From a virus (lineage: Duplodnaviria > Caudoviricetes), in the IMG/VR virus record IMGVR_UViG_3300050029_000207, positions 1 through 58,746 of that record: a stretch of 58,746 bases of DNA; one strand, written 5' to 3'. Below the pieces are notes generated by a model. That model was not told the origin of the DNA. It saw only the letters and a list, made by a program, of their open reading frames with translations, and did no database searches. How positions within the stretch are numbered: the stretch's first letter is position 1; the number at the start of each line of letters is the position of its first letter. Shown piece after piece: positions 1 to 58,746 of this stretch. The translations under genes were made by a program, and so were the position numbers.

Positions 1-127
1 CAAAATCTGGCCGGAATAATCCGCCTATCTGCCCGCAGTGCAAATCCGAACTCCGGCAAATGAGCACGCTCTGGTCAAAATGTCCTAAATGCGGCATCAG
101 AATAATGAACAGCGTGGCCGCGATGCC
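1..127. repeat. terminal overlap identical to 58620-58746 (circular assembly)
   Basis: 127-nt exact repeat at both ends; an ORF reads across the junction. Confidence 0.95.
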
Positions 128-232
128 CAGCGAAAAAAGCTGAGCCACCGCCGACTAAAATCTATGAATATAAATAACCTTCTCGGACAACTGCCATGCG
201 TAACGGCGGTTGGCTCCGGCGACTGGTTGGGC
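125..232 (-). mobile_element. attC: attC site (integron cassette recombination site)
   Basis: plus strand GCCCAGC-GAAAAAA-GCTGAGC...GCTCCGGC-GACTG-GTTGGGC; imperfect inverted repeat with R and L boxes; left core deviates (AGC for AAC). Confidence 0.85.
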
Positions 233-235
233 GTC

Positions 236-286
236 CGACTGCAAGGAGAGCGTCCAATAGGCGTTTCTTGCAGTGATTTGTTAAGC
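236..286 (-). mobile_element. attC: truncated attC (one arm only)
   Basis: GCAGTGATTTGTTAAGCGGCG identical to the right end of the 1328-1427 site. Confidence 0.6.
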
Positions 287-307
287 GGCGAACAACGACA
301 ACCAAAA

Positions 308-751
308 ATGAAAACTAAAATAGAACTGACTGACTCAATCCAAGACGTGCTGTTCAAAATGTCCGAAGGCAATCCCGGCGCTCTGACTGTGTGCCTGGGC
401 ATCCTCGAACACGGCGAGAAAATAGACCCCGACAACGCAATGGGCGGACTCGGAATAATCCTCTCGCTCGACACGCTTGGACTCTACGGCTCAAAAATCT
501 GGATGTTGTTCAGAGACGTGTGTGAAAGCGACCTCGCTCAAATGCTCGCCATGCTGCGTGGGTGGCAACTCGGAATGCTGTCAGAAACCCAAGTGCGTCA
601 CGCGGTCGAAAATCACGGCGATGGCATCAATGTCGCCGACATCTGCCAAAAAGTCACCGAACGTCTGCCGCGCTTCCAACTGAAGCCGCCGAACATAAAA
701 GCTCACCCCACTGCCGCGAAAGCGAGCGTGGACGGCACTGAAAATCTATGA
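308..751 (+). CDS. hypothetical phage protein (cassette cargo); alternative in-frame start at 164 inside attC
   Basis: ORF 89..751; A-rich leader before ATG 308; C-terminus PNIKAHPTAAKASVDGTENL encoded by the next attC arm. Confidence 0.75.
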   Translation: MKTKIELTDSIQDVLFKMSEGNPGALTVCLGILEHGEKIDPDNAMGGLGIILSLDTLGLYGSKIWMLFRDVCESDLAQMLAMLRGWQLGMLSETQVRHAVENHGDGINVADICQKVTERLPRFQLKPPNIKAHPTAAKASVDGTENL

Positions 752-762
752 GTGAAACCAAA
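688..762 (-). mobile_element. attC: partial attC (left arm only)
   Basis: GCCGAAC-ATAAAA-GCTCACC...; 699-762 identical to 52674-52737 of an intact site. Confidence 0.7.
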
Positions 763-918
763 TACGCCACAATGCAAGACCTCGCGGTGTGCTCGTTCAT
801 AAACGCCTCACGCATGGCCGAAGCCGGGCATCTGAAACAGGCATATATGGAAGCCGAATCAGGGCAACGCCAACTGAAAGCGGCGATAGGTGCAATTTCG
901 CCGAACGACCGCGCATGA
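748..918 (+). CDS. small hypothetical protein, 56 aa (MSETKYATMQDLAV...PNDRA)
   Basis: ATGA overlaps with both neighbouring ORFs; below ORF-track cut-off. Confidence 0.6.
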   Translation: MSETKYATMQDLAVCSFINASRMAEAGHLKQAYMEAESGQRQLKAAIGAISPNDRA

Positions 919-999
919 GCCACGCCGCACCAATGACCACCGCCCGCGATAGCGGACTGACGACGCCAATAGGCGTTGGCTCCGTGCGCTTGGTTAGGC
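900..999 (-). mobile_element. attC: attC site
   Basis: GCCGAAC-GACCGC-GCATGAGC...GCTCCGTGC-GCTTG-GTTAGGC. Confidence 0.9.
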
Positions 1000-1346
1000 G
1001 GCGTGCGACAAAACTCTCTGCGTCCGATGTCCTAATAAATCTGCGCGACTGGGCCTGGCTTGAGGCTCGCGTCGAGGCCGAACCGTCAAAGCAAAATATC
1101 TGGCTGGCTGTCCGCGACTGGGCGAACGGAATTGCCGCCAAAAATAAAATTGAACTTACCGCGCCCTGCCCCGAAAACCGCGAACCGCTGACAGACCGGG
1201 ATTTGAGTCTGTCGAATAATTTTGGGAGCGGCGAAAGCCTAGAGCGTGATAAATCTGGCGCAACTATCCATCCGCAAAGTCACCGTTTGGCAAAATGCTC
1301 GCAAGTCCAGATTGCTCCCAATCAGCCGCCTAACGACCGCGCATGA
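915..1346 (+). CDS. hypothetical protein (cassette cargo) starting inside attC
   Basis: ATG at 915 or 933 within attC, reading through GTTAGGC; ends PNDRA in next attC. Confidence 0.6.
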   Translation: MSHAAPMTTARDSGLTTPIGVGSVRLVRRRATKLSASDVLINLRDWAWLEARVEAEPSKQNIWLAVRDWANGIAAKNKIELTAPCPENREPLTDRDLSLSNNFGSGESLERDKSGATIHPQSHRLAKCSQVQIAPNQPPNDRA

Positions 1347-1427
1347 GCCACGCCGCATTAACGACTCCCGCCCGCGATAGCGGAACTGAATGCGCCAACG
1401 GCGGTTCGCAGCAGTGATTTGTTAAGC
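1328..1427 (-). mobile_element. attC: attC site (hybrid arms)
   Basis: GCCTAAC-GACCGC-GCATGAGC...GCAGCAGT-GATTT-GTTAAGC. Confidence 0.8.
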
Positions 1428-1453
1428 GGCGGAATCGTAACACTAAACAAAAA

Positions 1454-1831
1454 ATGAAAACTCAAACCCTCGAAGAATATCACGCCGGGCTAAAGGCTCA
1501 AGGCGTGCCAATCGAACACTGCGCGATGCGCTGCCCGATGTGCGGCACAATCCAAAGCGCGCAAGACCTGATAGCGGCTGGCGCTGGGAAGAACCTCGAT
1601 GAAGTCGAAAAGTATCTCGGCTTCTCCTGTGTCGGAAGATGGACACACCAAAAGCCACCGCCGAAGGAAAAGGGAACACAGCACGGATGCAACTGGACTC
1701 TGGGCGGACTGTTCCAGTGCCACGACCTCACCGTGATAACACCGGACGGCGCGAAGTGTCCCCGCTTCGAGCTATGCACGCCAGAGGAAGCGCAGGCGCA
1801 CATGCACGAGCGCGATACTGTAGCCGCTTAA
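1454..1831 (+). CDS. VVA0879-like Cys-rich phage protein (cassette cargo)
   Basis: CPMCG...FSCVGRW...GCNWTLGGL motifs; stop TAA lies in attC core GCTTAAC. Confidence 0.75.
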   Translation: MKTQTLEEYHAGLKAQGVPIEHCAMRCPMCGTIQSAQDLIAAGAGKNLDEVEKYLGFSCVGRWTHQKPPPKEKGTQHGCNWTLGGLFQCHDLTVITPDGAKCPRFELCTPEEAQAHMHERDTVAA

Positions 1832-1924
1832 CGAAAAAAGCTGAGCCACCGCCGACCTGCGACGTGAACCGCGATAGCGGAACGGACAGCGCCAACGGCG
1901 GTTGGCTCCGGCGACTTGTTAGGC
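1826..1924 (-). mobile_element. attC: attC site
   Basis: GCTTAAC-GAAAAAA-GCTGAGC...GCTCCGGC-GACTT-GTTAGGC; near-identical to 58228-58326. Confidence 0.95.
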
Positions 1925-1951
1925 TGCAACTCGTGAACTGACATAAAATCT

Positions 1952-2203
1952 ATGGAAAACAAAACTGAAACAACTCGGTTCCATGTTGAAAAACGAAACG
2001 GCATCATCGCCGTGTATGACATGAAACATCCGAAATATGATCCAGACAGGCAAGGCTGCCACTCTGACCTGCCGTGGGTAGTCGCGGCGTGGCACGGATA
2101 CAACGACGCCAAAGAAGGATGGTGTCTGTACGACTGGTAAATCTTAAAAGCTGAAAATCTATGTGCCATGCTAAATGCGAAGTGGCCTAACGATCCGAAC
2201 TGA
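1952..2203 (+). pseudogene. cassette cargo gene with probable premature TAA at 2138-2140 (or an intact 62-aa gene)
   Basis: frame continues ILKAENLCAMLNAKWPNDPN* into the next attC as neighbouring cassettes do. Confidence 0.5.
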
Positions 2204-2296
2204 GACACCCGCGACCTATGACTCTCGAAAAACCAGAAACCTTTACGGACAACCCGCAAGCGCCAACGCGGGTTGTCTCGAGTGAGTCTGTTAGGC
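2185..2296 (-). mobile_element. attC: attC site
   Basis: GCCTAAC-GATCCG-AACTGAGACACCCGCG...CGCGGGTTGTCTCGAGT-GAGTCT-GTTAGGC. Confidence 0.85.
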
Positions 2297-2601
2297 CGAC
2301 GGCAACATCGGAACAACTCTACGGAATATCGGAGCAGCCGAAACCGACCTGCCCGATGATAGACTCCGTGATAGCCGACCTGCAAAAGTGCTACCGCGAA
2401 ATGAATCGGTGGGAACGGCACAAAGACGACGCCGAATATCTGGCGCAAGTGCTGGACACCGTGGCGTGGATAATCGGAAACATGGAGCCAGGCCTAGAAA
2501 AAATCCGAGACAATGCAGACAAAATACGCGGATGGGGTCAGGAATGGAAAGACCTCGCCAAAGAACACGCGCCGAAACCGGACGAAACGGAGTCGGCCTA
2601 A
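2218..2601 (+). CDS. hypothetical helical protein (cassette cargo) starting inside attC
   Basis: ATG in attC loop; PTCPMIDSVI...IRGWGQEW; stop in next core. Confidence 0.75.
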   Translation: MTLEKPETFTDNPQAPTRVVSSESVRPTATSEQLYGISEQPKPTCPMIDSVIADLQKCYREMNRWERHKDDAEYLAQVLDTVAWIIGNMEPGLEKIRDNADKIRGWGQEWKDLAKEHAPKPDETESA

Positions 2602-2703
2602 CGAAAAAAGCTGAGCCACCCGCGACTAAAATCTATGCAAATCAATAACCTTCTCGGATTACTGACAGCGCCAACGCGCATTGGCTCCGGCGACTTGTTA
2701 GGT
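2596..2703 (-). mobile_element. attC: attC site
   Basis: GCCTAAC-GAAAAAA-GCTGAGC...GCTCCGGC-GACTT-GTTAGGT. Confidence 0.9.
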
Positions 2704-2729
2704 GCGGACGTGATAACTGAATAAAAATT

Positions 2730-3026
2730 ATGAAAATAAAAATACCGGCGGTGGAAAAAGAAGTCTGCGACATATGCGGACGCGATGGAATACTTGAAAC
2801 ATGCGTGGTGTGTGGAAACCGATACTGCCTGATCTGCCACTGCTATCTTCCGGGCTGCATGGTGCGCCCCGACGTGTGCAAGAAGTGCGACAGCCGCGCC
2901 GACGTGAATCAAATCTCGAAACGCTTCGGGCTGCTCATCCACGACCTATGCAAACAGCGCGAGGCCGAACTGAAACAACTAGCACCTAACAATGTTATTA
3001 GGCCAAACCCGGAATCAGATCACTAA
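2730..3026 (+). CDS. multi-CxxC zinc-binding protein (attI-proximal cassette cargo)
   Basis: CDIC, CVVC, CLIC, CKKC; reads through ACCTAAC into attI-like site. Confidence 0.75.
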   Translation: MKIKIPAVEKEVCDICGRDGILETCVVCGNRYCLICHCYLPGCMVRPDVCKKCDSRADVNQISKRFGLLIHDLCKQREAELKQLAPNNVIRPNPESDH

Positions 3027-3027
3027 C
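2984..3027 (-). mobile_element. attI: attI-like site
   Basis: minus strand GTTAGTG...GTTTGGCCTAAT-AACATT-GTTAGGT: core plus degenerate inverse core, no attC hairpin, at the array end. Confidence 0.65.
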
Positions 3028-3309
3028 ATGAAATACTGGCGCACAAGTGGTTATCGAAAGGCAGCAAGGCGAAGAGGGATTGAGGCTTACTATCGCAAAA
3101 AGGCAGCGTCGGAAGCCATTCCTGAAAACGAAAATGTGTGCAAGCCGAAAATTCGCCACTCATTGAAGACGATTTTGAAATTCGACCATGAACCGCAGAT
3201 GACTTTGACCGTTGACATTCTGCCGTGGGGCGGCTGGTCAATTTCTCCGACGGCAATCGGGAAGAAAATTCAACAGGCCATGATCGGCTATGCTGCTACC
3301 GCCGCCTGA
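3028..3309 (+). CDS. basic hypothetical protein occupying the usual intI position
   Basis: ATG 2 nt after previous stop; 93 aa; no tyrosine-recombinase motifs. Confidence 0.6.
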   Translation: MKYWRTSGYRKAARRRGIEAYYRKKAASEAIPENENVCKPKIRHSLKTILKFDHEPQMTLTVDILPWGGWSISPTAIGKKIQQAMIGYAATAA

Positions 3310-3406
3310 AATACCACCAAGCCACCGAAAGCAGCAAGATTGCCAGACAGATTTTGTCCAAATTCCAAGTGACCATTGACCATTCGTGCGGCGTCATAAA
3401 TTGATT

Positions 3407-3438
3407 GACCGGCGGCATCTCACCGCCGGTCTTTTTTT
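3407..3438 (+). terminator. rho-independent terminator where the two genome arms converge
   Basis: GACCGGCGG-catctca-CCGCCGGTC-TTTTTTT. Confidence 0.85.
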
Positions 3439-3541
3439 GTGCGCGCTCTTTTGTCGAGCATGGATCGTGCGCGCTTCCGAAAGGATGCCGGCGGCAGGGA
3501 AACCTTGCAAACCTACCGCCGGCCAGTTGCAACTGCGTCCC

Positions 3542-3787
3542 TCAGGACGAATTGGTTAATATCTTGCGGTGCATCCGCCAGTGCGTCTGGCAGCAATCCC
3601 GTTCAGTTTCTTCACATTTCATTTTGTTTTGACTGGACAGAACCACCCCGCAGCCTGGATGGATGCAGCGGCGGACGCGCTTGATCTTTTCCCACTGCGC
3701 GCCCAACCGCCGGGCAAGTTCCCAGTTGTGCGCCCGGTGCGCGGCGATTAGGCGGTTCCGCAAGTCTTTTTTCTCAATGGCCGTCAC
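3542..3787 (-). CDS. Cys-rich hypothetical protein
   Basis: GTG start overlapping upstream stop; CIHPGC...CCQTHW. Confidence 0.55.
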   Translation of the reverse strand: MTAIEKKDLRNRLIAAHRAHNWELARRLGAQWEKIKRVRRCIHPGCGVVLSSQNKMKCEETERDCCQTHWRMHRKILTNSS

Positions 3788-4299
3788 GGGTTTGCCGCTG
3801 GCGAATTGGTGGACACCGTTACCGGAACTGCACTTAGCGGCTGTCCATTGGTTCCAACGACTGAAATCAGCAGCGGGTTTGACGTGTTGATAGTTGGTTG
3901 ATTGTAAGCAGCCGCCGGAAGCAAGCCGGTTGCCGTGGAAGTCGAATCGTCGAAGTCTTGATTGAACCAACCAATATTGTCGTTCCCGTGACTTGCAAAT
4001 GGTGCGGTGTAGATTTGCCTGGTAGCGGTTGGAATGGTTAGCGTTTCGTGCGTGCCACGACCAAGGTCAAAGGTGGCGGGCGACATCGAGGAGCTTCCCA
4101 AGATATGCAGCCTGATACCGATGAACGCCTCCTTGTCCCGAACCACTTTGGTAAGCAGCGCATCCTGCTTGGCTGAGTGGTAATAGGTGCTATTCGTTCC
4201 GGTTGGCGAGGCGGATGTGGTTGATTTTGTGAGCGTGCGCGCGCAGCCGGACGTTGCGATAATGCACGCTAGAATTGCGATGATGGATAATTTCTTCAT
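3784..4299 (-). CDS. putative lipoprotein
   Basis: MKKLSIIAILACIIATSGC lipobox. Confidence 0.7.
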   Translation of the reverse strand: MKKLSIIAILACIIATSGCARTLTKSTTSASPTGTNSTYYHSAKQDALLTKVVRDKEAFIGIRLHILGSSSMSPATFDLGRGTHETLTIPTATRQIYTAPFASHGNDNIGWFNQDFDDSTSTATGLLPAAAYNQPTINTSNPLLISVVGTNGQPLSAVPVTVSTNSPAANP

Positions 4300-4575
4300 A
4301 GTTTCTCTTTCGGTTTAGCTCCCGCCGCGCATCACTTGTCCGCGACTCGGCTGTTCGGCACACGCCGAGAGTCGAGGCATTTGGAGCGGCTTGACGGATG
4401 CGCGGCGGAAATTGATCGGCACTTTTACAAAGCATCTGGCCCGCTTCGGACATCTCGACTTGTTGAAGCGGAAAAATAATGTGACAGCATTCGCACTCCT
4501 GCTCCATTGCGGACGGCGGCAGAAGAATCAGCGGCACCCTGTAGCCTCTGTAATCAACGATGGCGTGGTCTTGAA

Positions 4576-5070
4576 TCATTTTAGTAATTCCGGCCAGCGG
4601 TCGGGAACTTGAGACATAAATTGCGCGTGGTATTCCTTGAGTGTGGCAACCTGTTTCGGGTCGTGCCGATCCCATACAAATCCACCACCAGCCCGGACGC
4701 TCGCATAAATTGAATTGCGCGTGATCCATGTCGCCCCAAGCTCCTGTAGCGCGTCCAATAGAATCCAGTCGCAATCCTTGCGCGGGAACATTTCGGACGC
4801 ATACAGCCAATCGTGGAGCACATAGGCTGGGGCGTAGCGACCGTCCTTACGGTAGATATTTTGGAAAATCTGCGGGATGCTGCCATAGTCGGTTTCCCAT
4901 ACCGGACATATCACCATTTCCGGCAAGGTGCCAAGGCTCGACGGCGGGACGATGATCCTTGAACCGTCCGGCTGAACACTGGCGAACGGCTCTTCGAGCA
5001 ACCAGGTGTCGCCGTCGCGGAGTTCGATTGTCTCCGGCATCGTTAAAAAATCTGGTGAGTAGAGGAACAT
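4576..5070 (-). CDS. DUF1353-family protein
   Basis: TDYGSIP...AYVLHDWLY...DCDWILL...YASVRAGG. Confidence 0.8.
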   Translation of the reverse strand: MFLYSPDFLTMPETIELRDGDTWLLEEPFASVQPDGSRIIVPPSSLGTLPEMVICPVWETDYGSIPQIFQNIYRKDGRYAPAYVLHDWLYASEMFPRKDCDWILLDALQELGATWITRNSIYASVRAGGGFVWDRHDPKQVATLKEYHAQFMSQVPDRWPELLK

Positions 5071-5073
5071 AAA

Positions 5074-5397
5074 TCATTTGGCCGGCGGTTCCGGCGACAC
5101 CTTCAAGCTATCCGTCACCGACTGCGTGCGCGTGATGAATTGTGTGTCATCCCCGAACTGTCGTTCAACTTTTTTCGCAGCGCGAGAGAAAAACGCGAGC
5201 ATCGTGTTGCCCCAACTTAAGAACACCGCCAGCCACATCATTAATTTACCTTGCGTATCCATCGTGGAATAGTTTGTGTTTTGCAGCGATGCGAGAACTG
5301 CGCCGGTCAACGAGGTTGCCGTGAAGAAACAAAACCACGCAATCGCCATCCGCCATTCGATTATGGCCAGCTTTGCTTTGTTGATTTGGTCGCTCAT
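5074..5397 (-). CDS. putative holin
   Basis: 107 aa, two hydrophobic segments, charged C-terminus, end of late arm. Confidence 0.5.
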   Translation of the reverse strand: MSDQINKAKLAIIEWRMAIAWFCFFTATSLTGAVLASLQNTNYSTMDTQGKLMMWLAVFLSWGNTMLAFFSRAAKKVERQFGDDTQFITRTQSVTDSLKVSPEPPAK

Positions 5398-5939
5398 GGT
5401 TTTGACATCAACTTCGCCTCAATCAGCGACAACCGCTTATCGCTGTCAACCGTTCCGTGCGCGTTGATGTGGCTGATTAAAATCTCCAACGCTTCAAGTT
5501 TTGATTCGATTAACTCCACCTTGGTTGACGTAGCTGTGAATTTGTCGTTCTGCACCAGCACAGCAGCCGCTATTTTGCCGGCGGATTCCGCCGTCCGATC
5601 CACGTCCGCTTTCAACGCCTTGAGGTCCGAAGCATTGGACGCAACCTTGTCATTTTGAATCAAAACCGCCGTGGCTAATTTATCCGCCGACATTGCCGCA
5701 CGTTCGACATCGGCGGAAATAGGATGGATCGCCGCCGCCCACAGGCACCCAATGAGCGTCAGCAAGAAACCACAAAGCGCAATCAGCGTCATCCAATCCG
5801 TCTTGCCAGAGCGGTTGAGCGAGTCCTGAATGTCGCGCAGTGCTTTCCACATGCCGGTCAATTCCACGGTGATGTTATCCACCTTGGTCTCAACCTTTGT
5901 CAGCCGTTCGTTCCCTTGATTCGTTTCCATAATTTCCAT
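5394..5939 (-). CDS. coiled-coil membrane protein (lysis region)
   Basis: ERLTKVETKV coil, one TM, internal repeat (AVLIQNDK/AVLVQNDK). Confidence 0.6.
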   Translation of the reverse strand: MEIMETNQGNERLTKVETKVDNITVELTGMWKALRDIQDSLNRSGKTDWMTLIALCGFLLTLIGCLWAAAIHPISADVERAAMSADKLATAVLIQNDKVASNASDLKALKADVDRTAESAGKIAAAVLVQNDKFTATSTKVELIESKLEALEILISHINAHGTVDSDKRLSLIEAKLMSKP

Positions 5940-6028
5940 AATTTAGTTTTCCGGTTGCGCCGCCTGGTAATCAAGCAGTGGTTTGGGTTGCTGTTGAACG
6001 TGCATCGTTTCTTTTTGGGCTTCATTGC

Positions 6029-6697
6029 TCATGGTGATGGAACGGTTACAACTTTCGTCGGGGTTAATTTCAGTCTGAAAAACTTTCCGCTGTCCACCGG
6101 CGACAGCAGTCCATTGGTCGGAAACTGAAACGGCATCCAGTCCGTCAGGTTAGTCGTGCTCTCACTGGACATGCGCAGCATCGGAGTGTTAGTCAGCACG
6201 ACCTCGCGGACAAGGCTTGTGAAACCCATGCGCCCGTCCGGCGTCACCACGACGGCAACGATGTTGAAATAACTTGTGCCTGTCGGCAGCGCGTCCTGAT
6301 TGTAACTGGCGTTGCTGGTTGCACCGACCGGCATCCATTCGCCGTAAAGCCCGGACTGCGGCCCGCGCACCAGCCAGTAGCCAACCACGGCGCCGTCAGT
6401 TGTTGACGCTTCTTTCCACGAGAATGAAAGGTTGGTTTGCGCTTCAACGCCAATGCTCAAAACCATCATTCCACAGGTCAGAATCAAGCCAAGCCGCTTC
6501 AGTTTCCTGCGCCAGATTTTTGCGAGACTGGCCGCGCCGATCCTTGCCCTGAACGCCGGCCCGTTCGCCAAACCGTCCAGCATCTTCGGCACGGCCCTCA
6601 GCAGCTTCGTTTGCGCATCGCTCTTGTCCATCCACTGCCGGGCTATCGCGCACTGGTTGTGGTAAGCTTCGCTCAGTTGTTTTTCTTTGGCGCTCAT
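6029..6697 (-). CDS. exported Fn3-like domain protein
   Basis: internal signal-like segment ending VEA-QTN; LSFSW...VVGY...GLYG; C-terminal ESTTNLTDW...FFRL. Confidence 0.6.
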   Translation of the reverse strand: MSAKEKQLSEAYHNQCAIARQWMDKSDAQTKLLRAVPKMLDGLANGPAFRARIGAASLAKIWRRKLKRLGLILTCGMMVLSIGVEAQTNLSFSWKEASTTDGAVVGYWLVRGPQSGLYGEWMPVGATSNASYNQDALPTGTSYFNIVAVVVTPDGRMGFTSLVREVVLTNTPMLRMSSESTTNLTDWMPFQFPTNGLLSPVDSGKFFRLKLTPTKVVTVPSP

Positions 6698-6951
6698 TCA
6701 CTTTTCTTTTCGAGGCTGATCCTACCCTGCGGCCACGATGCCGGGTCGCGGTTGTCGGGCCGTTCGTATTCCCAAAACACATCACCAGTCAGCGCGTTCG
6801 TGACTGGCCGTTGATACCAGACCGCTCCTGCCCCGTCTTCATAGCGCGTCCAGCCGTTGTGAGTAGTCGCGCACCCGCTCAACAGCAGGCACGCAAGCGG
6901 CAGATACCATATGCCATCGGAGAGCCAAAATATGAGGCGGATGAGTTTCAT
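6694..6951 (-). CDS. putative lipoprotein
   Basis: LACLLLSGC lipobox; ATGA coupling. Confidence 0.6.
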   Translation of the reverse strand: MKLIRLIFWLSDGIWYLPLACLLLSGCATTHNGWTRYEDGAGAVWYQRPVTNALTGDVFWEYERPDNRDPASWPQGRISLEKKSE

Positions 6952-9506
6952 CAGTAGGCGATTACGTTGGTAATTATACCACCACCGATTTGAAAACTCA
7001 CACCGTGCGGCCCGACAGCGTTGGTGATGATTCCCGCCACAGTGCCGCTCCAACCGGCTTGTGCGCCAACAGCAAACCCGCTGGCGGTGACGGTGCCAGA
7101 ACTGATAAGCGCGGCTACGGAAACAGTCCCGTTATTCGATATGGACATCGCGTTAAATGGTCCGACGTTTTCTTTCCATGTTTTGAACAACCAGCCATAC
7201 GATGGCGTTAAGGTTTCTGTGACAGCAAAAATACCCTCTGATTCGTCCCCGATTGCCGGACTGACGACTGACAGAACTTCGTCCGCTGCCCCTACGGAAA
7301 ATGTCGGTGCCAAAACTTGGAAGCGTCTGGTGGCATTAGCAAGCCCGACTCCGACATTGCCGTTTGTGGTGCTTAGAACAGTTCCCTTCAACAGGTTTCC
7401 TGGAATTGCCCCATTCGCGTCGGCAATTACAGCCAAATCCGGCCGTATTGTGCCGGCCCCATGATCAAGCAACAGGCCGTTCCCCCCAAGCAAAGTGTTC
7501 CAGCCCACACTTGTCGCTGTCGCGTTTGCACTAACAGTAATCGCCGAATCGGCGGTGCGGGAGTTGTAACCAGTGAAGGTGTTTTTCCAGATTTTAGCAC
7601 CTGTAACATATCCAAGGTAAATGCTGTTTGTGCAGTAATCCCAGTTGAGCAAATTGTTTTCAATAATTGGGTCTGTGACCAGAACGGAAGCCGTGCCATT
7701 CAGCATAAGCCAGGATTGATTGGTTGCTCCAGCATTGCACTGAATGTCGTTTGCAGCAATGACAGGCTTCAGGTTGCGCCAAACGGTCAGTGCGGGCGCG
7801 GCACCAATGTAATTGTTTTTTGAATAAACGAACCCGCCGGCACCCGGCACCATGTCAACACTTGTTCCAAGTCCGTTGGGGAAACTGTTGTCCTCGATTA
7901 TCAGGGTGTCGCTGACGTTCGTTACGGTTATTTTATTTAGAAGAAAAGTGTTGTGCTTAATGCTGAAGCAAGTGACCTGCGCGTCAGCATCGGCAGAAAT
8001 AAAAACATTGCAGTCTTGGCCGAAATAGCAGTTTTCAATCGCACTCTCAATGATGCTGCCACTCGCAGAACCGTTAATTGAAATTGCGTTTGTAACTGTT
8101 CCAAAGAAACTGAAACCAGAAATTGACTGGCGACTGAATGAGCCACAGTTCGTGATTGTAATAATGTTAGTCACGTAGTAGCCAACAAAGGTGGCGTTAT
8201 CTCCGACCAGAGTATTTGCGTTCGTCAGCACAAGTCCATTCGTGACGATTCCATAAGTCCCCTTTGGAAAAAAGAGTGTGCAGTTTTTATAGTTGTTCAA
8301 AAACCACTGAGTGGCTGGACCATCATTTGCAATGCCATCACCTTTTACCGAGCCAAAAGATTTGATATTAACCCATGTGTTGGTGATGAGGTTTGCTGCG
8401 TTTTGATTCGTAACTCCAGCCCCATTCCCACTAAACGAGGTCGCCGACACTGTGCCCAGTGTCGCGTTTCCGCCATTCGTCACCGATGCTGAAAGGATGT
8501 TTGAATCTTGCGCCGTCACACCGTTGGCCGCTTGGACGCCGGTCAAGGCCGAGCCATTGTTCGCCGCGAGCAGAGACAGCGCGGCGTTCGTCGGCTGAAA
8601 CGAGTTGGTGGCTCCAGTCCCGGAGATCATTTGGTTCACGGATACGCCGTGGTCGTTGGTTCCTGCGCCCACGTTGCCGATGTAATTTCCCGCCGCGCTG
8701 ATGGATGCTTTGCCGCTGGCGAAACTGGTGATGCCGTTGGACGCGAAACTGACCCCGTTCACGGAAGCGTCCCCATTCTCGTCAAGCAAGAAAATGCCGT
8801 TCGCGTTTTCCAACGCCACCTGGTTTGGATTGGCGGTTGTGCCGAGCCGCAGTTTCGTTCCCCATTGGTCCGGCCCGATAATGGTGGTGTAGTTGGTGCT
8901 GTGGCCGTCAATCGTCCCGGTGTTTTTCAGCGTGATGACCCCCGTGGCGTCCGTCACCACGCTCGAATCAACCGCCAGCACATTCGTCCCGCCGACGTTG
9001 GTCGAAGTCAGGCCGGTGCCGGCGGAAATGATAGAAGAAGAATATACCGCAAGCTTTGAATCAATTTGCGACATCGTATAGTAATTTGTTGCCGGATCAA
9101 TTGGCAGTTTCCCACTTCCTATCAGCGATGCAATTGGAACCGTGTTCGACAATCCCGCCGGAACGGTGACAGTCCAGGCAGTTCCACTGCCATCATTTGC
9201 ATAAAGCTTGTATCTTCCCCACAAGATGTTGGTGAATGAGAAATATCCGCTTGTTGATTCTTGAGCAAGAATAGGATCATCGCTAACAAGATTCCCATTC
9301 CATGTCCTGTTGACTGGATATATGATCTCAAGAACCATTTGAACATTTGTGTTAGGCTGAAGTCCAAAGTTGGTTGAGCGGCCAGATAGGACATTTGCCT
9401 GCGCTCGGCACACGAGGCAGGAGGCAAGCACAAGCAGGAAAACTGAAAATGCTTTCATTGGATAAATTTGCCTCAGTTTCAATGATAAGGAAAGTTTTTT
9501 GTTCAT
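6951..9506 (-). CDS. tailspike-like beta-helix (pectate lyase superfamily) protein with signal peptide; possible start 9458
   Basis: VNIKSFGSVKGDGIANDGPA...LFFPKGTY; Asn-ladder repeats; MKAFSVFLLVLASCLVCRAQA. Confidence 0.75.
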   Translation of the reverse strand: MNKKLSLSLKLRQIYPMKAFSVFLLVLASCLVCRAQANVLSGRSTNFGLQPNTNVQMVLEIIYPVNRTWNGNLVSDDPILAQESTSGYFSFTNILWGRYKLYANDGSGTAWTVTVPAGLSNTVPIASLIGSGKLPIDPATNYYTMSQIDSKLAVYSSSIISAGTGLTSTNVGGTNVLAVDSSVVTDATGVITLKNTGTIDGHSTNYTTIIGPDQWGTKLRLGTTANPNQVALENANGIFLLDENGDASVNGVSFASNGITSFASGKASISAAGNYIGNVGAGTNDHGVSVNQMISGTGATNSFQPTNAALSLLAANNGSALTGVQAANGVTAQDSNILSASVTNGGNATLGTVSATSFSGNGAGVTNQNAANLITNTWVNIKSFGSVKGDGIANDGPATQWFLNNYKNCTLFFPKGTYGIVTNGLVLTNANTLVGDNATFVGYYVTNIITITNCGSFSRQSISGFSFFGTVTNAISINGSASGSIIESAIENCYFGQDCNVFISADADAQVTCFSIKHNTFLLNKITVTNVSDTLIIEDNSFPNGLGTSVDMVPGAGGFVYSKNNYIGAAPALTVWRNLKPVIAANDIQCNAGATNQSWLMLNGTASVLVTDPIIENNLLNWDYCTNSIYLGYVTGAKIWKNTFTGYNSRTADSAITVSANATATSVGWNTLLGGNGLLLDHGAGTIRPDLAVIADANGAIPGNLLKGTVLSTTNGNVGVGLANATRRFQVLAPTFSVGAADEVLSVVSPAIGDESEGIFAVTETLTPSYGWLFKTWKENVGPFNAMSISNNGTVSVAALISSGTVTASGFAVGAQAGWSGTVAGIITNAVGPHGVSFQIGGGIITNVIAY

Positions 9507-9509
9507 GAT

Positions 9510-11738
9510 TTATTGTTCAATCTGCGAATCAACCACCGTCACGCTCGCCCCGGTGCCGGAAACGTCCGTGATGGAATTGATCGTGTTGGGATTCACCGGC
9601 AGCGACCAGAGGTTTGTCGTCGTTGCAACGGCCAAGAATCCCAGCGGAGTCAGCGTATTTGTTCCACGGCCTGGTCGCTGAATGCGAAAGGCGGGCGTGC
9701 CGGTTTCCGCCGAAACAAGCTGGAGCGAGAAAACCCAGGTGCCAACCGTTGCGCCGTTCGTGATGGTCGCCGTTGTGCTACGCTGGGAAATTGTCAGCGG
9801 CTGCGGATCGTAAATCGAAACGGAAATTGTTGGTTGGCCGGCGAAGGTGTAATCGCCGATCAAGGTTGGGGAATACGAGCCGGGATAATTCGTTGCTCCA
9901 AAGACCATTGTCGCGTCATTCGTCACCATCAGGTAGCCAAGCAGATTGCTTGAAACTGCACCAGGTCCGATATTATAGGTTCCCGGCATCAACAGCTTGT
10001 AGCCGCTGGAAACATTCACAAATTCTCCGTTGTAGTTGTTTGTCCAGATGCCGTTGTAGTTGGTTTCAAAGCCGGTGCCGTTTCTTGCGAACAGCTTGCT
10101 GAATGTGCGCTGGTAGCTTGATCCAATTCCGTTTGGAGAATTGATGGCCACGCCATTAAGCATTACCGGCCCACCATCAAAATTAAATCCGTTGGCGGCA
10201 TAAGCGTTGAATGTGTTGTTGGTCAGGCTGGCGTATGGAGCACCGCCGCTGTCCGGGATGGGGGTGCCGTCAGACCAAACAAACGTCTCGTCGTGAAGCG
10301 CGCGAGCAGTGTTGCCTAGCGCCGTGCTATGCAAGCCGGATGCGGTGTTGCCATACCCGATGGATACGCTGCCACCACCCGATGCGATAGATACCCCTAA
10401 AGCGGTCGCGTAACCCGCCGACGCCGACGACTGACCGGCGGCGAAGGCGTAAGAACCAGATGCGTGAGAGAAGCCAAAGGCCGTGTCGTCAATCGAAGGG
10501 TATGAATCCACAGTCGAATTTGCCGACCGGACGCTAATCCCAAGCACGGACTCCAATCCGCCGTAAATGTTCGTAATCAAATTTCCGGGATCAAATGGCG
10601 GATTGCCTCCAGACAAAGGAACGCCATTGACGGAAAATCCAAAAGTTGAATCCACGTTGCCAGAAACCTTCAGCGCATTGGTGCCGGGATCGTTGATGTT
10701 GATGGCTACGCCGTTGCTTGAGTGAATCAGGAAAGTGAAATCTTTCGCCGACGTGAAAGTTCCGGCGGTGCCATCGTTCCAAGCCCAGACTCCGCTGTTT
10801 CCGCTGATGTTGTTGCTCACGCCGCACGCAAATGAGTTGTTGGCGAAGGTGGTCGAACTGTCAATCAGGTTGTTTCTCCCGCCGACGATAGTTGAGTAAT
10901 CGGCATGGCCGAGATTTATGTGGCTGTTGATGTAGTTGTTGTTGCCGCCAAAGATTGCGCTGCCCTCGACGTTCTGCGAGATGTCGTTGGACGACCCGCC
11001 AAGCGTCGCGGTCCACCATTCGCCGTAAATCTGGCCATTATTAAATCCAATGTTCACGCCACCTTTGGCAGCTCCACCAGAATTTCTCTCGGATGACATT
11101 GACAACACGTCCAGTTCGTTCGATGGGTCGTAAGCGTGTGTTTTGCTGAATGAGATTGTAATCGCGTTGTGCAGACTGGTGTTTGTGCCAGTGCCGTTCA
11201 AAAGCGGAATGGCGTTGGATGCAATGCTGCCGGCAAGTGAAGCGATGACATTTGACCCGGTGGCCGACAGTCCGGCCAGATTCGTGTTGATGGCCGAGTA
11301 AAGCAGGTTGGACTGCGCGGCGGTCAGGCCGCTGCCGGTTCCGCCACTGGGCGCTGCCCAGTAGTAACCCGTCGCGTCGTTGGTCTTATAGGGAATCTGC
11401 CCGTTCGCCGTCGCACCGTTCGTTTTAACCACCGATGTCAGCAGCGCGAAGTTGCCGTTGATCTTGGCGAACGCGCCCGGCAGCGAGTCGCCCTTCTGGA
11501 TGTTGTTCGTTTTAACTGACTGTGCCGGCCCTGATACCACCGCGTTGGTGATGACGAGGACACTGTTGGAATACACGTTTGCATTCGTCATCACGAAAGC
11601 CGTGAGTGTGTTGGTCAGGCTGTTGGTCGTCAGCGTGGACGTATCCACAACCTGAAACGTGAGTCCGGCGCGCATCTTCGTTGCCAGCAAAAGAATCACC
11701 AGCGTTATCAGAATTAATAGTGTTTTTTTCATAATCAA
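9510..11738 (-). CDS. fibre/adhesin-like protein with signal peptide and YadA-head-like repeats
   Basis: MKKTLLILITLVILLLATKMRA; repeats ASGSYAFAAG/ASGGGSVSIG/ASGLHSTALG. Confidence 0.7.
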   Translation of the reverse strand: MIMKKTLLILITLVILLLATKMRAGLTFQVVDTSTLTTNSLTNTLTAFVMTNANVYSNSVLVITNAVVSGPAQSVKTNNIQKGDSLPGAFAKINGNFALLTSVVKTNGATANGQIPYKTNDATGYYWAAPSGGTGSGLTAAQSNLLYSAINTNLAGLSATGSNVIASLAGSIASNAIPLLNGTGTNTSLHNAITISFSKTHAYDPSNELDVLSMSSERNSGGAAKGGVNIGFNNGQIYGEWWTATLGGSSNDISQNVEGSAIFGGNNNYINSHINLGHADYSTIVGGRNNLIDSSTTFANNSFACGVSNNISGNSGVWAWNDGTAGTFTSAKDFTFLIHSSNGVAININDPGTNALKVSGNVDSTFGFSVNGVPLSGGNPPFDPGNLITNIYGGLESVLGISVRSANSTVDSYPSIDDTAFGFSHASGSYAFAAGQSSASAGYATALGVSIASGGGSVSIGYGNTASGLHSTALGNTARALHDETFVWSDGTPIPDSGGAPYASLTNNTFNAYAANGFNFDGGPVMLNGVAINSPNGIGSSYQRTFSKLFARNGTGFETNYNGIWTNNYNGEFVNVSSGYKLLMPGTYNIGPGAVSSNLLGYLMVTNDATMVFGATNYPGSYSPTLIGDYTFAGQPTISVSIYDPQPLTISQRSTTATITNGATVGTWVFSLQLVSAETGTPAFRIQRPGRGTNTLTPLGFLAVATTTNLWSLPVNPNTINSITDVSGTGASVTVVDSQIEQ

Positions 11739-14700
11739 ATCATCGGTCCGCCGCCATCACCGCCTGCGCCTTCATTGCCGTCGTCGCCCGCGCCACCTGT
11801 GCCGCCCGCGCCAGTCGTGACGTTGCCGCCGCCAAGCTGCCCGCCAATCAGCGTCAACACGTTCGCCAGATCGTCGTAAAGCTCCCGGAATAGCGGGAAG
11901 ACAACTGAGGACTGGATGGGATATTTCAGGACATTTGTAACAGCCTCACTCCACCAAACTGGATCGCTAAGGGCATGATTCAAATTCCCGGCTTGCTGGC
12001 TTTGGTATCCAACATCAAGTGCGTCTTTGGCAAAATCATCGAGCGCATACGTCTTGGCCGCGTCCCATAATTGCGTGCCGGTGGGATAAAGTATTTCCGG
12101 CTTTGGCCATGCCCAGCCAGCCTTGGAAACAGCCATCATGTTCCTAAAGCTCAAGGCGTATTGGAAGAATGTTGGAACAGGCTGGCTGTAAAGCAAAGTT
12201 TCAGAACCTTCGGGTTGATCTTTAAATGGAGACTGCCCAGTCCCATACATTCTGTTCCAAAATATCGGCTGAAAATTCGCCCACGCCTCAAGCATGATTT
12301 GCGCGCTGCATTGGTAAATCAATTCGTTCCCGCCCACGACCGGCAGGAACACCTTCACGTCGCCGCTGTCCCGCGCCGTGGCCGGAATGCTGATGGTGAG
12401 GTTTGTGGTTCCGTCCGCCAGTTTCAACGGCGTGAACGTCGTCGTGTTTGCGCCCGCATTGTAGATGTTCTGGCCCAGCGTGATGGTCAGGGCGGGGCCG
12501 GACAACGGCACATAGGAAATGCCGTTGGGATTCAGGATCGGCAACCGGGTCGCCCGCACGCTGAAGATGCAGTAACCCATCTTCGGAATGGGCTTGGCGC
12601 TGATCGGATCGCCATTACCCCACGTCCCGGCGAACTGAGAAAAATTACCCGGTGTGCCATTGATGTTGAAGCTGAAACATTCCGCCGCGTCCGCAAGATC
12701 GCGAGCCGTCCACCAAGTTGCATTCGGCGGCGTGTTCCCGGTGTTTCCGCCGGCCTTGCTGGTGTAAGCATTGCCATCACCTATTTGCGCGGGTTCCTTG
12801 TCGGCATAGGTCTTGGTAACGTCGAAATACGGCGTGGCGGGCGGGAAGTAATTTCTTTCCGGCACGCCTATGTCCATTTCCGTGTAGAGGTCGTATTCTA
12901 CCGCGCCCACGCCGGTATTATAGACCGCAAAAGCAAATCCGGTTCCTGAGACGGTTGCAAGGTATGACCCGCCACCGTCCGGGTCTATGGTCACTTCATT
13001 GTTGGTTGTTTGGAAATCGAAACCCACCGGCAAAGTCGGGTAGCCTGATTGCTTCACCAAGATGTTCAGCGCGACGGCAAGCGGCTCGCCCCATTGCCAC
13101 ACTCCGGTTCCCGCGTTCCATTTCCAGCCCGGAACGGTCCCCGCCTGCACCAGCCTGAGGTAAATCTTGGTGATGCTTGGCGAAACGGCGATGTTGTAAT
13201 AATTCAGTGCTCCACCGGCCACTATTCGATTCCGATACACCGTGACGGTTGGCGCGGCCATTTGGGCGCGTGAGGCGTTGAAACCAAGATTCCACGGAAC
13301 AAAATCAGTGTCCCGGCGCGTAAGCCACTTGGCCGCGCGCGTGGTGATGCCCGGCTTGACGCTGTTCACGCCATCAACCAGCGTCTCTGTGGTTGGACTA
13401 AGCTGGATTGGTGCAGCCTGCCGCATGGAACTGGCCCACGGAGCAGCGGATGGATTAGGAGATTGTCGCCCAATCATCATGCCGTTCCCAGCGACGGCAA
13501 TATTTAAGTAGATCGGCCCAAGCTCTGACGACTCGAATGCAGAAACTATTTTCCCAATGTAAGGCGGAATGTCCGCGTCAATGAAGACGTTGTTGCCGGG
13601 AGATGGGAGGGTGATGGCCGTCCAGATGCCTTTCACTGAAGGATCGGAAAGAATCCACACATGCTCCGCCACTGTTCCGTTAAGAGAAAACGCATCGCCG
13701 TCTGGAACATCCACGCACAAGATTGCTTTCACTGCCGAGGCCGGATGCAGTCCGTTGACAACAACCTGCGTTGATGCCGTTGAAAACACCATGTCGGCGG
13801 TTAATGCTACATTAGCGATTGTATATGCCAGTGTTGCATTTCTGGTAAGCGTGTCAGAGATTGCAGAACTTGGAGGACCTCCGATTGTGATGCTTGTCGC
13901 ATCGGCGGCAACTATGATATGGCCGCCGGCACCACCAGTATTAAGAGTCCAGTCGGTGCCGTAGCAGTGAAGCGGAACACCGTCCCAACCACTGAAATTG
14001 CCAGCTACCGTATAATGGCCGGAGCCATCATAAGACGATCCACGCGGAATAAGGTTTAATCCTATGTAGTAGGTAAAGCTTCCAGATGATGAAATAGAAG
14101 TGCTTGAACTACCTATTAGAATATAATGGTTAACTCCACCAAGAGGATCGTTGATAATGGACAGGCTTGGGGCCGTCACACCAGACGCAACAACAACAAA
14201 ATCAGCGGTGGTGGGCGTTCCGCTGCAAATAAAGTGCAGCCACGATGTCAGCTTCAGTGTTCCGCTTCCAGAAAGCGTATAATTGAACACACCATCACCC
14301 GCCAAAACAACCCGCAGTGCCGTATCAATCGTCAATCCCGCCGGCATGTCTGCCGCGACGAAATCTACTTCCTTGAATAATGGAAGGCCGGTTGCCCAAT
14401 ATTCAGTGACGAATCCACCGCCAGAAAATACTTCGACAGCCCTTGTCAATTCCCCGCGCAATGCTCCGCGATAGGGTATTGCAGTGTAGTGCAGCGGATA
14501 TGTGTCATCGTCGCTGACTCCCACCACCCACGGCCCGGAATTTACGCTGGCCGTATTCAAGTAAAGCGACTCGCCACCGGGAAAGGCCGCACCATTGAAA
14601 CCAAGCAGCAGCGCCATTGCATCCCCGCGAATACGGTTCAACTCGCAAAGGTGGTTGCTTGTGGACAGCGCCAGCGTGACCGTGACCGGCATTCCAGACA

Positions 14701-15160
14701 AGCCTTGGAACGTCACCGTCGTCCCCGCTGTCAGGTGGAGATTGTTGGTGGAGTAATCATAGATGAACGCCCCTTCTCCCCATAATGAAACCACGGTGGG
14801 CGGGGGAACGGTCATTGAAATGTCGTTCGCGCCCAGCACGAGGTTGTAATCACCAGCAGAAGCAACCGTCAAAGAATAATTTCCACTGCCGTCATAAACC
14901 GCCGTGGGCGACACCAGCGGAACACTGACAACCGGCGCGAACGAATAAGGCGGCTGCGGATTCACGGGAATTCCCGGATTGATGTCCTCGCTGATTATGC
15001 CGGATGCCAGAGCGCTTTGCCATTTCGAGTAGGCATTATTAAGAAAAGGAGCGCCTGGGGTCGTGTAGAACTGCGCATGAATCGCGTTCACAATCGGCAG
15101 CAAGACCGCATTGGCGTCTGCCGCCAGCGCGTCAAGTTCGGCTTGGGTGATGTAGTTCAT
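11735..15160 (-). CDS. large tail/receptor-binding protein with CBM5/12-like modules
   Basis: start MNYITQ overlaps upstream stop; FDVTKTY...PPNATWW and WDAAKTY...DPVWW motifs. Confidence 0.65.
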   Translation of the reverse strand: MNYITQAELDALAADANAVLLPIVNAIHAQFYTTPGAPFLNNAYSKWQSALASGIISEDINPGIPVNPQPPYSFAPVVSVPLVSPTAVYDGSGNYSLTVASAGDYNLVLGANDISMTVPPPTVVSLWGEGAFIYDYSTNNLHLTAGTTVTFQGLSGMPVTVTLALSTSNHLCELNRIRGDAMALLLGFNGAAFPGGESLYLNTASVNSGPWVVGVSDDDTYPLHYTAIPYRGALRGELTRAVEVFSGGGFVTEYWATGLPLFKEVDFVAADMPAGLTIDTALRVVLAGDGVFNYTLSGSGTLKLTSWLHFICSGTPTTADFVVVASGVTAPSLSIINDPLGGVNHYILIGSSSTSISSSGSFTYYIGLNLIPRGSSYDGSGHYTVAGNFSGWDGVPLHCYGTDWTLNTGGAGGHIIVAADATSITIGGPPSSAISDTLTRNATLAYTIANVALTADMVFSTASTQVVVNGLHPASAVKAILCVDVPDGDAFSLNGTVAEHVWILSDPSVKGIWTAITLPSPGNNVFIDADIPPYIGKIVSAFESSELGPIYLNIAVAGNGMMIGRQSPNPSAAPWASSMRQAAPIQLSPTTETLVDGVNSVKPGITTRAAKWLTRRDTDFVPWNLGFNASRAQMAAPTVTVYRNRIVAGGALNYYNIAVSPSITKIYLRLVQAGTVPGWKWNAGTGVWQWGEPLAVALNILVKQSGYPTLPVGFDFQTTNNEVTIDPDGGGSYLATVSGTGFAFAVYNTGVGAVEYDLYTEMDIGVPERNYFPPATPYFDVTKTYADKEPAQIGDGNAYTSKAGGNTGNTPPNATWWTARDLADAAECFSFNINGTPGNFSQFAGTWGNGDPISAKPIPKMGYCIFSVRATRLPILNPNGISYVPLSGPALTITLGQNIYNAGANTTTFTPLKLADGTTNLTISIPATARDSGDVKVFLPVVGGNELIYQCSAQIMLEAWANFQPIFWNRMYGTGQSPFKDQPEGSETLLYSQPVPTFFQYALSFRNMMAVSKAGWAWPKPEILYPTGTQLWDAAKTYALDDFAKDALDVGYQSQQAGNLNHALSDPVWWSEAVTNVLKYPIQSSVVFPLFRELYDDLANVLTLIGGQLGGGNVTTGAGGTGGAGDDGNEGAGGDGGGPMI

Positions 15161-15582
15161 GTCATCCAAGCTCCCATGACCGGCGCGTTTCCAGACAGGC
15201 TTAACCAGTAGAGATTCCCGGTGTCTGGCATGGTCGGATTCTGACCGGTGTGATCTATCAGGCAAAGGAACTCGCCCGCATTCGCTCCCGCCCGGATGAC
15301 CGTCCGCTGGTGCGCCTTGTATGATCTGGTTGGGTCCCATTCCCCGGTGTCGAGCGAGTCGCTGGAACTTCCTCCTGATCCACCAAGGATTCTTCTCCTG
15401 ATCTTTTCAACTGATCTTGCAAGATTCCTTATCGCCTCGCTATCAGAACTGTTTTGATTGTTTACCTTGTTAGATCTGATATATTGGCGAAGAACAGAAT
15501 CCGGTTCTCGCAATGAAGTGAGTCCGCTCAACTCGTGCGCAATTGGTAGAGATACGTTTCTTTGTGGGCTAACCTTTATCAT
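15157..15582 (-). CDS. tail protein with CBM5/12-like C-terminus
   Basis: GEWDPTRSY...FLCLIDHTGQNP...YW. Confidence 0.6.
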   Translation of the reverse strand: MIKVSPQRNVSLPIAHELSGLTSLREPDSVLRQYIRSNKVNNQNSSDSEAIRNLARSVEKIRRRILGGSGGSSSDSLDTGEWDPTRSYKAHQRTVIRAGANAGEFLCLIDHTGQNPTMPDTGNLYWLSLSGNAPVMGAWMT

Positions 15583-15583
15583 A

Positions 15584-16888
15584 TCATGAAAGGATCACCC
15601 TGTTGTAATCAGAAGCAAATCGCGGCCTGCCATTCTGATTGAATAAATCAGCGTCCCAGCAGCCAACTGGCGCACCAAGCCATTTGCGAGTCACCTTGAA
15701 AAATGTTCTGTTGAACTCCAGGGTATCCGCCTGACGCAGCCAGGAAATCTTTGTCCCGCCACCACGCTGCCCGGTCACGCTGTAGTATTGCGGATTGATC
15801 TGGCCAATATTGTCAAAAATGGTTGATCCGTCCGGTATACGCTGCGGACAGTAAAAGAAGTCTGGAAGACCTGGAGTTGCCTCGATTGGGTTTTCGATGT
15901 AACTGCCAAGATTCACTGTTATCGGCCGCCAGTAGTATTCAGCCCATACAAGCTCCAGGCCGTAAACCGGCGGAGAATCTTCCATCCTCCATATCTTGGT
16001 AAGCAACTCCTGAGCCGCTGCCATGGCCAGAGCAACCTTTCCGTTTGGATCAGAGCTAAGCGTCAGAGAGAAGTAGGTGTAATAAATCGGAGGATTTGGC
16101 TGTCCTTGAATTGTCGCAGCTGGCGGGTAGGGCAAGCCTGAAAAATCACTTCCAATTGCAGGCGCTGCGGTTGCATTCAGTAACGAGTTGAAGTTTGGAT
16201 TCGCCACTGCGTAAACCTGATGGCCCGTCACAAGATTATTAAGAATCAGGTCGTGGTAAAAACCGGAAGTATTGTTGAGAACGTCCTGTGGTGGAACAAG
16301 TGGATTCTCTTTGTAAGCCTGAATTGCTCGAATGATTGTTGACTTCACCGCATTTTGAACAGGGGTGTCTTCGACAATGTAAGACGGGAGCGGATGAGGA
16401 ATCTGATTGGTTGGCATCAGCGCGTAAAAGTAGCGCGGATTCTTCATGATGTCAAGGCCAAGATTAACAGTGTTAATCTGGAACTCGTCCGGAGGACTGT
16501 CGAAACTCAACGCCTCGCAAACTAAATCAAGCTGACCAACCTCGCCCTTTCCGGCGAGCCTTGTAAGCGTTGTGTTGAGAACTCGGTAGTAATTATTTCC
16601 AGAATCAACAACCAGTGTCCCGCGTGGATAAACAGCCCAGCGGTTAAGCATCTCGGGATAGCTTCCGGTAAAGCTCTTCCTGATCGTGCACTGCTCCGCA
16701 CGCTCCATCGTCGGAGAACTTGAAAGCTCCTGAATCGGTATTGAATTATACCCAACGCCAAGTCCGGACTCGTAGGTGATCGCATTTGTTGGAGTTGGCG
16801 TGCCTAGCCTTCCACTTAATCCGTCGGCACGATCACTCCCGTGCGGGAGATTATCGAACGATGGGGTCTGGCTTGGAACACTTGGCAT
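15584..16888 (-). CDS. putative tail/baseplate protein
   Basis: 434-aa ORF downstream of tape measure; position only. Confidence 0.5.
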   Translation of the reverse strand: MPSVPSQTPSFDNLPHGSDRADGLSGRLGTPTPTNAITYESGLGVGYNSIPIQELSSSPTMERAEQCTIRKSFTGSYPEMLNRWAVYPRGTLVVDSGNNYYRVLNTTLTRLAGKGEVGQLDLVCEALSFDSPPDEFQINTVNLGLDIMKNPRYFYALMPTNQIPHPLPSYIVEDTPVQNAVKSTIIRAIQAYKENPLVPPQDVLNNTSGFYHDLILNNLVTGHQVYAVANPNFNSLLNATAAPAIGSDFSGLPYPPAATIQGQPNPPIYYTYFSLTLSSDPNGKVALAMAAAQELLTKIWRMEDSPPVYGLELVWAEYYWRPITVNLGSYIENPIEATPGLPDFFYCPQRIPDGSTIFDNIGQINPQYYSVTGQRGGGTKISWLRQADTLEFNRTFFKVTRKWLGAPVGCWDADLFNQNGRPRFASDYNRVILS

Positions 16889-16891
16889 AAA

Positions 16892-18052
16892 TCAAGGAAC
16901 AGTTAAATTCACGACGTTGGTTGTTATTGATCCGTTTGTCAAGCCATAGCTTCCGGCGTTGTCGGTGATAATGCACTTGTAGTAATATCCACTCTTGGAT
17001 GTATCGGTAGGCGTTATTGTTAGGGTGCCTGGCGTAGCCACATTGTAGATTCCGGCAGTCGTCAGCGCAGACCCATACGTGATTCCGTCGGCAGATTCGT
17101 ACCAGGAATACGTCATTGTGTATTCGCTACCGCCAAGAGTGACAAACGATGCAGCCGCGACCGTTCCACTTGCAAGTGTTGCTGCTCCCCATGAAAGGTT
17201 GGCTGACGTCTCCGTGGTGGCGATTGCATTGCCGGCCAGCCCGGCGGTCAGAGCTGTTACCAGGAACGCGTGGCTTGTCACTGAGGAGGCTGCGCTGGCG
17301 AATGCGTTAGTCGCTGCGCACTTGTAGTCCGTGTCAGGGGTGCCGGTGTGATTTATAGCGCGAATCAGGTTCAGCAAAGCAGCGTTGCCGCCACCGTTCA
17401 GGAGAACCTGCCCCTCGGTTGGGGTTAACGCGGTCTTGAACGTGTAAACCTTGGTTCCAATTGTTACGGTGTCACCGTCGGATGGACCTGCCGCATTGTC
17501 CCAGGTCAGCGTTCCAACTGCGGAAGCTGTTGCAACGCAGGCGACGCTTGAAGGCTGCGTCAGCACAACTGGCGGGGTCCAGGTCAGATTCACCTCCTCA
17601 GTCAATGCGAGATTGATCACGTCGGCCAGGCTGAAGGCCACGGCGTAAGTCCCGCGCTTGACGAACACATATTCATCACTGATTTGCAGCTGGCGGCTGT
17701 AATTGGGATTCGCAGTCGGGAACTGACCAACCGTTACCAGCCGAGCAGGAAGCGAGGGAGTAACGGTAGCTGGAAATAGTGGAACGCCAAGCATCGGCGC
17801 TACAACAGTTCCAACCGCAGACGTTCCGCTTCCGGCAAGGGTTGCGCTGGTTGTTGTGGCGACAAATAGCCCTGTTGCCGAGGCACTCTTGGCAAAGGTT
17901 GCACCGCCAGCGAATGCGATTGAAGTGTCGTTCGCGCCCATTGAATAGTAATAATACTTCCCAACGACAAGCCCGGTCAGGGTGTAGCTTCCGGTGGAAT
18001 AGCTGACGGCAGGAACGACGTTTCCGGCAACGGTTGAAGATAAAGATTTCAT
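16892..18052 (-). CDS. virion structural protein with Ig-like segments
   Basis: DGDTVTIGTKVYTFK; YSWYES...YYYKCIITD. Confidence 0.65.
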   Translation of the reverse strand: MKSLSSTVAGNVVPAVSYSTGSYTLTGLVVGKYYYYSMGANDTSIAFAGGATFAKSASATGLFVATTTSATLAGSGTSAVGTVVAPMLGVPLFPATVTPSLPARLVTVGQFPTANPNYSRQLQISDEYVFVKRGTYAVAFSLADVINLALTEEVNLTWTPPVVLTQPSSVACVATASAVGTLTWDNAAGPSDGDTVTIGTKVYTFKTALTPTEGQVLLNGGGNAALLNLIRAINHTGTPDTDYKCAATNAFASAASSVTSHAFLVTALTAGLAGNAIATTETSANLSWGAATLASGTVAAASFVTLGGSEYTMTYSWYESADGITYGSALTTAGIYNVATPGTLTITPTDTSKSGYYYKCIITDNAGSYGLTNGSITTNVVNLTVP

Positions 18053-19326
18053 GGTAAAGAGGGTAATCCAAACACGGCAGAAACAGCCTTGACCTCGTTC
18101 CCGCGTGCAACGGCTAGGAATTTTTCAATCGAGGAGACGATCTTGGCAGTGTTCTTCATTGTCTCCCTGGCATAAACCGTTCCGCCGGATCCGCCAATCG
18201 TAAGTCCCATATGCTCCCATTGGGAGGCGGGAAGCTGTTTCATGTAGGCGACAGGGGGAGGGGCACCCGGTTTGAAGTTTTTCAGGAATTCTTCGAACTT
18301 GTCCTTGTATTTGTCGGTGACGTCCGCTCCGGTTTTGTCAACAAATCCCTTAGTGGCGTCAGCTTCAGGCTCAGACGAGAGGCCGAGCATCCTATTGATA
18401 AATCCAGGCTTGTCGCCCTCGATCAGAGCCGGAGTGATCCCTTCTTGTTTTCCGAACGCTCTTCTGGCTTGCTCTTCAAGGATTTGAGGTTCCGCATCCT
18501 TCGGAGGAGTGGCCCAATGTGTTAAATGTTTCGCGAGTTCGTCAACCCACTTGATGAATGATTCCATCGCCGGAGCGAGATCAACCGCAATCTTAGCCTT
18601 CAACGCCTCGAAATCAGCCTTCATCACAGACGTTTCCCATGACAACTGCGTCAAAACCGGATTCGCCTCCTCCAGCATTCTCGTCGCGTGGCTGAATTTC
18701 TCATTCAGTGCACCGACCGCCGCGCCATATTGCCAGACCTCGTTCTCACCAACGCCGATGGCATTTGCAAGAAGAGACCGCTTGATCGTGAAGTTTGTCC
18801 CGAAGCCAGACTGAAGAGTCTTGGCGTAATAGCGCTTGGCCTCTTCAGCGGCACGTGCGGTGGTTTGAATTGCTGTTCCTAAGACTCTGAGCGAGGCAGT
18901 AACCATTGCGGCAACCGGATTGATCTGCGCCAGTGCAGCGATAGAGCCGAGACCTGGAACGCCAAGTCCGACGCCAGCAAGACCGGACACCCCGGCGCGA
19001 ATTATCTGTCCACGGCTTACCTTGGAAGCCTGCTGTTGACGCAATTGAGCAGCAGCCTGAGCCGCCTGATTGGCCGCTGACTGCTTCGCAGCCCTTGCCG
19101 CATCAGCCTCGTCAAGCTTGCGGTTGCGGGCGGCCCGCTCACGCTTCTCGCGCTGCTTCTTCTCCTCACCTTGACGGTCTTCCTTTTCGTAAGTGGTTTC
19201 ACCAAGCCCCTTCACCGAAGAGGCGAGCCCATTGCTGATGATCTTGCCAGCCTTGGCTGCGTCCGCGCCCAATGAATCAAGCTGAAGCTTGAGATCAACC
19301 GCAATCTGATTGTCGGAATTGGCCAT
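18049..19326 (-). CDS. short tape-measure-like protein
   Basis: IAVDLKLQLD N-terminus; Ala/Gln-rich helical; follows chaperone pair. Confidence 0.6.
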   Translation of the reverse strand: MANSDNQIAVDLKLQLDSLGADAAKAGKIISNGLASSVKGLGETTYEKEDRQGEEKKQREKRERAARNRKLDEADAARAAKQSAANQAAQAAAQLRQQQASKVSRGQIIRAGVSGLAGVGLGVPGLGSIAALAQINPVAAMVTASLRVLGTAIQTTARAAEEAKRYYAKTLQSGFGTNFTIKRSLLANAIGVGENEVWQYGAAVGALNEKFSHATRMLEEANPVLTQLSWETSVMKADFEALKAKIAVDLAPAMESFIKWVDELAKHLTHWATPPKDAEPQILEEQARRAFGKQEGITPALIEGDKPGFINRMLGLSSEPEADATKGFVDKTGADVTDKYKDKFEEFLKNFKPGAPPPVAYMKQLPASQWEHMGLTIGGSGGTVYARETMKNTAKIVSSIEKFLAVARGNEVKAVSAVFGLPSLP

Positions 19327-19521
19327 TTACTTTTTGCTTTCGCGGTATTGCTTCATCAGTTTATTATATTCAGCCTTCACGTAACCGGGCGACTTGCGCT
19401 CTTCGCCGCCACCCCACATGCTGACCTCGTTCTCGCGTGCCCAGTTACTGTAGGCAAAACCCTGAACACCGTCCAGTTCCCAGTCAATGAACTCCGGCGA
19501 CCAACCGAACACCTTCATCAA
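19327..19521 (-). CDS. tail assembly chaperone, frameshift extension (GT-type)
   Basis: -1 frame open from slippery site; FGWSPEFI motif. Confidence 0.55.
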   Translation of the reverse strand: MMKVFGWSPEFIDWELDGVQGFAYSNWARENEVSMWGGGEERKSPGYVKAEYNKLMKQYRESKK

Positions 19522-19547
19522 CCTGCACTTTTTGTCGAACAGCCACC

Positions 19548-20081
19548 CTAAACCGTCAACGGTGCTGCCGACGAAGTAGGGTTTGCGTCGCCCGCCTCAC
19601 CTTCTTTTGGTGCTGGGCCGTATTCAATGTTGGCCGTGGCGTAAATGCGAGCCTGTTCGATGACCGCCTTGAAAATCTCAAAGCGACCCGCCATACGGAT
19701 CTCCTCGAACTTCTCTTCGGCAGCTGCGCGAACCGCCGCCTTACCGCCGGAGCGAATCATTTCCGCAACCGACTTCGGGTGTTCGGTGAACGTGTAGGCG
19801 AGGTCAAGCATCTCCGGCGATCGGTAGTCAAGCATCGCATCGTCGCGAGTTTTATCGCCGAGCAGCTTTGCCTTCAGGAAGTCGCTGAACGGATTCTCAA
19901 GCGCGGCCAACAGCTTGAAGTCGCCGTCCCGGAAGCGGCGAACCTTGTAAGGCCCAGCCGCAATGTCCGGGGCGAGCGTGAAGGCGTCAGCCAGCGGGCC
20001 AGGGAATGGCTCAGCCAAGGCTCGGACACCGGCCAAGTCCTCGACCTTTTGGTTAGCGATTGTTTCGTCGATGGGTGTCAT
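19548..20081 (-). CDS. tail assembly chaperone (G-type)
   Basis: between tube-like gene and tape measure; A AAC CCT heptamer near 3' end. Confidence 0.6.
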   Translation of the reverse strand: MTPIDETIANQKVEDLAGVRALAEPFPGPLADAFTLAPDIAAGPYKVRRFRDGDFKLLAALENPFSDFLKAKLLGDKTRDDAMLDYRSPEMLDLAYTFTEHPKSVAEMIRSGGKAAVRAAAEEKFEEIRMAGRFEIFKAVIEQARIYATANIEYGPAPKEGEAGDANPTSSAAPLTV

Positions 20082-20092
20082 AATTCAATTGG

Positions 20093-20575
20093 TTAAACCG
20101 CCGAGCCGCTCTGAAGAACGCCAGCCGTGCCTTCGATGAGAAGCAGGGCTTCGACTCGTAACACGCGCTCTCCAGCATGCTGTGGCGAAGCTTCGTAACT
20201 TGGGTCAATGACCTTGCAAGTGAAGACGTTTCCGACCGTCGGAGAGGCGCATGGAACAATTCCACCAGCGTCCGTAACGACAACTGTGTCGCCAGCTTTG
20301 GGAGGCGTCATGCGAGTGTCATCGCGCACGGTGATGTCCCACTGATGTCCGTGAGTAAGACGGATTCGAGTCGTCTGAACGCCGCTGCCGTTCTCGAGGT
20401 AGCTGACCTCTTGCTTTGGCGACTGATTGAACCGCGTCACGACATAGAAGCCGGAGGAAGGCTTCGGGGATTGCAAAAGGGCGTCGGTGCCCCAGCGGAT
20501 GGTTGTGACGCCTTCAACTAGGACGCCAATTGCCGCTGATCCACCGCTTAATGTTGGGGGCCATGAATTTGCCAT
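20093..20575 (-). CDS. putative tail tube protein
   Basis: 160 aa, beta-rich, synteny. Confidence 0.45.
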   Translation of the reverse strand: MANSWPPTLSGGSAAIGVLVEGVTTIRWGTDALLQSPKPSSGFYVVTRFNQSPKQEVSYLENGSGVQTTRIRLTHGHQWDITVRDDTRMTPPKAGDTVVVTDAGGIVPCASPTVGNVFTCKVIDPSYEASPQHAGERVLRVEALLLIEGTAGVLQSGSAV

Positions 20576-20605
20576 ATTTTATATTTGGTTGATTGTTTCT
20601 TCGGT

Positions 20606-20977
20606 TTAAGAACAGATTGCGGTCACTGCAGCCTGACATCCGGCAACCTGGGCGGCAGCGTAAATAGAAGCTACCCCAGGAATAACCGCAAATCCGAGCG
20701 GCTGAATCACCGCCAGCGTGACAGAACCGGCGATGGTGGCCTGATTGTAAAGCGTGATAGTGTTGGTGGGGTCAATGTTGATCACGGAGACATAGCTCGG
20801 TGTTCCCACCATGGTTGGCACAATCAGAACAGCGGTTGTGGCGCTGTAGGCAATGGTTAGCGTTTCCGTGATTGCGTTGTTGTTTGCCGGAACTTGCGTC
20901 GCGCTTGCGTTCGCAAGGAATGATTGGCCGTCAATGCTTGCATTGAGCGAGACTCCGACGCTTACTGAGTTTGCCAT
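20606..20977 (-). CDS. small virion structural protein
   Basis: Ala/Val/Thr-rich; (CAA)n A-rich leader. Confidence 0.55.
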   Translation of the reverse strand: MANSVSVGVSLNASIDGQSFLANASATQVPANNNAITETLTIAYSATTAVLIVPTMVGTPSYVSVINIDPTNTITLYNQATIAGSVTLAVIQPLGFAVIPGVASIYAAAQVAGCQAAVTAICS

Positions 20978-21010
20978 AATTTTGTATTTTTGTTGTTGTT
21001 GTTGTTGTTT

Positions 21011-21559
21011 TTAACTAATTGCTATTCCGGGAATGTCATTAGCGCAGGAAAACGACACGCTAAATCCGTCAATGAACGCGTTCCCCGCATTCCCAAGTGC
21101 CGGCACACCCGGCATCGGGTCAATTCCGACATAATCAATCGGAAATTCTTCGCTGATTGAAAGCATGACGCGGATCTTGTCGCGCAGGATCTCAACCGAG
21201 TCGTAAAAGTCTTCTTCCTGAATCTCGGGATTTGCGTCCGGATTCGGCAGCAGGTTCTTGAATCCGTGACCGCGAAGGATCACAACAATCCAGCGCCGGT
21301 CGACCCGGTGAAGGGTGTTAGCCTGATTGAAACCGCCGCGCGACTTCTCACCGTTCCAAACGATCAGGATGGTCGGCTCATCCTTTGTGCGGTTGTAAAT
21401 CTCCTCCCACAAGTGGCGCATGTTCGCCATGATCTTGACCTGATCCGAGCGACAGCCGCGTGGCTTAGCAAAGGAATTGAACAGCCAGGTGCCAATCATT
21501 TGCGCCTGCTTTTTGATAGAAGGCGGGCTGGCGAGGTGATTTGGGTAGGAGTTACTCAT
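21011..21559 (-). CDS. putative tail terminator/completion protein
   Basis: synteny after virion morphogenesis gene; RWIVVIL...FYDSVEILRDKI. Confidence 0.5.
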   Translation of the reverse strand: MSNSYPNHLASPPSIKKQAQMIGTWLFNSFAKPRGCRSDQVKIMANMRHLWEEIYNRTKDEPTILIVWNGEKSRGGFNQANTLHRVDRRWIVVILRGHGFKNLLPNPDANPEIQEEDFYDSVEILRDKIRVMLSISEEFPIDYVGIDPMPGVPALGNAGNAFIDGFSVSFSCANDIPGIAIS

Positions 21560-22023
21560 CGAAGCTCCTGTGCGAATTGAATCTTCGCGATGTCGAGAAC
21601 CTGCTCTCGGGTGTATTGCGTAACCTGACCGTTGGCGTCAATCGGAAAATAGGGGCGAGCTGGAAGGTTGCCTTTGGGATTCCCGAACTGATGTGCCAAG
21701 GCGTATGGGATGTCGTCACTGCTGACGGATACGGTTGAAGCGTCCTCGGCGTAAGCGACCTTAATGGCGCTGTGAAGTGCGCCGCTGACGTTCAGTGTAG
21801 CGGCCTCGCGGTGAACCTTCTTGGCATAGGCCGGGGACAAGTCGGCCCATTCAGACGGGCGATCCATCCCCTGCATACCGAAATTCGACAGCGTGATCTG
21901 GTGGAAGATGTCGGCCATTGCGTTCTGCGCGGACTGGCGAGCTGGCTCGATCTCAGACTTGAGATACGGCGCAAGGCCATTTAGCGAGGTCTGCCGGATT
22001 GAGAATTTGACGGCGACTTTCAT
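21556..22023 (-). CDS. virion morphogenesis protein (Mu gpG/P2 gpS-like)
   Basis: WADLSPAY...TLNVSGAL...YALAHQFG...LPARPYF. Confidence 0.85.
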   Translation of the reverse strand: MKVAVKFSIRQTSLNGLAPYLKSEIEPARQSAQNAMADIFHQITLSNFGMQGMDRPSEWADLSPAYAKKVHREAATLNVSGALHSAIKVAYAEDASTVSVSSDDIPYALAHQFGNPKGNLPARPYFPIDANGQVTQYTREQVLDIAKIQFAQELR

Positions 22024-22191
22024 GACTGCTTCCTCCAGATTACGGATGAGGAGGTTATGCGCGGATCCTTCTCATCAGCCCTCACAAGATACGAAGGAGC
22101 ACCATCAATCCAAGCCTTGAAAATAACTGCGTCTTTTGCGGCTACTGGAACCATTTCAGAGTTCAGCGGCAATGCCGATTCGATGTTCGGT

Positions 22192-24129
22192 TTATTTTTC
22201 ACGCAATTCCTTTGCTGCCGTTTCAATGGCTTTAGCGAACGCTTTCCAAGTCGAGGAAACGGAACTCGTGTAAGCTTCAGGGTCGCTGTATTTCAGTGCC
22301 CTGACCTCTGCGTAGGTTTCATTCATCGGAACGAACACCCCGGCAAGACCACTGTCAACTCCCCAGCCGGAAGTTTGCCCGGCGCGATATTTTTCCCACC
22401 AAGATTTACTATAGGGCGTGACTCCATCATCCTTTTCAAGCTTGTCATATCCAGTCCCGCGCCAAATCTTACTAACAAGCGCAAGAATAGGATACCGGCC
22501 AAGGAACTCTTCGCGAATCTCGCCACTTGGATACATCGGGTCTTCCGGATCCTTGATCGCAAGCTCTTCTTGCCGGCGGAACTCATTCATCACAGAATCG
22601 AATTCGTGGTGCGCATATTCGTGCCCGATGATATGCAGCATTTGCTTGCGGGACATTCCGCCAACCGGCTTAAAAAGATTTATGGTCTTGGCTGTCCGGT
22701 CGTAAGAGCCTACAGCCTCGAAGCTCCAATCCCCGATCTTCACTGGGTAGGATTCTTCTGTCAATCTGATCCGGCAGTCGGAATTGACTCGGCATTCTTT
22801 TGCGATGTCATTTATCTGATCTTGAGTCCAAGAAACCGTTCCGTGGCTTGTGATATCACCCGGCCCTTCAGACCAACGTCCGTGCTTGTCCCGCTTCTCT
22901 TCACTGACGTCATGCGCGGTTGCCTGAATGCCAGACTTCCTCCGTCCGCCAATTAAATTGCAACGACATCCGCAAACTTCGCTTGCTGGCCCTTGCGGGT
23001 CGCCGGGAAAGCGTAAACCGTTCGGGAACTCATGCCCGATAGTTATCTCACCGGCCTCCTCGCATTCGCGGTGCGATTGACGCACTTTCTCGTCCCCTTG
23101 GGTGACCCAAAGGCACGTTTCGAAGCCGGCACGCTGCAGGAGCCTCGTCTGAGCGCCTCCATAGGTCGCCTGCGCTTCCGTCAGGCTGACAACGGAGCCT
23201 TGGCCCTTTTTAATGGCCGACGCCTCTAAACCGATCCTGGAGCGTATTTCGCGGTCAGTTTGACCCCTTTCGATGCCGTCGGTGACGATTCGGGTCAACC
23301 GCTGGCTCATTTCAACCGGAAACCCGCTCAGAACCGCTCGACGTTGCTCCACAAACTCCTTCAGAACAGCGGGCGGGACAACTTCAGGCTCTTCGCCAAG
23401 GACTCCTTCTAGACCGACTGTGGACGTTTCGTAAGCCTCCTCGCCGGCATCAGCCATCAGCATCAGGAACAGGAGGATCACCTCTTCTTCAATGGCGGCT
23501 TTCTTCTTGGCTTCAGCCTTGCGGTCGGCGGCGAGTTGGGCGGCTTTGGCTGCCGCATAGTCAACGGAACGATCCACTGCTCGCTTGTAAACGGCTTCAG
23601 CGCGATTACGAACTGCGTCATGGGACTCAGGTTGGTTTGGGGCATAATAGGTTGGGCGGCTGTCGCGGGCGAGGAGGGTCTCGATGCGGGAGGCGAGGGA
23701 GGAGGTTATTTCTGCAACCTGATTGTGGAATGTCGGATTGCGATAACGAATAGGATGTCGTTTAACATCCTTCGCGTCAGACTTAAACATCGCTATTGCA
23801 TCATGACCGCGCCCTTTCTTAGGCCTCCAGGAATAGGCAATTCCTTGTTCTGATTCGTAAAATTCAGCAGTTCCTTTTGGCGTGACAAGCGAGTCTCCGG
23901 GTTTGAAGCCGTGCTCCTTAAGGTGTGATACAAGTCCGGACTTTGAGATCCCTTCCTTGTTCCACTGGCGGATATCAGAAGGGTCGCGCTGCGTGAATCC
24001 GGCATCGAAAGCTTCTTGCTTACCGGTGTATTGGTTATGCCCTTCTTGGTTTGATCCATTCACAAAGATCCGCTCCAGCAGAACCTTCCGGTCATGCCTG
24101 GCGTAGATTTGTTCGAGGGTTGCGTTCAT
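22192..24129 (-). CDS. MuF/SPP1 gp7 minor head protein with C-terminal zincin-like domain
   Basis: WVTQGDEKVRQSH...LRFPGDP...VCGCRC; HEYAH...TPYS...NETYAE. Confidence 0.85.
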   Translation of the reverse strand: MNATLEQIYARHDRKVLLERIFVNGSNQEGHNQYTGKQEAFDAGFTQRDPSDIRQWNKEGISKSGLVSHLKEHGFKPGDSLVTPKGTAEFYESEQGIAYSWRPKKGRGHDAIAMFKSDAKDVKRHPIRYRNPTFHNQVAEITSSLASRIETLLARDSRPTYYAPNQPESHDAVRNRAEAVYKRAVDRSVDYAAAKAAQLAADRKAEAKKKAAIEEEVILLFLMLMADAGEEAYETSTVGLEGVLGEEPEVVPPAVLKEFVEQRRAVLSGFPVEMSQRLTRIVTDGIERGQTDREIRSRIGLEASAIKKGQGSVVSLTEAQATYGGAQTRLLQRAGFETCLWVTQGDEKVRQSHRECEEAGEITIGHEFPNGLRFPGDPQGPASEVCGCRCNLIGGRRKSGIQATAHDVSEEKRDKHGRWSEGPGDITSHGTVSWTQDQINDIAKECRVNSDCRIRLTEESYPVKIGDWSFEAVGSYDRTAKTINLFKPVGGMSRKQMLHIIGHEYAHHEFDSVMNEFRRQEELAIKDPEDPMYPSGEIREEFLGRYPILALVSKIWRGTGYDKLEKDDGVTPYSKSWWEKYRAGQTSGWGVDSGLAGVFVPMNETYAEVRALKYSDPEAYTSSVSSTWKAFAKAIETAAKELREK

Positions 24130-24932
24130 GGCTGTCCGAGGTCGCTGGTCGGGAATCCGAACTGGTTGCCCCAGCCGTATTGCTGGAGGTTTACTTCCTG
24201 ACCGCCGTCAACGAAGCCGTAGCGCACCATGCCGGGGATCGGCGGATTGTCGAAGGTGAGGGTCGCCGTGACGGTCGCTCCGGCAGTTCCTTTGAGAAGG
24301 ACGCGGTTGCTTTGCGCCTTGAAAGTTACTGGACTGGCACTGCTGACAACTGCGCCGCTGGCGATGATGTTGGTGTCGTTCGCGCCAAGCGTGTAGGTGT
24401 AGAAGGTGTCGGGCCTGACCGCCAAGGCGTAGTAACCGTTGACGTCGTAAGCCGCCGTGGCGGGAACGGCATTCAGGGTCACGCCGACCGAGTTAGCCCA
24501 GTCAGCACCGCAGGGGTCGGTTGGCGGGGTAACGGCGGCACCCTTGCGCACCTTCTCAACCCACTCCATGGCCTCACGGTAGAAAATGGCGAACGGGGAA
24601 CTGGTGCCCTTTTCCGTGATGATGACCATCTTCAGATTGGGCGTGGAAATGATCAGCTGGTATGCTGCAATGTCAATCGCATAACGCTCTGCCTCTGGCG
24701 GAACGGATCCCGCCGTGCAGGAAAGGGGAACGGATCCCGCGTTCTGGATCGCAGCGCGTATCTGAGCAACGGCCTGCGCCATGAGGTGGTCGGCGCGGTT
24801 ATCATCGGTTGGGTCGTATGCCTGACCATCAACGACACCTTCGCCGACATTCTGGTTAGCCTGCTGGAACACAGCAAGGTTCAATACCTTGCTGATATCG
24901 GCTCCGACCGGCGCTATCCAGTTTGTTGACAT
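24126..24932 (-). CDS. head-tail adaptor (Mu gp36-like) with extra beta domain
   Basis: VPPEAERYAIDIAAYQL...YREAMEWVEKV. Confidence 0.7.
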   Translation of the reverse strand: MSTNWIAPVGADISKVLNLAVFQQANQNVGEGVVDGQAYDPTDDNRADHLMAQAVAQIRAAIQNAGSVPLSCTAGSVPPEAERYAIDIAAYQLIISTPNLKMVIITEKGTSSPFAIFYREAMEWVEKVRKGAAVTPPTDPCGADWANSVGVTLNAVPATAAYDVNGYYALAVRPDTFYTYTLGANDTNIIASGAVVSSASPVTFKAQSNRVLLKGTAGATVTATLTFDNPPIPGMVRYGFVDGGQEVNLQQYGWGNQFGFPTSDLGQP

Positions 24933-24950
24933 GTTTCATTTGCCTGAATG

Positions 24951-24995
24951 GGCTGCCGACCTGGAGAAAAGGAGGTAAAACTCCGGTCAGCAGCC
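24951..24995. terminator. intergenic stem-loop
   Basis: GGCTGCCGACCTGGAG...CTCCGGTCAGCAGCC. Confidence 0.45.
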
Positions 24996-25013
24996 CAACC
25001 GCCGGGCAAGTTG

Positions 25014-25748
25014 TTACTTCGACTGGCTGACGTAGAACTGATAGTTCGTGACTGCACAGTTCGCTGGGGCGACGCAACCGCCGATATACAGCGTTGAATA
25101 ACCAGCCAGCGTAGTGGCCGATGGCGCTCCCGCAGTGGTCGCGCCCGTAACAGGCCCAATCGTTGTCGTTGAAGTATAAACCGTACTAACTACCGCCGAC
25201 GCCGGAATGGTGTTGGTCACAGTTGCGAACCATTCAATGTTCAAGCCAGTCCCAATCGCATTCGTAGGAGCACCGCCCTGAATGTTGCGACCCAGAAACC
25301 AGATGTGATTTGTAGGACTGGCACCGATTGTGGCCATGACCTGTGAGTTCATCTGGATTCCAACCGTTTTGGTGTCAGGAGCAAGCGAGACAGCCGTGAT
25401 GTTCGTAACTGTTCCACCAGCGTAGATCCCACCCGGCCAGATGCCGTTGGTGTTGACGCCAAACAGTTGGTTCGTGTAAGAGCTATTGCCGATGCTTGTG
25501 ACCGAAGGCCCGTTCGGAAGAACACCGATGATAGTAGCCGCACTCGCAGTAAGGCCAATGAGCAGGCAAGCAATCAGCAGTGCCGTCGCCTTGGCGACCG
25601 CAGAGGCGACTTCATGCACATACTTCAGGGTCTTGTCACACTGAACGCGAATGACACTCTTGTCCTTCTGGGCAGCGGCTACAGCCTCTGCGTCGTTTGC
25701 GAACTCTTTGGCTTCGGCAGTTTTACCGTTAAGGAAATGATATTTCAT
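25014..25748 (-). CDS. capsid-adjacent protein with internal signal/TM segment
   Basis: ATALLIACLLIGLTASAA followed by Thr/Asn-rich beta region. Confidence 0.6.
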   Translation of the reverse strand: MKYHFLNGKTAEAKEFANDAEAVAAAQKDKSVIRVQCDKTLKYVHEVASAVAKATALLIACLLIGLTASAATIIGVLPNGPSVTSIGNSSYTNQLFGVNTNGIWPGGIYAGGTVTNITAVSLAPDTKTVGIQMNSQVMATIGASPTNHIWFLGRNIQGGAPTNAIGTGLNIEWFATVTNTIPASAVVSTVYTSTTTIGPVTGATTAGAPSATTLAGYSTLYIGGCVAPANCAVTNYQFYVSQSK

Positions 25749-25793
25749 AATTCGTTATTCGTTGAGATTGATTGATGTTTGTTGATTGTTGGT

Positions 25794-25828
25794 TCAGGCC
25801 TGCGGCGACCGATCCGCCGCAGACCTGA
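25794..25828. terminator. stem-loop downstream of capsid gene
   Basis: TCAGGCCTGCGGCG-accgatc-CGCCGCAGACCTGA. Confidence 0.55.
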
Positions 25829-25834
25829 GATTGA

Positions 25835-27547
25835 TTATTTCTGGCGCAGGAGCATCAACTGGCGCTCATCACCAAGTCCAGTGCCCCACTGGCAGGCGGC
25901 ACGCATATAGACCGTCTCATAGAAGTTGTCGAGGAACTTCACGATCATGAACGGAATTTTGAGTTTCGGCGTGGTGAACATTTCGATCGCGGCGAGCGTC
26001 GGAATGGACGGATCAACCTTGGTGTAGTCCAAAGGCGGACGGCTGACAAACATCAGGCCGTTGCGAGTGCCGCCGATGCCAACCACGTTTGCCGCAGCCG
26101 GATTTCCTGGCACAACCGTCAGCGCATTCGTGCCGGAGTCCGCGCCGGAGCCGCTGGTTGAATTGTTGTCAGCAATAAGCTGCGAGGCACGGAACTTGTT
26201 GTTACCAATGCGCGTGAACATGCCGGTCTGGATCAGGTTCTCGCCCTTGTTCTGGGCGATTCCTTGAATTGACTGGTTCAGCTGGAACGCATCGCTGGCG
26301 GCGATGGTCGCTTCCAGGTTCGTGTGCGCCCAGACGAACCGCTGAAGGTCGGTAGCGCCAGGAGCCTCATCGCCACCCGGGAACTTGCTCAAGTTCATCG
26401 CAGCGCGCAGGACACTGACGAAGGTTGACAACGTCGCGCCAGCCACATTGAAGTAGCCCTTTCCGAACGTCGGATCAACGAACGCCGAAGCCGCCGTGAT
26501 GGTGCTGGTCGCAACACCGTCATTCGCGAAACGGGTCGAGCCGTTGATCGCCGTATTGATCAGCGTGTAGAAGATATATTCCGCCAGGCCGTAAAGCATG
26601 GGATTCTTCTGTTCGGCCAGCAGTGCGCGAGCCGTCGTGCCAAGCACGAAGTTGTTGATGCCGATTCCGACACCGGCATAATTCGACATTTGAACCATCA
26701 CGTCAACGTCCGTTCCGGGAGACGCATTGGTGCCCCAGGAGTTGGTCAGCGTCTTGAGCATGACGCCGGGAACCTGTTGATAGCGGGAGCGTGCCCACTG
26801 CTTGAACAGAACCGGAGTCCCGGTCGTGTCGGTGGTGATATCACCAATCGCGAGCAGCTGGTTTTCCAGATGGCCAAACGACCACTGGAGGGTCAGCGCG
26901 GTGTTTAGGACACCGAGCGCACCAGCCGGGTCAGCGTAACCGTCGTAAGCCGCTTTGACGAAATCTTCCGTCAGGGCAAAGTTTCCACCCTTTTCAACGG
27001 CGGTGATGATGTCGGAAAGCATCTCGCTTTTAGCATGCGCCATCGTGGTCGCGTCCTTGATACCCTTCTCGTCGTTGTTCACAGCGCGGATCATGCCGCC
27101 AAGCTTGCGGAGCTTGAACTCCGGCTCGGTGGCCTGGAGGAAGCCACGCACGGTTTCGCGCAGGCCAACTTCACCAACCTCAAGGCGAGCGCTGATCCCC
27201 TCAACCGAGGAGGTTGTGCGCTGACCGAGGTTGCTGGCCTGAACTTTGGCCGGCAGGTTGTTGATATAGCTGATGCCGAGACCGGGCTTGCTGGCCTCGA
27301 GATCCATCGCCGTGGCTTTCACTGTGGCGGTGTCTTCCTTGGGCGCGAACGCCTTGCTGGTCTTGATGGCGTTGTCAACGGCGGCTTCGCGGCTGGCGAG
27401 AAGTTGCTGTTGAGCAGCGTGTTCGGCTGCGGTGATAAACTCGTGACCGCTTTCGGCGAGCACGTCCAATTCAGCGCCAGTGAACTCATAGGCGCTGCCT
27501 GCTTTCAACTTCGATTCAGCAGGAATCTTCTGCATTACAATTTTCAT
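25835..27547 (-). CDS. major capsid protein with probable N-terminal scaffold/propeptide
   Basis: follows protease; strongly biased codons; 570 aa; followed by stem-loop. Confidence 0.7.
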   Translation of the reverse strand: MKIVMQKIPAESKLKAGSAYEFTGAELDVLAESGHEFITAAEHAAQQQLLASREAAVDNAIKTSKAFAPKEDTATVKATAMDLEASKPGLGISYINNLPAKVQASNLGQRTTSSVEGISARLEVGEVGLRETVRGFLQATEPEFKLRKLGGMIRAVNNDEKGIKDATTMAHAKSEMLSDIITAVEKGGNFALTEDFVKAAYDGYADPAGALGVLNTALTLQWSFGHLENQLLAIGDITTDTTGTPVLFKQWARSRYQQVPGVMLKTLTNSWGTNASPGTDVDVMVQMSNYAGVGIGINNFVLGTTARALLAEQKNPMLYGLAEYIFYTLINTAINGSTRFANDGVATSTITAASAFVDPTFGKGYFNVAGATLSTFVSVLRAAMNLSKFPGGDEAPGATDLQRFVWAHTNLEATIAASDAFQLNQSIQGIAQNKGENLIQTGMFTRIGNNKFRASQLIADNNSTSGSGADSGTNALTVVPGNPAAANVVGIGGTRNGLMFVSRPPLDYTKVDPSIPTLAAIEMFTTPKLKIPFMIVKFLDNFYETVYMRAACQWGTGLGDERQLMLLRQK

Positions 27548-27582
27548 TGTGTATTTATTTGTGTTGGTTGTTGATTCCGCTT

Positions 27583-29271
27583 TCAGTTAGTTACGGCAGC
27601 GGGGACGCCGTTTGCGCCCACGCGGGCGAAAATTTGTTCAAGGGTTGGCTCCTGGGCGGCACCTTTGAGGTAGAGCGAGGAGAGGTCGGGGGAGGAGGAT
27701 TTGACGGATTTTCCCGCTTCCGCTTTGTGATATTCAGACATTTCAGAATGGTGCATTTTCTGGCGATTTTTCCTGTCGGAAGGTTCGGTTGTTTTTGACA
27801 CGAAAGTTTTCGCTTCTGAATGTAGGTCTGAGGCAAGTTCGTGGTCTTCTGATCTTCCGCTTGATTCCGCCTCTTTGCTTGCGAGCAGCGCGGCGTGCGT
27901 TACATTCTTTTCACCTTTCCAGCCTGCGTTTTCAAACAGGTGGCGAGAACGCCCTTGCCACCCCTTCTTCGCACCTTCACTGTTGCCCGCCGCCTTCACC
28001 ACCTCCCCATTATAGCACAGCGCATCCACCGCATACACCGTCTTGCGGGCGACTTCCTTGACCTCATCACCGAGGACAACGGAGCCGTCTTCGGCGTCAA
28101 TCAGGAACTCAACACGCTTCATCTTGCTGCCGGCACTGATGACCGCGAACCATTCGTTCTGATCCTCGTCACGGATGATGTCGGCGACGTAGCAGCCGCA
28201 GCAGGGGATGCAACCGGATGGATCGCTGACGCCCTTGAAGCGGCTGTCGGCGCTGGCGGTGGCTTGGACTTTGGACTGGAGGTCGGAAAGGGTTAGCTCG
28301 TCGGCTTGGTGGGCGAGGATGGGGGAGGAGGCCTTCGCCGTATAGCCGGACTGCTTCGACTCATGCTCAGCGGCCATGCTTTCATGGTATCTGGCCTGGT
28401 TGTCGTGCTGATCGAATCTGCTAGACCCCTGTTCGTGAACGGATGCAATTTCTTTGTGATGAGAAGCGGCTTCGGCGTGGGCAACTTTTGCCTTTTCGTG
28501 ATTCGCGTCATTTTGATCCATTGCCGCCGTCGTTGAAAGGGAGTCTGCTGATTGGGTTTTGTCCCAAGCCAAGCGAATCGCCTTCGCGCTATCAACGAAA
28601 TTGGAATCACCTTTTCGGCGACCACTCCCTGGCCCACCCGCCTGAATCCCGTCCTCAATCGCCGCATCCGCCTTCTTGGCCTTCACGGGAGGCATGGCGC
28701 GGAACGCTGGGCGGTTGGTCAGTGCACCCATCACAAAGCTTACACCGACGATGCGGGCGGGGTTGCTCTCGCTTCCCTTGACGCCGTCAGGGAACGTCCA
28801 GTGCTTGTTCTTCTGGCGAGCCTTTGTGTAGTCAGCGTCGGTGGCGAACTCCGGCGACCAGGAACGATAGACCTTACCGTTCACCGCCTCGCTGCCGTAA
28901 CTGGTCGGTTCGGCCGCGACAATCACGCCCTCGTTGCCCTTGATCTCGCCCCAGCTGAACTTGGTCACGCCGGTCGGGAAGCGCAGGGTCGCCTTCTTTG
29001 ACTCGTGATCCTCGTCACCGAACGGCTCCTGGTTCGGCTCGGTGGCCATCAGATGGTCGTAGCTTTCCTGGAGGTCAACCGCCGTCTGTGAATCGTTCTC
29101 AACACAGATGGTTATCGTTTCTCCCTTGCGGAAGCCAGCGGTGATCATGTGCCGACCAGCTGGTGCGTAAATGAAGCTGACGGGCTTGCCCGCCTCCCAC
29201 GGTTGAGAGGTTTGAATCGCCACGCCGTTGCCGGCACGGCATTGAATGAGATTGTCTTGATCGGTTGTCAT
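27583..29271 (-). CDS. Mu gpI-like prohead protease with His-rich extensions
   Basis: DEDHE...YRSWSPEF...GALTNRPAF. Confidence 0.8.
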   Translation of the reverse strand: MTTDQDNLIQCRAGNGVAIQTSQPWEAGKPVSFIYAPAGRHMITAGFRKGETITICVENDSQTAVDLQESYDHLMATEPNQEPFGDEDHESKKATLRFPTGVTKFSWGEIKGNEGVIVAAEPTSYGSEAVNGKVYRSWSPEFATDADYTKARQKNKHWTFPDGVKGSESNPARIVGVSFVMGALTNRPAFRAMPPVKAKKADAAIEDGIQAGGPGSGRRKGDSNFVDSAKAIRLAWDKTQSADSLSTTAAMDQNDANHEKAKVAHAEAASHHKEIASVHEQGSSRFDQHDNQARYHESMAAEHESKQSGYTAKASSPILAHQADELTLSDLQSKVQATASADSRFKGVSDPSGCIPCCGCYVADIIRDEDQNEWFAVISAGSKMKRVEFLIDAEDGSVVLGDEVKEVARKTVYAVDALCYNGEVVKAAGNSEGAKKGWQGRSRHLFENAGWKGEKNVTHAALLASKEAESSGRSEDHELASDLHSEAKTFVSKTTEPSDRKNRQKMHHSEMSEYHKAEAGKSVKSSSPDLSSLYLKGAAQEPTLEQIFARVGANGVPAAVTN

Positions 29272-29277
29272 AATCGT

Positions 29278-30129
29278 TTAATCCTTGTGCGAACCACCGC
29301 GCCAGTCACGGTTGGGGTGGCTTTCCTTCCAGAAAGGTTTCTTCGGCTCATTCTTGAGCTTCTCAGCGTTGATGTGAGCGGCGGCGGATTCGTGACCCGA
29401 CATCGCATCCTTGTGGTCAGCGGCGTGTTCGCTCTTGTTGTCAGCGTTGAAATGCTTGATATGCGCAGAGAGGTGAGCCGCCCGCGCCTTCATGTGGTCG
29501 AATGCGGAACCGCTGGCGGCAGCCTTGTCGCTCAAGGAATACGCCTTCTTAGACGCCTCGTGTGCCGAGAACTCTTCAGGTGTGCGAGCCGAATGCATGG
29601 CAGTGTCGTGCTCGGAAATCTTGGCGGCAAGGTGAGAAGGGTCAGCCATCTTGGCACGGCGAGATTCCCAAGACTTCGCAACGCCTTCACTCGTTCCAGC
29701 ACACTTGATGAATACCGGCTCGTCGCCCCGAACAGCGATCTGGCGGTAGGTGGCGAGGAGACTGTTTGAGGATTTGAGGGTGGAGAATGCCTTCACTTCC
29801 GGCTTGCCGAGCGTGTAATGGTGCGCCTCGAACACCTTTCCGCTTCGGGTGTTTTTCACGGTCGCGGTCGGGATGTGAGAAAAGGCACCTTCATACATCC
29901 TACCACGGTTGTCGGTATGCGTGACCTTGTCGGCATTGCTGTGCGGATTTACGACTTCAACCTCGAACATTCCGGAGGTTGAGCCGTCGGCGGATTTGCC
30001 TTCGAACTTAACCTTCTGGCCAGATTCGTATTTGGCGGCATTCTTGTTTCCGCGTGGCGCACCGGCCTGAATCTCCCCGCGACAACTACGCGCAACCTGT
30101 TCCGCTTTCAATTCAGCGAATGTCTTCAT
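29278..30129 (-). CDS. putative internal head protein
   Basis: QAGAPRGNKNAAK, AGTSEGVAKSWESR, periodic His helices. Confidence 0.6.
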   Translation of the reverse strand: MKTFAELKAEQVARSCRGEIQAGAPRGNKNAAKYESGQKVKFEGKSADGSTSGMFEVEVVNPHSNADKVTHTDNRGRMYEGAFSHIPTATVKNTRSGKVFEAHHYTLGKPEVKAFSTLKSSNSLLATYRQIAVRGDEPVFIKCAGTSEGVAKSWESRRAKMADPSHLAAKISEHDTAMHSARTPEEFSAHEASKKAYSLSDKAAASGSAFDHMKARAAHLSAHIKHFNADNKSEHAADHKDAMSGHESAAAHINAEKLKNEPKKPFWKESHPNRDWRGGSHKD

Positions 30130-31808
30130 CGGAGTCCCCCAATCTTATCCAGTGCGGATTTCAGCGCGGTCAGTTCGCCGTTACGGTGGGGAGCCTTCTC
30201 CGCCGCCGTTACAAGGTGATCCAGGGCGTCGAGTTCAACCGGCGAGGCTTTGCCCAGGGTTGCTCGCACGGATGACGCCTTAGCCGTCCCAGGCTCCGGC
30301 GCTCCGCCTTGCAGTTCCTGCTGAACCTTTGCGACCTCAACCTGCTGATTGACCTGCTGCTCGAAGTCTTTATCCTTCTGCTCGGTCGGCGTAATGGCCT
30401 CCTCAAGGATGACCGGCGTGCCGCGAATGAGAACCTCGTCACCCGGTTCCGGAATGGGGAATGCAAGCTTCCCGTAAACTTCCTTCTTAGGAAGCGGCAG
30501 GGTGGAATTGCTTACGGCGGCGAGGAAGGTGCACTGCTCCTGGGTTGTGAGCGGGCGGGTTGTGTCCGGCAGAACGGTTGGCCGCTCGCTGGACTCGCCG
30601 TAGTTCTCGATCAGGAGGCTCTCAGCCAACTGCTCGGTGTAAATGCGGGCGATCCACTTCTGCAGACCTTCAACCTTCTTGTCGAGGACGTTCTCGTGAA
30701 CCTCGCCCTGCGCTCGCGTGCCGCCATTGACCGGAGCCTGCGAGGTCAAGGTTTGACCGAGGTAAATCTTCTGGCAGAACTCATCAGCCATCCGGCGCAG
30801 CTGGACGTGAGCGGATTCTCCGCCCATGCCTTGGGCTGGGTGTGCGTTGATGGTGCCGGTGTCCGGGTGAACACTGTAACCGGAATTGATGGCCTGTTTG
30901 GCGGCGGCGACGAACTTGTTGACCTCGCTCTGATCAATTCCAGCCTGATAAGCGATGTCAAGAAACGGATTGCCATACTTCTGGCTGTAGGCTACCATGA
31001 AGTCCCAGCCGTAAGTGACCGCGCACCAGATGATCGCCAAGGAGCGAGCTAAACCGGCACCGAGACAGGTGCCGCTCTTGGACTTATATTTGGCAACGAT
31101 GAACTTGGAGGGATTGTTCAGGACGGGAATGTTCGCGGCCTGTTGCGGGAACGCGGGATTCTCGGCGGCGGCTTCACTGGCCGCAACGCCAACGGAGCCA
31201 TCAGCGGCGAAATTGTAATGGCGCGGATGAACCCAGCCAGTGGCGCGGATCTTCTTCTCGGGACGGCCTTCAGGGTCTTGCGCGTTCTCGTCCCACATCA
31301 ACTCACTGATGCTGACGCCGAGGCTGATGGCGTCCGTCATGTCAAACGATAGGCCGTATTGACCCTCCTCTTCGGCGAAACGGTCAGGCTTGAAGGAATC
31401 AATCGCCCGCTGAACGAGGTCAGCTTTCTCCTTGGCGGTGTCGGTCGGCTCCTGATTCGGCAGGCAGTAGGGGTGGGCGACAAGCTCAACCGAGGCGACT
31501 GAGGAGCGAAGTTCGAGTTCAACCTTGCGAAATTCCGGCCACGTATCCCGCATCTTGCAAACCAGCTGATGCAACTGCCAGAGATTGCCGCTCAACGCCA
31601 TCCGGAGCATTGATTCTACCTGACGCGGTGGGATTTTCCCGGGGAGTGTGAGATAAAAATCTCCCAATGGATCCGCATCAACAATGCGATTCGGCAATTG
31701 CTCACCGGCTGGAACCGTTCTCGCGGGGGAAGCTGCGGAAACCTCTCCGGATGCCTTCGCAAACGGAGACTGAAGGGTGATACCTGTAAAGGGAATCTTC
31801 AATTTCAA
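30126..31808 (-). CDS. portal protein (Mu gp29/DUF935-like); probable TTG start
   Basis: DAISLGVSISELMW, YSQKYGNPF, YLGQTLTS...GTRAQGEVH. Confidence 0.85.
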   Translation of the reverse strand: MKLKIPFTGITLQSPFAKASGEVSAASPARTVPAGEQLPNRIVDADPLGDFYLTLPGKIPPRQVESMLRMALSGNLWQLHQLVCKMRDTWPEFRKVELELRSSVASVELVAHPYCLPNQEPTDTAKEKADLVQRAIDSFKPDRFAEEEGQYGLSFDMTDAISLGVSISELMWDENAQDPEGRPEKKIRATGWVHPRHYNFAADGSVGVAASEAAAENPAFPQQAANIPVLNNPSKFIVAKYKSKSGTCLGAGLARSLAIIWCAVTYGWDFMVAYSQKYGNPFLDIAYQAGIDQSEVNKFVAAAKQAINSGYSVHPDTGTINAHPAQGMGGESAHVQLRRMADEFCQKIYLGQTLTSQAPVNGGTRAQGEVHENVLDKKVEGLQKWIARIYTEQLAESLLIENYGESSERPTVLPDTTRPLTTQEQCTFLAAVSNSTLPLPKKEVYGKLAFPIPEPGDEVLIRGTPVILEEAITPTEQKDKDFEQQVNQQVEVAKVQQELQGGAPEPGTAKASSVRATLGKASPVELDALDHLVTAAEKAPHRNGELTALKSALDKIGGLR

Positions 31809-31910
31809 CGGCAACCTTCGCGCGGAATTGAGATGCAGGAAAGGGATTTCAAACACTTCATTCCACTTTATTCCCTTTTCTTTTTCAAGCCAATGAGGCA
31901 AAATTAACCC

Positions 31911-32102
31911 ATGGCAAACTACGCAAAGAAAGAACTGCCGCAAGAAAGGGAGAAACTAACCGACCAGCTGTGCCTCCCTTGCCGGCCTTCGGAGATGAAG
32001 CTCTGGCGCAAGGCATTCGTTCGGGAATGCGAAGACGTTCTGTCTAGGCGCGTGCGTGGGATATTGAACTCGGAAGCGGAGCGAATAATCAGGGAGGAAT
32101 AA
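31911..32102 (+). CDS. small putative DNA-binding protein, lone plus-strand gene in the late arm
   Basis: 63 aa; ribbon-helix-helix-like pattern ending LSRRVRGILNSEA. Confidence 0.5.
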   Translation: MANYAKKELPQEREKLTDQLCLPCRPSEMKLWRKAFVRECEDVLSRRVRGILNSEAERIIREE

Positions 32103-33082
32103 TTTTGAAGATTTAGCTTGCCTTTTCTGCGTTAATGAGCGAAGGTTTAGGCACGATGCATAAAACACGAGCAAACAATCGGCTGACTTTCCTTTCAGGA
32201 AGTTGGCTAACTCGTCAAGCTGCATCGCAACACTTGATAACGCCGGTCGGGGATAAAACCTTGACCGGCGTAGTTATTTCCCCGCTTCGGTCATTCGCCT
32301 TAAAGTCGAGCCGAAGCCTTCCGTCAACAAAACTCCACACGAGCGGTGATAACAGGACGCGGCGGTGTGGTTTTACTTCTGGTAGCCGGGACTGCGAAAC
32401 CAGACACGTGGGTGCGAAAGACCAGAGCGTGAGCAGAGCGATTGCATCAAAATCGAAATAGTCTAGTCAATCTCCTGAGCCTGATGCGGCATCAGGGGAG
32501 CCTGAAGCGAAGCGACCGACGCGACGTCTGATGTCCTTTGTAAGCAGAGCGAGAAGCACGGCACCTAGGGGTGCTATGCCAATCGCTCGCTCACTCTGCT
32601 CTTTCTGATGTCTCCCTCAAAGGGGAAGGGGAAAGAAGAAAGGGCAGGGGAAGGGACTGGGTGTCACACTGACCTCGTCCTCACCTGCAACTTCCTGAAA
32701 TGCTCTGAATCGAGGCTGATAGCGTCCAGCCAGATAGCGCTTTGCCGGCGATCCTTTTGGCTGTCGTATTCGAAGAATCTGTTTTTACGCGTGGCGGATT
32801 TTGACTTGAATGATCTACTCACGGGCCAATTATGCCCGGGAACTGGCGAAAAGGAAACAGGGGTGAACACCCCTCAAGATAAAGCTTGCTTTACCGCCGC
32901 TTCTTTCCACTTTTCTGATACTTAGCGATAAGGAAGTCCGTCAGATTCTTCCCCATCACCGCGTGCCGCTCATTCCAGCTTGAACGGATGCGCAGGAAGC
33001 GGTATTCGTAGAAGCTCTTGACGTGAAACCTTGCGTCGTGCTCTGCGTTTTGCTCTGGAGATGTCAGTGTCGAGGTTTTCGC

Positions 33083-33247
33083 TCATAGCATCCTTACAAG
33101 AATCAGGATGCTAACCGCAATCACAATAAGGACAAGCAGCCAGGAGGCTGGGAACCTACCGGAACCACGCTTCACACCTGTCGGCTCCGGGTCATAATGG
33201 AATCCGGTTTCGTCTTCGTGTCCGTATGGGATGCGTGGTGTTTTCAT
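33083..33247 (-). CDS. small membrane protein (54 aa)
   Basis: MKTPRIPYG...WLLVLIVIAVSILILVRML; tightly packed with neighbours. Confidence 0.55.
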   Translation of the reverse strand: MKTPRIPYGHEDETGFHYDPEPTGVKRGSGRFPASWLLVLIVIAVSILILVRML

Positions 33248-33249
33248 AA

Positions 33250-33450
33250 TCATAGCTTTGGGCCTTGCTTACCTGGAACTTCCCGGAACATCTTTGAGAA
33301 GTCAGACTTGTGAAAGATTCCAGTCACCCACCCTTTTCCCCACTCAGTCATCAGTGGTGCCGGAACAGTAATGACATCGTCTCCGTCAACGAATACCGTG
33401 AATCTCGCTCCGGTCTTTATGTCGGCAAATTTCTGACTGAGCATTTTCAT
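33250..33450 (-). CDS. hypothetical protein
   Basis: ATGA overlap with terminase stop. Confidence 0.55.
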   Translation of the reverse strand: MKMLSQKFADIKTGARFTVFVDGDDVITVPAPLMTEWGKGWVTGIFHKSDFSKMFREVPGKQGPKL

Positions 33451-34781
33451 AATCCTAATTCCTCCGGCGATAGCCAGTCCGGCACCCAAAGGTCAGTTGG
33501 CGCAGCCTCGACTGACGACGAGCCGCTGAAGCCAGCCGCCGACGCAAACCCGGTGAAGTTCATCTTCTTGGCGACGTAGTAGCGAAGAGCGTCCATTGCG
33601 TGATCGTTTTCCTTGATCGGCTCATCCTTCTCGGGCTTCCACACGTAACTTTCCATTTCATTAATCACCTCAACGCACGAGGGATCAATCGTCAACCGAG
33701 GTTTTCCGTCTCCTTGAACCTTGAGCCGGTTCTGAATGGCCGCAACACCGTCCAGGATGATGTGCTTGCCAGTGCTCTCCGGCGTGCGCCCCTTGGCTCC
33801 CTGCGCGTTCAAGCCGCGTGCCCGCAGGTCGGCTATCAGACCCGCTGCGGCCTCGTCCACGGCCAGCAGCGGGCTGCCAATTGACCGCGCCCAGTCCTCG
33901 GCGATGTTTACGAAATCTTCTGGCCGAACACCGCGCTTGTAAAACTCCCGGAATACATGCAGCCGACCATCGCTGTCCTCGCCGATCTCCAGGATCACCG
34001 CCGGATTAGTAAAGCCTTCATCAATCGCCAGGCCAAACTCCCTGAACTCGCTACGCGGACGCTCTAGAACATGAATGGAGGGGCTAAACGTATCGTAAAC
34101 GGCACCTTCGGCGGTCGCCCATTGACCGTAAAGGAGGCGTTGGCGGCGGACGCCGGTCAGCATCTTGTCGGCCATATCCATACGGCGCACGCCTTCCGGG
34201 GTCATGCTGCCGGCGTCGTCGTAAAGTTCTGGGTTATCCTTCTGGCTGCCGGTGATGAGCTTGAGGGATTTACGGCTGCGGATCCAATGGCGTGAGGAGG
34301 AAGGATTGCAGCAAGAATATATTTGAGGGTGTTTAAAAACACTTCCGCGACCAGTGACGCGTGACGCCATCATCTCCCATTGGCTCTCTTTTAATTCCTC
34401 CGCCTGGCACGCGTGAATTACAGACCATTCGGAAGACAGTAGCTTTTCCGGCTTGTCGGCACCAATCAGAACGATCTCAGATCCGTTCCTGAAAACGTAA
34501 CGGTCAACCTTGCTTCCGCCGAGCTTCTGAATCCCAAGCCCTGCCGTAACGCGGTCGAAAGTCTTTACAACGCTGTCCTGAAGGCTTGCGTATGTAGCCC
34601 TCACCATTGCGATGTGGCAGCCCGCAACCTGGGTTGCGATGATTGCCGTCTTGTAGCAAAGAGCAACCGTCTTTCCTGTGTCGGCTGGCGAGCAAAGAAT
34701 CATCTCATGTGACTTTTCACGAATCGCAGCCAGGTTTGCCCCCCTGAAGCGCAACCTGCTGATTGGGGGGAGATTGCTCAC
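33447..34781 (-). CDS. terL: terminase large subunit (PBSX-like)
   Basis: SPADTGKT Walker A, CCNPSS..HWI, LAIDEGFTNP, NDHAMDALRY. Confidence 0.92.
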   Translation of the reverse strand: MSNLPPISRLRFRGANLAAIREKSHEMILCSPADTGKTVALCYKTAIIATQVAGCHIAMVRATYASLQDSVVKTFDRVTAGLGIQKLGGSKVDRYVFRNGSEIVLIGADKPEKLLSSEWSVIHACQAEELKESQWEMMASRVTGRGSVFKHPQIYSCCNPSSSRHWIRSRKSLKLITGSQKDNPELYDDAGSMTPEGVRRMDMADKMLTGVRRQRLLYGQWATAEGAVYDTFSPSIHVLERPRSEFREFGLAIDEGFTNPAVILEIGEDSDGRLHVFREFYKRGVRPEDFVNIAEDWARSIGSPLLAVDEAAAGLIADLRARGLNAQGAKGRTPESTGKHIILDGVAAIQNRLKVQGDGKPRLTIDPSCVEVINEMESYVWKPEKDEPIKENDHAMDALRYYVAKKMNFTGFASAAGFSGSSSVEAAPTDLWVPDWLSPEELGL

Positions 34782-35104
34782 GTCAAAAATCTCGGGTTAA
34801 GCTTGAAGCATTTTCGTATATTGGCTTTAAACACCCTGTAAATTTCAGTGTCCCAAAATCCTTCCGGTGCCGGAATGAACGATATTTCAACCTTGAACCA
34901 GGTGTTTTCAGGAACGAATCTCTTTTTAGGGAAGAACATCATTTGATTTATTTGGCTTTCATTTTTAACGGCGACTTTTCGGCTTGTCAGTAACCCAAAT
35001 CAGTAAAACAACCGTTATCACGAACGCAACGTAGATCGCGGCAATGGTTGATATTGCAATCGCCAGCGCGATCAAGACAGCGGAAGCAATCAGCACAAGC
35101 GTAA

Positions 35105-35296
35105 TCATTTCAGTCTCGCAATTATCTCCGCCTCGCGACAAGGCCAGGGAAGATGAGTTCCGTAAAGCCAGTCAGCGAAAGTCCTGACCGGGACACGCAG
35201 CCTTTCCGCTGCTTGATCGTTGGTGATATTGTTCTGGAACTTCCAGTTCCTCAGATTTTGAGGAAGGTTTGATTTGCGCGATGTTTTCTTGCTCAT
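35105..35296 (-). CDS. XRE-like HTH protein
   Basis: ITNDQAAERLRVPVRTFADWLYGTHLP. Confidence 0.75.
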   Translation of the reverse strand: MSKKTSRKSNLPQNLRNWKFQNNITNDQAAERLRVPVRTFADWLYGTHLPWPCREAEIIARLK

Positions 35297-35495
35297 TTGA
35301 TTGGCGCGGTCAGAATTAGCCGGTAGAAACCGTTCCTGGTAAGAACCTCCACCCTCGGTATGTGGAACTCGCCAGCAATTGACCGCCGGCAATACTCGAG
35401 GTATTCCCTGCCGCTCACCGTGCGCTGATTGGCCTTGTCAACACTGCGTGGCAGCCGCTTTGGAGGCTCGGCTACGGCGCATGGGTTGCTGCGGC

Positions 35496-35900
35496 TCATT
35501 TCTTCCCCGTGACATCTTCAGGGTTTACAGTCAATGGAACGAACTGAAGCGGAGATCCCTCCATGCCACCGATTTGACTCTGTCGTGGAGCACTATAGCC
35601 AGCAATCTCACGCAATGACTGCTCGGCCTTCAGGCGAATCATGGGTGAGGGGGACTTCAGGAGGTCGAGCAATACCGCTTGGCCCATTGCCTTGTAATCC
35701 TCGGGCGGCATATTCACCCGCTTCTTGTTTATGGCCCTCGCGCGAAGCGCATATGCACCGATCCTGGACCAATGCACGCTCCATTTCGGGCAAAACTCCT
35801 TGTGAAGCTCGAACTCAGAAGCCATCGGGAAGCGTAAAAGGTAGTCGGCTACCTCAAGCTCGCGCTCGTTGACCTCCTGCCTGGTGGAACGCTTACCCAC
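35496..35900 (-). CDS. putative terminase small subunit
   Basis: upstream of terL; RLKAEQSL..IAGYSAP and IGGMEGSPLQF C-terminal pattern. Confidence 0.55.
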   Translation of the reverse strand: MGKRSTRQEVNERELEVADYLLRFPMASEFELHKEFCPKWSVHWSRIGAYALRARAINKKRVNMPPEDYKAMGQAVLLDLLKSPSPMIRLKAEQSLREIAGYSAPRQSQIGGMEGSPLQFVPLTVNPEDVTGKK

Positions 35901-36243
35901 GGATTCCTTTCCGCTGCGTCAGGTTCTCTATCACCGCAGTTCCGCCGCCACACGTGTTAGAAACGTAAGCCAGGATACACCAGTCGCCAACCTTGACGTT
36001 TCCAAGATTGTCACGGACAAGGTCGCCGGTTGCATTCTGGTGCGTTTGTAGGCGAGGCGCTGCGTCAACCTCTGGCGTAACGAAAACTGCGCACCCACTT
36101 GCGGGCTTCGCGATGCAATAAGCTCGCGGACGAATATGGCTCACATCCTTCGCGCCTGGAAGCTTCAGCGCGGCCTTGCGTATTCTTGAGAACTCAGCTT
36201 TCGTGTATGCGCTCATTGCAATTGCAGGTAAATTATGCCTCAT
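35893..36243 (-). CDS. hypothetical protein
   Basis: ORF tiling with neighbours. Confidence 0.5.
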   Translation of the reverse strand: MRHNLPAIAMSAYTKAEFSRIRKAALKLPGAKDVSHIRPRAYCIAKPASGCAVFVTPEVDAAPRLQTHQNATGDLVRDNLGNVKVGDWCILAYVSNTCGGGTAVIENLTQRKGIRG

Positions 36244-36262
36244 TTTGTTGAAAAAGAAAAGT

Positions 36263-36541
36263 TTATTCTTTGATCCTCAAAATCGCCACCATATTTGCCT
36301 TCCACCTGACATTACCGACGGCGTCGCTTTTCGTCGGGCAATATCGGTCAGCCAGAAAGTAGATGAATGCGCGATCGCAATGGTCGTAATGATAATCCTT
36401 CATCGCGTGCTTGACTGTATTCAGGCAGGCTTGCCGAGGGGTTGTTTCCTGGAACTTCCTAAGGATTCCATATGGGTGGCGGGTCTTGGTGCCGCCTTCC
36501 GTTCTGAAGATCGCGTCGGCTATGTTATCAACGGTGATCAC
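36263..36541 (-). CDS. minimal lysozyme/transglycosylase-like protein
   Basis: IADAIFRTEGG...PYGI...FLADRYCP...WKANM. Confidence 0.55.
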   Translation of the reverse strand: MITVDNIADAIFRTEGGTKTRHPYGILRKFQETTPRQACLNTVKHAMKDYHYDHCDRAFIYFLADRYCPTKSDAVGNVRWKANMVAILRIKE

Positions 36542-36915
36542 GGGTTGTTCAGTGCGGCGATTGCCGCCTTAAGCCGACCTGTTTCGGCGCTGATATTCCC
36601 CTCCGTCGCGACGAACGACAGGTGAATCTCGACGCCTTTCCTGACAAGAATTGTCGCCGAGGCGATTGGTGTAATTGTGACCGGGGTCTTCCCGTGCGCG
36701 ACAAGCGCCCAGACCCGCGAACGCATAACGGTTGATTGGCTCCCCTTGATTGCTGCCGACAACTTGCGCCGGAAATGCTTCTGCATTCCGGCCATTTCGG
36801 CGTCAAGGAGTTCTTCAATTTTATCGCGGCGGCGATTGCAGGTTTCGCGATCCGCGCTGGCTGCGGAATAGTGCGCGCACAAGCGGTCAACTTCGGGCTG
36901 ATTGATCTTGCTCAT
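36538..36915 (-). CDS. hypothetical protein
   Basis: overlapping start/stop on both sides. Confidence 0.55.
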   Translation of the reverse strand: MSKINQPEVDRLCAHYSAASADRETCNRRRDKIEELLDAEMAGMQKHFRRKLSAAIKGSQSTVMRSRVWALVAHGKTPVTITPIASATILVRKGVEIHLSFVATEGNISAETGRLKAAIAALNNP

Positions 36916-37190
36916 AAATTTGCGTGGTATTTGCCATCTTTAGTCCGCAACACCGTTGTCACATTAACACCGTATTTCTTGGCCAGTGCCGTTGCGGACT
37001 TGTAGCCGTCACAGTTCTTGCGGATGTCAGCGACCGCCTTCGCGTTCAGCTTGCGCGCCTTGATGAATGACCGCATCATCGGTGCCTGAACCTCGCGCAG
37101 GTGCTTCATGCGCTTCTTGGTCATGCGGCTGCCGATTATTGACATGGCCTTGCTGAGTAGTTCTTTTTCGTTCTTGACGGTGATGCTCAT
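36912..37190 (-). CDS. HTH DNA-binding protein
   Basis: KLNAKAVADIR...SATALAKKYGVNVTTVLR. Confidence 0.7.
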   Translation of the reverse strand: MSITVKNEKELLSKAMSIIGSRMTKKRMKHLREVQAPMMRSFIKARKLNAKAVADIRKNCDGYKSATALAKKYGVNVTTVLRTKDGKYHANL

Positions 37191-37194
37191 AGTT

Positions 37195-37644
37195 TTATTT
37201 CAGAATTTCCTGCTCCTGCCAGATTCCATTTTCCTTCCAAACCAGAATGAACTTAACCTGCGGCCACTGGAAGGCGGCGGACTTCAGGTTCTCGAATCCG
37301 CCACGGAAGGCGAATGGGCCTTTGACTTCGTAGCAAATAACCTTTGCGGCAACCCACGGCTGGATTACCGAGAAGTCTGGTTTGTACCACAGTCCATTAG
37401 CCAACTTGAAGCGCAGCGCCTGCGGCTTGACGAAGGGGTCGCCGTATTTCTCGCAAAGGATTCTCCAGTATTCCGTTTCCAGCCTGTTCATCAGCGGCTT
37501 GCTGTCCTGGCGGATGCGCTTCTTGGCAGGCCTTGCGGAAGCGACCATTTTAGAAACTGGAAATCTTTCAGAATCACGCTCCGTCTTCGGCTTGGAATAA
37601 CTTCCGTCCGGCTGCACCACCCATCCTGGGGGGATTGCGCTCAT
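37195..37644 (-). CDS. PD-(D/E)XK endonuclease (DUF1064-like, possible resolvase)
   Basis: MNRLETEY...WYKPDF...YEVKG. Confidence 0.75.
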   Translation of the reverse strand: MSAIPPGWVVQPDGSYSKPKTERDSERFPVSKMVASARPAKKRIRQDSKPLMNRLETEYWRILCEKYGDPFVKPQALRFKLANGLWYKPDFSVIQPWVAAKVICYEVKGPFAFRGGFENLKSAAFQWPQVKFILVWKENGIWQEQEILK

Positions 37645-37991
37645 AAAAGATTCGGCTGACTCAACTGGAAGCTCGCCGAACGCCACACGACCGCGAACAC
37701 ACCACTCGAGTTCTTCCGACGCAGCGGCGTCTGAATCACCTTGCCAGCAATCAGCAATTCGCTCAAGCGGCTCTGAACACTGTGGCGAAACCGCTCGTGC
37801 TCGGCGGTGCCGGCAGTCCTTCCCCAAAGCTTGTCAGCAATTTCATGACAGGTCAGGCCGACATATTCGGTTGAAAGAACTCCCGCAACGCGCTCACGAA
37901 TGAAGGCTGCGGACTCCTTGGCGACCTCAGCAGCCTGAAAACTGGTCTCGGGTGCGCTTGGGCGGGAACCGGGGTGGTTTGGGTAGGTCAT
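37641..37991 (-). CDS. winged-HTH protein
   Basis: ETSFQAA...GLTCHEIAD...VQSRLSEL...RRKNSSG.FAVVW. Confidence 0.7.
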   Translation of the reverse strand: MTYPNHPGSRPSAPETSFQAAEVAKESAAFIRERVAGVLSTEYVGLTCHEIADKLWGRTAGTAEHERFRHSVQSRLSELLIAGKVIQTPLRRKNSSGVFAVVWRSASFQLSQPNLL

Positions 37992-38021
37992 AGACTCAAT
38001 AGAAAGTGTCGCCTTTTTAGT

Positions 38022-38216
38022 TCAAGAAGGCAAGTCTTTTCTTCTTAAATTCCCCTCGCTGAAAATGTGCAAAATTCCACGACCGTCCTCGACGACCCGT
38101 CTGATTTTGCCAGACTTCTTTTGGAATGTGCTGACGACTACCCCTTCAAAGGAGTAGTCTCCGCCTGTCTTTTCAACGCTGTCACCAACTGCAAACTGGC
38201 ATTCAATTCCTGGCAT
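38022..38216 (-). CDS. small SH3-like hypothetical protein
   Basis: FAVGDSVEKTGGDYSFEGVVV. Confidence 0.6.
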   Translation of the reverse strand: MPGIECQFAVGDSVEKTGGDYSFEGVVVSTFQKKSGKIRRVVEDGRGILHIFSEGNLRRKDLPS

Positions 38217-41200
38217 ATTTTTTCCTCTTTGGTGGGTTTATGAAGTCGGCCTCTTCTTTGGTCAACTTTTCTTTCTTGGCGATCTTGTCTTGCAACCGGG
38301 TCAGGTTGACGACGTTGTAGACAAACACCATCCGCATCTCTCCTAAAACGGCTCCTCGGACTCCCAGGACATCTGTCGGCCTGATGTCCCATATCATATT
38401 CTTGAATTTGGGATAGAGTTTGTAGCCTATACGAGAGATTATAGTCTCTGTCTCGTCACTTGTGTCAAAGTTTAGAAAATTGTAGTCGTTCTTTGTTAGA
38501 TGCTCCTCTCCCTGTTTGGGAGAGAATACGTCTCCTTTGCTCTGAGCCACCTCGTGCTTGTTCTTGGCGTTAAAGTCGGTGGCGGGATTTGAGCGTCCGA
38601 CGATCACAACGTCTGTCTTGGTCGTAATGTCGTAAAGCTCTGCGATCCTGAAACAGCGGTCTTTGGTTTGGCAAGCAAGCCAATCCCTGGCTACTCGACA
38701 CGATTTGTTCTCTGACATTGACGGGCAGAATTTCACAAGGTCGTCTTCCTTTGGATTTTTGTAGACGTCGCTGTCTCCAAAGATGTCCGGCTGGTCTGAA
38801 AGCGTTGTAAAGTCTCGGAATGCCCCTATCTTTAGAAGCACGTCGGCCTTTGATCTTGGAAGACCGCTGCGACGACAGAAGTCGTCAAATGTTTTGTATG
38901 GCCTGTTGGCAATCAACTTTTCAACGGCCTTGTCGCCAAGTCCGATCACAGCATTGAGACCCAGCCGCAATCCGCCTCCGCTGCTGGTGGCGCTTGCACC
39001 GCTCTTATTTACATCAACGCACAAAGGGAGTCCGAAACTTGTCTTATACTCCCGCAACAGCCGCGCTCTCACAAGCTCGTCGTCCTCGAGGCCTAGCGTT
39101 GCTGCATAAAATTCGTGCGGGTAATAGACCTTGAGCCACATCGTCTGATAGGCGACTACGCTGTAGGCCACCGAATGAGCTTTGTTAAAGGCCATCGAAC
39201 CAAAGGTGCAAATTGCTTTCCACACCCGAGAAGCGTCCTCTGAAGAAATTCCTTGACTATTCGCGCCTTCGACGAATCGCTTTTCCATTGCCCCAAATGC
39301 CTCGTCGCCCCACTTTTTAGACATCATCTTTCGAATAGTTGCAATACCAGACCAATCAAATTTACCCATTTTCCGGACAATTTGCATCACCTGCTCCTGG
39401 TAGATGGTAATGCCATAATTCTCTTTTGTGATCTCGTCAAGCGTTGGATGCAACGGGGTGGCTTCTTGTTTTCCACAGCGACGAGCCACATAATCTCCGA
39501 GGCCACCGCTGTGCAATGGCCCCGGACGCGACAGAGCGTTGACAGCAACTAGCTGCTCAAAATTGTCTGGCTTAACCTGGCGACACACCTGTCGGGTTGA
39601 TCTGCCCTCGAACTGGAAGATCCCCTCCAGCAGCTGGTTGCAAAAACTCTGGTAAACTGTCGGGTCGTCTAGACGGATGCTATTTATATCTATGGTCGTG
39701 CCGTAATTCTCCTTGATCATTTTCGCCGCCCTCTTTATAATAGTCAGCGCCTTTAGTCCGAGCAGATCAATCTTTAGCAGGCCAACTGACGTAGCGTCGT
39801 GATAATCCATCGAGATAACGCGCTCTTTGCTCGGAGTAAGATACATAGCAGCAAAATTGCCAATTGGTTCGTTGCTGATTACAATTCCGGCAGCGTGCAC
39901 TCCTGTTTGGCGAATCTGCCCCTCAAGCTGTTGGGCCATGGCTAGCTCTGGATACTTTTCAAGCCAATTAGCAGCCTGCTCGAAATTTGTAAATGTGTCC
40001 TCGATGGTTGCGCCAAATCGAGAGTCTGCGCTGCTGCGCTGTATTACCAGACGCTTACAATCTTCTACAGCCTCGTTCGGAATCGAAAAAACACGTCCGA
40101 TATCCTGCAAACACAATTTGCCCCTGAATGTTCCAAAGGTCGGCAGTGAGGCGATCCGGTCTTGGCCATATTTGTTGGCAAGATAGGTTTTGACTTCTGC
40201 CCGTCGCTCGGCGTCGAAGTCTATGTCTATGTCCGGTAGGTCTTGGCGGCTAGCATCAATGAATCTCTCAAAGATCAGACCGTGCTTCAGCGGATCAATT
40301 TCAGTAATTCTAAGAAGATAACACATCAACGAACCACACGAGCTACCGCGTGCAGGACCAACTAAAATTCCTGCTTTCTTGGCCCACACAATTAGGTCTG
40401 CTACTATTAAAAAATAGTCTTCAAATTTCTTTGAGGACACAAGGCCAAACTCATACTCAAGTCTGGTGCGATAGACCGAGTCGCTGTCCAGCTTGCGAGC
40501 GCGCAACCCTTCCTCGCACCACCGACGCAACAACCGCTCGCTTCCCTCTTCGGACGGAAACCGCAACGGAGACGTATTAGGAAATTCAAAATCAACCATG
40601 TTGGCGATTTTGCCGGTGTTTAGGATCATGTCGTCTAATCCCGGCAGACGCGCACCATGGATCTTGGCCCATTTTTCCGCCATGTCGTTGCCAGACCAGA
40701 GACAGAAGTCTTGCTGGGAAAACTTCATGCGGTCTGGGTCGTTGAACTTGGCCCGATTCTGGATGCAAAGCATCACGTCCTGTATCTTTGCATTCTCTGG
40801 TCGTGGATAATGGGCGTCCATCGTTAACACCATCGGTACCCCTTCAGACTGGGCCGCTCTATAAACCGCTGTCGCAACCTTCTTGCCGTCGTCGTAGTCC
40901 CAGGGAGACACCTCTGCGTAATAGTCCTTGAACAAACCGGCCTGTTTCTTCATCTCGGCAACAACCTGGCCATCCGACCACCCCTCTCTGGTTATTCCCT
41001 TGCCGATCTTCCCGGACGGACAAGACGACGTTGCAATCAGCCCTTCGCTGAATTGTTGCAGAATTGACCAGTCTGTGCGCGGTTTGTAATATAATCCGTG
41101 CTCCCAGGACAGCGTGACAATTTTCAGGAGATTGCGATAGCCGGTAATATTTTTGGCAAGCAGGGTAATGTGCCATTGACCGCGCTGTGACTTTGAAGTT

Positions 41201-41424
41201 GAGTCGTCAACCACGTAGGCCTCCACTCCAAGCAGCGGTTTGATTCCAGCTTCGTGGCACGAGTCATACCACCGCTTGTGAGCGGAAACATTGCCGTGGT
41301 CTGTGATCGCTAGAGCGGTTTGGCCAAGTTCCTTGGCCCGGTCAACGAATTGTTGCGGATGCCCGAATCCGTCCAGCGCACTGTATTCGCTGTGGACGTG
41401 CAGATGAACGAAAGGGTCGCTCAT
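38203..41424 (-). CDS. dnaE: DNA polymerase III alpha subunit (family C)
   Basis: HLHVHSEYS PHP, AITDHG, GPARGSSCGS, PDIDIDF, HAAGIV, FNKAHSVAY. Confidence 0.97.
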   Translation of the reverse strand: MSDPFVHLHVHSEYSALDGFGHPQQFVDRAKELGQTALAITDHGNVSAHKRWYDSCHEAGIKPLLGVEAYVVDDSTSKSQRGQWHITLLAKNITGYRNLLKIVTLSWEHGLYYKPRTDWSILQQFSEGLIATSSCPSGKIGKGITREGWSDGQVVAEMKKQAGLFKDYYAEVSPWDYDDGKKVATAVYRAAQSEGVPMVLTMDAHYPRPENAKIQDVMLCIQNRAKFNDPDRMKFSQQDFCLWSGNDMAEKWAKIHGARLPGLDDMILNTGKIANMVDFEFPNTSPLRFPSEEGSERLLRRWCEEGLRARKLDSDSVYRTRLEYEFGLVSSKKFEDYFLIVADLIVWAKKAGILVGPARGSSCGSLMCYLLRITEIDPLKHGLIFERFIDASRQDLPDIDIDFDAERRAEVKTYLANKYGQDRIASLPTFGTFRGKLCLQDIGRVFSIPNEAVEDCKRLVIQRSSADSRFGATIEDTFTNFEQAANWLEKYPELAMAQQLEGQIRQTGVHAAGIVISNEPIGNFAAMYLTPSKERVISMDYHDATSVGLLKIDLLGLKALTIIKRAAKMIKENYGTTIDINSIRLDDPTVYQSFCNQLLEGIFQFEGRSTRQVCRQVKPDNFEQLVAVNALSRPGPLHSGGLGDYVARRCGKQEATPLHPTLDEITKENYGITIYQEQVMQIVRKMGKFDWSGIATIRKMMSKKWGDEAFGAMEKRFVEGANSQGISSEDASRVWKAICTFGSMAFNKAHSVAYSVVAYQTMWLKVYYPHEFYAATLGLEDDELVRARLLREYKTSFGLPLCVDVNKSGASATSSGGGLRLGLNAVIGLGDKAVEKLIANRPYKTFDDFCRRSGLPRSKADVLLKIGAFRDFTTLSDQPDIFGDSDVYKNPKEDDLVKFCPSMSENKSCRVARDWLACQTKDRCFRIAELYDITTKTDVVIVGRSNPATDFNAKNKHEVAQSKGDVFSPKQGEEHLTKNDYNFLNFDTSDETETIISRIGYKLYPKFKNMIWDIRPTDVLGVRGAVLGEMRMVFVYNVVNLTRLQDKIAKKEKLTKEEADFINPPKRKKYARN

Positions 41425-41426
41425 GA

Positions 41427-41612
41427 TTACTGGACGATGATTTGGTTCGTGGTCTGTCCACAAGACTTGCAGGTCTCGTGACCATGAAACTGGTCACGCG
41501 GGACTGTTGTGTGAGAACCACAAACTAGACACTCAATCAGGACGTTAATCTCGGGATCCGATTGGTCAAGTTGAGTTTTGTCCTCGACGACCGGCGGACA
41601 GGCAGTGTTCAT
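41427..41612 (-). CDS. zinc-ribbon protein
   Basis: CLVCG...CKSCG. Confidence 0.55.
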   Translation of the reverse strand: MNTACPPVVEDKTQLDQSDPEINVLIECLVCGSHTTVPRDQFHGHETCKSCGQTTNQIIVQ

Positions 41613-41968
41613 ATATTCTCCTCTGTAAGTTCTTCCAGCATGGCGCAATAAACAGCGGCGTCGTGCACCGAGTCTTGGTGTCCGCCCTCTTCGAAGTTGT
41701 AAGCATAACGCATCAGCTTGCCGACCGCCATCTGCAAAAGGATTAGACGATTTGCGTCGCGCTCGTTTTTGACGACTGGCATTTTGCGACCAGGAAATAT
41801 TGACAAAAATGCATTTCCGCTGTGTTTGTAATTGTCCTTGTAAAGTGAGTTTCGCTGCTTGAAGGTCTTGGCGGCTTCATCCAGTATCTCGAATGCCGTC
41901 TTCCGCACCGAGCTATTTTCGAGGTGTTGCAAAGCCTCGAGACCTTTTGCGTTAATTTTTTTTCTCAT
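41609..41968 (-). CDS. Nmad1/DUF6378-like all-helical nucleotide pyrophosphatase-fold protein
   Basis: TFKQRNSLY.DN...KLMRY...DSVHDAAVYCAML. Confidence 0.65.
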   Translation of the reverse strand: MRKKINAKGLEALQHLENSSVRKTAFEILDEAAKTFKQRNSLYKDNYKHSGNAFLSIFPGRKMPVVKNERDANRLILLQMAVGKLMRYAYNFEEGGHQDSVHDAAVYCAMLEELTEENI

Positions 41969-42792
41969 GTTTCCATTCCTAATGAGCGGATAAGCTCGAA
42001 ATAAGTTTGCTTGGTTTTCTCGTAGTCAGGATGACGCTGTTTGGTAAAGGCCTCCGCCGCCGGTTTGTCTTTGGCGAAACGCTTGAGGTAAATAGGACAG
42101 ACCGGATTTGGGTCTTCCGAAGTAAGGCGCGTTACAACATTGCCCTCTATCGGACAGCGTCCCTTGCCGTGACATGGAAGATTCGCCAAAGACGTCATGA
42201 CCCTTTGCGAAAGATGCTTCGAAAGCTCCTGCATCATTCCGTGCACCACCGGGAGCCAGTAGCTGCCCTGAGCAATAAAACACACCCGATTTGAAATAAG
42301 CTGCTTCAGCGCCCGCAAATTGATGCAACAAGTTCCGCGCACATTTATATGCAACGGCAAAAGTCCGCGTGCGTCTTCGGACGGAACTCCCAGTTTCATA
42401 AGGTCGTTGTAACCGTCTTGAATTTGACGCATGGTGGCGTTGTATCGTGCTAGGGCCTCGGGCTGTTTCGCAACTGCGTCCGGAATCCAGTATTCCTGCT
42501 CGTCTGCAAAATCTCTTAGGTCTAGGATCCTCACGGACTGTTCCCAAAAAGCAGCATGTCGGCAGCGATCGAACTGATCCCAGAACGCTCTCGGCATTCC
42601 TTCCACGCACCAAACCGTGTTGACATACTCGCTTACAGGAAGATCAGCGGACAGAATCGCGGCTAGATCGGCTTTAGACGCGTCTATTTCTTCCAGGGGC
42701 AACTTTCCCTTGGCAACCTCCCAAACGCGTCCCATAACGCCTTGCAGGTCGTTTGTTATGCTTAATAGTGTTACTTTCGGATTGTTTTTCAT
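41965..42792 (-). CDS. thyX: divergent flavin-dependent thymidylate synthase (ThyX family)
   Basis: RCR-X7-S variant of RHRX7S; GVPSEDARGLLP; NLRAL...RVC. Confidence 0.8.
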   Translation of the reverse strand: MKNNPKVTLLSITNDLQGVMGRVWEVAKGKLPLEEIDASKADLAAILSADLPVSEYVNTVWCVEGMPRAFWDQFDRCRHAAFWEQSVRILDLRDFADEQEYWIPDAVAKQPEALARYNATMRQIQDGYNDLMKLGVPSEDARGLLPLHINVRGTCCINLRALKQLISNRVCFIAQGSYWLPVVHGMMQELSKHLSQRVMTSLANLPCHGKGRCPIEGNVVTRLTSEDPNPVCPIYLKRFAKDKPAAEAFTKQRHPDYEKTKQTYFELIRSLGMET

Positions 42793-43382
42793 AACAAAGC
42801 GGTTATTTGGGCTAAATCGCTAACCCGAACGCAGCCTTTTAGGAGGCTGATGTCCTCTCCTTTTTTGTAAATATCAACCCAGTAAGTTGCGACTCCCAAC
42901 TGGTCGTAGTCGGACACATGCTTTAGCTCGTCGTCAATTGCGAAGAGAGCCTTGTCGGCAAGACGCATTTTGAATACGATTTCGGCCTTCGACTTCGACC
43001 AGAGCAACAGGTCGTAGGACAACCGATTGTTCCGCAGCCATTCCACCGTGTCTCGGTAGATATTCGAGTATATATCAATTGGCCGTGAAGTTAACAACAC
43101 AATCTCTTTGCCGTCTGCTCGCAGCCTGTTTAATAAATCCGCTGCACCCGCACAGACCGGAATCGCCTGCTTGCCACCAGACATCCGGAACATCTCGAGG
43201 GTCTCGAGCCACTTTCGGTAGGTTATACCCATAGTGTGCTGATCGATCCAGGTGTCGGTGCGGAGCACGTGTTGGTTCGCCGCCTGCGACAATTCCGGGC
43301 ACGACTGCCGAATCCAAAACAGCAACCCTAGTCGGTAGTCCGCCAACACACCGTCTATATCAATTATTACCACATTCCTCAT
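42789..43382 (-). CDS. HAD-family 5'-nucleotidase
   Basis: IDIDGVLAD, LLTSRP, TVEWL, AIDD. Confidence 0.8.
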   Translation of the reverse strand: MRNVVIIDIDGVLADYRLGLLFWIRQSCPELSQAANQHVLRTDTWIDQHTMGITYRKWLETLEMFRMSGGKQAIPVCAGAADLLNRLRADGKEIVLLTSRPIDIYSNIYRDTVEWLRNNRLSYDLLLWSKSKAEIVFKMRLADKALFAIDDELKHVSDYDQLGVATYWVDIYKKGEDISLLKGCVRVSDLAQITALL

Positions 43383-43867
43383 ATCGGTTCTCCTTGCCAT
43401 AAATTGTGGCGCCACGTGCCGTCTCCGTAATTTGGAGAATTGCAATACGCAACAAACCCTTGCAATGCTTCTAATAGTTGCGCAGGACTCTTGCAGAATC
43501 CTCGAGATTCCTGCGACAACATGACGTTGAGGCCTAGTTCTGGAGCTGAGTTGTAACAAAGAATCGGGATTTTAAGTGCGGAGGCATAACCGCACTCGAA
43601 TATAGTCCCGACGTCATGATTCTGAGTCGAGCCGACCACGAGGTCGGAGCGTGACAATTCCCAAATGTCAAGCTCCCAGGCCCTCTTCATCTCTCGACGC
43701 CAATTTGGATCGACTTTCCCCTTCAGAACTACCCCATTATAAAATGGAGCGAACGAGGTCAGTTTCCCGTCCTCTTCAAGACGGCACAAAACGGCACGAA
43801 TCTCCTCCATCTGTTTTAGCTGCGCAGGATCGAACCAACCCGCAGCTAAATAAATTCGAGGCTTCAT
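43379..43867 (-). CDS. nucleoside 2-deoxyribosyltransferase/N-glycosidase family
   Basis: IYLAAGWF...D...DVGTIFECGYA...NVML. Confidence 0.85.
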   Translation of the reverse strand: MKPRIYLAAGWFDPAQLKQMEEIRAVLCRLEEDGKLTSFAPFYNGVVLKGKVDPNWRREMKRAWELDIWELSRSDLVVGSTQNHDVGTIFECGYASALKIPILCYNSAPELGLNVMLSQESRGFCKSPAQLLEALQGFVAYCNSPNYGDGTWRHNLWQGEPI

Positions 43868-44835
43868 TCGGTCAGCTTGGTGATGTGTTCCGGAAGAAGA
43901 ACCGCTCCGCCGCCGTGTTTCTTTCCGAAGGCCATCGTTCCTTTTATTTTTGACATCGACAATTTAATTCCGTGTCCTTCCAAGATGGCCATCAGCTTCT
44001 CTGGTGTCGTTGACAATCCTCCTGCTGCTACCAACAGGCTATTGACCGAGAATCCGAACACAGCAGGCTTGTTGGTCTTTGTCTTCGTAGTTTTCTTTTC
44101 GGGCTGTGTATCCCTCGCCTTCTTGGCCGCGTAGCGCTCGGCGTCCCTGGCGGCTTTCGCAGCCTTCTTCTGTTCCGGTGTCAGCCTGACGGAAGCTGAC
44201 TTGTCGTGCGGCTTGACGGTTTCAGCAGCCAGTCCACCGCGATTTTTGTTCTTTGGAACCTTTGCGAATTTCTGCGTTGTTTTTGTAGCCATAACTTTCA
44301 TTTTCTCCTCTTGGGTGATTGGTTTGGTTAACTCCTCGCGCTTATCACCGGAAGCGTAAAGAATTGTATCGAACGAGGTTCCGTGCAGGGAAACTTCCTC
44401 GTGCGAAAATGGGTTGGTGGTCAATTCGACTTTGCCGTCGAGCCGCAGTAGGCGGGCAAAACCGTCATTCACCGCGACCACAGCATATTGAAATTCTTCG
44501 AACCGGACGACCTCCCCGACGGATGCCGTCCGGAACATAAAATCATCAGCGGAAGCCATTTCATTTTCCGTGATCTCGCCAGAATAGGCAGGACCCTCGT
44601 CGCCGATTGCGCTCAGGAACTCGAGTAGGTCTCCCGGCCAGTTTCCGGGCTGGGTTATAGCCGCCATCGTTCCTAGCTTGTTTCCGAAGAAATCGTTCTG
44701 CTCGCGCTTGATGACGGTCTTTTTCAGAGGTTCTTTAGCAGAACGCGTTGCGATGCGTGCGTGAGTTTCGTTGACGGCGGTGACTATTTGTTGATAGCCG
44801 CCGCAACGTGTTGTTTGGCCCAATTGTAATTTCAT
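43864..44835 (-). CDS. hypothetical protein with Lys-rich C-terminal half
   Basis: 323-aa ORF tiling with neighbours. Confidence 0.6.
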   Translation of the reverse strand: MKLQLGQTTRCGGYQQIVTAVNETHARIATRSAKEPLKKTVIKREQNDFFGNKLGTMAAITQPGNWPGDLLEFLSAIGDEGPAYSGEITENEMASADDFMFRTASVGEVVRFEEFQYAVVAVNDGFARLLRLDGKVELTTNPFSHEEVSLHGTSFDTILYASGDKREELTKPITQEEKMKVMATKTTQKFAKVPKNKNRGGLAAETVKPHDKSASVRLTPEQKKAAKAARDAERYAAKKARDTQPEKKTTKTKTNKPAVFGFSVNSLLVAAGGLSTTPEKLMAILEGHGIKLSMSKIKGTMAFGKKHGGGAVLLPEHITKLTE

Positions 44836-44838
44836 AGT

Positions 44839-45483
44839 TTAGTTTGTAAATGGGTTCGGGATGATTTCACGAATTTTATCCGCCTGCCATTTCCGCTCAG
44901 ATTTTCGGGCGTAGGCGTAGGCGGCGTCGGCGTAGGCGGCGTCGGCGGCGTAGGCGGCGGCGGCGGCGTAGGCGGCGGCGGCGGCGGCGTAGGCGGCGTA
45001 GGCGGCGTCGGCGGCGTCGGCGGCGTAGGCGTCGGCGTCGGCGGCGGCGTAGGCGTCGGCGTCGGCGGCGGCGTAGGCGGCGGCGGCGGCGGCGGCGGCG
45101 TAGGCGGCGTAGGCGGCGTCGGCGGCGTAGGCGTCGGCGTCGGCGGCGGCGTAGGCGGCGGCGGCGGCGGTTCTGCAAGCTGAACGATTTTCTTCCGTCG
45201 GATCACTCGCCCATTTCCGAGCCGACCTGATTGCCTTCCGTGGTCTCTTGTTGTTTGGATTTTTCTTCTCGTAAATCGCCAGAACGTGTTCGGCGCATTC
45301 GCAGGCCAATAAGACTGTTTGTGGCTTGGTGATGGCGCTTGTTTTGCGAAGGAGCCAGATCAGCCAGTCTCCACATTCGCAGGTCGCGTAGATTTTGGCG
45401 AAGTCGAAGTCGCAGGAAGCGGCGAACGCAAGACCGTCTCGGCAGGGATAAAGGTCGAGGAGTTGCTGTTTTGTGAATTTCAT
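44839..45483 (-). CDS. Ala-rich repeat phage protein (Imm5-like domain)
   Basis: GDWLIWL...ACECAEHVL.IYE...DKRPR-like motif, A/Y/D repeat, ERKWQADKIR. Confidence 0.7.
   Translation of the reverse strand: MKFTKQQLLDLYPCRDGLAFAASCDFDFAKIYATCECGDWLIWLLRKTSAITKPQTVLLACECAEHVLAIYEKKNPNNKRPRKAIRSARKWASDPTEENRSACRTAAAAAYAAADADAYAADAAYAAYAAAAAAAAYAAADADAYAAADADAYAADAADAAYAAYAAAAAAYAAAAAYAADAAYADAAYAYARKSERKWQADKIREIIPNPFTN
44908..45170. repeat. coding low-complexity repeat (GGC/GTA/GTC triplets)
   Basis: encodes (A)nY/D tract. Confidence 0.9.
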
Positions 45484-45532
45484 AGCGGTAAATTTGTTTG
45501 GCGGTTAGTTACCTCCCGCCTGCCGTAACTGA

Positions 45533-45871
45533 TTAGGAAACCGGCAAATCCTTTCCTTCACGCACGGTGGCGAGGTTGGCGAGGGCTTCGGACAGTTTTC
45601 CGAACGTCCTGCTGCGACGATTGAGATCATCAATGTTCCAACTTCCGTGTGGACGTTTTCCGTAAAGTTGGTAAGCTTGATTTAGCCAAGCAGAATCCAC
45701 TGCCGCTTCCGCCACCGCCACCAGAGCGGCGTGTTCGGAAATCAGAGATTCAATTTCTGCGAAGTCGTCAATTACAATTGACTGCGGCTTGACCGCGCTG
45801 TTCTTGTAGAGGTTGGCTAAACTTGTCATGCGGCGCATAAGCTCGCCGCTCGGATTTAACTTTGTGCTCAT
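45533..45871 (-). CDS. hypothetical protein
   Basis: first gene after promoter 45925-45953; A-rich leader. Confidence 0.6.
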   Translation of the reverse strand: MSTKLNPSGELMRRMTSLANLYKNSAVKPQSIVIDDFAEIESLISEHAALVAVAEAAVDSAWLNQAYQLYGKRPHGSWNIDDLNRRSRTFGKLSEALANLATVREGKDLPVS

Positions 45872-45924
45872 AATCAGTTTTTCTTTCAGCGTCCGGTTTC
45901 GGCTCTTCGCCTCCGAACAACCAA

Positions 45925-45953
45925 AGCATCGCTTGAATCGGTCAAGAAGGCAA
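45925..45953 (-). promoter_or_regulatory. sigma70-like promoter TTGCCT-N17-GATGCT
   Basis: part of ~79-bp inverted copy of 52140-52218. Confidence 0.6.
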
Positions 45954-45962
45954 GAACTATTT

Positions 45963-46160
45963 TCATAAATCTTTCACCAACGGCGCAAGTGGTTGATTTG
46001 CAATTGATTTTCGCGGTCTTCCAACCGTCACATTTCGCTTCCCGCAAGCCGGGCAACGACCTGGATTCCGCTTGGCGAAACCGCAATGCCGGCAAATAAA
46101 CCGAGCGGTTGCGCGGTATTTTTCAACCGTCTTCCAGGCCATTGAAGCGGGATTCGTCAT
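45963..46160 (-). CDS. zinc-ribbon protein
   Basis: CRHCG...CPACG. Confidence 0.55.
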   Translation of the reverse strand: MTNPASMAWKTVEKYRATARFICRHCGFAKRNPGRCPACGKRNVTVGRPRKSIANQPLAPLVKDL

Positions 46161-46507
46161 GTTAAATATACACCAACCGGGGCGAGCCATATAATCTCCC
46201 GCGCTTCCTTCGGGCATTGTTTGGCGAAATCATTGCAGGCAATACAGGACGCTCGCCAAGTTTCCACCTTCAAGAAATTCGATCGTCGCCCAGCCCAGTG
46301 GTGGACGCATTCACTTGGGCGACCGCACCTTTGGCAGATTGGATTTAAGAGCAGAAACTCTAGCCGCAAGATTCTGTATTCGACACTTTCGGCTTTCCTT
46401 TTCACGCTCATGCCATGATGGCGCCTTTTCTTTGGAACTGGCGGTTGATACTGTTCCGGGAATGCGGTTCGCCATAAAGCGGGTTTGGTTTTGCGGACGT
46501 AGGCCAT
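46157..46507 (-). CDS. HNH-like protein
   Basis: PICQRCG...CVHH..GR...CIACN. Confidence 0.65.
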   Translation of the reverse strand: MAYVRKTKPALWRTAFPEQYQPPVPKKRRHHGMSVKRKAESVEYRILRLEFLLLNPICQRCGRPSECVHHWAGRRSNFLKVETWRASCIACNDFAKQCPKEAREIIWLAPVGVYLT

Positions 46508-46899
46508 TAGATTCCTTCATCAACTTTCTTTCCGCCGTTCTGCTCCCAGATGTGCAGCCGCAACAACATGTCGAGGCAGAATGTCCGAGCAACATCAATG
46601 TGACCGCATCTGATAGGCTTGATCAGCCTGCGCTCCTTGGTCATGTTATCAAGCTTCTTCTTGACTGAGAACGCCCACCATTCGCACGAGCACATCCCTG
46701 CTCCGTCATAAGATCCGATGTCAACCAGGTGCCATCTAAGCTCTATCTTCCCACGACCACAATCTGGGCATTTCATCCCCTCAGCCATAAAGGAATGTTC
46801 GATGATCAGAAACCTTGCATCACATTCACTGCAGCCGTAACGCTGAGACTGAACGTGAAAGCGAGTCGGTTCTCCGGGGATTACCTTTACGGATAGCAT
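46507..46899 (-). CDS. SWIM-type zinc-finger protein
   Basis: CSEC..CPDC; CSCEWW...CGHI. Confidence 0.65.
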   Translation of the reverse strand: MLSVKVIPGEPTRFHVQSQRYGCSECDARFLIIEHSFMAEGMKCPDCGRGKIELRWHLVDIGSYDGAGMCSCEWWAFSVKKKLDNMTKERRLIKPIRCGHIDVARTFCLDMLLRLHIWEQNGGKKVDEGI

Positions 46900-46900
46900 A

Positions 46901-47257
46901 TCAGTTTTTAAGCGCCTTAGCCACGCGCTCTGTCATCCACGGCCTGATTTCGCCACCACGCTTGGTTTTGATGGCCAGATATTCATTCATGGTTTTCGCG
47001 TCTGACTCAAACACCGCTTCCGTCAGTTCGCTCACGGCTATCATTTCGTCCGCATTCAGGTTCAGGTTTATTTCAATTATCATCGCGTGACATTCAGGAC
47101 ACACCTTGTCACTGAATCCGGAGCCATCGAATACGCCGTGATGACGCTTGTATGTCTCGCCGACTTTGATTACGCCAAGACACGCGATGCAGTGATGCTC
47201 CTTGCGCGCCCTGCAATCTTCCACTTGATAGACCTCAGCTATTTCACACATACGCAC
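46901..47257 (-). CDS. zinc-binding phage protein
   Basis: RARKEHHCIAC.GVIKVGETY...CPEC. Confidence 0.65.
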   Translation of the reverse strand: MRMCEIAEVYQVEDCRARKEHHCIACLGVIKVGETYKRHHGVFDGSGFSDKVCPECHAMIIEINLNLNADEMIAVSELTEAVFESDAKTMNEYLAIKTKRGGEIRPWMTERVAKALKN

Positions 47258-47484
47258 CCTTCAATTCAAATGACTGCGCCGATTCCTGTCAACCCATTCC
47301 ATGACCTCGGTATCCGTCATGACTTCCAAGGCGTGAATTGCTATACCGCAACGGATGCCCCTCAAGAAGCTCCCGAGGATTGCGCGTTTGCAGTTTTGCA
47401 TTACGAACGATTGTCTCGTTCTGAATGAAAGACAAGACGGCAACAATTTCTTTCTTTGAAGGGATTGTGGATTCAGCTGCCATA

Positions 47485-48534
47485 TTATTTCCTCAGAGAC
47501 ATGCTGGCAACAGTAAGACTTCCGGAACAGAAATGCAGGAAGTCAAGGTTGCCGGTGGCGATGTTGACGTTGTTGCCAGCGAAGGCGGAAATGCACTTCT
47601 TGAAAGACTGTGCATTGACCTGCGTCTGGAACTCGCCAAACTTGCCAGGAATGGTTCGCTTGAATCCCTGCGTTTCAAGGATTGCGCCCTTTGGCCCAAA
47701 CGAGACGCTCATTGAGGGCAATTCATTAGCCTCAAACATCATCAAAGCGGCTGACAGGGTTTCCGCTACAACCCTGGGGTCAACGGTTCCGAGCGGCTTC
47801 GACGGCTGGAAGTCCCCACCTTTTCGGATGTGGTCGGTGTTCGGGTATTGGGCCTCGAGCAGCCGGCATTGATAGGCTCCAAGGTTGTGCTTTACGGAAA
47901 GCGCACCGTCGCTAACAGAAAGCTGCGCACCCTCCAGCAAAAGCGCAGCAGCTAGGCGACTGGAATGATTGGTGCTGATGAGGGCATCAAGCTTAGTCGC
48001 GCAGGTAAATGAGGTGAATGCACCGTTCCCGCCGTCAACAGCCTCGGCGAAGACCTTCCCATCCTCACTGAAGATGTGAACCGATGCCAGTTCCGGTCGT
48101 GCGGGGTTGACACGAGCGCAGAACTCCACAGCCTTGATTGCGGATGCCAGGTCAGCACAAGTGATGTTGGATGGTTTGGTTGATGACTTCGGCTCTGGGA
48201 TGAACTCATCACCGTCCAGGCACTTAACGCGGAAGGTGGCTTCGGCGTCAATTGTCAGGATTCCGTTCTCTTGATTCATTTCCACGAACTCGCTAGCCAG
48301 CGCCATAGAGGCAGAAAGATAGCGTGGAAGGACGCAACAATTGATAGCCGAGTTGTCGGCGTCTTCGATCTTGATGAGTCCATAATGGGATTCTTCAAGG
48401 TTGGTCGAAGATATCTTGAGCAGGTCGTCGTCGAGTTTGAGCCGGAGGTAGGCCGACATCGGATTTGCGGTCGAGCGGGAAAGTTTGCACGCCGATTCCA
48501 GGGCGGAGCGCAGGGTCTTTGATTTGATTTTCAT
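47485..48534 (-). CDS. dnaN: DNA polymerase III beta clamp-like protein
   Basis: 349 aa; LKISSTNLE, RPELASV...AVDG, CRLLEAQYPN. Confidence 0.8.
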   Translation of the reverse strand: MKIKSKTLRSALESACKLSRSTANPMSAYLRLKLDDDLLKISSTNLEESHYGLIKIEDADNSAINCCVLPRYLSASMALASEFVEMNQENGILTIDAEATFRVKCLDGDEFIPEPKSSTKPSNITCADLASAIKAVEFCARVNPARPELASVHIFSEDGKVFAEAVDGGNGAFTSFTCATKLDALISTNHSSRLAAALLLEGAQLSVSDGALSVKHNLGAYQCRLLEAQYPNTDHIRKGGDFQPSKPLGTVDPRVVAETLSAALMMFEANELPSMSVSFGPKGAILETQGFKRTIPGKFGEFQTQVNAQSFKKCISAFAGNNVNIATGNLDFLHFCSGSLTVASMSLRK

Positions 48535-48734
48535 GACTGGAAGAATTTGGCGATTTCGGCACGCTTTTCGACGGGGATGCGGACGATGACCTTTTCCGGT
48601 TCCATCCTTCGGTGATGCGCGCCACCCGATGACTTAGCTTCCACAAATTCAACGCAGCCGCCGTGACCCTCCTGAAGGCGGAACTCGCTTCCGCCGGCAA
48701 TTGGGATTTCAGTTTTAATGATCATTGATTTCAT
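48531..48734 (-). CDS. hypothetical protein
   Basis: ATGA overlap with dnaN. Confidence 0.5.
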   Translation of the reverse strand: MKSMIIKTEIPIAGGSEFRLQEGHGGCVEFVEAKSSGGAHHRRMEPEKVIVRIPVEKRAEIAKFFQS

Positions 48735-48754
48735 TTGTTTCCTTTTGTTGTTTG

Positions 48755-49027
48755 TTATTGGTTTGTGATATTGATTGAAGTAATAGTAAAGTATCCCTCC
48801 TTAAGATTCCCCTTCTGAATCAGGCCGACGTCCGGGCATGGGAACCAGTTAATGCCATCGAATGAAGCCTGGATTCTGATTATGACACCAACCGGGTGTG
48901 CGGATCTGGCAACTGCCGGAATCGGCTTTGTGTATGAGTGGTATAAAAATGCAAACGAAACGATGAACGCCAAAATTATCATGAACAGGGCGGAATTGAC
49001 AATTTTGTCAATGGTTTTTAGATTCAT
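48755..49027 (-). CDS. membrane-anchored small protein
   Basis: one TM; IQASFDGINW...YFTI. Confidence 0.55.
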   Translation of the reverse strand: MNLKTIDKIVNSALFMIILAFIVSFAFLYHSYTKPIPAVARSAHPVGVIIRIQASFDGINWFPCPDVGLIQKGNLKEGYFTITSINITNQ

Positions 49028-49031
49028 AAGT

Positions 49032-49412
49032 TTATTGAAAGAATTGTTTTAAATCTGGCTTCGAATACAACTTGCTCTTCATGACCTTTCCATCGGGTGC
49101 GAAGATTGGTTTTCCGTTTTCATCGAGCTTGGACATATTCGAGCGGTGAACCTCATTAAACGCTGAATCCTTCAAGAAGGCAAGCCCAAATTGAAGAAAA
49201 GAACCCTCCACGACATATGTTATGTCAACTAGCGCGTCAAGAACCCCGACAACATCATCAGCTTCCAGCGCTTCACGGAGTTCGTCAATCTCTTCCTGGA
49301 TGAGCCGCACGCGCAATAACTGTGTCTTCTTGTCGCTGAGAGTTGGGTGAGGTTCATTCTTGACGCCGAAAGCGTCGTGGAACTCGCGGACTTGTTCGAT
49401 TGTTGATTTCAT
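49032..49412 (-). CDS. MazG-like NTP pyrophosphohydrolase
   Basis: VREFHDAF, IQEEIDEL, DALVDITYV, EVHRSNMSK, DGKVMK. Confidence 0.9.
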   Translation of the reverse strand: MKSTIEQVREFHDAFGVKNEPHPTLSDKKTQLLRVRLIQEEIDELREALEADDVVGVLDALVDITYVVEGSFLQFGLAFLKDSAFNEVHRSNMSKLDENGKPIFAPDGKVMKSKLYSKPDLKQFFQ

Positions 49413-49432
49413 TTTTCCTTGTTGTTTTGTTA

Positions 49433-51106
49433 TCAGCTCGGTTCTGGCTGACGAGAGCGTTCATTAATAGTCATCGTTGCGCCGTCAAAGTTGCACAACA
49501 CTTGCGTTCCTGCGCCGCCCTTGGTGCAAGCGAGCACGTCCATCAGCATGAGAGTTTGGTCGTCTTGGCCTCCGCGCGACACGCCAATCACCAATCCTGC
49601 GCTGCTCTCGAAGCTGCCAGAGTCTTTTGCCGAGTGTAGTGACGGCTTGTAAGAATGGTCTTGCCCAGACGGGCGAGCAACTTGGGAGCAGGCAACAACT
49701 ATCGTGTTCGTAACTTTCGCAATCTCCTTCATGGACTCTCCGACATGGGTCGCTTGCTCGTATTTTGTTCCGCCGCTACCCTTCATAAGCTGGACATAAT
49801 CAACAAGAACCAACCTTGGTTTTTCGCCGAGCATCAGTTCGCTTTTTAAGACTAGCTGTTCCAATCTTTCTGGTTTCAGCCGTGCCTCTGGGCATATGAT
49901 TATGTTTGGAAATGACTTTTCCAGAACGTCTCGTCCCAACTCATCACCTTCGGCATAAGTCTTCTCGACAAGCCCGCACTTCATCTTTCCGTGCATGGCA
50001 ACAAAACGCTCAAATAGAAGTTCTTTTGGAAGTTCCATTTGGAAAAACAATGTTTTCAAACGCATGGCGCGATAACAGAGATTTTGCAAAATTGCAGTCT
50101 TTCCGATCTTGGTGTCTGCCACAAACAGGGCAAATTCTCCTGGGACCAACGGTCTGATCTTGCCTCGGAAGGTCGGAAGCCACTCGCCCAAGTCCAGCTG
50201 AACATCCCTAGACGCCCTGACCATGGCTTTGTAATGAGGCTCGATGTCAGCGAGCGAATACAATGGCATCTTAATTCCGCCATAATGCGGAACGGCAGCC
50301 GACAAAAGTTCTTCAATGGCCGGTTTCGAAGAACCATTTTTATTTTTGTCAGCTATAAAATCAGAAATGTCCTTGTTGCCTGCTGGCAACTTGATCAAAC
50401 GGACAGACTTGGCTCGTTCGGACACTGACGCGAACACCTTTTCGACATGGTCTTGTCCCGGTTTGTCAGCGTCACCGCAAATTACCACTTCTTTACCACC
50501 CAACTGGTCGCTGTAGGCGTCTAGCCATTTTCCCGCACCGCCTACGTTGGTCGTGGAACAAAACCCGTGCAAGGCTAAAATGTCAGCGTCTTTTTCGCCT
50601 TCCACGATCCAGACCTGCGTTGCCCTGGCAACTTCCGGAGCACGATAAAGCACCCGTTCCACACCGGCCATATTCCAGAGCCAGCCGCCATGGCCGTCGG
50701 AACGCCGCTGACGGAATGTTTTGGAATAGCCGCACGCCTTTGTGGCGTCAGGCGATTGGTAGCGCAATGCCTGAAAAACAACCTTGCCAAACTTGTCGGT
50801 GTAATCGTAGGTTGCCGTCAGCACCGCGTTCGCCTTTGGTTCTTCCAGCGGCAATTCAGTTTTGTATTTTGGAGCGAAGTCCTTTTTTGGAGTTTCAAAA
50901 AACAAGTCCTTGACAGTTATGCCGAGAGACGCTGCGATCTCCGGAACGGAGCAGCCGGCAAAACACTTTAGCACAACGCCGTTTCGGCCTGGTGCGACAG
51001 ACAGAGACGCAGACCCGTCCTCGTGAGCCGGACAGCGCACCATGAAGTTGCCCTTGGTCGCCGGTTTGGCATTGGGGAACTTGCTTATGAAGTCTGGGAA
51101 GGTCAT
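49433..51106 (-). CDS. primase-helicase (Zn finger + TOPRIM + DnaB-like)
   Basis: CPAHED..CFAGC, IVEGEKDA, GDADKPG, DTKIGKT, LVDYVQL, CSQ. Confidence 0.92.
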   Translation of the reverse strand: MTFPDFISKFPNAKPATKGNFMVRCPAHEDGSASLSVAPGRNGVVLKCFAGCSVPEIAASLGITVKDLFFETPKKDFAPKYKTELPLEEPKANAVLTATYDYTDKFGKVVFQALRYQSPDATKACGYSKTFRQRRSDGHGGWLWNMAGVERVLYRAPEVARATQVWIVEGEKDADILALHGFCSTTNVGGAGKWLDAYSDQLGGKEVVICGDADKPGQDHVEKVFASVSERAKSVRLIKLPAGNKDISDFIADKNKNGSSKPAIEELLSAAVPHYGGIKMPLYSLADIEPHYKAMVRASRDVQLDLGEWLPTFRGKIRPLVPGEFALFVADTKIGKTAILQNLCYRAMRLKTLFFQMELPKELLFERFVAMHGKMKCGLVEKTYAEGDELGRDVLEKSFPNIIICPEARLKPERLEQLVLKSELMLGEKPRLVLVDYVQLMKGSGGTKYEQATHVGESMKEIAKVTNTIVVACSQVARPSGQDHSYKPSLHSAKDSGSFESSAGLVIGVSRGGQDDQTLMLMDVLACTKGGAGTQVLCNFDGATMTINERSRQPEPS

Positions 51107-51891
51107 ACCGCGTAAAATGGACGGTTGGCCTTGTCGAGATCACAGAGTTCGTTGCGAATTTCATTCAAGGCGTCTGCGAAACCGTGCAACGACACGGATC
51201 GTTGTCGCAGAAATGGCGATTTCAACCTTGACCATGCCGCGACCGCTGTCCTAATCAATACAGCGGTTCCCAGGCCACCTTGCAAGAGCTTCTTTACAGC
51301 CTTGCCGTCTCTGCCGCCGTTGAACGAATAGGGAACGCCGTGTGCTTTCAAGTATTCGTCCGTCCACTGTTTTATAAACACAGCGTGCTCCGACGGCGTT
51401 TTGGTTTCAGGAACGGCGTCTGCGCAAGCAGAAACTTCTTTCTTCTTCTTCTTTGGTTCTTCTTTCTTGGATAGTTCTTCTTCCGGTATAGTTCTTCTTA
51501 AGTAGGCCGCGCTCCCGTTCGACGGCTTAGGGTCGCACGGGTCAGCCGCTGACGGGGTGGGGCTTCCAGACGACTTTCCGTCCTCGGCGGCGTTCCCGGC
51601 TGAATCGAAGAACGTCCAAATGCAGTCCGTTAGCCCAGTGGCCGCGTTTCCGACTCGGTGAAAAGTCACATAGCCGAACTTCTTAAGTTCGCCGAGTGCG
51701 CCACGAATTGCGTCACGGCCTTCAGTTCCTTGCCCCTCAAGCCATCCGGCTGTGACATTCCAGTCTTCGCGGTTGGTCAGAACCATCGCAAGAACACCCC
51801 TCGCTTTGAATGAGAGCCTTTTGTCCCTGAGCATTTCGTTTGGAAGAACCGTGAAGTTGGCGGAGAGTTTCCGCCGAATTATCGTAGCCAT
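51103..51891 (-). CDS. replication initiator/replisome organiser (wHTH)
   Basis: NFTVLPNEMLRDKRLSFKARGVL...GRDAIRGALGELKKFGYV. Confidence 0.8.
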   Translation of the reverse strand: MATIIRRKLSANFTVLPNEMLRDKRLSFKARGVLAMVLTNREDWNVTAGWLEGQGTEGRDAIRGALGELKKFGYVTFHRVGNAATGLTDCIWTFFDSAGNAAEDGKSSGSPTPSAADPCDPKPSNGSAAYLRRTIPEEELSKKEEPKKKKKEVSACADAVPETKTPSEHAVFIKQWTDEYLKAHGVPYSFNGGRDGKAVKKLLQGGLGTAVLIRTAVAAWSRLKSPFLRQRSVSLHGFADALNEIRNELCDLDKANRPFYAV

Positions 51892-52048
51892 AAATTCCAA
51901 AAAGAAAACAGCAGCCGAGCGGAAGCGAGAAAAGGTCGGGCGGTGCGGTTGCCCATTGCTTCCAAACGACTGCTGCTTAAAACAAAAAGCGCACCAATTG
52001 ACCATTCGCTGTTTCTCGCAGCGGCCAACCTTTTCGGTTGACGGCTAA

Positions 52049-52077
52049 ACTTTGCCCGCGTTCGCCGCAAAAGGCAA
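52049..52077 (-). promoter_or_regulatory. putative leftward promoter TTGCCT-N17-CAAAGT
   Basis: same -35 hexamer as other candidate promoters; in the divergent intergenic region. Confidence 0.45.
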
Positions 52078-52189
52078 CAAAATTCCGCAAAAATGTTTGC
52101 AACGCCTGCTTTTCGCGCTTTTTCTTGAAAAGTATTTCCTTGCAAATCAGCCACTTGCGTCCGATTTGAAAGATTTGTGAAAATAGTTC

Positions 52190-52218
52190 TTGCCTTCTTG
52201 AAGGGTTTGAGCGATACT
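52190..52218 (+). promoter_or_regulatory. rightward promoter TTGCCT-N17-GATACT heading the cassette arm
   Basis: 17-nt spacing, AT-rich upstream, 50 nt before first plus-strand ATG. Confidence 0.65.
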
Positions 52219-52268
52219 GATCACGTTGAAGGCAATTCCGCTCTCAACGAACAAAATAAAAACTGATT

Positions 52269-52535
52269 ATGAAAACGAACACGAACGAAAAGACAAACCT
52301 GAAAGCAATCCAAACTGAAATGATGGCTCGCCGCCGCGAACTGATTGACGCGCAAAAGAAGCAGGGTGGAGGATGCGGCGCAATCCAACTCAAGTCTGAC
52401 AACCTGCTGTTCTGCTACAATCCGAACCGCACCGAAAGCAAGACCAACCCGCTCGGCGAAAAGTTCTATGTCACCGGGACAATGAACGGATGCCCGGTCA
52501 TCGTGAATGAGTTCACAATCTACGAGGCCGCATGA
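52269..52535 (+). CDS. hypothetical early protein
   Basis: A-rich leader; ATGA coupling. Confidence 0.65.
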   Translation: MKTNTNEKTNLKAIQTEMMARRRELIDAQKKQGGGCGAIQLKSDNLLFCYNPNRTESKTNPLGEKFYVTGTMNGCPVIVNEFTIYEAA

Positions 52536-52726
52536 AGAACCAAGCCGCTCAATCCCTCGGACGCCTTGGCGGTCTGGCGAAGTCGAAAGCCAAGACTGCT
52601 GCCGCGCGTCGGAACGCAAAACTTGGTGGACGCCCGAAGAAACCCAAACGCGCCGCCCGGCTGCCCAACGACCAAGCTCACCCCACTGCCGCGAAAGCGA
52701 GCGTGGACGGCACTGAAAATCTATGA
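52532..52726 (+). CDS. small basic phage protein
   Basis: AAQSLGRLGG..KS.AKTAAARRNAKLGGRPKK; C-terminal tail encoded by attC. Confidence 0.7.
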   Translation: MKNQAAQSLGRLGGLAKSKAKTAAARRNAKLGGRPKKPKRAARLPNDQAHPTAAKASVDGTENL

Positions 52727-52790
52727 GTGAAACCAAAAGCATCGAATCGGAAACGCTAGCGGCAGTTGCGGGTGCAGCGCGTGGTTCGGC
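52663..52790 (-). mobile_element. attC: attC site (distal end of array)
   Basis: GCCCAAC-GACCAA-GCTCACC...GGTGCAGC-GCGTG-GTTCGGC. Confidence 0.85.
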
Positions 52791-52995
52791 TCACCGCGAC
52801 TTCCTCGCATTCCTTCTCTACGCATCGGAAAGCGGTCGGCGTGGAGAACTCCCGTGCCGATGGGGAACGCTGCGCGACGACCTGAAAGAGAAGTGGCTGA
52901 ACACCGCAGACACGAAAATGAACGAATGGCTGGCGAGCGAAGAAGAAGCCCGCAAGAGCAGAGATGCCCATAATCCGAGGGCGTTCTTCTGTTGA
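52723..52995 (+). CDS. hypothetical protein (cassette cargo) starting inside attC
   Basis: ATG in attC loop; stop immediately before next core. Confidence 0.7.
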   Translation: MSETKSIESETLAAVAGAARGSAHRDFLAFLLYASESGRRGELPCRWGTLRDDLKEKWLNTADTKMNEWLASEEEARKSRDAHNPRAFFC

Positions 52996-53120
52996 GCCGA
53001 ACGACCAAGCTCACCCACAGCCGGGTGAGCGGGCAACCAACTGAAACCAAATCTTTATGACACCAGAAACGAATAAATCCGAAGCGCCACCGGCTGTTGC
53101 GGTGCAGCGCGTTGTTAGCC
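52996..53120 (-). mobile_element. attC: attC site
   Basis: GCCGAAC-GACCAA-GCTCACCCACAGCCGG...CCGGCTGTTGCGGTGCAGC-GCGTT-GTTAGCC. Confidence 0.9.
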
Positions 53121-53275
53121 CTCGCTGCCCCCAATGTGGCAAACCAATCGAAACACCTGTGGCGAGAGAAATCACGCAGCGTGATAATCGAAGCCCACGT
53201 GGAATACGGACAAATCGATATGACTTTTGTAGCGTCCAATGCGGGGCACACTACCAAATGGGATGCGAGGGCTAA
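53057..53275 (+). CDS. YacG-like zinc-finger protein (cassette cargo) starting inside attC
   Basis: CPQCGKPI...DFCSVQC; stop in next core. Confidence 0.7.
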
Positions 53276-53320
53276 TCGCAGAGTCCAGCCATGCCGGGCC
53301 AGTGACGCCCGGACTCGGCT
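53270..53320 (-). mobile_element. attC: degenerate attC left arm
   Basis: GGCTAAT-CGCAGA-GTCCAGC-CATGCCGGG; no partner arm nearby. Confidence 0.55.
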
Positions 53321-53410
53321 ACATGACATGCGCCTCCCCTACCACTATATTTACTGGCACCAAAACCTGCGTGCCGCCAACCAACAACAAATCCTTTTCG
53401 CAATGTTTTT

Positions 53411-54169
53411 ATGAATATCAAAATCAATTCAGTCTTCGGTTCGCTGAAATTCGAAGGTGACTTCTCGTCGCTGAAAGAATGCGTTATGGCCGCGATTAAA
53501 AGCGATGCCAACCTGCGCGATGCCAACCTGTGCGGTGCCAACCTGTGCGGTGCCAACCTGTGCGGTGCCAACCTGTGCGGTGCCAACCTGTGCGGTGCCA
53601 ACCTGTGCGGTGCTGACCTGTGTGGTGCCAACCTGTGTGGTGCTGACCTGTGCGGTGCCAACCTGTGCGGTGCCAACCTGCGCGATGCCAACCTGCGCTA
53701 TGCCAACCTGTGTGGTGCCAACCTGTGTGGTGCTGACCTGTGCGGTGCTGACCTGCGCGGTGCCAACCTGTGTGGTGCTGATCTGTGCGGTGCCAACCTG
53801 CGCGGTGCTGACCTGTGTGGTGCCAACCTGTGTGGTGCTGATCTGTGCGGTGCCAACCTGCGCGGTGCTGACCTGCGCGGTGCCAACCTGCGCGGTGCTG
53901 ACCTGCGCGGTGCTGATCTGTGCGGTGAGAAAATTAAAACCGCGCGAATCTTCGCGGGATTGTATCGCTATCAAGTATATGCTATTTTGAACACTAAAGG
54001 TCAACGGTTTGTGAAGATGGGCTGCTTATTCAAGTCGCTTGAGGAATGGGAAAAGGTTGGAATCCTTGAATCGAACCTGGCCGAGTTCCCGAACGACGGC
54101 TCGCGCAAAAGCCTTGAGCGCAAAGAAGCATTCGACTTTGCGAAGAATGCAGCCCTTAACCTTGAATGA
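53411..54169 (+). CDS. pentapeptide repeat protein
   Basis: tandem A(N/D)L(C/R)G repeats, 15-bp period at ~53505-53926. Confidence 0.95.
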
Positions 54170-54567
54170 TTATGAAACTCCGCCTCAACAAGCGCACCCT
54201 CGCCGACATGCCGACGCCGGTTCGCTCCCTCGTCACCGAATGGCGCAACCGCTGGCACAAGACCTTCATCAGCGTCTGCACCCGCACCGAGTTCTGCCCC
54301 GGTGAAGACGCCAAGGTCATCATGATCAACCTGCTGACCGGTGCCGCCGTTCAGCAGCGCGTTGCCGGCGAATGGGCGGGCGTGACCCGGCTGTCACCTA
54401 CGGACAACATCCCCCTGCCGGAAGGCTGCGTCGCTGTCGTGACGGGGATCTTTATGGGTCACCCTTGGCTCACCGTTTATCAGGGTGCGCCGGGTGCGGT
54501 GGCGAAACTGAACAATGAACCGTTAAAGATGGAAGGCGCAATGATTGCGTGCCCGGCGGAAAGTTGA
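54166..54567 (+). CDS. hypothetical protein
   Basis: ATGA overlap, coding-like codon usage. Confidence 0.6.
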   Translation: MIMKLRLNKRTLADMPTPVRSLVTEWRNRWHKTFISVCTRTEFCPGEDAKVIMINLLTGAAVQQRVAGEWAGVTRLSPTDNIPLPEGCVAVVTGIFMGHPWLTVYQGAPGAVAKLNNEPLKMEGAMIACPAES

Positions 54568-54568
54568 A

Positions 54569-54868
54569 ATGAAAGTCAAATACTTTTCCCTGACCGGAAG
54601 CTTCGAAGGCGGAATGAAGATCCGAGGCCGCTGGGTTTATGTAACCGACCTGAGCCACGTTGATAAAACCGGCTGGGAACGAATCATGACCGGCGATATG
54701 ACGCCGGCAATGGCAGGGTGCCTGAAGTGCGCCTCGATCACCGCCGGAACCGCCATCAGATTTTACGAACACGGACCAATTTCGCCGGAGTTTCCTAATC
54801 AGTTCTCCGGCACCGCCAGTGGCCCAATTCCGACCGTTTCGGCGGCGGGCGCTGGCGGGTTAATTTAG
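54569..54868 (+). CDS. hypothetical protein
   Basis: ATG 2 nt after previous stop. Confidence 0.55.
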   Translation: MKVKYFSLTGSFEGGMKIRGRWVYVTDLSHVDKTGWERIMTGDMTPAMAGCLKCASITAGTAIRFYEHGPISPEFPNQFSGTASGPIPTVSAAGAGGLI

Positions 54869-54878
54869 AAAGAAAATC

Positions 54879-55361
54879 GTGAATAAAACCTCCAAAACCG
54901 CCTCCCTCTCCGCCTTGCCGTCTAAAATGACGCAGGCGGAGCCGGAAGCGCCAACCGCCCCAACGTCACGCCTGGCCAATTTGGACGCCTTGGATAGCCT
55001 TCCAGGAGCCTCGGCGACCGCCCCGGCCTTCATGGAAGAGTTTTACGAGCTTGTCGGCACCGAATGGAAGTGCCGAGGGGTGATCCCGAGGGCTGCCGGC
55101 CAAATCACCGACTGCGAGAATTGCGGCGGAAGCGGATTTTACGCCCACGGAGAAACGGATCACCCAATTCAGCTTCAGTGCAGGTTCTGCGGCGGCTGCG
55201 GAAAGACTGAGCGGAGAATTTGCTGGGAGGGGAAGCTTGAATACGACCTGACCGAGCCGCTGACTGTTCAGCGCTGCTTCCAGGATTACGTCATCAAGGC
55301 CAGCGTGAAGAAGCCGGCAAGGGTGAGGGCGATACTTTTGCCGCTGACGATGGAGAAATGA
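54879..55361 (+). CDS. protein with DnaJ-type CxxCxGxG zinc motifs
   Basis: CENCGGSG...CRFCGGCG. Confidence 0.6.
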   Translation: MNKTSKTASLSALPSKMTQAEPEAPTAPTSRLANLDALDSLPGASATAPAFMEEFYELVGTEWKCRGVIPRAAGQITDCENCGGSGFYAHGETDHPIQLQCRFCGGCGKTERRICWEGKLEYDLTEPLTVQRCFQDYVIKASVKKPARVRAILLPLTMEK

Positions 55362-55365
55362 ATTT

Positions 55366-55545
55366 ATGAACAAATCTGAACTGATAGACCAATCCAACGC
55401 CCTCTACGGCCAGCTTGAGAAAGCTCGCCGCATGAACGACTACGATTCCGCGCAGGCTATCTGCGATAAGTTGTCACAGGTGAATAAGCGGCTTCACCTG
55501 ATTGAACTTCAGGAGGCGGCGGAACGCGATGGGAAAATAATGTAA
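55366..55545 (+). CDS. small helical protein (59 aa)
   Basis: MNKSELIDQ...; fills the gap between neighbours. Confidence 0.5.
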   Translation: MNKSELIDQSNALYGQLEKARRMNDYDSAQAICDKLSQVNKRLHLIELQEAAERDGKIM

Positions 55546-55553
55546 GAAAGACC

Positions 55554-55582
55554 TTGCCTTTTGAACTGGAAAGAGGTTTAAT
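55554..55582 (+). promoter_or_regulatory. promoter TTGCCT-N17-TTTAAT
   Basis: shares CTTGCCTTYTTGAA with the 52190 promoter. Confidence 0.6.
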
Positions 55583-55624
55583 TGAGGCTGTCATTCGAAA
55601 CCGCATCTTAAGCGGCCATTGAAA

Positions 55625-55813
55625 ATGAAAAATCAACTCGGCATCCGCCAACAAATCGAGAAGGCCTCGTCAGCCGCTGAAATTCAGCTGCTGATTACTG
55701 AGGCACACACCTACAAGAAGATCTCAACCGCAACGCTGAACGGCATCAACCGGACGGCGGACAAGCGGCTGAAGGAACTTACAACGCAGTCAACCAAGAA
55801 AGGAAAACAGTAA
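55625..55813 (+). CDS. hypothetical protein
   Basis: first ORF after promoter. Confidence 0.6.
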   Translation: MKNQLGIRQQIEKASSAAEIQLLITEAHTYKKISTATLNGINRTADKRLKELTTQSTKKGKQ

Positions 55814-55814
55814 T

Positions 55815-56603
55815 ATGTCCCGTAGCAATCCTCAGCAACAATTAACTCACCCAAGCCGCTGCTGGTTTGAGGTGAATGGTGAAACCGGCCAAATCTTCCA
55901 TTACGACCGAGAGCAGAAGAAGAAGATCAATCACGACCTGTCATTCGTGTTCATTTTGCTCGACGAATTATCCGTCATCAAGGGCTGGCACGAGGCCTCG
56001 GAGTCCGGCATCACCAGCAATGAAGTCCGCGACACCCGGCAGGAGGTCTTCGTCGTCAAGGCATTCAAGGGCGGAATCATCGCCAGCGGCCACTATAACT
56101 TCATCAAGGATAAGGTTGCGGCGCAGGGCGGCAGTTATCATTCCAACCTCTACATCGCCTTCAAGGACACGGACGGCACTCTTGCCATCGGTTCACTGAT
56201 GCTGCGCGGTGCGGCGCTGTCGGCCTGGTTTGAGTTCCGCAAGAAGAACCGCAGCAATACCGTCGAGGTCGCCGGCAAGAAGGTCTCCGTCCTTTACGCC
56301 AAGGCAATCTGCATCAAATCATTCAGCGAAGGCAAGAAGGGCAGCATCAAATTCAAGTATCCTGACTTCAGCCTGTCGGAGATCAAGCCGGAAACGAACG
56401 AGCAGGCCATCGCCCTCGACCGCGAGCTTCAAGAGTTCCTGACCGCCTACCTTCAGCGGAACAAGGCGGAAGCGGCTGCGCAGCCGACGCATGAAGGCGT
56501 TCAGGAGGATCCAGTGGTCGGCAATCAGGAGGCTCCCGAGCCGGAACCGCCGAGCAAGCCGGAACCGCAACCGGAGCCGGAAGACGGGGATGTCCCGTTC
56601 TAA
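55815..56603 (+). CDS. putative single-stranded DNA-binding/annealing protein
   Basis: acidic Pro-rich tail ending DGDVPF; upstream of exonuclease. Confidence 0.65.
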   Translation: MSRSNPQQQLTHPSRCWFEVNGETGQIFHYDREQKKKINHDLSFVFILLDELSVIKGWHEASESGITSNEVRDTRQEVFVVKAFKGGIIASGHYNFIKDKVAAQGGSYHSNLYIAFKDTDGTLAIGSLMLRGAALSAWFEFRKKNRSNTVEVAGKKVSVLYAKAICIKSFSEGKKGSIKFKYPDFSLSEIKPETNEQAIALDRELQEFLTAYLQRNKAEAAAQPTHEGVQEDPVVGNQEAPEPEPPSKPEPQPEPEDGDVPF

Positions 56604-56690
56604 GCAACTTCCCTCGCCTGACCGCATACTGCTTAACGGCTCGCCCGCGTGTGCGGAACGGGTCGGCGGCAGGCGAGGGGATCAATTTAT

Positions 56691-56782
56691 GAGCGTGTGG
56701 CGGAATGCAAATACGCAGCGGCAAGCTGAGTGTGGACCGGATGCCGGAACACCAATTGCAGGTTCAAATCCTGCCGCGCTCA
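56691..56782 (+). ncRNA. tRNA-like RNA without canonical anticodon arm
   Basis: acceptor GAGCGTG/CGCGCTC-A, D-arm GCG..CGC, T-arm GCAGG-TTCAAAT-CCTGC. Confidence 0.7.
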
Positions 56783-56801
56783 CCCTTTGAAACAAAAAAA
56801 A

Positions 56802-57686
56802 ATGAAAATAACAAACAAATTAAATCTACCTGATAACCTCGTCCGCGCCGTCACTTACAGCGACTACAACCGGGGGGATGTTGATTATAGCGTAACGGGT
56901 CTTCTTAACCCGCCACGAATCCTTGCGCTGAAGGCCAAGCATCACGACAAGATCGAAGAGGACGCCAGCGACCTCATATTCGCCGCCATCGGCTCGGCAG
57001 CCCACGAGCTTTTCCGTCGGTCGTCTGACGGCATCAACAAGATCGTTGAAAAGCGGTTCTTCGCAACCGTTGACGGCAAGAAGATCAGCGGTCAGGTGGA
57101 CTTGGCTGAAGACGGCGGCATGATAGAGGATTTCAAGATTTCATCCGTATGGGCGATGACTCACGACGCCAAAGAATCTTGGGAACAACAACTTAACATT
57201 TACCGTTGGCTGTGCAAGCAGAACGGAATCGAGATTAAGGCGTTGAGAATCATTTGCGTTGGCAGGGACTGGTCAAAACGCGAAGCGGCTCGAGATTCAA
57301 ATTACCCCCAGGCGCAGGTGGTCGTGTTCAACCTGAATGTCTGGGACTTGGCCGAAACCGAACGCTTCATCAAAGAGCGCATTGCGCTTCACGAGGCGGC
57401 CAAGGTAACGCTGCCGGAATGCTCCCCTGAAGACCGGTGGCAAAAGGATGACGCCTTTGCAGTGATGAAGGTTGGAAGGAAGTCAGCCGTCAAGATTCAC
57501 CACAAGCGCGAACTGGCGGATCAGCACCTAGAAGTCGCCGGAAAGGGGCATTACCTTCAGGAGCGCAAGGGGACCAGTATCCGCTGTGAGAGCTACTGCT
57601 CGGTGGCACCATTCTGTGAATGGTGGCAGAACAACAAGCTTAAAGAAGATCCGGCAACGGTGATTAGTCCGGAAGAAGCTATCTGA
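56802..57686 (+). CDS. PD-(D/E)XK (Cas4/RecB-like) exonuclease
   Basis: YSVTGLL, IGSAAHE, ISGQVDL, IEDFK, QQLNIY, RCESYCSVAPFC. Confidence 0.85.
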   Translation: MKITNKLNLPDNLVRAVTYSDYNRGDVDYSVTGLLNPPRILALKAKHHDKIEEDASDLIFAAIGSAAHELFRRSSDGINKIVEKRFFATVDGKKISGQVDLAEDGGMIEDFKISSVWAMTHDAKESWEQQLNIYRWLCKQNGIEIKALRIICVGRDWSKREAARDSNYPQAQVVVFNLNVWDLAETERFIKERIALHEAAKVTLPECSPEDRWQKDDAFAVMKVGRKSAVKIHHKRELADQHLEVAGKGHYLQERKGTSIRCESYCSVAPFCEWWQNNKLKEDPATVISPEEAI

Positions 57687-57742
57687 ACCGCGAAGCGGAA
57701 CTGAAGGCGCTATCGGCGGTTAGCTCCATGCGGTTGTTGGGC
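57684..57742 (-). mobile_element. attC: attC right arm only
   Basis: TGAACCGCGAAGCGGAACTGA...GGCGGTTAGCTCCATGC-GGTT-GTTGGGC, homologous to right halves of intact sites. Confidence 0.7.
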
Positions 57743-57765
57743 TGGCGCGACTGCGATACACGAAA

Positions 57766-58215
57766 ATGAAAACGAAAAAAGTCAACCGATATTACTGCGA
57801 CTTCTGCAAGAAATCGAACTGCTCTGGCGGCGCGATGGCTCTCCACGAAAGACACTGCACGCTCAATCCAAACCGGACGTGTCGTATGTGTAAAGAACCT
57901 CGCAACATACCAGAACTGGTGAAGCTGATTCCGAGTGCTGAACAGTTCCACAAAACCACAATAGACCACGGCGAAGGATACGGCTCTTGCAACTGTGACC
58001 ACTATGAAGGATGGGGCGATACCTACAAAGAACCGCTCCAAAAAGTGCGTGATGCCTGCAATGAATGTCCGGTGTGCATCTTTGCTGTGCTCAGGCAATC
58101 AAAAGTGCCAATCTACATCTTTGACTTCGACTTCAAAAAAGAGGTCGAATCATGGTGGGCTGAAAAGAATGAAGAAGCACGCGAACAGGAAGAATATGCG
58201 GCAATCCACGGATGA
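57766..58215 (+). CDS. multi-Cys zinc-binding protein (cassette cargo)
   Basis: YYCDFCKK...HERHCTLNPNRTCRMC...CPVCI. Confidence 0.75.
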   Translation: MKTKKVNRYYCDFCKKSNCSGGAMALHERHCTLNPNRTCRMCKEPRNIPELVKLIPSAEQFHKTTIDHGEGYGSCNCDHYEGWGDTYKEPLQKVRDACNECPVCIFAVLRQSKVPIYIFDFDFKKEVESWWAEKNEEAREQEEYAAIHG

Positions 58216-58227
58216 CGTGACCGCGCA

Positions 58228-58326
58228 GCCTAACGAAAAAAGCTGAGCCACCGCCGACTCGCGACGTGAACCGCGATAGCGGAACTGACAGCGCCAACGG
58301 CGGTTGGCTCCGGCGACTTGTTAGGC
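58228..58326 (-). mobile_element. attC: attC site
   Basis: GCCTAAC-GAAAAAA-GCTGAGC...GCTCCGGC-GACTT-GTTAGGC. Confidence 0.95.
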
Positions 58327-58346
58327 CATGGCTCAACGAACAAAAT

Positions 58347-58544
58347 ATGAAAACACTGACTGATACCGACCCGATGCCCTTCGGAAAATACAAGGGCGAA
58401 CCAATGCAAGACGTGCCTGCGAGCTATCTGCACTATCTCTGGCAGAATGGCCTCGCCGCCGACAAGCAATCTAACGTGGCGGACTACATCCGCCGAAACA
58501 TAAACGCTCTGAAATTGGAGCATAAAGATGGTGTCTGGGCGTAG
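58347..58544 (+). CDS. DUF3820-family protein (cassette cargo)
   Basis: MPFGKYKG..MQDVPASYLHYL. Confidence 0.85.
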   Translation: MKTLTDTDPMPFGKYKGEPMQDVPASYLHYLWQNGLAADKQSNVADYIRRNINALKLEHKDGVWA

Positions 58545-58558
58545 TGGCCTAACAAAAA

Positions 58559-58746
58559 ATGAAAACCGAAAACTCACGCCGATACAAATGCGTCCAATGT
58601 GGCGCAAAAGGTCGGCACTCAAAATCTGGCCGGAATAATCCGCCTATCTGCCCGCAGTGCAAATCCGAACTCCGGCAAATGAGCACGCTCTGGTCAAAAT
58701 GTCCTAAATGCGGCATCAGAATAATGAACAGCGTGGCCGCGATGCC
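58559..58746 (+). CDS. triple-CxxC zinc-ribbon protein spanning the circular junction (stop at 141-143)
   Basis: MKTENSRRYKCVQCG...CPQCK...CPKCG...MPSEKS*; missed by ORF track; preceded by isolated core GCCTAAC 58547-58553. Confidence 0.7.
   Translation, partial: MKTENSRRYKCVQCGAKGRHSKSGRNNPPICPQCKSELRQMSTLWSKCPKCGIRIMNSVAAM

Follow-up and report, generated by a model that had tools for sequence, protein, structure and literature searches.

Clusters of attC sites that lack an integrase (CALINs, with a threshold of two attC sites) have been described in temperate and virulent phages by Qi et al. (2023; PMC9892861). According to the accessible text of that paper, IntI1 recombined five of the six tested phage attC sites into attI1, and phages were proposed as carriers of cassettes. 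Integron parts were present in 21 phages among the 10,705 isolate genomes that it surveyed; metagenomic viruses and Verrucomicrobia lay outside it, and the word "Verrucomicrobia" occurs 0 times in the accessible text. In bacteria, sedentary chromosomal integrons, including the Vibrio-type superintegrons, are characterized by homogeneous attC sites (Richard et al., 2024; PMC13108822), and large chromosomal integron arrays were recently reported in a preprint to store anti-phage defence systems (10.1101/2024.07.02.601686). Bacterial integron integrases are also described as inserting cassettes at genomic sites other than attI, termed attG (10.1101/2022.09.11.507474).

We analyzed the phage genome IMGVR_UViG_3300050029_000207, which is complete and circularly closing (58,619 bp, 58.6 kb) and was available as a window of 58,746 nt, the whole stretch of DNA studied here. 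Its plus-strand early or accessory module very probably consists of two integrase-less integron cassette arrays, whose units would be swapped by an integrase acting in trans. Profile searches of the whole phage genome with PF00589 and TIGR02249 returned zero matches even at E ≤ 10, while the control genomes matched; this agrees with the earlier note, made from the sequence alone, that no tyrosine recombinase is recognizable. Neither a resolvase nor a Y1 transposase was found anywhere in the complete genome. The phage is of virulent type, without any recombinase, and with no intI gene for an integron integrase the locus differs from a complete integron. With clusters of two and seven attC sites and an integrase nowhere in the genome, it classifies as a CALIN. 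Since integrase-less attC clusters of phages have been published (PMC9892861), the kind is not new; the presence of attC sites in this phage was confirmed. A prophage form was not found: among 201 host-order genomes, 13 gave portal matches, at only 27-31% identity. Nor was any close phage relative found with which the cassette order could be compared: the best relative of the neighbouring exonuclease is at most 44% identical, and the terminase is 46-65% identical in one record.

Both strands of the whole genome were searched, unfiltered, with a family-specific covariance model (R1), which recovered nine attC-type hairpins, all on the plus strand and in two clusters. Cluster A (52663-53120) contains two sites, and cluster B, which runs from 58228 through the junction to 2703, contains seven (Table 1). 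The matches (B1, B5, B2, B7, B6, B3, B4, A2 and A1) had E values from 1e-24 to 5e-7, and the next plus-strand match had E = 1.7. The 89 training sequences of R1 include seven of the nine sites of the phage itself, and therefore only 52663 and 52996 are independent detections. The plain regular expression RYYYAAC..GTTRRRY gave seven matches in the genome, two of which (15199 and 24993) lie outside the arrays and are without model support; thus, the bare motif is not specific. As claimed earlier, the array passes through the circular junction, cluster B continuing across the 127-nt terminal repeat. The interval 125-3027 to which the feature had been assigned is part of it, but the feature as a whole occupies 52663-53276 and, from 57685 across the junction, extends to 3004.

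Table 1. Features of the two cassette arrays and their surroundings, by position in the window.
Feature	Position	Strand	Basis or remark
Direct terminal repeat, 127 nt	1..127	.	identical to 58620-58746
attC B2, 108 nt	125..232	+	R1; crossover triplet degraded to AGC
Extra right arm, like that of site 1328	about 236..286	+	sequence reading
Cassette ORF, 147 aa	308..751	+	codon usage
Left arm and loop of long-type site	685..762	+	92% identical to 52660-52737 (left part, 52663 site)
attC B3, phage type	900..999	+	R1
Cassette ORF, 143 aa, start inside B3	915..1346	+	
attC B4	1328..1427	+	R1; arms of different origin
Cassette ORF, 125 aa	1454..1831	+	phrog_32023 (E 3e-45)
attC B5, host type	1826..1924	+	R1; 98/99 identical to host copies
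Cassette ORF, 62 aa	1952..2140	+	codon usage
attC B6	2185..2296	+	R1; compensatory changes in L helix
Cassette ORF, 127 aa	2218..2601	+	codon usage
attC B7, 108-nt type	2596..2703	+	R1; 92% identical to host copy
Last cassette ORF, 98 aa	2730..3026	+	
attI-like site: box ACCTAA↓C, three letters, imperfect inverted box	2984..3004	+	sequence layout
Basic 93-aa ORF, directly behind attI-like site	3028..3309	+	
ORF, 64 aa, at cluster A entry	52532..52726	+	first 45 residues common to four other phage records
attC A1, 128 nt, long-loop type	52663..52790	+	R1 36.5 bits, E 5e-7; outside training set
Cassette ORF, 90 aa	52723..52995	+	codon usage
attC A2, 125 nt	52996..53120	+	R1 40.2 bits; outside training set
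Cassette ORF, 72 aa	53057..53275	+	DUF7576 below cut-off
Lone box GGCTAA↓T ending cluster A	53270..53276	+	sequence reading
Right arm only, degraded site	57685..57742	+	64% repeat match; R1 E 4.1, weak
Cys-rich ORF, 149 aa	57766..58215	+	codon usage
attC B1, 99-nt host type	58228..58326	+	R1; 99/99 identical to host array copies
Cassette ORF, 65 aa, PF12843 family	58347..58544	+	family match
Lone box GCCTAA↓C, hairpin absent behind	58547..58553	+	sequence reading
Zinc-ribbon ORF, 67 aa	58559..58746, across junction to 143	+	

The nine sites had been described as intact; all were recovered by R1, but two are damaged. AGC replaces the AAC crossover triplet in B2, and the fold of B4 is no better than that of shuffles (z +1.0) and yields no hairpin. 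With one site devoid of the AAC triplet and another unable to fold, the array is partly decayed. B4 is a chimera, with a left arm like B3 and a right arm like the partial arm 236-286. The five partial sites noted before were also found: one left arm (685-762), which holds the start of ORF 748-918, two right arms and two lone boxes. The first six letters of the lone box at 53270 are complementary to the right box of A2, and the box at 58547 shows the same complementarity to the right box of the site before it.

The alignment of the site family comprises 1687 helix cells, of which 93.8% are paired and 169 have both sides changed, values reached by 0 of 500 shuffles. The L helix has 12 bp (94.9% paired, with compensatory changes at six pairs) and one bulged T in all rows, and the free outer box columns are 92% paired. 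AAC...GTT is present in eight of the nine phage sites, B2 being the exception; in the alignment the invariance of these triplets is by construction, as they were required by the regular expression that selected the rows. The two sides of the R-L spacer measure 10 versus 9 nt in all copies, mostly unpaired in the 99-nt type and with 5 bp paired in B3; a spacer of 9-10 nt exceeds that of textbook attC sites. Site lengths are 99-128 nt in the phage and 90-129 nt in the family, and the loops cannot be aligned between types. The polarity of an attC site is defined by the bulge on the arm opposite the bottom-strand AAC, and two or three extrahelical bases are described in the accessible text of Nivina (2016); the phage-family sites have only one clear bulge. 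Because the bulged T lies opposite the plus-strand AAC triplet, the plus strand is the bottom strand, as is also the case for A1.

The hairpins might instead be RNA elements of the early transcript (processing, terminator or translation control) that resemble attC sites by convergence. They separate small genes that run in one direction, stop codons overlap them and start codons lie in their loops, and the 99-nt type is terminator-like on the opposite strand, with a stem followed by a T run. The five free pairs of the L helix, however, show 151 double changes, with 12-41 double against 0-3 one-sided (G-U type) changes per pair; almost no G-U intermediates and many double changes are the pattern expected of DNA pairing, not of RNA pairing. 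Moreover, boxes that are less complementary to their own partner than to that of a neighbour (see below) would be intolerable for RNA hairpin function, the phage sites share letter identity with integron sites beside intI in hosts, and Rfam at gathering score returned one tRNA and no other family from the phage genome. We therefore regard RNA elements as an extremely improbable explanation.

The repeat pattern was found in at least 120 bacterial genome stretches, and among the 80 rows listed, 63 bear the label of Verrucomicrobia or one of its subgroups. TIGR02249 integrases were detected in four of five repeat-bearing genomes with 399-423 bits (cut-off 265). A site lies 0.5-1.2 kb from intI in five of six fetched intI regions, and arrays of at least seven sites are present in four of the six. 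One host genome harbors at least 150 sites, with arrays of approximately 63 and 73 kb abutting intI. The same site strand faces intI in all five host arrays; co-oriented arrays beside intI/attI are a property of the site family in the hosts, and not of the intI-less phage. B3 shares 96% identity with a site of another phage record, whereas its identity to host sites is approximately 75%. Taken together, the sequences strongly support placing the phage sites in the attC family found in the large chromosomal integrons of the Verrucomicrobiae (Limisphaerales/Pedosphaera-type), which are the probable hosts of the phage. The identification of the hairpins as integron attC sites is borne out by the location of the family beside TIGR02249-class intI, by the letter-identical host copy (99/99 for the site at 58228), by the shifted complementarity of the boxes and by the position of the breakpoints between phages (below).

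This shift, in which a right box matches the left box of the following site better than that of its own site, was seen for 37 of the 42 informative pairs from phage arrays, for 39 of 52 from host arrays and for four of six in the phage genome itself; the control shift in the other direction gave 15 versus 17. Accordingly placed boxes include GCCGAAC, the left box of A2, which is complementary to the right box of A1. In four comparisons, a shared ORF was 64-90% identical through the box and 29-38% identical directly past the C. The sequence that follows is an attC site of a different type, or an attI-like box in the case of one phage. The homology of ORF 52532-52726 ends at the AA↓C (the arrow marking the crossover) of the box at 52663-52669. 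The phage breakpoints in gene content sit at AA↓C, so that the claim passes this refutation test of the earlier note. Helix covariation, neighbour-pairing boxes and AA↓C breakpoints point to exchange of the IntI type; the data examined were contigs, and these revealed neither a recombination event nor a circle or a variant order of cassettes. Ordinary homologous recombination between the repeats of about 100 nt would also shuffle genes, without an integron integrase, and the exchanges at the chimeric site 1328 and at 685-762 (92% identical to the 52663 site) fall within repeats, away from the box. It predicts breakpoints anywhere in the repeat, whereas identity drops exactly at the C of AAC in the four comparisons. 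The offset of box complementarity, which amounts to exactly one site for 37 of the 42 pairs, also speaks against it, and the lone six-letter boxes at 53270 and 2984 suit site-specific insertion, making homologous recombination alone very unlikely.

The depth of the 99-nt site type raises the question of an assembly artefact, by which fragments of host integron arrays were joined to a phage contig via common repeats. In the best-holding run this type is about a thousandfold deeper than the phage (summed depth 28,519 versus about 21), and public contigs end at three sites. In the same run, however, all unique cassette pieces have a depth of 19-23, matching the depth of 23 of the 42-kb backbone contig, and this contig extends from inside B7 over the last cassette and the attI-like site and continues as backbone. 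Public contigs also span sites 900, 1328 and 2185. The cassette genes have phage codon usage and run antisense to host cassette polarity, and the layout of the phage is repeated in seven other virus records, so that an artefact has next to no probability. Sites 125, 1826 and 2596 (three of the seven in cluster B) are unbridged, and the order across these joints rests on the original assembly.

In line with the proposal that the array ends at an attI-like site, the box at 2984 is complementary to the right box of B7, and the layout of 2984-3004 resembles that of five host attI regions, three phage attI regions beside IntI-like genes and two syntenic phage sites, the match being short. Accessory integrase-binding repeats were not identified at 2984-3004. 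Homologues of ORF 3028-3309 occupy the equivalent position in two further records of phages. Each of the 21 IMG/VR records retrieved with the repeat pattern has attC sites, and four of them also carry IntI-like genes beside the arrays, which appears to be unreported until now. One of the four has its terminase family in common with the phage. These records would fit a fossil array, in which an ancestral phage IntI built the cassettes and was then lost, the sites persisting only as expression modules, with leaders and start codons in their loops, and no longer taking part in site-specific recombination; two sites are damaged and several partial, and the basic ORF 3028-3309 occupies the place of intI in the IntI-bearing records. 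On the other hand, two sites match host copies at 99-100% identity, even in the unconstrained loop, which argues for recent contact with host arrays, and the AAC triplet, helices and bulge are kept in seven of nine sites. As the probable hosts carry integrases that look active from their sequences, a supply in trans would be at hand. We consider the fossil array unlikely.

Since the coding plus strand is the recombinogenic bottom strand, the phage genes are antisense to normal cassette polarity. Phage codon usage favored the own frame of 13 of the 15 plus-strand ORFs. Genes follow the attC bottom-strand sense in 41 of 45 cassettes of the seven other virus records, compared to 61 of 276 decided host cassettes. 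The phage units thus differ from the canonical cassette, in which a promoterless top-strand ORF is followed by attC and expressed from Pc, and the bottom-strand gene sense of phage cassettes appears not to have been reported until now. Starts lie in the loops of A1 (ORF 52723), A2 (ORF 53057-53275) and B6 (ORF 2218-2601), the latter two ORFs ending at the TAA of the lone box 53270 and at GCCTAA↓C, respectively. The stop of ORF 1454-1831 is the TAA of the box GCTTAA↓C, and the final 12 codons of ORF 2730-3026 lie beyond the crossover point. Cassette 915-1346 alone was present in runs of other studies. Almost no counterparts of the phage cassette ORFs were found in 1.18 Mb of host array DNA, and cargo exchange with the host is therefore not demonstrated.

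For the integrase-in-trans arrays that we favor, a unit would comprise an attC hairpin, a small phage gene and six box letters ending at the crossover AA↓C, with genes read from phage promoters toward the attI-like site. An integron integrase coming from the host, or from a co-infecting phage that carries IntI, would fold the bottom strand while single-stranded and cut at AA↓C; units would be excised, inserted or swapped, and accessory genes thereby exchanged among unrelated phages. We infer that cassettes are mobilized by host IntI, though the acting integrase could be either of these, and the system may still be active in this phage. More tentatively, with the odds slightly against it, Verrucomicrobiae phages may keep their own pool of reverse-sense cassettes, traded among unrelated backbones by host or phage IntI. 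A reverse-sense unit would place a ribosome-binding leader and start codon in the attC loop, the stop often being the TAA of the crossover box. A phage promoter could read the whole reversed array, because the common host-type site has its stem and T run only in the canonical sense, and reverse polarity would place the bottom strand so that it is exposed by transcription and lagging-strand synthesis. If true, the reversed arrays would be a fast-shuffling accessory-gene bank that mirrors the cassette bank of the host.

Integrons have been studied as bacterial devices, and the present results suggest that the phages of one phylum share this recombination currency with bacteria: attC units form arrays in many unrelated phage genomes, some with IntI-like genes, and identical sites tie them to host integrons. 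The reversed polarity contradicts the textbook rule by which a cassette is a promoterless gene read from Pc. It therefore sets apart a second class of cassette, and the origin of this class is relevant to the question of cassette formation. It also offers a route by which a virulent phage without a recombinase could swap accessory genes.

Among known phage systems, T4-type phages have mobile promoter stem-loop cassettes in hyperplastic regions, which have been proposed to carry promoters and to act by homologous recombination. Repeated intergenic stem-loops around small accessory genes and modular shuffling are common to both, whereas the repeats described here are integron sites with site-specific footprints. 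CTX-phi has no recombinase of its own; a host tyrosine recombinase acts on its folded single strand, and the whole phage integrates at dif. The phage studied here would similarly rely on a host tyrosine recombinase and a folded single-stranded site, but the units moved would be single genes, and a prophage form was not found.

Judged by the accessible text of Richard et al. (PMC13108822), the host elements resemble sedentary integrons in having, in this order, intI, attI and arrays in which tens to hundreds of cassettes carry near-identical attC sites. The phage sites belong to the attC family of these host elements, whereas the phage itself has no intI and gives no indication that its cassettes are read from a Pc-type promoter, its gene polarity is opposite, and its arrays are short, with two and seven sites. 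As far as the attG report is accessible (10.1101/2022.09.11.507474), insertion of this type would explain the entry of cassettes into the phage backbone at simple sites, and cluster A ends with AA↓T rather than AA↓C, as expected of a secondary target. Compared with the phage CALINs in the accessible text of PMC9892861, the locus is alike in combining attC arrays and small ORFs in a phage without an integron integrase. It differs in that its sites are tied to specific host integrons by letter identity, that such arrays recur in all 21 of the pattern-found IMG/VR records, and that the genes lie antisense to cassette polarity.

The window contains nine full attC-type hairpins, named by their start coordinates. 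Two (52663 and 52996) lie in cluster A (52663-53276), and seven lie in cluster B, which extends from 57685 across the junction to 3004. The units are ~100 nt long and follow one plan: a 7-nt box (e.g., GCCTAAC), a spacer of ~10 nt, a helix arm (GAGCCAC and 4-5 variable letters), a loop that varies, the complementary arm with a single extra T in it, another spacer (~9 nt), and the inverted box GTTAGGC. A covariance model of this attC family, termed R1, was trained on 89 sequences, of which bacterial loci contributed 56, 18 virus records 26, and the window 7; sites 52663 and 52996 were outside the training set. In an unfiltered search of the window, R1 recovered, on the + strand and at E <= 5e-7, all nine sites that had been described as intact in the earlier note; no further hit fell below E = 0.018. 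The five partial sites of the same note are present as half-sites or lone boxes. In the alignment of 89 sequences, 93.8% of the helix cells are paired and 169 are changed on both sides (0/500 shuffles), with slid controls giving 21-43% pairing. The regular expression used to pick the rows demanded the AAC and GTT triplets and some of the L helix, which leaves only the free columns as evidence. Five free L-helix pairs account for 151 of the 169 double changes, with 0-3 one-sided changes per pair, a pattern more in keeping with pairing in DNA than in RNA. Folding as single-stranded DNA gave a z of about -3 for the best copies and of about -1.7, a moderate fold, for sites 1826 and 900; the folds of sites 125 and 2596 do not exceed chance, and site 1328 shows none.

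The same repeat pattern was identified in 23 stretches from 21 records of the virus collection. In bacterial genomes it occupies at least 120 stretches, with up to nine copies per 8 kb; 63 of the 80 bacterial rows listed are labeled as Verrucomicrobia or one of its subgroups. Integron integrases are encoded in 4/5 repeat-bearing bacterial genomes (399-423 bits vs. the NCBIfam cut-off of 265). The first site is located 0.5-1.2 kb from intI in five of the six intI regions examined, with an array of 7 to >20 sites in four. One Verrucomicrobiae genome (G001) harbors at least 150 attC sites, a lower bound since 150 of ~2130 candidates were scored; two of its arrays, of ~63 and ~73 kb, abut intI genes, and further arrays are present. 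The two arrays are very large chromosomal integrons. At the level of single sites, 58228 is identical to host copies at 99/99 positions and 1826 at 98/99, whereas for site 900 the identity is 96% with a site of another phage record and only ~75% with host sites. The window sites form a true attC array, carried by a phage and belonging to the integron family of its host, which is probably a member of the Verrucomicrobiae. Arrays of this Verrucomicrobia type were also observed on MAG contigs labeled 'uncultured Bifidobacteriaceae' (L042, L049, L072, L077, L085, L086, L096, L102, L112, and L113), and the labels or the binning of these contigs look doubtful.

The first 127 bases of the window are identical to the last 127, and IMG/VR rates the virus record as 100% complete, with direct terminal repeats. 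No tyrosine recombinase, integron integrase, resolvase, or Y1 transposase was detectable in the window by searches that gave matches in control genomes, confirming for a complete genome the earlier claim that it lacks an integrase. Searches for relatives of the phage found no close one by the neighboring exonuclease (best identity <=44%), and nucleotide BLAST of the window against 40 virus loci gave a single match of 150 nt. In the host order, the portal protein had matches of only 27-31% identity in 13/201 genomes, and no prophage form was seen among the 201 genomes searched.

To orient the array, we relied on the published features of the recombinogenic bottom strand of attC: 5'-RYYYAAC in R', cleavage between A and C, and extrahelical bases on the arm opposite the AAC triplet (Nivina et al., 2016). 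The + strand of the window shows exactly this layout and is therefore the bottom strand, with the crossover at GCCTAA|C. As an independent check, the equivalent strand points to intI in 5/5 host arrays. In host cassettes the longer ORF lies on the canonical strand in 215/279 cases (bottom-strand sense in 61, tie in 3). The cassette genes of the window lie on the + strand, with their own frame being the best by phage codon usage in 13/15 ORFs. In other phages (eight loci from seven virus records besides the window) the longer ORF has the bottom-strand sense in 41/45 cassettes, which differs from the host counts at a Fisher value of 3e-19, and a separate count of phage cassettes with uneven flanks gave 37/47. 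The common 99-nt site, read in the canonical sense, has a stem followed by TTTTTT, which is terminator-like (58245-58260 on the - strand, and three other sites with an A6 spacer); in the phage sense the run is A6 and is placed ahead of the stem. This order may be the reason why read-through works only in the reverse polarity. GC skew shows no clear replication origin in the window, the cumulative minimum being flat across 51-57 kb, and a role of the bottom strand as template for lagging-strand synthesis is therefore a guess.

The two halves of an R box come from different cassettes, and hence a right box should match the left box of the next site rather than its own. In phage arrays the next box was the better match in 37 of the 42 informative neighbor pairs (4 pairs favored the own box and one was tied); the corresponding counts were 39/52 for host arrays and 4/6 for the window, and a control shift in the opposite direction gave 15 vs. 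17. With lone boxes counted, matches in the window connect 52996 to 53270 (GGCTAA), 2596 to 2984 (ACCTAA), 1328 to 1826 (GCTTAA), and 900 to 1328. Thus, each cluster opens with a full site and closes with a lone six-letter box, as expected for the product of unit insertion at a simple target. The first 45 residues of ORF 52532 (ORFs are named by start position) are common to four other virus records, with a nucleotide identity to the window of 64-90% through GCC[CT]AAC and 29-38% directly past the C. The sequence beyond this breakpoint holds an attI-like box with a basic ORF after it in a complete 56-kb phage, and differing types of attC site in the others. The earlier note had named breakpoints that do not coincide with AA|C as a refutation, and identity falls at the C in all four comparisons. 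In a run of another study, contigs carry 900-1336 (site 900 with ORF 915) alone, with 0-1 differences per piece and without any neighboring unique gene, and the match stops ~3 nt beyond the box at 1328-1334. The array bears clear footprints of IntI-type exchange. As to the proposal of a borrowed host integrase, we infer, as the most likely mechanism, that host IntI still moves units in this phage.

Cluster B ends in a box followed by three letters and an imperfect inverted box. The same plan was found in five host attI regions, between the array and intI, in three virus records with an IntI-like gene next to it, and in two virus records with a homolog of window ORF 3028 next to it (45-64% identity). 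Since the likeness is short, we regard the end of the array, proposed in the earlier note to be attI-like, as a probable attI-like site by its sequence plan. The basic ORF of ~92-93 aa directly behind this box shows 45-64% identity among three phage records and occupies the position of intI in IntI-carrying records. It does not resemble IntI and belongs to no family of Pfam or PHROG; its Atlas matches are at chance level and the model is poorly confident.

Features of the window and of compared genomes and loci
Feature	Position	Strand	Remarks
Portal, large terminase, DNA polymerase, primase-helicase, clamp, replication initiator	~3.5-52 kb	-	
Module of small genes	~52.2 kb through junction to ~3.3 kb	+	
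Probable attI-like end of cluster B	2984-3004		ACCTAA|C, three letters, imperfect inverted box; inside 3' end of ORF 2730
Basic ORF, window	3028-3309		directly behind attI-like box
Basic ORF, phage locus L035	~10897-10620	-	directly behind attI-like box
Basic ORF, phage locus L020	~5429-5160	-	directly behind attI-like box
DNA methyltransferase-like ORF, phage locus L020	~6082-5480	-	cassette nearest attI-like box
tRNA gene	56691-56782		between 262-aa ORF and exonuclease-like ORF
Pentapeptide-repeat protein gene	53411-54169		tandem units at 53427-53996
9-nt periodic repeats	44851-45214		inside ORF 44839-45483 (-)
Intergenic motif	38014-38049, 45934-45969, 49164-49199		reverse complement at ~52190
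IntI-like genes, virus records	G020:C1:42113-43000, G014:C1:28474-29355, G025:C1:32472-33122, G024:C1:474-1361		
Arrays abutting intI, Verrucomicrobiae genome	G001:C3:197319-260444 (~63 kb), G001:C2:654528-727243 (~73 kb)		

The soundness of the contig was assessed by depth and by public contigs. In the best-holding run, unique cassette pieces have a depth of 19-23, vs. 23 for a 42-kb contig that extends from inside site 2596 (B7) of cluster B into the backbone. Public contigs bridge sites 900, 1328, and 2185; no bridge was found over sites 125, 1826, and 2596, because their site type is ~thousand-fold deeper in the community. Contig joints such as 1924 to 2596 and 1948 to 2186 were considered as excision products and rejected, with sides of <45 letters at 90% likeness; these joints probably stem from host arrays.

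Among the cassette genes, one ORF belongs to the PF12843 family and another to phrog_32023 (3e-45), with homologs of ~50% identity in Ochrobactrum, Dolichospermum, and Yersinia phages. In the virus collection, ORF 1454 had one 21-residue match and ORF 308 had none. A metagenome scan with ORF 915 was blank; in a protein search with it, short contigs yielded relatives of 90% and 85% identity. The window cassette ORFs had no tblastn match in the host loci searched. A comparison of 1839 phage-locus ORFs (window included) with 1.18 Mb of host DNA yielded mostly integrases and attC-encoded peptides, and one 154-aa protein common to both at 60% identity. Start codons are located inside attC loops or arms at 162, 748, 915, 2218, 2635, 52723, and 53057, often with an AAATCT leader ahead, and therefore several proteins begin with residues encoded by the right arm of the site. 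Host arrays also have the AAATCT leader with ATG, in their 108-nt site type. The methyltransferase-like protein in another phage (L020) contains a DPPW motif, and its start codon lies within the loop of its own attC; methyltransferase cassettes in phages have been noted (Qi et al., 2023; PMC9892861).

Several features of the phage genome were observed outside the array. The gene directly after cluster A encodes a pentapeptide-repeat protein (PF00805, 1.9e-45) and is built of ~26 tandem 15-nt units. An 'empty-site' reading of cluster A, by which ORF 52532 once continued in the frame open to 53414, found no support, the tail peptide being unmatched in the loci searched. The 9-nt periodic repeats (26 copies) suggest that the ORF containing them encodes a collagen-like or other triplet-repeat protein. 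The conserved intergenic motif TCAAGAAGGCAAG occurs three times and, as its reverse complement, in the divergent region, and may represent a phage-specific promoter. Scanning 51800-58746 for promoters gave 4 vs. 3.0 expected, which is chance level. The only Rfam match in the window at gathering score was a 92-nt tRNA with a long extra arm (34.9 bits); no attC family was seen among the Rfam matches, a blank that says little.

R1 matched 21/21 of the pattern-found virus records, with 1 to 18 matches each. The terminase family of the window is present in only one of these records and its DNA polymerase in none, and therefore the arrays sit in unrelated backbones. In four records, IntI-like genes are located next to the sites (229-271 bits on TIGR02249) and run in the direction of the cassette genes; a terminase-like gene is present in three of these records, and all four may be complete integrons on phages. 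We found no report in the literature of such arrays in metagenomic viruses or Verrucomicrobia phages, and no published array with all genes antisense to the attC polarity, the supplements of PMC9892861, which possibly list orientations, being outside the search. Phage-borne integrase-less attC arrays are of a known kind, since Qi et al. (2023; PMC9892861) described integron parts in 21 of 10,705 phage genomes and 17 integrase-less attC clusters, with virulent phages among their carriers, and reported that IntI1 recombined 5/6 phage sites. What appears to be new here is the reverse gene polarity and the recurrence of the arrays across phage lineages.

What the first reader, a model, noticed from the sequence alone, without database searches (positions are those of the whole stretch)
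900..2990. Core-site complementarity is shifted by one site, a footprint of real cassette mobilisation
Seen: the right end of each attC pairs with the left core of the NEXT site better than with its own. Pairs: GTTAGGCGGC(993)/GCCGCCTAAC(ends 1334); GTTAAGCGGC(1421)/GCCGCTTAAC(1832); GTTAGGCCGAC(2290)/GTCGGCCTAAC(2602); GTTAGGTGC(2697)/GCACCTAAC(2990); GTTCGGCTCA(52784)/TGAGCCGAAC(53002); GTTAGCCCTCGC(53114)/GCGAGGGCTAAT(53276); GTTAGGCCA(58320)/TGGCCTAAC(58553). The site at 125-232 is an exception. Established: this pattern is expected when a circular cassette is opened at G|TT. It defines each unit as attC + downstream plus-strand gene + RYYYAA, and argues against generic REP-like repeats.
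Basis: partly seen in the sequence, partly recalled or inferred. Interest (0 to 1): 0.85.

Follow-up and report, generated by a model that had tools for sequence, protein, structure and literature searches.

The report
Integron cassette array in a phage
A complete phage genome carries a string of small genes separated by the recombination sites that soil and peat bacteria use in their integrons, and the way the site ends match shows the genes were moved as cassettes, something reported so far in only a few phages.

Summary
All seven listed pairs are at the stated coordinates. Over all 10 neighbouring pairs, the right core of a site pairs with the left core of the next site far better than chance (summed contiguous pairing 72, against 41 ± 6 for permuted pairings; 2 of 100,000 permutations reach 72). 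Units circularised at AA|C fold better than in-array or shuffled sites (0 of 20,000).

The sites are true integron attC sites. One is 100% identical over 101 nt to attCs in Verrucomicrobial chromosomal integrons that lie beside intI genes. A profile built only from those bacterial sites finds 8 window sites, all on the + strand. Three bacterial arrays show the same shift.

The window is a complete, circularly assembled 58.6-kb phage with no integrase. The array therefore lacks its own integrase and crosses the contig junction (52.6 kb to 2,990).

The shift is textbook integron biology, and attC clusters in phages were reported in 2023. Three points are apparently new. The phage genes lie on the attC bottom strand, opposite to bacterial cassettes. 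The array ends at an attI-like junction. The same site family recurs in about 20 other viral contigs.

The parts
52663..52790 (+). Long-loop attC-type site S1. Left core GCCCAAC at 52663-52669; right core GTTCGGC at 52784-52790. An ORF start (ATG 52723) lies in the loop.
   Evidence: bulges on the 3' arm. The same site type occurs next to attI in a bacterial integron (L147). The bacterial-site profile does not find it.
52996..53120 (+). Long-loop attC-type site S2. Left core GCCGAAC; right core GTTAGCC. An ORF start (ATG 53057) lies in the loop.
53270..53276 (+). Lone left core GGCTAAT. It ends the first sub-array and pairs with the right core at 53114.
   Evidence: 11 of 12 matches, 12 contiguous if G.T is allowed.
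57682..57742 (+). Half site: right arm and right core GTTGGGC only.
   Evidence: profile positions 38-95, E = 5.8e-4; repeat family D3.
58228..58326 (+). attC site S5.
   Evidence: 100% identical over 101 nt (58228-58328) to sites in bacterial loci L158, L134, L048 and L040. E = 4.5e-28.
58547..58553 (+). Lone left core GCCTAAC. It ends the second sub-array and pairs with the right core at 58320.
   Evidence: 9 contiguous.
It pairs with itself.
   Evidence: E = 3.9e-14.
240..286 (+). Half site: right arm and right core GTTAAGC at 280-286.
688..770 (+). Left half of a long-loop site. Left core GCCGAAC at 688-694; ATG 748 in the loop. No right core.
   Evidence: repeat D9: 685-762 is 92% identical to 52660-52737.
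900..999 (+). attC site S8.
   Evidence: (E = 1.7e-5).
1328..1427 (+). attC site S9.
   Evidence: (E = 2.5e-8).
1826..1924 (+). attC site S10. 95% identical to S5.
   Evidence: repeat D5; E = 1.3e-26.
2185..2296 (+). attC site S11. An ORF start (ATG 2218) lies in the loop.
   Evidence: (E = 1.1e-5).
2596..2703 (+). attC site S12.
   Evidence: (E = 2.4e-16).
2984..3012 (+). End of the array. A lone left core ACCTAAC (2984-2990) is followed by an attI-like stretch.
   Evidence: 16 of 17 matches plus one gap to the attI region of a bacterial integron (L147), at nearly the same offset from AA|C; 4 of 2,000 shuffles reach the score; the junction is conserved in 5 related viral loci.
1454..1831 (+). 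Cassette gene on the attC bottom strand, of the VVA0879 / phrog_32023 family.
   Evidence: E = 3.3e-45; 101.6 bits, cut-off 37; codon score +0.13.
58347..58544 (+). Cassette gene on the attC bottom strand, QSregVF_b-like.
   Evidence: PF12843, 32.5 bits, cut-off 22; +0.31.
308..751 (+). Cassette ORF, no known family.
   Evidence: +0.21.
915..1346 (+). Cassette ORF. Its true start is uncertain and may lie inside site S8.
   Evidence: +0.06.
1952..2140 (+). Cassette ORF, no known family.
   Evidence: +0.19.
2218..2601 (+). Cassette ORF. It starts in the loop of S11 and ends in the TAA of the next left core.
   Evidence: +0.22.
2730..3026 (+). Cysteine-rich ORF of the last cassette. It reads across the junction at 2990.
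   Evidence: +0.04.
52723..52995 (+). Cassette ORF. It starts in the loop of S1.
   Evidence: +0.12.
53057..53275 (+). Cassette ORF. It starts in the loop of S2.
   Evidence: DUF7576, 23.3 bits, below the cut-off of 27; -0.12, the one negative + ORF.
57766..58215 (+). Cassette ORF, no known family.
   Evidence: +0.10.
3028..3309 (+). Phage backbone gene just after the junction. It is conserved next to the same junction in other viral contigs.

Best explanation
The window is a complete tailed-phage genome. Its early, plus-strand region holds integron gene cassettes but no integrase: a cluster of attC sites lacking an integrase (CALIN), ending at an attI-like junction.

The repeats are attC sites of the family used by the chromosomal integrons of Verrucomicrobiota, the likely hosts. 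Each cassette reads, on the + strand: C, attC body, right core GTTRRRY, gene, left core RYYYAA.

The inferred mechanism is as follows. An integron integrase folds the bottom strand of attC, here the + strand, and cuts between A and C of the 5' AAC. When a cassette is excised or inserted, its own right core meets the RYYYAA at its far end. Within an array, therefore, the right core of one site is complementary to the left core of the next.

The phage encodes no such enzyme. The integrase must have been supplied in trans, most likely by an infected host.

What is shown and what is inferred:
- Shown: the sites, their structure and strand, their identity to bacterial attCs, the shift, the missing integrase and the coding strand.
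- Inferred: that recombination took place in the phage context, that a host IntI did it, and that it still happens.
For: The element is a phage.
- The contig closes on itself (1-127 = 58620-58746).
- The record is classed as a virus with direct terminal repeats and 100% completeness.
- PHROGs finds DNA polymerase, primase/helicase, sliding clamp, large terminase and portal.

No integrase is present. PF00589 and TIGR02249 each give 0 matches at E <= 1.

The sites are attC sites.
- A 22-mer taken from the right arm occurs in at least 120 bacterial stretches, mostly Verrucomicrobiae or Limisphaerales MAGs. There are up to 14 copies in 8 kb.
- 5 of 5 such genomes examined encode an integron integrase above the curated cut-off (398.7-422.7 bits against a cut-off of 265).
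- Window 58228-58328 is 100% identical to four bacterial sites.
- A profile built from 41 bacterial sites hits 8 window sites. All are on the + strand, and none lies in the 48-kb backbone.

The structure fits (alignment of 43 sites).
- There is a 7-bp R box, an unpaired spacer and an L-box stem.
- Two bulges lie on the 3' arm, about 6 bp apart.
- The loop is variable.
- 8 pairs show compensatory changes.

The shift is confirmed and is reproduced in three bacterial arrays.

The unit definition holds.

The cassette genes are real and lie on the + strand.
- Family matches.
- A codon model trained on the phage's own backbone genes scores 13 of 14 + ORFs positive and 10 of 10 - ORFs negative.

The cassettes belong to the phage. 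In run X1 the cassette unitigs have depth 19.1-22.4, against 23.1 for the 42-kb backbone contig.

There is comparative evidence for mobility in viruses.
- A 771/773-nt unit running from AA|C to AA|C is 99% identical (764 of 773) in two viral contigs from different samples. Its flanks are unrelated (60% and 58%, which is the level of unrelated sequence under this scoring).
- L162 and L163 have an identical backbone after AAC but different cassettes before it.
- Two further (near-)complete viral records with such arrays have a terminase match.
- 0 of 5 viral records examined have an intI match.
Against: - No experiment was done, and no read-level junction was seen. The only public runs on offer were contigs. 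Their joints between sites cannot be told apart from other organisms' arrays.
- No cassette body is shared between viral and bacterial arrays (0 pairs among 45 viral and 377 bacterial intervals).
- Two window cassette proteins were not found in the five bacterial genomes searched. Exchange with a host array is therefore not shown.
- Only one cassette is shared between two viral contigs. There, the body of the next site is also 98% identical (82 of 84), although its 12-nt spacer is not (7 of 12). The AA|C model does not predict this by itself.
- Three of the 10 next-site pairs are weak by Watson-Crick pairing.
- Two half sites, one left-half site and three lone cores point to decay. The stretch from 58553 to 130 has a gene but no attC.
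- The order of cassettes in the assembly rests on the assembler, because unitigs break inside the sites.
- The host is inferred only from identity of the sites.
Confidence: 0.8

Rival explanations
1. Relic. The phage lineage once picked up a piece of a bacterial integron, with attI and cassettes but without intI, through illegitimate or homologous recombination. The shift is a fossil of recombination that took place in bacteria, and nothing moves in the phage.
For: - There is no integrase.
- There are half sites and lone cores.
- The attI-like stretch resembles a bacterial attI.
- Qi et al. 2023, section 3.4, propose off-target homologous or illegitimate recombination as a route into phage genomes.
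Against: - Phage cassette genes lie on the opposite strand, relative to attC, from bacterial ones. The counts (bottom strand: top strand) are 19:2 in other viral loci, 5:2 in the window and 29:255 in bacteria.
- The cassette genes use the phage's codon usage, and one belongs to a PHROG family.
- Related phages carry different cassettes at one conserved junction.
- One cassette is shared by two otherwise unrelated viral loci, with boundaries at AA|C.
Confidence: 0.12
2. The cassettes are shuffled in phages by general homologous recombination between the highly conserved attC arms, not by an integron integrase.
For: - The arms are near-identical over 20-100 nt among sites.
- Phages recombine readily.
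- In the L012/L016 case, identity also covers the next site's body.
Against: - Crossovers in the conserved arms would not keep the variable 8-12-nt extensions of the right core and the next left core complementary. They are complementary, and this includes compensated non-consensus cores.
- In the shared viral cassette, the left boundary falls within about 8 nt of AA|C. The spacer just after the right AA|C is unrelated.
Confidence: 0.05
3. Assembly chimera. Abundant bacterial attC repeats in the metagenome joined bacterial cassettes to a phage contig.
For: - The attC bins reach a summed depth of 28,519, against about 23 for the phage.
- Unitigs break inside the sites.
- The 127-nt end overlap stops at a site.
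Against: - In X1 the cassette unitigs have the same depth as the phage backbone (19.1-22.4 against 23.1).
- The cassette ORFs share the phage's codon usage.
- The same architecture appears in 21 other viral contigs from other samples, including a second record with direct terminal repeats.
Confidence: 0.02
4. The repeats are phage regulatory hairpins or REP-like repeats that only resemble attC.
For: The sites lie between genes of one transcription unit, and some loops hold start codons.
Against: - They are 100% identical to sites in arrays beside intI genes.
- They have all the structural marks of attC.
- No Rfam family matches them.
Confidence: 0.01

Closest known systems
Sedentary chromosomal integron arrays. 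Here: those of Verrucomicrobiota MAGs, loci L155-L158. Classic example: the Vibrio cholerae superintegron.
   Same: - The same attC family, up to 100% identity.
- The same hairpin with two bulges on one arm.
- The same shift of core complementarity.
- The same unit boundaries.
- A lone core at the attI junction.
   Different: - The phage has no intI.
- The genes lie on the attC bottom strand, not the top strand.
- The array is split into three sub-arrays with decayed sites.
- It sits in a phage early region.
Clusters of attC sites lacking an integrase (CALINs) in phage genomes. Qi et al. 2023, Front Microbiol, PMC9892861. I read the abstract and sections 2.1 and 3.4.
   Same: attC clusters without an integrase in virulent phages. 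That paper showed that 5 of 6 tested phage attCs are recombined by IntI1.
   Different: - That survey covered 10,705 NCBI phage genomes and found integron parts in 21. It did not cover metagenomic viruses or Verrucomicrobia; 'Verrucomicrobia' and 'IMG' each occur 0 times in its text.
- The text I read describes clusters of at least two sites.
- Here there are 9 complete sites plus halves and lone cores, identity to a host site family, an attI-like junction, and reversed gene polarity.
- I could not see its supplementary tables. They may bear on gene orientation and boundaries.
CALINs in bacterial genomes. Cury et al. 2016, IntegronFinder, PMC4889954. Seen only in the search listing.
   Same: attC clusters with no integrase nearby.
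   Different: Those are chromosomal or plasmid-borne. This one lies in a complete phage.
Promoter-stem-loop 'mobile regulatory cassettes' of T4-type phages.
   Same: Small early phage genes flanked by repeated hairpin elements, thought to drive modular shuffling.
   Different: Those repeats are phage-specific and are thought to act through homologous recombination. The repeats here are the host's integron sites.

Membership tests
Integron attC recombination site | Conserved cores: 5'-RYYYAAC at one end and 5'-GTTRRRY at the other. | tested here: met
   7 of the 9 complete sites have consensus or near-consensus cores. Deviating cores (GTTCGGC, GTTAGCC, GCCGAAC, GCCCAGC) are compensated in the partner core.
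Integron attC recombination site | An imperfect hairpin with an R box and an L box separated by an unpaired central spacer. | tested here: met
   The R box has 7 bp. 8 nt (left) and 6 nt (right) are unpaired. A stem follows, and 8 of the 21 pairs show compensatory changes.
Integron attC recombination site | Two or three extrahelical bases on the arm opposite the cut AAC. The farthest is a T, about 6 bp from the first (Nivina 2016, Introduction). | tested here: met
   There are bulges at alignment columns 102/103 (C) and 96 (T) on the 3' arm, with 5-6 bp between them. The first is a C here, where the paper says 'usually a G'.
Integron attC recombination site | A variable terminal loop and a total length of 57-141 bp. 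| tested here: met
   The sites are 99-128 nt long (S1 is 128 nt and S2 125 nt).
Integron attC recombination site | Occurs in arrays next to an integron integrase gene somewhere in nature. | tested here: met
   Identical or near-identical sites lie next to TIGR02249-positive genes in 4 of 4 integrons examined.
Integron attC recombination site | Recombined by IntI as a folded bottom strand. | not testable with these tools
   This needs an attC x attI assay.
Complete integron | An intI gene adjacent to the array. | tested here: not met
   there is no tyrosine recombinase anywhere in the 58.6-kb genome.
Complete integron | An attI site at the integrase-proximal end. | tested here: inconclusive
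   - A lone core plus 16 of 17 matches to one bacterial attI region; 4 of 2,000 shuffles reach the score.
- A second phage junction matches another attI at 11 of 12; 115 of 2,000 shuffles reach that.
- Two other phage junctions show no similarity.
Complete integron | A cassette promoter Pc that reads into the array from the attI side. | tested here: not met
   Promoters were not mapped. However, all cassette ORFs point towards the junction, not away from it.
CALIN (cluster of attC sites lacking an integrase) | Two or more attC sites close together, with no integron integrase nearby. | tested here: met

The most novel reading that the evidence does not exclude
Phages of Verrucomicrobiota keep their own pool of 'reversed' integron cassettes. 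In these, attC comes first, the gene lies on the attC bottom strand, and the start codon is sometimes inside the attC loop. The phages also keep an attI-like landing site at the downstream end of an early operon. They borrow the host's integron integrase during infection to swap early, possibly anti-defence, genes. This would be a viral counterpart of the host integrons, which recent work describes as stores of anti-phage defence genes. Because the bottom strand is the sense strand, it would lie on the lagging-strand template wherever genes follow the replication fork, and that would make phage arrays unusually recombinogenic.
Probability: 0.35. Interest if true: 0.85.

Novelty: new variant of a known kind. 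Interest (0 to 1): 0.55.

Why it matters
The shift itself is ordinary. It is a useful, assembly-independent test that a repeat array is a true integron cassette array, and it passes here.

The setting gives it weight. A complete phage without an integrase carries one of the larger attC arrays seen in a virus. The sites are identical to those of likely hosts. The gene polarity is opposite to that of bacterial cassettes, and the same design recurs in some twenty other viral contigs.

If host integrases act on these arrays, integrons are a gene-exchange system shared by phages and bacteria, and not only a bacterial store. This would give a concrete route by which phages renew early and counter-defence genes and by which cassettes cross between cells. 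It would also link phages to hosts in metagenomes through shared attC families.

Tried and rejected
Searches for close relatives of this phage, to compare arrays:
- The backbone protein 3028-3309 alone gave nothing. An alignment of three homologues gave 5 loci.
- The exonuclease 56802-57686 gave 17 loci, but the best identity was 44%.
- The cassette protein 1454-1831 gave one weak partial hit.
- tblastx of the viral loci against the window showed no close relative. Many of its low-score rows are noise.

Searches for window cassettes in bacteria:
- tblastn of 24 + ORFs and 9 - ORFs against all fetched loci found no cassette body in bacterial loci. The many hits of - ORFs cover only attC-encoded stretches.
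- Proteins 1454-1831 and 57766-58215 were not found in five bacterial genomes. With these queries this does not show absence.
- Two exact-pattern scans of metagenome contigs found nothing: the attI-like junction and a 34-mer of cassette 906-1333.

Sequencing runs:
- Only Logan contigs were on offer, no raw reads.
- The joints listed between 1924 and about 2596, and the others, are marked 'between: not known'. They are best read as other organisms' arrays that share the sites. They are not evidence for excision.
- Runs X2, X6 and X8, from other studies, have contigs over 900-1336 or parts of it, with 0-11 differences. They have no depth over 343-684 or 1483-1710. This hints that cassette 906-1333 or a relative exists in other contexts. 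Missing cover in contigs is not evidence, so I do not use it.
- The small word shares of runs X2-X17 say nothing about habitat.

attI similarity: junctions L159 and L161 show none. L162 is marginal (115 of 2,000 shuffles reach its score). One search used two wrong anchors and is superseded.

GC skew gave no replication origin or direction. The lagging-strand idea is therefore untested.

Pfam found nothing for 17 of the 20 array-region ORFs scanned.

ARAGORN found no tRNA, although Rfam did.

Rejected readings: REP-like or regulatory repeats, assembly chimera, and en bloc relic. See the rival explanations.

Literature on whether reversed polarity or an attI-like site in phage arrays is in print:
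- Two full-text searches found only Qi et al. 2023 on integron parts in phages.
- In that paper, 'opposite' and 'reverse' occur 0 times, and 'orientation'/'oriented' occur 3 times, none about genes relative to attC.
- I did not see its supplementary tables.
- The classic papers on the 59-base element and core sites are recalled, not read here.

Full report
WHAT THE WINDOW IS

The 58,746-nt window is the whole record. Its first 127 nt repeat exactly at its end. The genome tool describes it as a virus record with direct terminal repeats and 100% estimated completeness.

PHROGs profiles identify a DNA polymerase (38203-41463, minus strand), primase/helicase, clamp, replication initiator, large terminase (33447-34781) and portal. 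Almost all genes from 3.8 to 52.0 kb lie on the minus strand. A block of small plus-strand genes runs from 52.27 kb across the junction to about 3.7 kb.

THE OBSERVATION

I listed 13 left cores (ending in AAC or a variant) and 11 right cores (starting with GTT), and compared every right core with every left core.

For 53114/53276, 11 of 12 positions match.

Over the 10 next-site pairs the summed contiguous pairing is 72. Random pairings give 41.0 ± 6.1, and 2 of 100,000 reach 72. The nine own-site pairs sum to 39.

In-array flanks give -190.7 and shuffled flanks give -196.6 ± 6.1. None of 20,000 shuffles reaches the observed value.

Cores that depart from the consensus are matched by their next-site partner. 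This is covariation, not shared consensus.

Each complementary pair flanks one gene and lies on a single unitig in the best-holding public run. The result does not rest on repeat resolution by the assembler.

WHAT THE REPEATS ARE

A 22-letter pattern from the right arm occurs in 24 stretches of 21 viral contigs. It also occurs in at least 120 stretches of bacterial genomes. Most of these are MAGs labelled Verrucomicrobiae, Limisphaerales or Pedosphaera. The matches are often tandem, with up to 14 in 8 kb.

All five such genomes that I searched encode integron integrases above NCBI's curated cut-off. In the four integrons I cut out, the arrays begin within a few hundred bases of the integrase gene.

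Window 58228-58328 is identical at all 101 positions to sites in four bacterial loci. A nucleotide profile built only from 41 bacterial sites finds eight sites in the window, with E-values from 4.5e-28 to 5.8e-4. All are on the plus strand, and none lies in the 48-kb backbone. Two further long-loop sites (52663-52790 and 52996-53120) belong to a sub-type that also occurs next to attI in a bacterial integron.

An alignment of 7 window sites and 36 bacterial sites folds into the attC plan: a 7-bp R box, an unpaired spacer, an L-box stem with two bulged bases on the 3' arm about 6 bp apart, and a variable loop. Eight pairs have compensatory changes.

This matches the description in the Introduction of Nivina et al. 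2016 (PMC5027507). There, the recombined bottom strand carries 5'-RYYYAAC at its 5' end and is cut between A and C. It has its extrahelical bases, the farthest a conserved T, on the other arm.

Rfam has no match on the sites.

STRAND AND UNIT

By the position of the bulges, the window's plus strand is the attC bottom strand.

Independently, in 4 of 4 bacterial integrons the strand with the same orientation is the coding strand of intI, with the array upstream of intI. That is the standard divergent layout seen from the bottom strand.

In bacterial arrays, when one cassette body occurs between different neighbours, the site to its left on this strand stays with it. Mean identity is 0.97 for the left site and 0.79 for the right site. 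This holds in 16 of 16 pairs. These are not independent and amount to four cassette families, because several loci overlap.

The three bacterial arrays show the same shift as the phage.

NO INTEGRASE, AND AN attI-LIKE END

Neither the phage-integrase Pfam family nor the integron-integrase family has any match in the phage.

The array ends at 2990 with a lone left core. This is how bacterial arrays end at attI.

The 17 nt that start five bases after the cut match the attI region of one bacterial integron at 16 positions, with one gap, at almost the same offset. Four of 2,000 shuffles and none of 200 backbone 45-mers score as high.

The gene after the junction (3028-3309) is conserved in five other viral loci. 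Each is preceded by RYYYAAC and then a related spacer. Two of them have identical sequence after AAC and unrelated sequence before it. One of those junctions resembles another bacterial attI at 11 of 12 positions, which is marginal. Two others show nothing. I therefore call the junction attI-like, not attI.

The phage region looks like three sub-arrays. Each ends on the right in a lone core (53276, 58553, 2990). There are two half sites and one left-half site. The stretch from 58553 to 130 has a gene but no site, and I cannot explain it.

GENE POLARITY

The cassette genes of the window are on the plus strand, which is the attC bottom strand.
- 1454-1831 is a full-length member of phrog_32023 and of NCBIfam VVA0879.
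- 58347-58544 passes the Pfam threshold of PF12843.
- A codon model trained on 19 long backbone genes scores 13 of 14 plus-strand ORFs positive and 10 of 10 overlapping minus-strand ORFs negative. Held-out small backbone genes score 14 of 15 positive, and their antisense frames 15 of 15 negative.
- At least four genes start inside an attC loop (ATG at 52723, 53057, 748 and 2218).

I used one simple measure on all loci: which strand's longest ORF covers more of the interval between two sites.
- Bacterial loci: 255 intervals for the top strand, 29 for the bottom strand, 39 ties (80 loci used).
- Viral loci other than the window: 2, 19 and 13.
- The window: 2, 5 and 0.

The difference between viral and bacterial loci has Fisher p = 2.7e-15.

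The measure is crude, and the viral contigs were not individually verified as phages. Two of the five I checked are 94% and 100% complete with a terminase match. None of the five has an integron integrase.

Reversed cassettes are not confined to viruses. Next to attI in one bacterial integron, a gene that I recognise from memory as DUF4326-like (not tested) starts in a long-loop attC on the bottom strand. Conversely, from my reading of the sequence, the junction-proximal cassettes of two viral loci appear to carry top-strand ORFs.

EVIDENCE ON MOVEMENT IN PHAGES

- One unit of 771/773 nt, from AA|C of a long-loop site to the AA of the next left core, is 99% identical in two viral contigs from different samples. 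Its own right core and far left core pair perfectly over 10 nt. The 60 nt before it and the 12-nt spacer after it are unrelated.
- Against a clean reading, the body of the next site is also 98% identical. That site sub-type occurs in three viral loci, each time after the same left core. A shared sub-type or a second exchange may be involved.
- No cassette body is shared between viral and bacterial intervals (0 pairs among 45 viral and 377 bacterial intervals).
- Searches for two window cassettes in five bacterial genomes, and two metagenome scans, found nothing.
- Public runs were available only as contigs. In the best holder, the cassette unitigs have the depth of the phage backbone (19-22 against 23), while the site bins sum to thousands. 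This shows how common the site family is in that community. The joints reported there are ambiguous.

MECHANISM

Shown: true attC sites in bottom-strand orientation on the sense strand of a phage early region; unit boundaries at AA|C; no phage integrase.

Inferred: a host integron integrase, supplied in trans during infection, excises and inserts these units. The attI-like junction and the other lone cores are landing points. Only cassettes whose gene reads with the phage's early transcription are kept, and this would give the reversed polarity.

Passages of Richard et al. 2024 (PMC13108822) state that a bottom strand on the lagging-strand template folds and recombines more readily. If phage genes follow the replication fork, the sense-strand position of the bottom strand would have that effect. 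GC skew gave no direction, so this stays a speculation.

COMPARISON WITH WHAT IS KNOWN, AND VERDICT

The shift follows from recombination at one conserved point, and I regard it as textbook. The older papers are recalled only.

Integron parts in phages were reported by Qi et al. 2023. They found them in 21 of 10,705 NCBI phage genomes, including 17 CALINs, and IntI1 recombined 5 of 6 tested phage sites.

Relative to what I read there, the following are new:
- the size of the array;
- the identity to a host site family in a phylum that the paper's main text does not mention (its word count there is 0);
- the attI-like junction;
- the reversed gene polarity;
- the recurrence across many viral contigs.

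The finding is confirmed and its interpretation is supported. As a phenomenon it is known. As an instance it is a notable variant.

Noticed in passing
window 56691-56782 (+): Rfam finds a tRNA (34.9 bits, gathering score 29) inside the plus-strand early region. ARAGORN reported no tRNA in the window.
   Followed up: partly
window 53411-54169 (+): A pentapeptide-repeat protein (PF00805, E = 1.9e-45) is encoded by a 15-nt tandem repeat with 26 register-shifted copies. Its DNA is 80-86% identical to pentapeptide genes of Salmonella, Edwardsiella, Bordetella and Rheinheimera phages. This probably reflects the repeat.
   Followed up: partly
window 44851-45214 (-): A repeat with a 9-nt (sometimes 12-nt) period lies inside ORF 44839-45483. 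It may encode a collagen-like or other tripeptide-repeat protein.
   Followed up: no
window 150-232 and 2622-2703; L018 11337-11227: The loops of several attC sites hold an ATG in the context AAAATCTATG. In sites 125-232 and 2596-2703 it opens similar short frames (M-N/Q-I-N-N-L-L-G...). In 125-232 the frame runs on into the gene at 308.
   Followed up: no
L018 11240-10945 (minus strand as shown); L162 1-185: In two related viral contigs, the cassette next to the attI-like junction seems to carry its ORF on the attC top strand. This is the bacterial polarity, as expected for a recent capture from a bacterial pool.
   Followed up: partly
L147 640-1130 (G002:C5): In a bacterial integron, the cassette next to attI has a gene on the attC bottom strand that starts in the loop of a long-loop attC. 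I read it from memory as DUF4326-like. A second copy of its 3' end lies 900 nt upstream.
   Followed up: partly
window 1825-1938 in runs X1, X2, X6, X8: The summed contig depth over one attC site is 11,500-37,700 in four peat metagenomes, against about 23 for the phage in X1. This site family is extremely abundant in those communities.
   Followed up: no
L026, L037, L065, L075, L085, L100 and others: Several contigs with these Verrucomicrobia-type attC arrays come from MAGs labelled 'uncultured Bifidobacteriaceae'. This looks like a binning or labelling error.
   Followed up: no
window 1-127 = 58620-58746: The terminal repeat is exactly 127 nt and stops at the left core of the attC site at 125. 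This looks like an assembler k-mer overlap of a circular path, not a physical terminal repeat.
   Followed up: no
window 56606-56682 (+): A GC-rich inverted repeat (CCCTCGCCTG...CAGGCGAGGG) with GCTTAAC in its loop lies between the gene ending at 56603 and the tRNA. It may be a terminator or a decayed site.
   Followed up: no
L161 about 9400-10000 (= L003 5434-6060): In one related viral contig, the gene that reads across the attI-like junction is a 208-aa protein. From memory it looks like an MT-A70-type DNA methyltransferase. Qi et al. 2023 noted methyltransferases among phage cassettes.
   Followed up: no

Follow-up and report, generated by a model that had tools for sequence, protein, structure and literature searches.

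Reversed attC cassettes in a phage genome and the putative start of translation in the apical loops of some of them

The small early genes of the phage studied here are separated by hairpin-forming repeats of the attC type, and several of these repeats contain ATG codons. This locus raises the question of whether an attC site, which is a DNA recombination site, also supplies the translation start of the gene that it accompanies. The window, that is, the whole stretch of DNA analysed, is 58,746 nucleotides long and corresponds to positions 1 to 58,746 of the IMG/VR virus record IMGVR_UViG_3300050029_000207 (Duplodnaviria; Caudoviricetes). The explanation arrived at, in which the repeats belong to reversed attC cassettes and a part of these cassettes start their gene in the loop of the site, is considered rather likely as a whole.

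Integrase-less attC arrays and their counterparts in host integrons

The record has direct terminal repeats and is rated 100% complete. The genome is approximately 58.6 kb long and terminally redundant. Its bases 1-127 are identical to bases 58620-58746 over 127 nt, so that the cassette array at 57.6-58.7 kb runs directly into the region of 1-3 kb, and the gene starting at 58559 spans the genome ends and stops at 143. The minus-strand block codes for the large terminase subunit, portal proteins, a DnaE-type polymerase and a primase-helicase. The small plus-strand genes form a block that extends from approximately 52.2 kb, over the ends, to approximately 3.3 kb, and the attC-type elements sit between these small early genes on the plus strand.

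A covariance model built from 17 copies (7 from the window and 10 from related contigs) finds 10 plus-strand elements in the window with E values of 0.0031 or less, while the minus strand at these 10 places scores at most 19.4 bits. The elements and associated features are listed in Table 1. PF00589 (tyrosine recombinase domain) has zero matches across the complete 58.7-kb record, and the 10 elements thus form attC clusters without an integrase (CALINs). The phage attC sites are two integrase-less arrays within the plus-strand early-gene block. A Pfam search with ten cargo ORFs yields a single match, a weak, sub-threshold one to DUF7576.

Table 1. Positions of attC-type elements, boxes and ORFs in the window
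Feature	Position	Strand	Score (bits)	Remarks
Element D	125..232	+	91.3	Loop ATG 164 (element position 40); AAAATCT leader; same frame as gene 308-751
Truncated element, 5' half only	688..762	+		Repeats 5' half of 52663-52790; missed by covariance model
Element F	900..999	+	76.2	ATG 915 (position 16, stem); ATG 933 (position 34, loop)
Element G	1328..1427	+	69.2	ATG 1343 opens 24-codon ORF ending at 1417 in 3' arm; cargo from 1454
Element H	1826..1924	+	108.9	99 nt; host-like; loop without ATG; cargo from 1952
Element I	2185..2296	+	82.6	112 nt; loop ATG 2218 at position 34
Cargo ORF	2218..2601	+		127 aa; first ~27 aa attC-encoded; stop is TAA in left box of element J
Element J	2596..2703	+	93.6	108 nt; loop ATG 2635 (position 40); AAAATCT leader
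Candidate coupling ORF	2635..2724	+		29 codons; from loop to 3' arm; stop 5 nt ahead of ATG 2730
Cargo gene of cassette J	2730..3026	+		98 aa; extends 36 nt beyond cassette end
Lone box ACCTAAC closing array	2985..2991	+		7/7 complementary to element J right box GTTAGGT
Element L	52663..52790	+	22.4	Loop ATG 52723 at position 61
Element K	52996..53120	+	24.8	Loop ATG 53057 (position 62) opens ORF 53057-53275, 72 aa, weak DUF7576 match
Degenerate element, left array end	57638..57742	+	22.0	Cargo from 57766; loop without ATG
Element B	58228..58326	+	114.2	99 nt; loop without ATG; cargo from 58347

Several other features accompany the arrays. A 252-aa ORF between the two arrays (53411-54169) consists largely of tandem 15-nt repeats and is pentapeptide-repeat-like, with ANLCG units. 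A lone GCCTAAC box at 58547-58553 follows the gene 58347-58544 and is itself followed directly by AAAAAATG and the next gene; the unit ending at this box without an attC body may be a fused or eroded cassette. The 99-nt site (window 1825-1938) has a summed contig depth of 11,000-38,000 across the peat metagenome runs X1, X2, X6 and X8, as compared with a depth of approximately 20 for the phage in run X1. When four DNA runs were mapped to positions 1-3400, the assemblies were seen to break at the sites, and the joints, which are repeat artefacts, yielded no cassette variant.

The exact 22-letter pattern of the 3' arm was found in 24 stretches of IMG/VR contigs, with 93 further matches. The matches in related phage loci have one orientation per locus and a typical spacing of 150-700 nt. 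When 84 copies are aligned, 93.7% of the stem cells are paired, as compared with 77.6% in shuffles, and double changes are found in 187 cells, as compared with 58.1 in shuffles (the observed value is reached in 0 of 500 shuffles). Slid controls of the same alignment are paired at 29-43%. The consensus fold consists of an outer box helix, an internal loop (5-7 nt in the predicted folds), an inner helix with two single-base bulges in the 3' arm, and an apical region of variable length. The terminal boxes follow RYYYAAC ... GTTRRRY, exactly so in 5 window elements, and the outer helix is 88.8% paired in the 84 copies. The unpaired spacer is longer than that of model attC sites. The hairpin is imperfect, with extrahelical bases on one arm, and the unpaired spacer, extrahelical bases and variable terminal structure are described as features of attC sites, together with a bottom-strand preference of approximately 1000-fold, in PMC8946536 and PMC13108822.

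The boxes pair best when shifted by one site. The right box of one site is complementary to the left box of the next site at 6.24 of 7 positions on average, as compared with 5.4-5.5 for the two boxes of the same site and 5.32 for random pairs. Among 72 adjacent pairs, the shifted pairing exceeds that within a site in 41, falls below it in 10 and equals it in 21. This shifted pairing and the homology boundaries at the boxes indicate a crossover inside the box, with complementary halves around the cargo. The canonical layout, in which a promoterless top-strand ORF is followed by its attC site, is not that of the phage cassettes.

The same sites are abundant in bacteria. Bacterial genome contigs contain a 20-mer from the site in at least 120 stretches, and the titles among the matches listed are mostly those of Verrucomicrobiae, Limisphaerales or Pedosphaera MAGs. 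Some of these host contigs contain 9-14 copies of the site within 8 kb. An integron integrase scores above the TIGR02249 cut-off in all five host genomes searched, and 66 element matches are located in six loci flanking intI. Three sites in chromosomal arrays of Verrucomicrobiae have the same sequence as the phage site at 58228-58326, and the phage site at 1826-1924 differs from a host site by two mismatches. The longer, ATG-bearing phage loops have no close counterpart in the host sample. Verrucomicrobiae are the probable hosts of this phage, and the repeats are genuine integron attC sites of the chromosomal integron family of these probable hosts. The identity of sites in phage and host ties the turnover of the phage accessory genes directly to the host chromosomal integron.

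The repeats are located between early genes, on their coding strand, and have stable predicted RNA folds (-27 to -48 kcal/mol), as would be expected if they were RNA-level phage elements that merely resemble attC sites, such as processing or terminator hairpins or modules like those of T4-type phages, in which promoter-stem-loop modules occur. This possibility is extremely remote, mainly because of the host integrons, in which identical or near-identical copies fill the arrays beside the integrases and are mostly antisense to the genes there. The shifted box complementarity also argues against it, as does the near absence of G.U pairs, of which the inner helix contains seven. Wobble pairs are scarce overall and, when tested, show no strand bias (G.T 26 and A.C 20 among 1317 cells), and a DNA hairpin therefore fits better than an RNA hairpin.

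Polarity of the cassettes

In all six host arrays linked to intI, the elements in the orientation of the model are located 5' of intI, which lies on the same strand and points away from them. This geometry is the canonical divergent layout viewed from the bottom strand. At one of these loci (L160), the array ends beside intI in a lone GCCTAAC box, after which the DNA is attI-like. The window arrays likewise end in lone boxes, one closing the array after element J and the other at 53269-53275, and so does the array at locus L166. The two bulged bases are located in the 3' arm of the model (plus) strand; in structural work on attC, the extrahelical bases of the recombined bottom strand are reported to lie on the arm that corresponds to this 3' arm. 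The passages of PMC8946536, PMC13108822 and PMC4889954 (IntegronFinder) considered here do not specify the arm.

The inheritance of cargo was compared among loci that share it. Two pairs of phage loci were identified by blastn and five by tblastx, and 14 pairs were obtained when host loci were added. In six cargo pairs, the body of the upstream site is 0.88-1.0 identical, while that of the downstream site is 0.58-0.73 identical. Several pairs are alike on both sides, two are alike on neither, and none combines a low upstream with a high downstream identity. In one phage pair (L009_1/L009_7), the homology begins just past the left box, the first six letters of which differ, spans the whole body and the right box, and ends exactly at the next left box. 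The position of intI, the bulges in the 3' arm, the lone end boxes and the joint inheritance of site and cargo together indicate that the plus strand of the window is the attC bottom strand, and hence that each site precedes its own gene, opposite to the arrangement in host cassettes. Sequence comparison places the crossover at RYYYAA|C in the left box, and the unit would thus be the site followed by its cargo. The preliminary description of this DNA had placed the attC site upstream of its own gene, and this placement is borne out by the six host arrays, the lone box beside intI, the 3'-arm bulges and the L009 pair.

The direction of the genes was determined with a codon model, because the longest-ORF call of the strand is uninformative (34 of 70) in this G+C-rich DNA. 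The model was trained on ten large genes of this phage and was applied also to the other phages and the hosts. Of 68 phage units, 63 have their best coding frame on the model strand, but only 34 of 134 host units do; among the host units around intI, 16 of 58 do. Host genes mostly have the canonical direction (100 of 134 units), as exemplified by L160, in which the gene begins approximately 14 nt past the box on the other strand. The phage cassettes are the mirror image of the canonical host cassettes. The host cassettes with the phage-like best frame on the bottom strand, about a quarter of the total, are found at loci L032-L111 and L160-L165, and host arrays may hold phage-type cassettes in silent orientation.

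The family of the protein encoded from 2218 departs from this simple scheme. Three loci of this family share only a segment that starts with TTAGGC in the right box and reaches as far as the next GCCTAAC. The bodies of their upstream sites are 112, 113 and 91 nt long and are unrelated in both stem and loop. A homology that starts at the right box is not predicted by a crossover at the left box only, and the leader of this family has been exchanged at the right box between relatives. This exchange could have occurred by a rare top-strand crossover or by another kind of replacement. The suggestion that the start signal travels with the cassette therefore holds in part: site and cargo are co-inherited in the six pairs, but the start module has parted from the cargo in the 2218 family.

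The exact coincidence of the start of this homology with G|TTAGGC in the right box would also be accounted for if the polarity were canonical, that is, if the plus strand were the top strand, each gene owned the downstream site, and the loop-start ORFs were fusions across a cassette boundary. The stop codons in the left boxes similarly resemble the 'stop in the inverse core' of canonical cassettes. Canonical polarity is nevertheless very unlikely. The location of intI on the other side in the host integrons, the lone box beside attI and the bulges on the 3' arm all contradict it, and it is the upstream site, not the downstream one, that accompanies the cargo in the six pairs. The 2218 family also lacks a common downstream site: these sites differ from one another, and in L166 the downstream site is absent. 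The reversed polarity is therefore retained below.

Candidate translation starts in the apical loops

The genes of this phage have no Shine-Dalgarno motifs; they start with ATGA, and A/T-rich leaders, for example AAAATCT or AAAA, stand before it. The ATGs that the preliminary description had located within attC sites all exist; that at 748 lies in the truncated copy only. According to the predicted folds, the ATGs at 164, 933, 2218, 2635, 52723 and 53057 are in the unpaired apical region, and that at 915 is in the stem. The leaders are also largely of the AAATCT and ACCT types that had been described: AAAATCT precedes the ATGs at 164, 748, 2635 and 52723, GACCT precedes that at 2218, and AAATCTTT precedes that at 53057. 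The start context at 164, 748, 2635, 52723 and 53057 matches the usual one of the phage. The match is poorer at 2218, at 933 and above all at 915, and the leaders of 915 and 2218 are G+C-rich. No loop ATG is present in three of the ten window elements (57638, 58228 and 1826), and the genes of these elements begin 21-28 nt past the site.

Reading across the GTTRRRY core, which had been noticed for most of these ORFs, is seen in 2218-2601, 915-1346, 52723-52995 and 53057-53275, all of which pass through the right-hand box. Element I has a predicted fold of -35.5 kcal/mol (z -3.24), with two single-base bulges in the 3' arm and with ATG 2218 unpaired, and its right box GTTAGGC is translated as V-R-P in ORF 2218-2601. 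Its left box GCCTAAC contains the TAA stop of a 9-codon ORF; this ORF is opened by an orphan AAAATCT-ATG start module at 2153-2190, after the gene 1952-2140. ATG 748 overlaps the TGA stop of the gene 308-751 and opens a 56-aa ORF (748-918), ATG 915 overlaps the TGA of the upstream gene, and an ATGA overlap in the loop of element L joins the stop of the upstream gene to the start of ORF 52723-52995. ORF 915/933-1346 contains no ATG farther downstream.

The true start of the gene 308-751 is ambiguous and may be either 164 or 308. A 3' half-element (233-290), composed of a small hairpin and a GTTAAGC box, follows the complete element 125-232, and the frame from ATG 164 is open through both into this gene. 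An open frame is also found in the consensus 99-nt element, such as that at 58228-58326, in which one of the three frames is fully open. In the 58228-58326 copy this frame is in frame with the downstream gene, so that an upstream gene arriving in that frame would fuse with the downstream gene.

The ATGs at 2218, 915/933, 52723 and 53057 are the only start codons that can include the conserved core of the respective protein. Twelve relatives of the 2218 protein were found; a search for relatives in viral contigs gave none. The conserved core of this family begins at residue ~29, immediately after V-R-P, and contains an invariant block, S31-D49, upstream of the next ATG (M47 is within the block). 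No ATG, GTG or TTG lies in frame between 2218 and the core. The cores are 75-93% identical, but the segment before them varies in both sequence and length. Two relatives begin two residues ahead of the core, and a relative outside any cassette, on a contig without an attC match, begins eight residues ahead of it. Homologues, the alignment of which had been proposed as a check, show the first 20-27 residues to be variable and attC-encoded. The 52723 family has the same pattern, with the core starting right after the right box and a sole start codon in the window copy. The right box is followed directly by the conserved core in all three cargo families aligned (A3, A4 and A5), and no further start codon lies upstream of the core in the window copies. 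The attC-encoded N-terminal peptide of the 915/933 protein (MSHAAP...) heads at least five unrelated proteins in a public protein collection (alignment A5), one of which carries a DPPYG methyltransferase motif. Database proteins with attC-encoded N-termini may in part be products of longest-ORF gene calling.

The anatomy and polarity of the elements, these family relations and the comparative pattern described below are shown by the sequences; initiation by ribosomes at the loop ATGs and formation of the hairpin in the mRNA are inferred. Among 52 confidently framed phage cassettes, 17 have an in-frame, open loop ATG, with no other ATG within 60 nt in nine of them and with one in eight. In 30 cassettes the start is found only after the site, typically 17-36 nt (approximately 25 nt) beyond it, and five have neither a loop start nor one past the site. 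Of 18 confident host units on the model strand, one has an open, in-frame loop ATG. The proposal that the loop supplies initiation or coupling is accordingly supported by the comparative evidence from the three families, but it applies to a limited part of the cassettes, as the loop start is used in only 17 of the 52.

An ATG in a loop of approximately 50 nt is common by chance. The loop ATGs could therefore be by-products of A-rich loops and of ORFs that are open by chance, with the true starts located downstream at unrecognised codons or with the small ORFs unexpressed. The A content is 33% in phage loops and 26% in host loops. In agreement with such a by-product, 24 of 45 loop ATGs are out of the cargo frame, the 21 in frame representing a modest bias (nominal p = 0.04), and the 30 cassettes mentioned above clearly start past the site. 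The number of loop ATGs in 96 distinct phage elements is, however, 96, as compared with 53.6 expected from base composition (a 1.8-fold enrichment) and with 56 for CAT, while it is 58 in 147 host elements, as compared with 60.5 expected, and is thus not enriched. The ATG positions in the phage loops peak at 31-40. ORFs of 45 codons or more begin at a loop ATG in 39 of 98 phage elements and in 14 of 147 host elements (Fisher p = 3e-8, which is nominal, as are the other p-values, because the element copies are related to each other). The loop leaders match the phage's own start context, and ATGA overlaps recur. The invariant block of the 2218 family precedes the next ATG, with no alternative start codon before the core, and the same is true of 52723. 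The by-product reading is thus unlikely, and a genuine use of the loop ATGs in a part of the cassettes is preferred.

The 29-aa peptide that had been predicted to end 5 nt before the real gene is found as described, ORF 2635-2724 having 29 codons and the next ATG being located at 2730. Out-of-frame loop ORFs occur in 19 units with a downstream start; the stop of five of them overlaps the main start as ATGA, and that of one more lies 1 nt before it. ORF 2635-2724 and these five of 19 relatives have the form of coupling ORFs, being short, starting in the site and ending at or near the start of the next gene. A Shine-Dalgarno sequence is absent upstream of them, the leaders being A-rich without GGAG. 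One attC body occurs in two paralogous cassettes, and it provides the main start in the first and a 33-codon coupled ORF in the second.

Upstream genes often end within the following site. Among 69 units, 12 use a TAA in the left box (offset 3) as the stop, and 14 use a TGA at the base of the inner helix (offset 16). The stops of further upstream genes are part of ATGA overlaps in the loop, for example at 748, 915 and 52723.

Proposed mechanism and comparison with known systems

The mobile unit, read along the gene, would consist of the last base of the left box, the attC body, the right box, the cargo and RYYYAA. The apical loop would have gained a second role in a part of the cassettes, because the site lies in the 5' part of the transcript of its own gene. 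The loop would offer the usual A-rich leader of the phage, which lacks a Shine-Dalgarno sequence, together with an ATG. Translation from this ATG may proceed by two routes. By the first, it would continue in frame along the 3' arm, across the right box and into the cargo, giving the protein a variable leader of approximately 20-27 residues (2218, 915/933, 52723 and 53057). By the second, a short ORF would melt the 3' arm and end at or beside the cargo start, as in 2635-2724, leading to reinitiation after termination. The 5' arm would serve to close upstream genes, two frames being covered by the left-box TAA and by the TGA at the base of the inner stem, and the third by the ATGA overlaps in the loop.

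Should ribosomes indeed initiate in attC loops, the DNA recombination site would double as a portable expression adaptor. This would explain how cassettes without a promoter or a ribosome-binding site are expressed anywhere in a phage operon despite a hairpin barrier of the class 1 type. A broader reading is offered tentatively, as possible but far from assured. Verrucomicrobiae phages, and apparently those of other phyla too, would keep a mirror-image cassette pool, in which the attC bottom strand acts in the mRNA as portable punctuation: it would stop the previous gene in two or three frames and supply a loop start without a Shine-Dalgarno sequence and a disposable leader. Cargo shuffled by the host integrase could then be expressed at once, and the leader exchange at the right box would point to a second crossover point.

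Clusters of attC sites in virulent phages, with sites that are recombinable by IntI1, have been published (PMC9892861). The present arrays resemble these phage CALINs in having attC arrays with single small ORFs in phages without intI. The cassettes described in PMC9892861 have the typical direction, with some divergent sites, and start codons in attC are not discussed in its passages on these cassettes, whereas the genes are on the bottom strand here and approximately one third of the cassettes have a loop start.

In class 1 integrons, ORF-11, ORF-17 and ORF-18 of attI1 and short attC ORFs couple translation (Hanau-Bercot 2002 and Jacquier 2009, as cited in PMC8876359). According to the same source, these short attI1 and attC ORFs relieve the hairpin barrier by termination-reinitiation, and N-terminal fusions arise in this way. 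The phage ORFs are similar to these coupling ORFs, in that the start and the initiation region are inside the site, the ORF extends across the crossover, and it ends near the next start (PMC8876359). The class 1 ORFs described there are, however, on the top strand of canonical cassettes, and the attC ORF is owned by the preceding cassette. The phage start is instead located in the bottom-strand apical loop of the gene's own site, without a Shine-Dalgarno sequence, and the ORF is often the cargo protein itself. A reversed phage cassette with a loop start was not found in the main texts of the literature searched. The features that appear to be new relative to this literature are whole arrays of bottom-strand genes, a start placed in the apical loop of the site that belongs to the gene, the lack of a Shine-Dalgarno sequence and the frequent identity of the loop ORF with the cargo protein.

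Sedentary chromosomal integrons, such as the Vibrio superintegron, have homogeneous attC sites. The host arrays examined here resemble the sedentary chromosomal integrons described in PMC13108822, as they contain many near-identical 99-nt sites beside intI and mostly canonical genes. The phage arrays have the same sites, but with reversed genes and longer, ATG-bearing loops. Inverted cassettes are described in chromosomal integrons as well and typically encode toxin-antitoxin pairs with their own promoter (PMC13108822). The phage cassettes are similar to these in that their genes are antisense to the canonical direction of the array. The inverted chromosomal cassettes are, in that account, exceptions with promoters of their own, whereas in the phage the whole array is reversed and is read within a phage operon.

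Follow-up and report, generated by a model that had tools for sequence, protein, structure and literature searches.

An array of Verrucomicrobiae-type attC sites ends at an attI-like site and a conserved small basic protein gene in a phage genome with no integron integrase

The DNA analysed here, referred to throughout as the window, is the whole stretch of 58,746 nucleotides of virus record IMGVR_UViG_3300050029_000207 (Duplodnaviria; Caudoviricetes), a virus genome with direct terminal repeats (bases 1-127 recur at 58620-58746) and a completeness rating of 100%. Its genes include those for a large terminase, a portal, a head morphogenesis protein, a DNA polymerase, a primase-helicase, a clamp and an exonuclease that matches phrog_2139, while searches of the window for a tyrosine recombinase with TIGR02249 and PF00589 gave no match. 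Rfam returned no attC-type family in the window and a single tRNA-model match, a tRNA that was not recovered by ARAGORN. An independent assembly (run X1, which may be the source sample itself) places 2675-3400 together with phage genes on one contig of 42,290 nt. Contig depths over the unique pieces in X1 range from 19 to 23, which is compatible with one genome and is not proof of it. Runs X2, X3 and X6 give cover at about 900-1336 but leave 2737-3400 and the remaining unique parts of the cassettes uncovered, an absence that was not counted as evidence; read joints from 1924 to about 2596, with sides of 20-27 letters and 90% likeness, probably derive from attC-attC neighbours in other organisms and were left unused. 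The features relevant to the argument are given below. Bit scores refer to R1, a covariance model built from the seven attC copies of the window; "host" denotes Verrucomicrobiae bearing the same attC family, the putative hosts of the window phage.

52659-52794, plus strand: attC-like element of a second subfamily, with a fold (14.1 bits, E 0.24)
52992-53124, plus strand: attC-like element of the same second subfamily, its loop holding a gene start (14.3 bits, E 0.21)
57634-57746, plus strand: weak, degenerate attC-like element 3' of the exonuclease gene (12.1 bits, E 0.78)
57766-58215, plus strand: cassette ORF, 149 aa, Cys-rich
58224-58330, plus strand: attC copy A (112.8 bits; 99/99 identical to host attC L209:1590-1688)
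58347-58544, plus strand: cassette ORF, 65 aa, PF12843
121-236, plus strand: attC copy B (94.9 bits), then a right-arm half copy at about 233-290
308-751, plus strand: cassette ORF, 147 aa
896-1003, plus strand: attC copy C (83.5 bits)
1324-1431, plus strand: attC copy D (84.3 bits)
1454-1831, plus strand: cassette ORF, 125 aa, phrog_32023; its stop TAA lies within the R box of attC E
1822-1928, plus strand: attC copy E (113.6 bits; 98/99 identical to a host attC in locus L162)
1952-2140, plus strand: cassette ORF, 62 aa
2181-2300, plus strand: attC copy F (82.4 bits)
2218-2601, plus strand: cassette ORF, 127 aa; its stop TAA lies within the R box of attC G
2592-2707, plus strand: attC copy G (93.3 bits), in bottom-strand orientation; 91.6% identical to a host attC in locus L207
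2730-3026, plus strand: cassette ORF, 98 aa, Cys-rich, adjoining the attI-like site
2984-3008, plus strand: attI-like site, composed of ACCTAAC (R-box-like), a spacer of 6 nt and ATTAGGC (L-box-like, inverted)
3028-3309, plus strand: Arg/Lys-rich ORF of 93 aa, member of a family that is conserved and confined to phages, placed and oriented as intI is in hosts
3407-3441, plus strand: intrinsic-terminator-like hairpin (3407-3431) and T run, closing the plus-strand module

Seven hairpin repeats of about 100 nt, all on the plus strand from 58224 to 2707, lie directly to the left of the attI-like site. With filters off, R1 returns the same seven plus-strand copies, with scores of 82-114 bits, and elsewhere only weak partial matches at 52659, 52992 and 57634; an element resembling 52992-53124 is also present in host locus L208. 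By definition, attC sites end in an inverse core, RYYYAAC, and a core, GTTRRRY, that are able to pair as the R box (PMC5027507). All seven copies have the ends GCCTAAC...GTTAGGC or one-base variants of them (an RYYYAAC/GTTRRRY terminal stem), and each consists of a terminal stem, an internal loop, an inner stem and a variable loop of 40-60 nt. In the 3' arm of the repeats, read on the plus strand, one T is invariant and unpaired and another base is unpaired as well, and such unpaired bases mark the attC bottom strand (PMC5027507). Across 32 phage copies, drawn from the window plus eleven further viral loci, pairing holds in 88.7% of cells, two-sided changes occur in 19 of 27 pairs, and the covariation score of 0.341, against 0.05-0.08 for slid controls, was reached by none of 500 shuffles. 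In their ends, hairpin, covariation and unpaired bases, the seven repeats have the anatomy of attC sites, and the array, with two or more close attC sites and no integron integrase nearby, is a CALIN by definition; a complete integron has an integrase gene, which is absent from the window. Some of the repeats contain gene starts. The general motif GTTRRRY is not enriched in the window (89 observed, 99.7 expected), and GTTAGGY is clustered, with 11 of its 12 matches in 58228-58553 plus 993-2990, where it forms the ends of the repeat. An exact 15-mer scan of viral contigs gave 55 stretches, mostly chance, of which 12 held the repeat; among the loci of relatives of the window exonuclease, 17 in number, none has it.

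The array ends toward the attI-like site, which reads ACCTAAC (2984-2990), AATGTT (2991-2996) and ATTAGGC (2997-3003) on the plus strand, so that the motif GCCTAAT-AACATT-GTTAGGT from which the first-pass annotation proposed an attI is indeed present on the minus strand, from 3003 to 2984. Crossover is predicted between A2989 and C2990 (AA-C, the hyphen marking the point of exchange), that is, between G and TT on the minus strand. The attI1 site has the layout CCCTAAA-ACAAA-GTTRRRY with accessory boxes upstream, and intI lies beyond it, pointing away. L and R boxes, DR1 and DR2 are named for attI1 in PMC9892861. The two extra GTT boxes that had been read upstream of the window site exist, on the minus strand at 3009-3007 and 3026-3024, although their distances from 2990 are 19 and 36 nt and not the 18 and 37 first given, and neither is kept among 17 related loci. 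The site overlaps the final codons of ORF 2730-3026 and stands 38 nt 5' of the ATG at 3028 of the basic ORF, and a further ATG, at 2992 within the motif, opens a longer frame of that ORF. As the site is in coding sequence, its conservation could in part reflect coding or a translation-start signal. The fold of 2955-3015 as DNA (-3.5 kcal/mol, z +0.44) is equalled by 132 of 200 shuffles, the site by itself forms a trivial 5-bp hairpin, and R1, with filters off and E<=10, reports no attC match there. The absence of an attC hairpin noted in the first reading is accordingly true of 2984-3309, but that reading had overlooked the seven attC-type hairpins directly to the left.

The comparison with bacterial genomes provides the frame in which this order of parts can be read. 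A degenerate 22-mer of the repeat's right arm matches at least 120 bacterial genome stretches; among the 80 matches listed, 61 are labelled Verrucomicrobiota, the phylum that had been guessed for the host, and among the matches listed same-strand arrays reach 14 copies in 8 kb. The integrase model TIGR02249 scores above its curated cut-off in 5/5 repeat-bearing genomes and in 0/14 control genomes, and an integron integrase is present in about a third (60 of 201) of the sampled genomes of the class. At eight of eight host intI loci, all in Verrucomicrobiae MAGs, the array lies directly 5' of intI and has one polarity (102 plus-orientation repeat matches), the order being repeats in model orientation, a gap and intI on the same strand; in the window the order is array, attI-like site and basic ORF. 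The attI-type position, polarity and core ascribed to the site are therefore borne out, in that it closes off the inner end of the array and shares, in its crossover triplet, the polarity of the attC bottom strands, as at all eight host loci, and the placing of the basic ORF in the position and orientation of intI holds by the same loci, which give array, attI and intI in the same relative orientation. Canonical attI sites adjoin the 5' end of intI, however, and the neighbour here is an unrelated ORF of 93 aa. The attC copies of the window are 70-96% identical among themselves, and copies A, E and G each resemble a host copy more closely than any other copy in the window; judged by sequence, the window repeats are the attC family of Verrucomicrobiae chromosomal integrons. 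Summed contig word depth over the repeat in four metagenome runs amounts to thousands to tens of thousands, which fits a very abundant host repeat.

The contents of the arrays differ from their frame. Of 94 intervals in host arrays, 60 have the longer ORF on the canonical strand (away from intI), 6 have it on the opposite strand and 28 are unclear, whereas of 40 intervals in phage arrays, 17 have it on the opposite strand, running with phage transcription, 6 have it on the canonical strand and 17 are unclear. Given this reversal of the host norm, the phage arrays are not simple copies of host arrays. The cassette proteins of the window had no match in the host loci fetched, and the ORF at 1454-1831 was found in none of 401 host-phylum genomes, a count made without a positive control within those genomes.

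Whether the site itself resembles host attIs was approached with several profiles. The eight host loci close their last cassette with ..YYTAAC; A and a short AT-rich stretch come next, often with a small dyad, and then intI, at a distance of 50-130 nt or more. A host-only attI profile of these eight sequences has its best match in the window, both strands considered, at 2985-3008 (11.1 bits, E 0.029 by a rough calibration). Applied to 25 further intI upstream regions, the same profile found sites 53-124 nt before intI in five (E 2e-8 to 0.03), a positive control by which it does detect attI. A 15-mer consensus of the host attIs h209 and L237, picked after the window was seen, has a single window match, at the attI-like site with one mismatch, against an expectation of 0.02 per window and one match in each of 2 of 100 shuffles. 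A phage-only profile of the site, built without the window, likewise has its best window match there, at 2985-3030 (E 0.031). A larger, 13-sequence host attI profile (nhmmer, E<=10) did not list the site, the 8-sequence host profile found nothing in 17 viral loci under default filters, and the phage-only profile does not single out host attIs. By these failures, the likeness to host attI is confined to about 20 nt and to one host subtype.

The basic ORF belongs to a family with invariant motifs that is clearly coding, and eight relatives of it were found among 5.8 billion proteins. It matches no Pfam or PHROG family and the family occurs in none of 401 host-phylum genomes (counted without a positive control within those genomes). 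The candidacy of the ORF as an IntI was rejected, as comparison with host IntI by hhalign gave a probability of 0.2%. A BLASTP match of 16 residues to host IntI (E 0.019) was not upheld by that profile comparison, and one of 16 family members has a match to Phage_endo_I at E 0.015 that was treated as noise. The earlier suggestion that the ORF is a remnant of the host integron platform is contradicted by the lack of a Pfam or PHROG match, the hhalign comparison and the genome count taken together. The companion suggestion, that the site lets the phage integrate by means of host IntI, gained no support, as the ORF family is missing from the same genomes and no prophage junction was seen. The AlphaFold2 model of the protein is poor (pLDDT 63.8, pTM 0.27); Foldseek against the PDB with this model gave no match at E<=0.001, and the first hits in the ESM Atlas, at 0.84, are below a meaningful level. 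The most likely assignment, although it is a guess, is a small nucleic-acid-binding factor that may act at or near the attI-like site; the accessory-factor role put forward in the first reading is likewise conjectural.

Relatives of the ORF were fetched at 17 loci, ten viral and seven metagenomic, and all 17 have a site of the form ..YAA-CA(A/T)(A/T)G(C/T).. about 40 nt before the ATG of the ORF. Upstream of it, arrays of R1-type attCs in the same orientation are present in seven of the ten viral loci, and of the three viral loci that have no R1 array, two extend less than 1 kb upstream. On the other side of the ORF, the first 2 kb downstream are non-homologous between lineages, save for duplicates and one pair at 30% identity, so that the site and the array are the only conserved neighbours of the ORF. 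Site and ORF recur, with differing cassettes, in about 11 phage lineages; the viral arrays L025, L046, L050, L053 and L028 lack such a site up to 2.5 kb from the last attC. PF00589 has no match in the five other platform-bearing records (88-100% complete), with positive controls detected in 14 of 14, and with the window this leaves all six platform-bearing phage records without a tyrosine recombinase. The window TerL has no match in those five records, a comparison made without a positive control, by which the phages are not to be called unrelated.

The relatives also contain breakpoints, observed between near-identical contigs and not in the window's own phage. Loci L218 and L219 agree without a difference over more than 100 nt rightward from the C of AA-C and are unrelated leftward, and the homology of L222 to L215, L216, L221 and L223 likewise ends at AA-C, L222 having just 22 nt on the left. 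The six bases to the left of the crossover differ between loci while staying within the range of attC R boxes, which is as expected if they belong to an inserted cassette. In the window, ORF 2730-3026 reads through the crossover, so that the attI side supplies its 12 C-terminal residues, and three relatives of this Cys-rich protein are conserved as far as the R-box residues and then continue into unrelated tails of differing length, a pattern that, at the level of sequence, is consistent with exchange at the triplet between A and C. The sequences of these loci were assembled from metagenomes, and attC repeats cause assembly breaks.

Taken together, these observations permit the construction of a model in which the locus is probably an integrase-less integron platform that resides in the phage and is served in trans by host IntI. 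Under this model, the plus-strand accessory-gene module would be an integron cassette array, the plus strand corresponding to the attC bottom strand, and the site at its inner end would be the attI of the platform, made up of R box, spacer and L box in double-stranded form. During infection, IntI supplied by the host could recombine the phage attI with attC bottom strands, such that cassettes would be inserted between 2989 and 2990 and could be excised or reordered between attCs. Early phage transcription would select those cassettes whose ORF runs along with it, and the basic protein may be a fixed component of the platform. We infer both that IntI acts on the window phage and that the basic ORF has any role there, and the arrangement suggests that these phages use the host recombinase to swap accessory genes.

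Other accounts of the locus must be weighed against this one. It is conceivable, if unlikely, that the module is a dead relic, in which a single event of illegitimate recombination brought in a piece of a host integron (cassettes and attI, cut before intI) and in which the site and hairpins are inert; the basic ORF would then be merely a phage gene beside the insertion. A phage that has no integrase is what such a relic would leave, fragments of chromosomal integrons have been described in phages (PMC9892861), and the missing counterparts of the window cassette proteins in host loci could also be understood in this way. A single capture is, however, hard to reconcile with a site and ORF that persist at 17 loci beneath differing upstream cassettes and, with the exception of one pair among the roughly 11 lineages, ahead of non-homologous 2-kb flanks, or with homology that ends exactly at AA-C in two pairs of contigs. 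Further, the attCs of the window match host copies at as many as 99 of 99 positions but one another at only 70-96%, which speaks against descent from one captured piece, and the orientation bias of the ORFs points to selection inside phages.

Quite unlikely, in our judgement, is a scenario in which the hairpins serve the phage itself, as terminators, as RNA-stabilising structures or as portable homology for its own exonuclease or annealase, with gene shuffling by homologous recombination between repeats and with the attI-like site being no more than a conserved leader of the basic ORF. The phage does encode an exonuclease, the hairpins lie between co-transcribed genes and in the mRNA strand, some repeats hold gene starts, and the conserved AAAATCA...ATG 3' of the site resembles a start context. 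However, this scenario leaves unexplained the presence of the same repeats throughout host arrays next to intI, the lone, hairpin-less R-box half ahead of the ORF in 18 of 18 cases (the 17 loci and the window), the breaks in homology at AA-C where there is no long homology, and the bottom-strand asymmetry kept by unpaired bases. That the site is a chance palindrome in coding sequence, unrelated to integrons, is highly improbable, for although GTTRRRY is not enriched, the hairpin of the site is trivial and the site falls within an ORF, its place at the array end, its match to a host attI subtype, its rank as best match of two independent profiles and its conservation in 17/17 loci all weigh against coincidence.

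The platform proposed here shares parts with several known systems. Clusters of attC sites without an integron integrase (CALINs) occur in phages, virulent ones included (Qi et al., 2023; PMC9892861). As they are presented in the available part of that report, phage CALINs have in common with the window attCs and cassettes without intI, arrays that run in one direction and a proposed use of the host integrase; unlike those so presented, the array here has at its end an attI-like site and, after that, the gene of a small phage protein that is conserved, belongs to a platform that recurs, with different cassettes, in at least 11 distinct lineages, consists of Verrucomicrobial attCs that are up to 99/99 host-identical and has most of its ORFs on the attC bottom strand. 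The chromosomal integrons of the Verrucomicrobiae MAGs (L203-L210), which are of the sedentary type whose attC sites are homogeneous and lineage-specific, share the attC family, the polarity of array, attI and next gene, and a cassette spacing of a few hundred bases; the window differs from them in having no intI, an unrelated 93-aa protein in its stead and reversed ORFs, and in being a phage genome. With the known attI classes, the site has in common an R box with the AAC/GTT crossover triplet, a short spacer, an inverted L-box-like heptamer and a position at the inner end of the array; it differs in that no integrase gene lies beside it and the proposed accessory boxes are not conserved, and its attI role is putative. 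Promoter-stem-loop repeats of T4-type phages mediate modular shuffling, are phage-specific and act via homologous recombination. They resemble the window repeats as repeated intergenic hairpins that lie between small early phage genes and are linked to shuffling, whereas the window repeats are the attC sites of a host integron. Integron integrase can also insert cassettes outside att sites (bioRxiv 10.1101/2022.09.11.507474), which could be a route of cassette entry into a genome without an integron of its own; by contrast with the off-att insertion described in the available portion of that work, insertion here appears to be focused on one conserved attI-like site and not scattered.

Integron components in phages are the subject of recent reports, mostly of a few predicted attC sites. 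The present locus goes beyond such reports in that the whole accessory module of a complete phage consists of cassettes of the host attC family, and further in its attI-like end, in the conserved non-integrase protein that occupies the place of the integrase, in the recurrence with different cargo and in the reversed orientation of the ORFs. A literature search, which included the available text of PMC13323075, found no description of such a platform. A broader reading, which is speculative and which we hold as possible but doubtful, is that otherwise unrelated Verrucomicrobia phages keep a working integrase-less integron, in which a phage-borne attI and a dedicated basic protein of about 90 aa recruit or steer host IntI, so that early accessory genes could be captured, rearranged and traded as cassettes; many cassettes would on this reading be phage-made and oriented for phage transcription. 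If it is true, phages would not only use integron cassettes but also produce them, and the small protein would represent a new kind of attI-associated factor. If host IntI does act on the platform, then phages and the chromosomal integrons of an abundant soil and peat phylum would share one gene-exchange system, which bears on the origin of cassettes and on the movement of phage counter-defence and host defence genes.

The cassette that adjoins the attI-like site of L219 (also listed as L064), a viral contig encoding a relative of the basic ORF, lies in the region 10980-11200. Its ORF is oriented in the way that is canonical for host arrays, where ORFs point away from intI, and has its start just past the crossover and its stop within the attC R box. 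Phage arrays thus contain both orientations. The window itself holds the following features:

900-1336, one cassette with flanking attC parts
687-760 and 52661-52735 (+), two direct-repeat copies, each about 65-75 nt long
53411-54169 (+), a 252-aa pentapeptide-repeat protein (PF00805, E 1.9e-45)
56691-56782 (+), a 92-nt match to the Rfam tRNA model
1-127 and 58620-58746, the exactly overlapping window ends (127 nt), on record as direct terminal repeats
58559..143, a cassette ORF spanning the 127-nt terminal repeat

The first of these is matched by contigs of three further metagenome runs from different studies (X2, X3, and X6), whose pieces show 0-16 differences each from the window. The direct repeat takes in an attC-like element's left arm, followed in the list of its parts by the AAAATCTATG start context and codons one to five (MSETK) of two different ORFs; its appearance suggests either a scar left by recombination or a leader that the two ORFs share. 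About 30 near-identical 15-nt DNA repeats encode the pentapeptide-repeat protein, which may be a DNA mimic. The tRNA model match scores 34.9 bits against a gathering score of 29, and ARAGORN, run over the whole window, reported no tRNA genes; the match may represent a tRNA that has an insert or a long arm, or else a tRNA-like element.

Among the matches listed, Verrucomicrobial attC arrays were also seen in at least 10 stretches of MAGs titled 'uncultured Bifidobacteriaceae' (L074, L084, L087, L112, L123, L130, L134, L135, L149, and L151), which probably reflect a labelling or binning fault rather than true hosts. Two host loci have unusual integrase frames, as L209 shows a 527-aa open frame with a long N-terminal extension, and L210 retains the C-terminal 241 aa only, with another ORF between attI and the integrase frame. 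Integron integrases, those of L228-L256 among them, were found in 60 of the 201 sampled genomes of the host class, and many are located about 1 kb or less from a contig end, a placement that would be expected if attC arrays break assemblies. Complete integrons in such MAGs would therefore be underestimated, and the published counts are likely too low.
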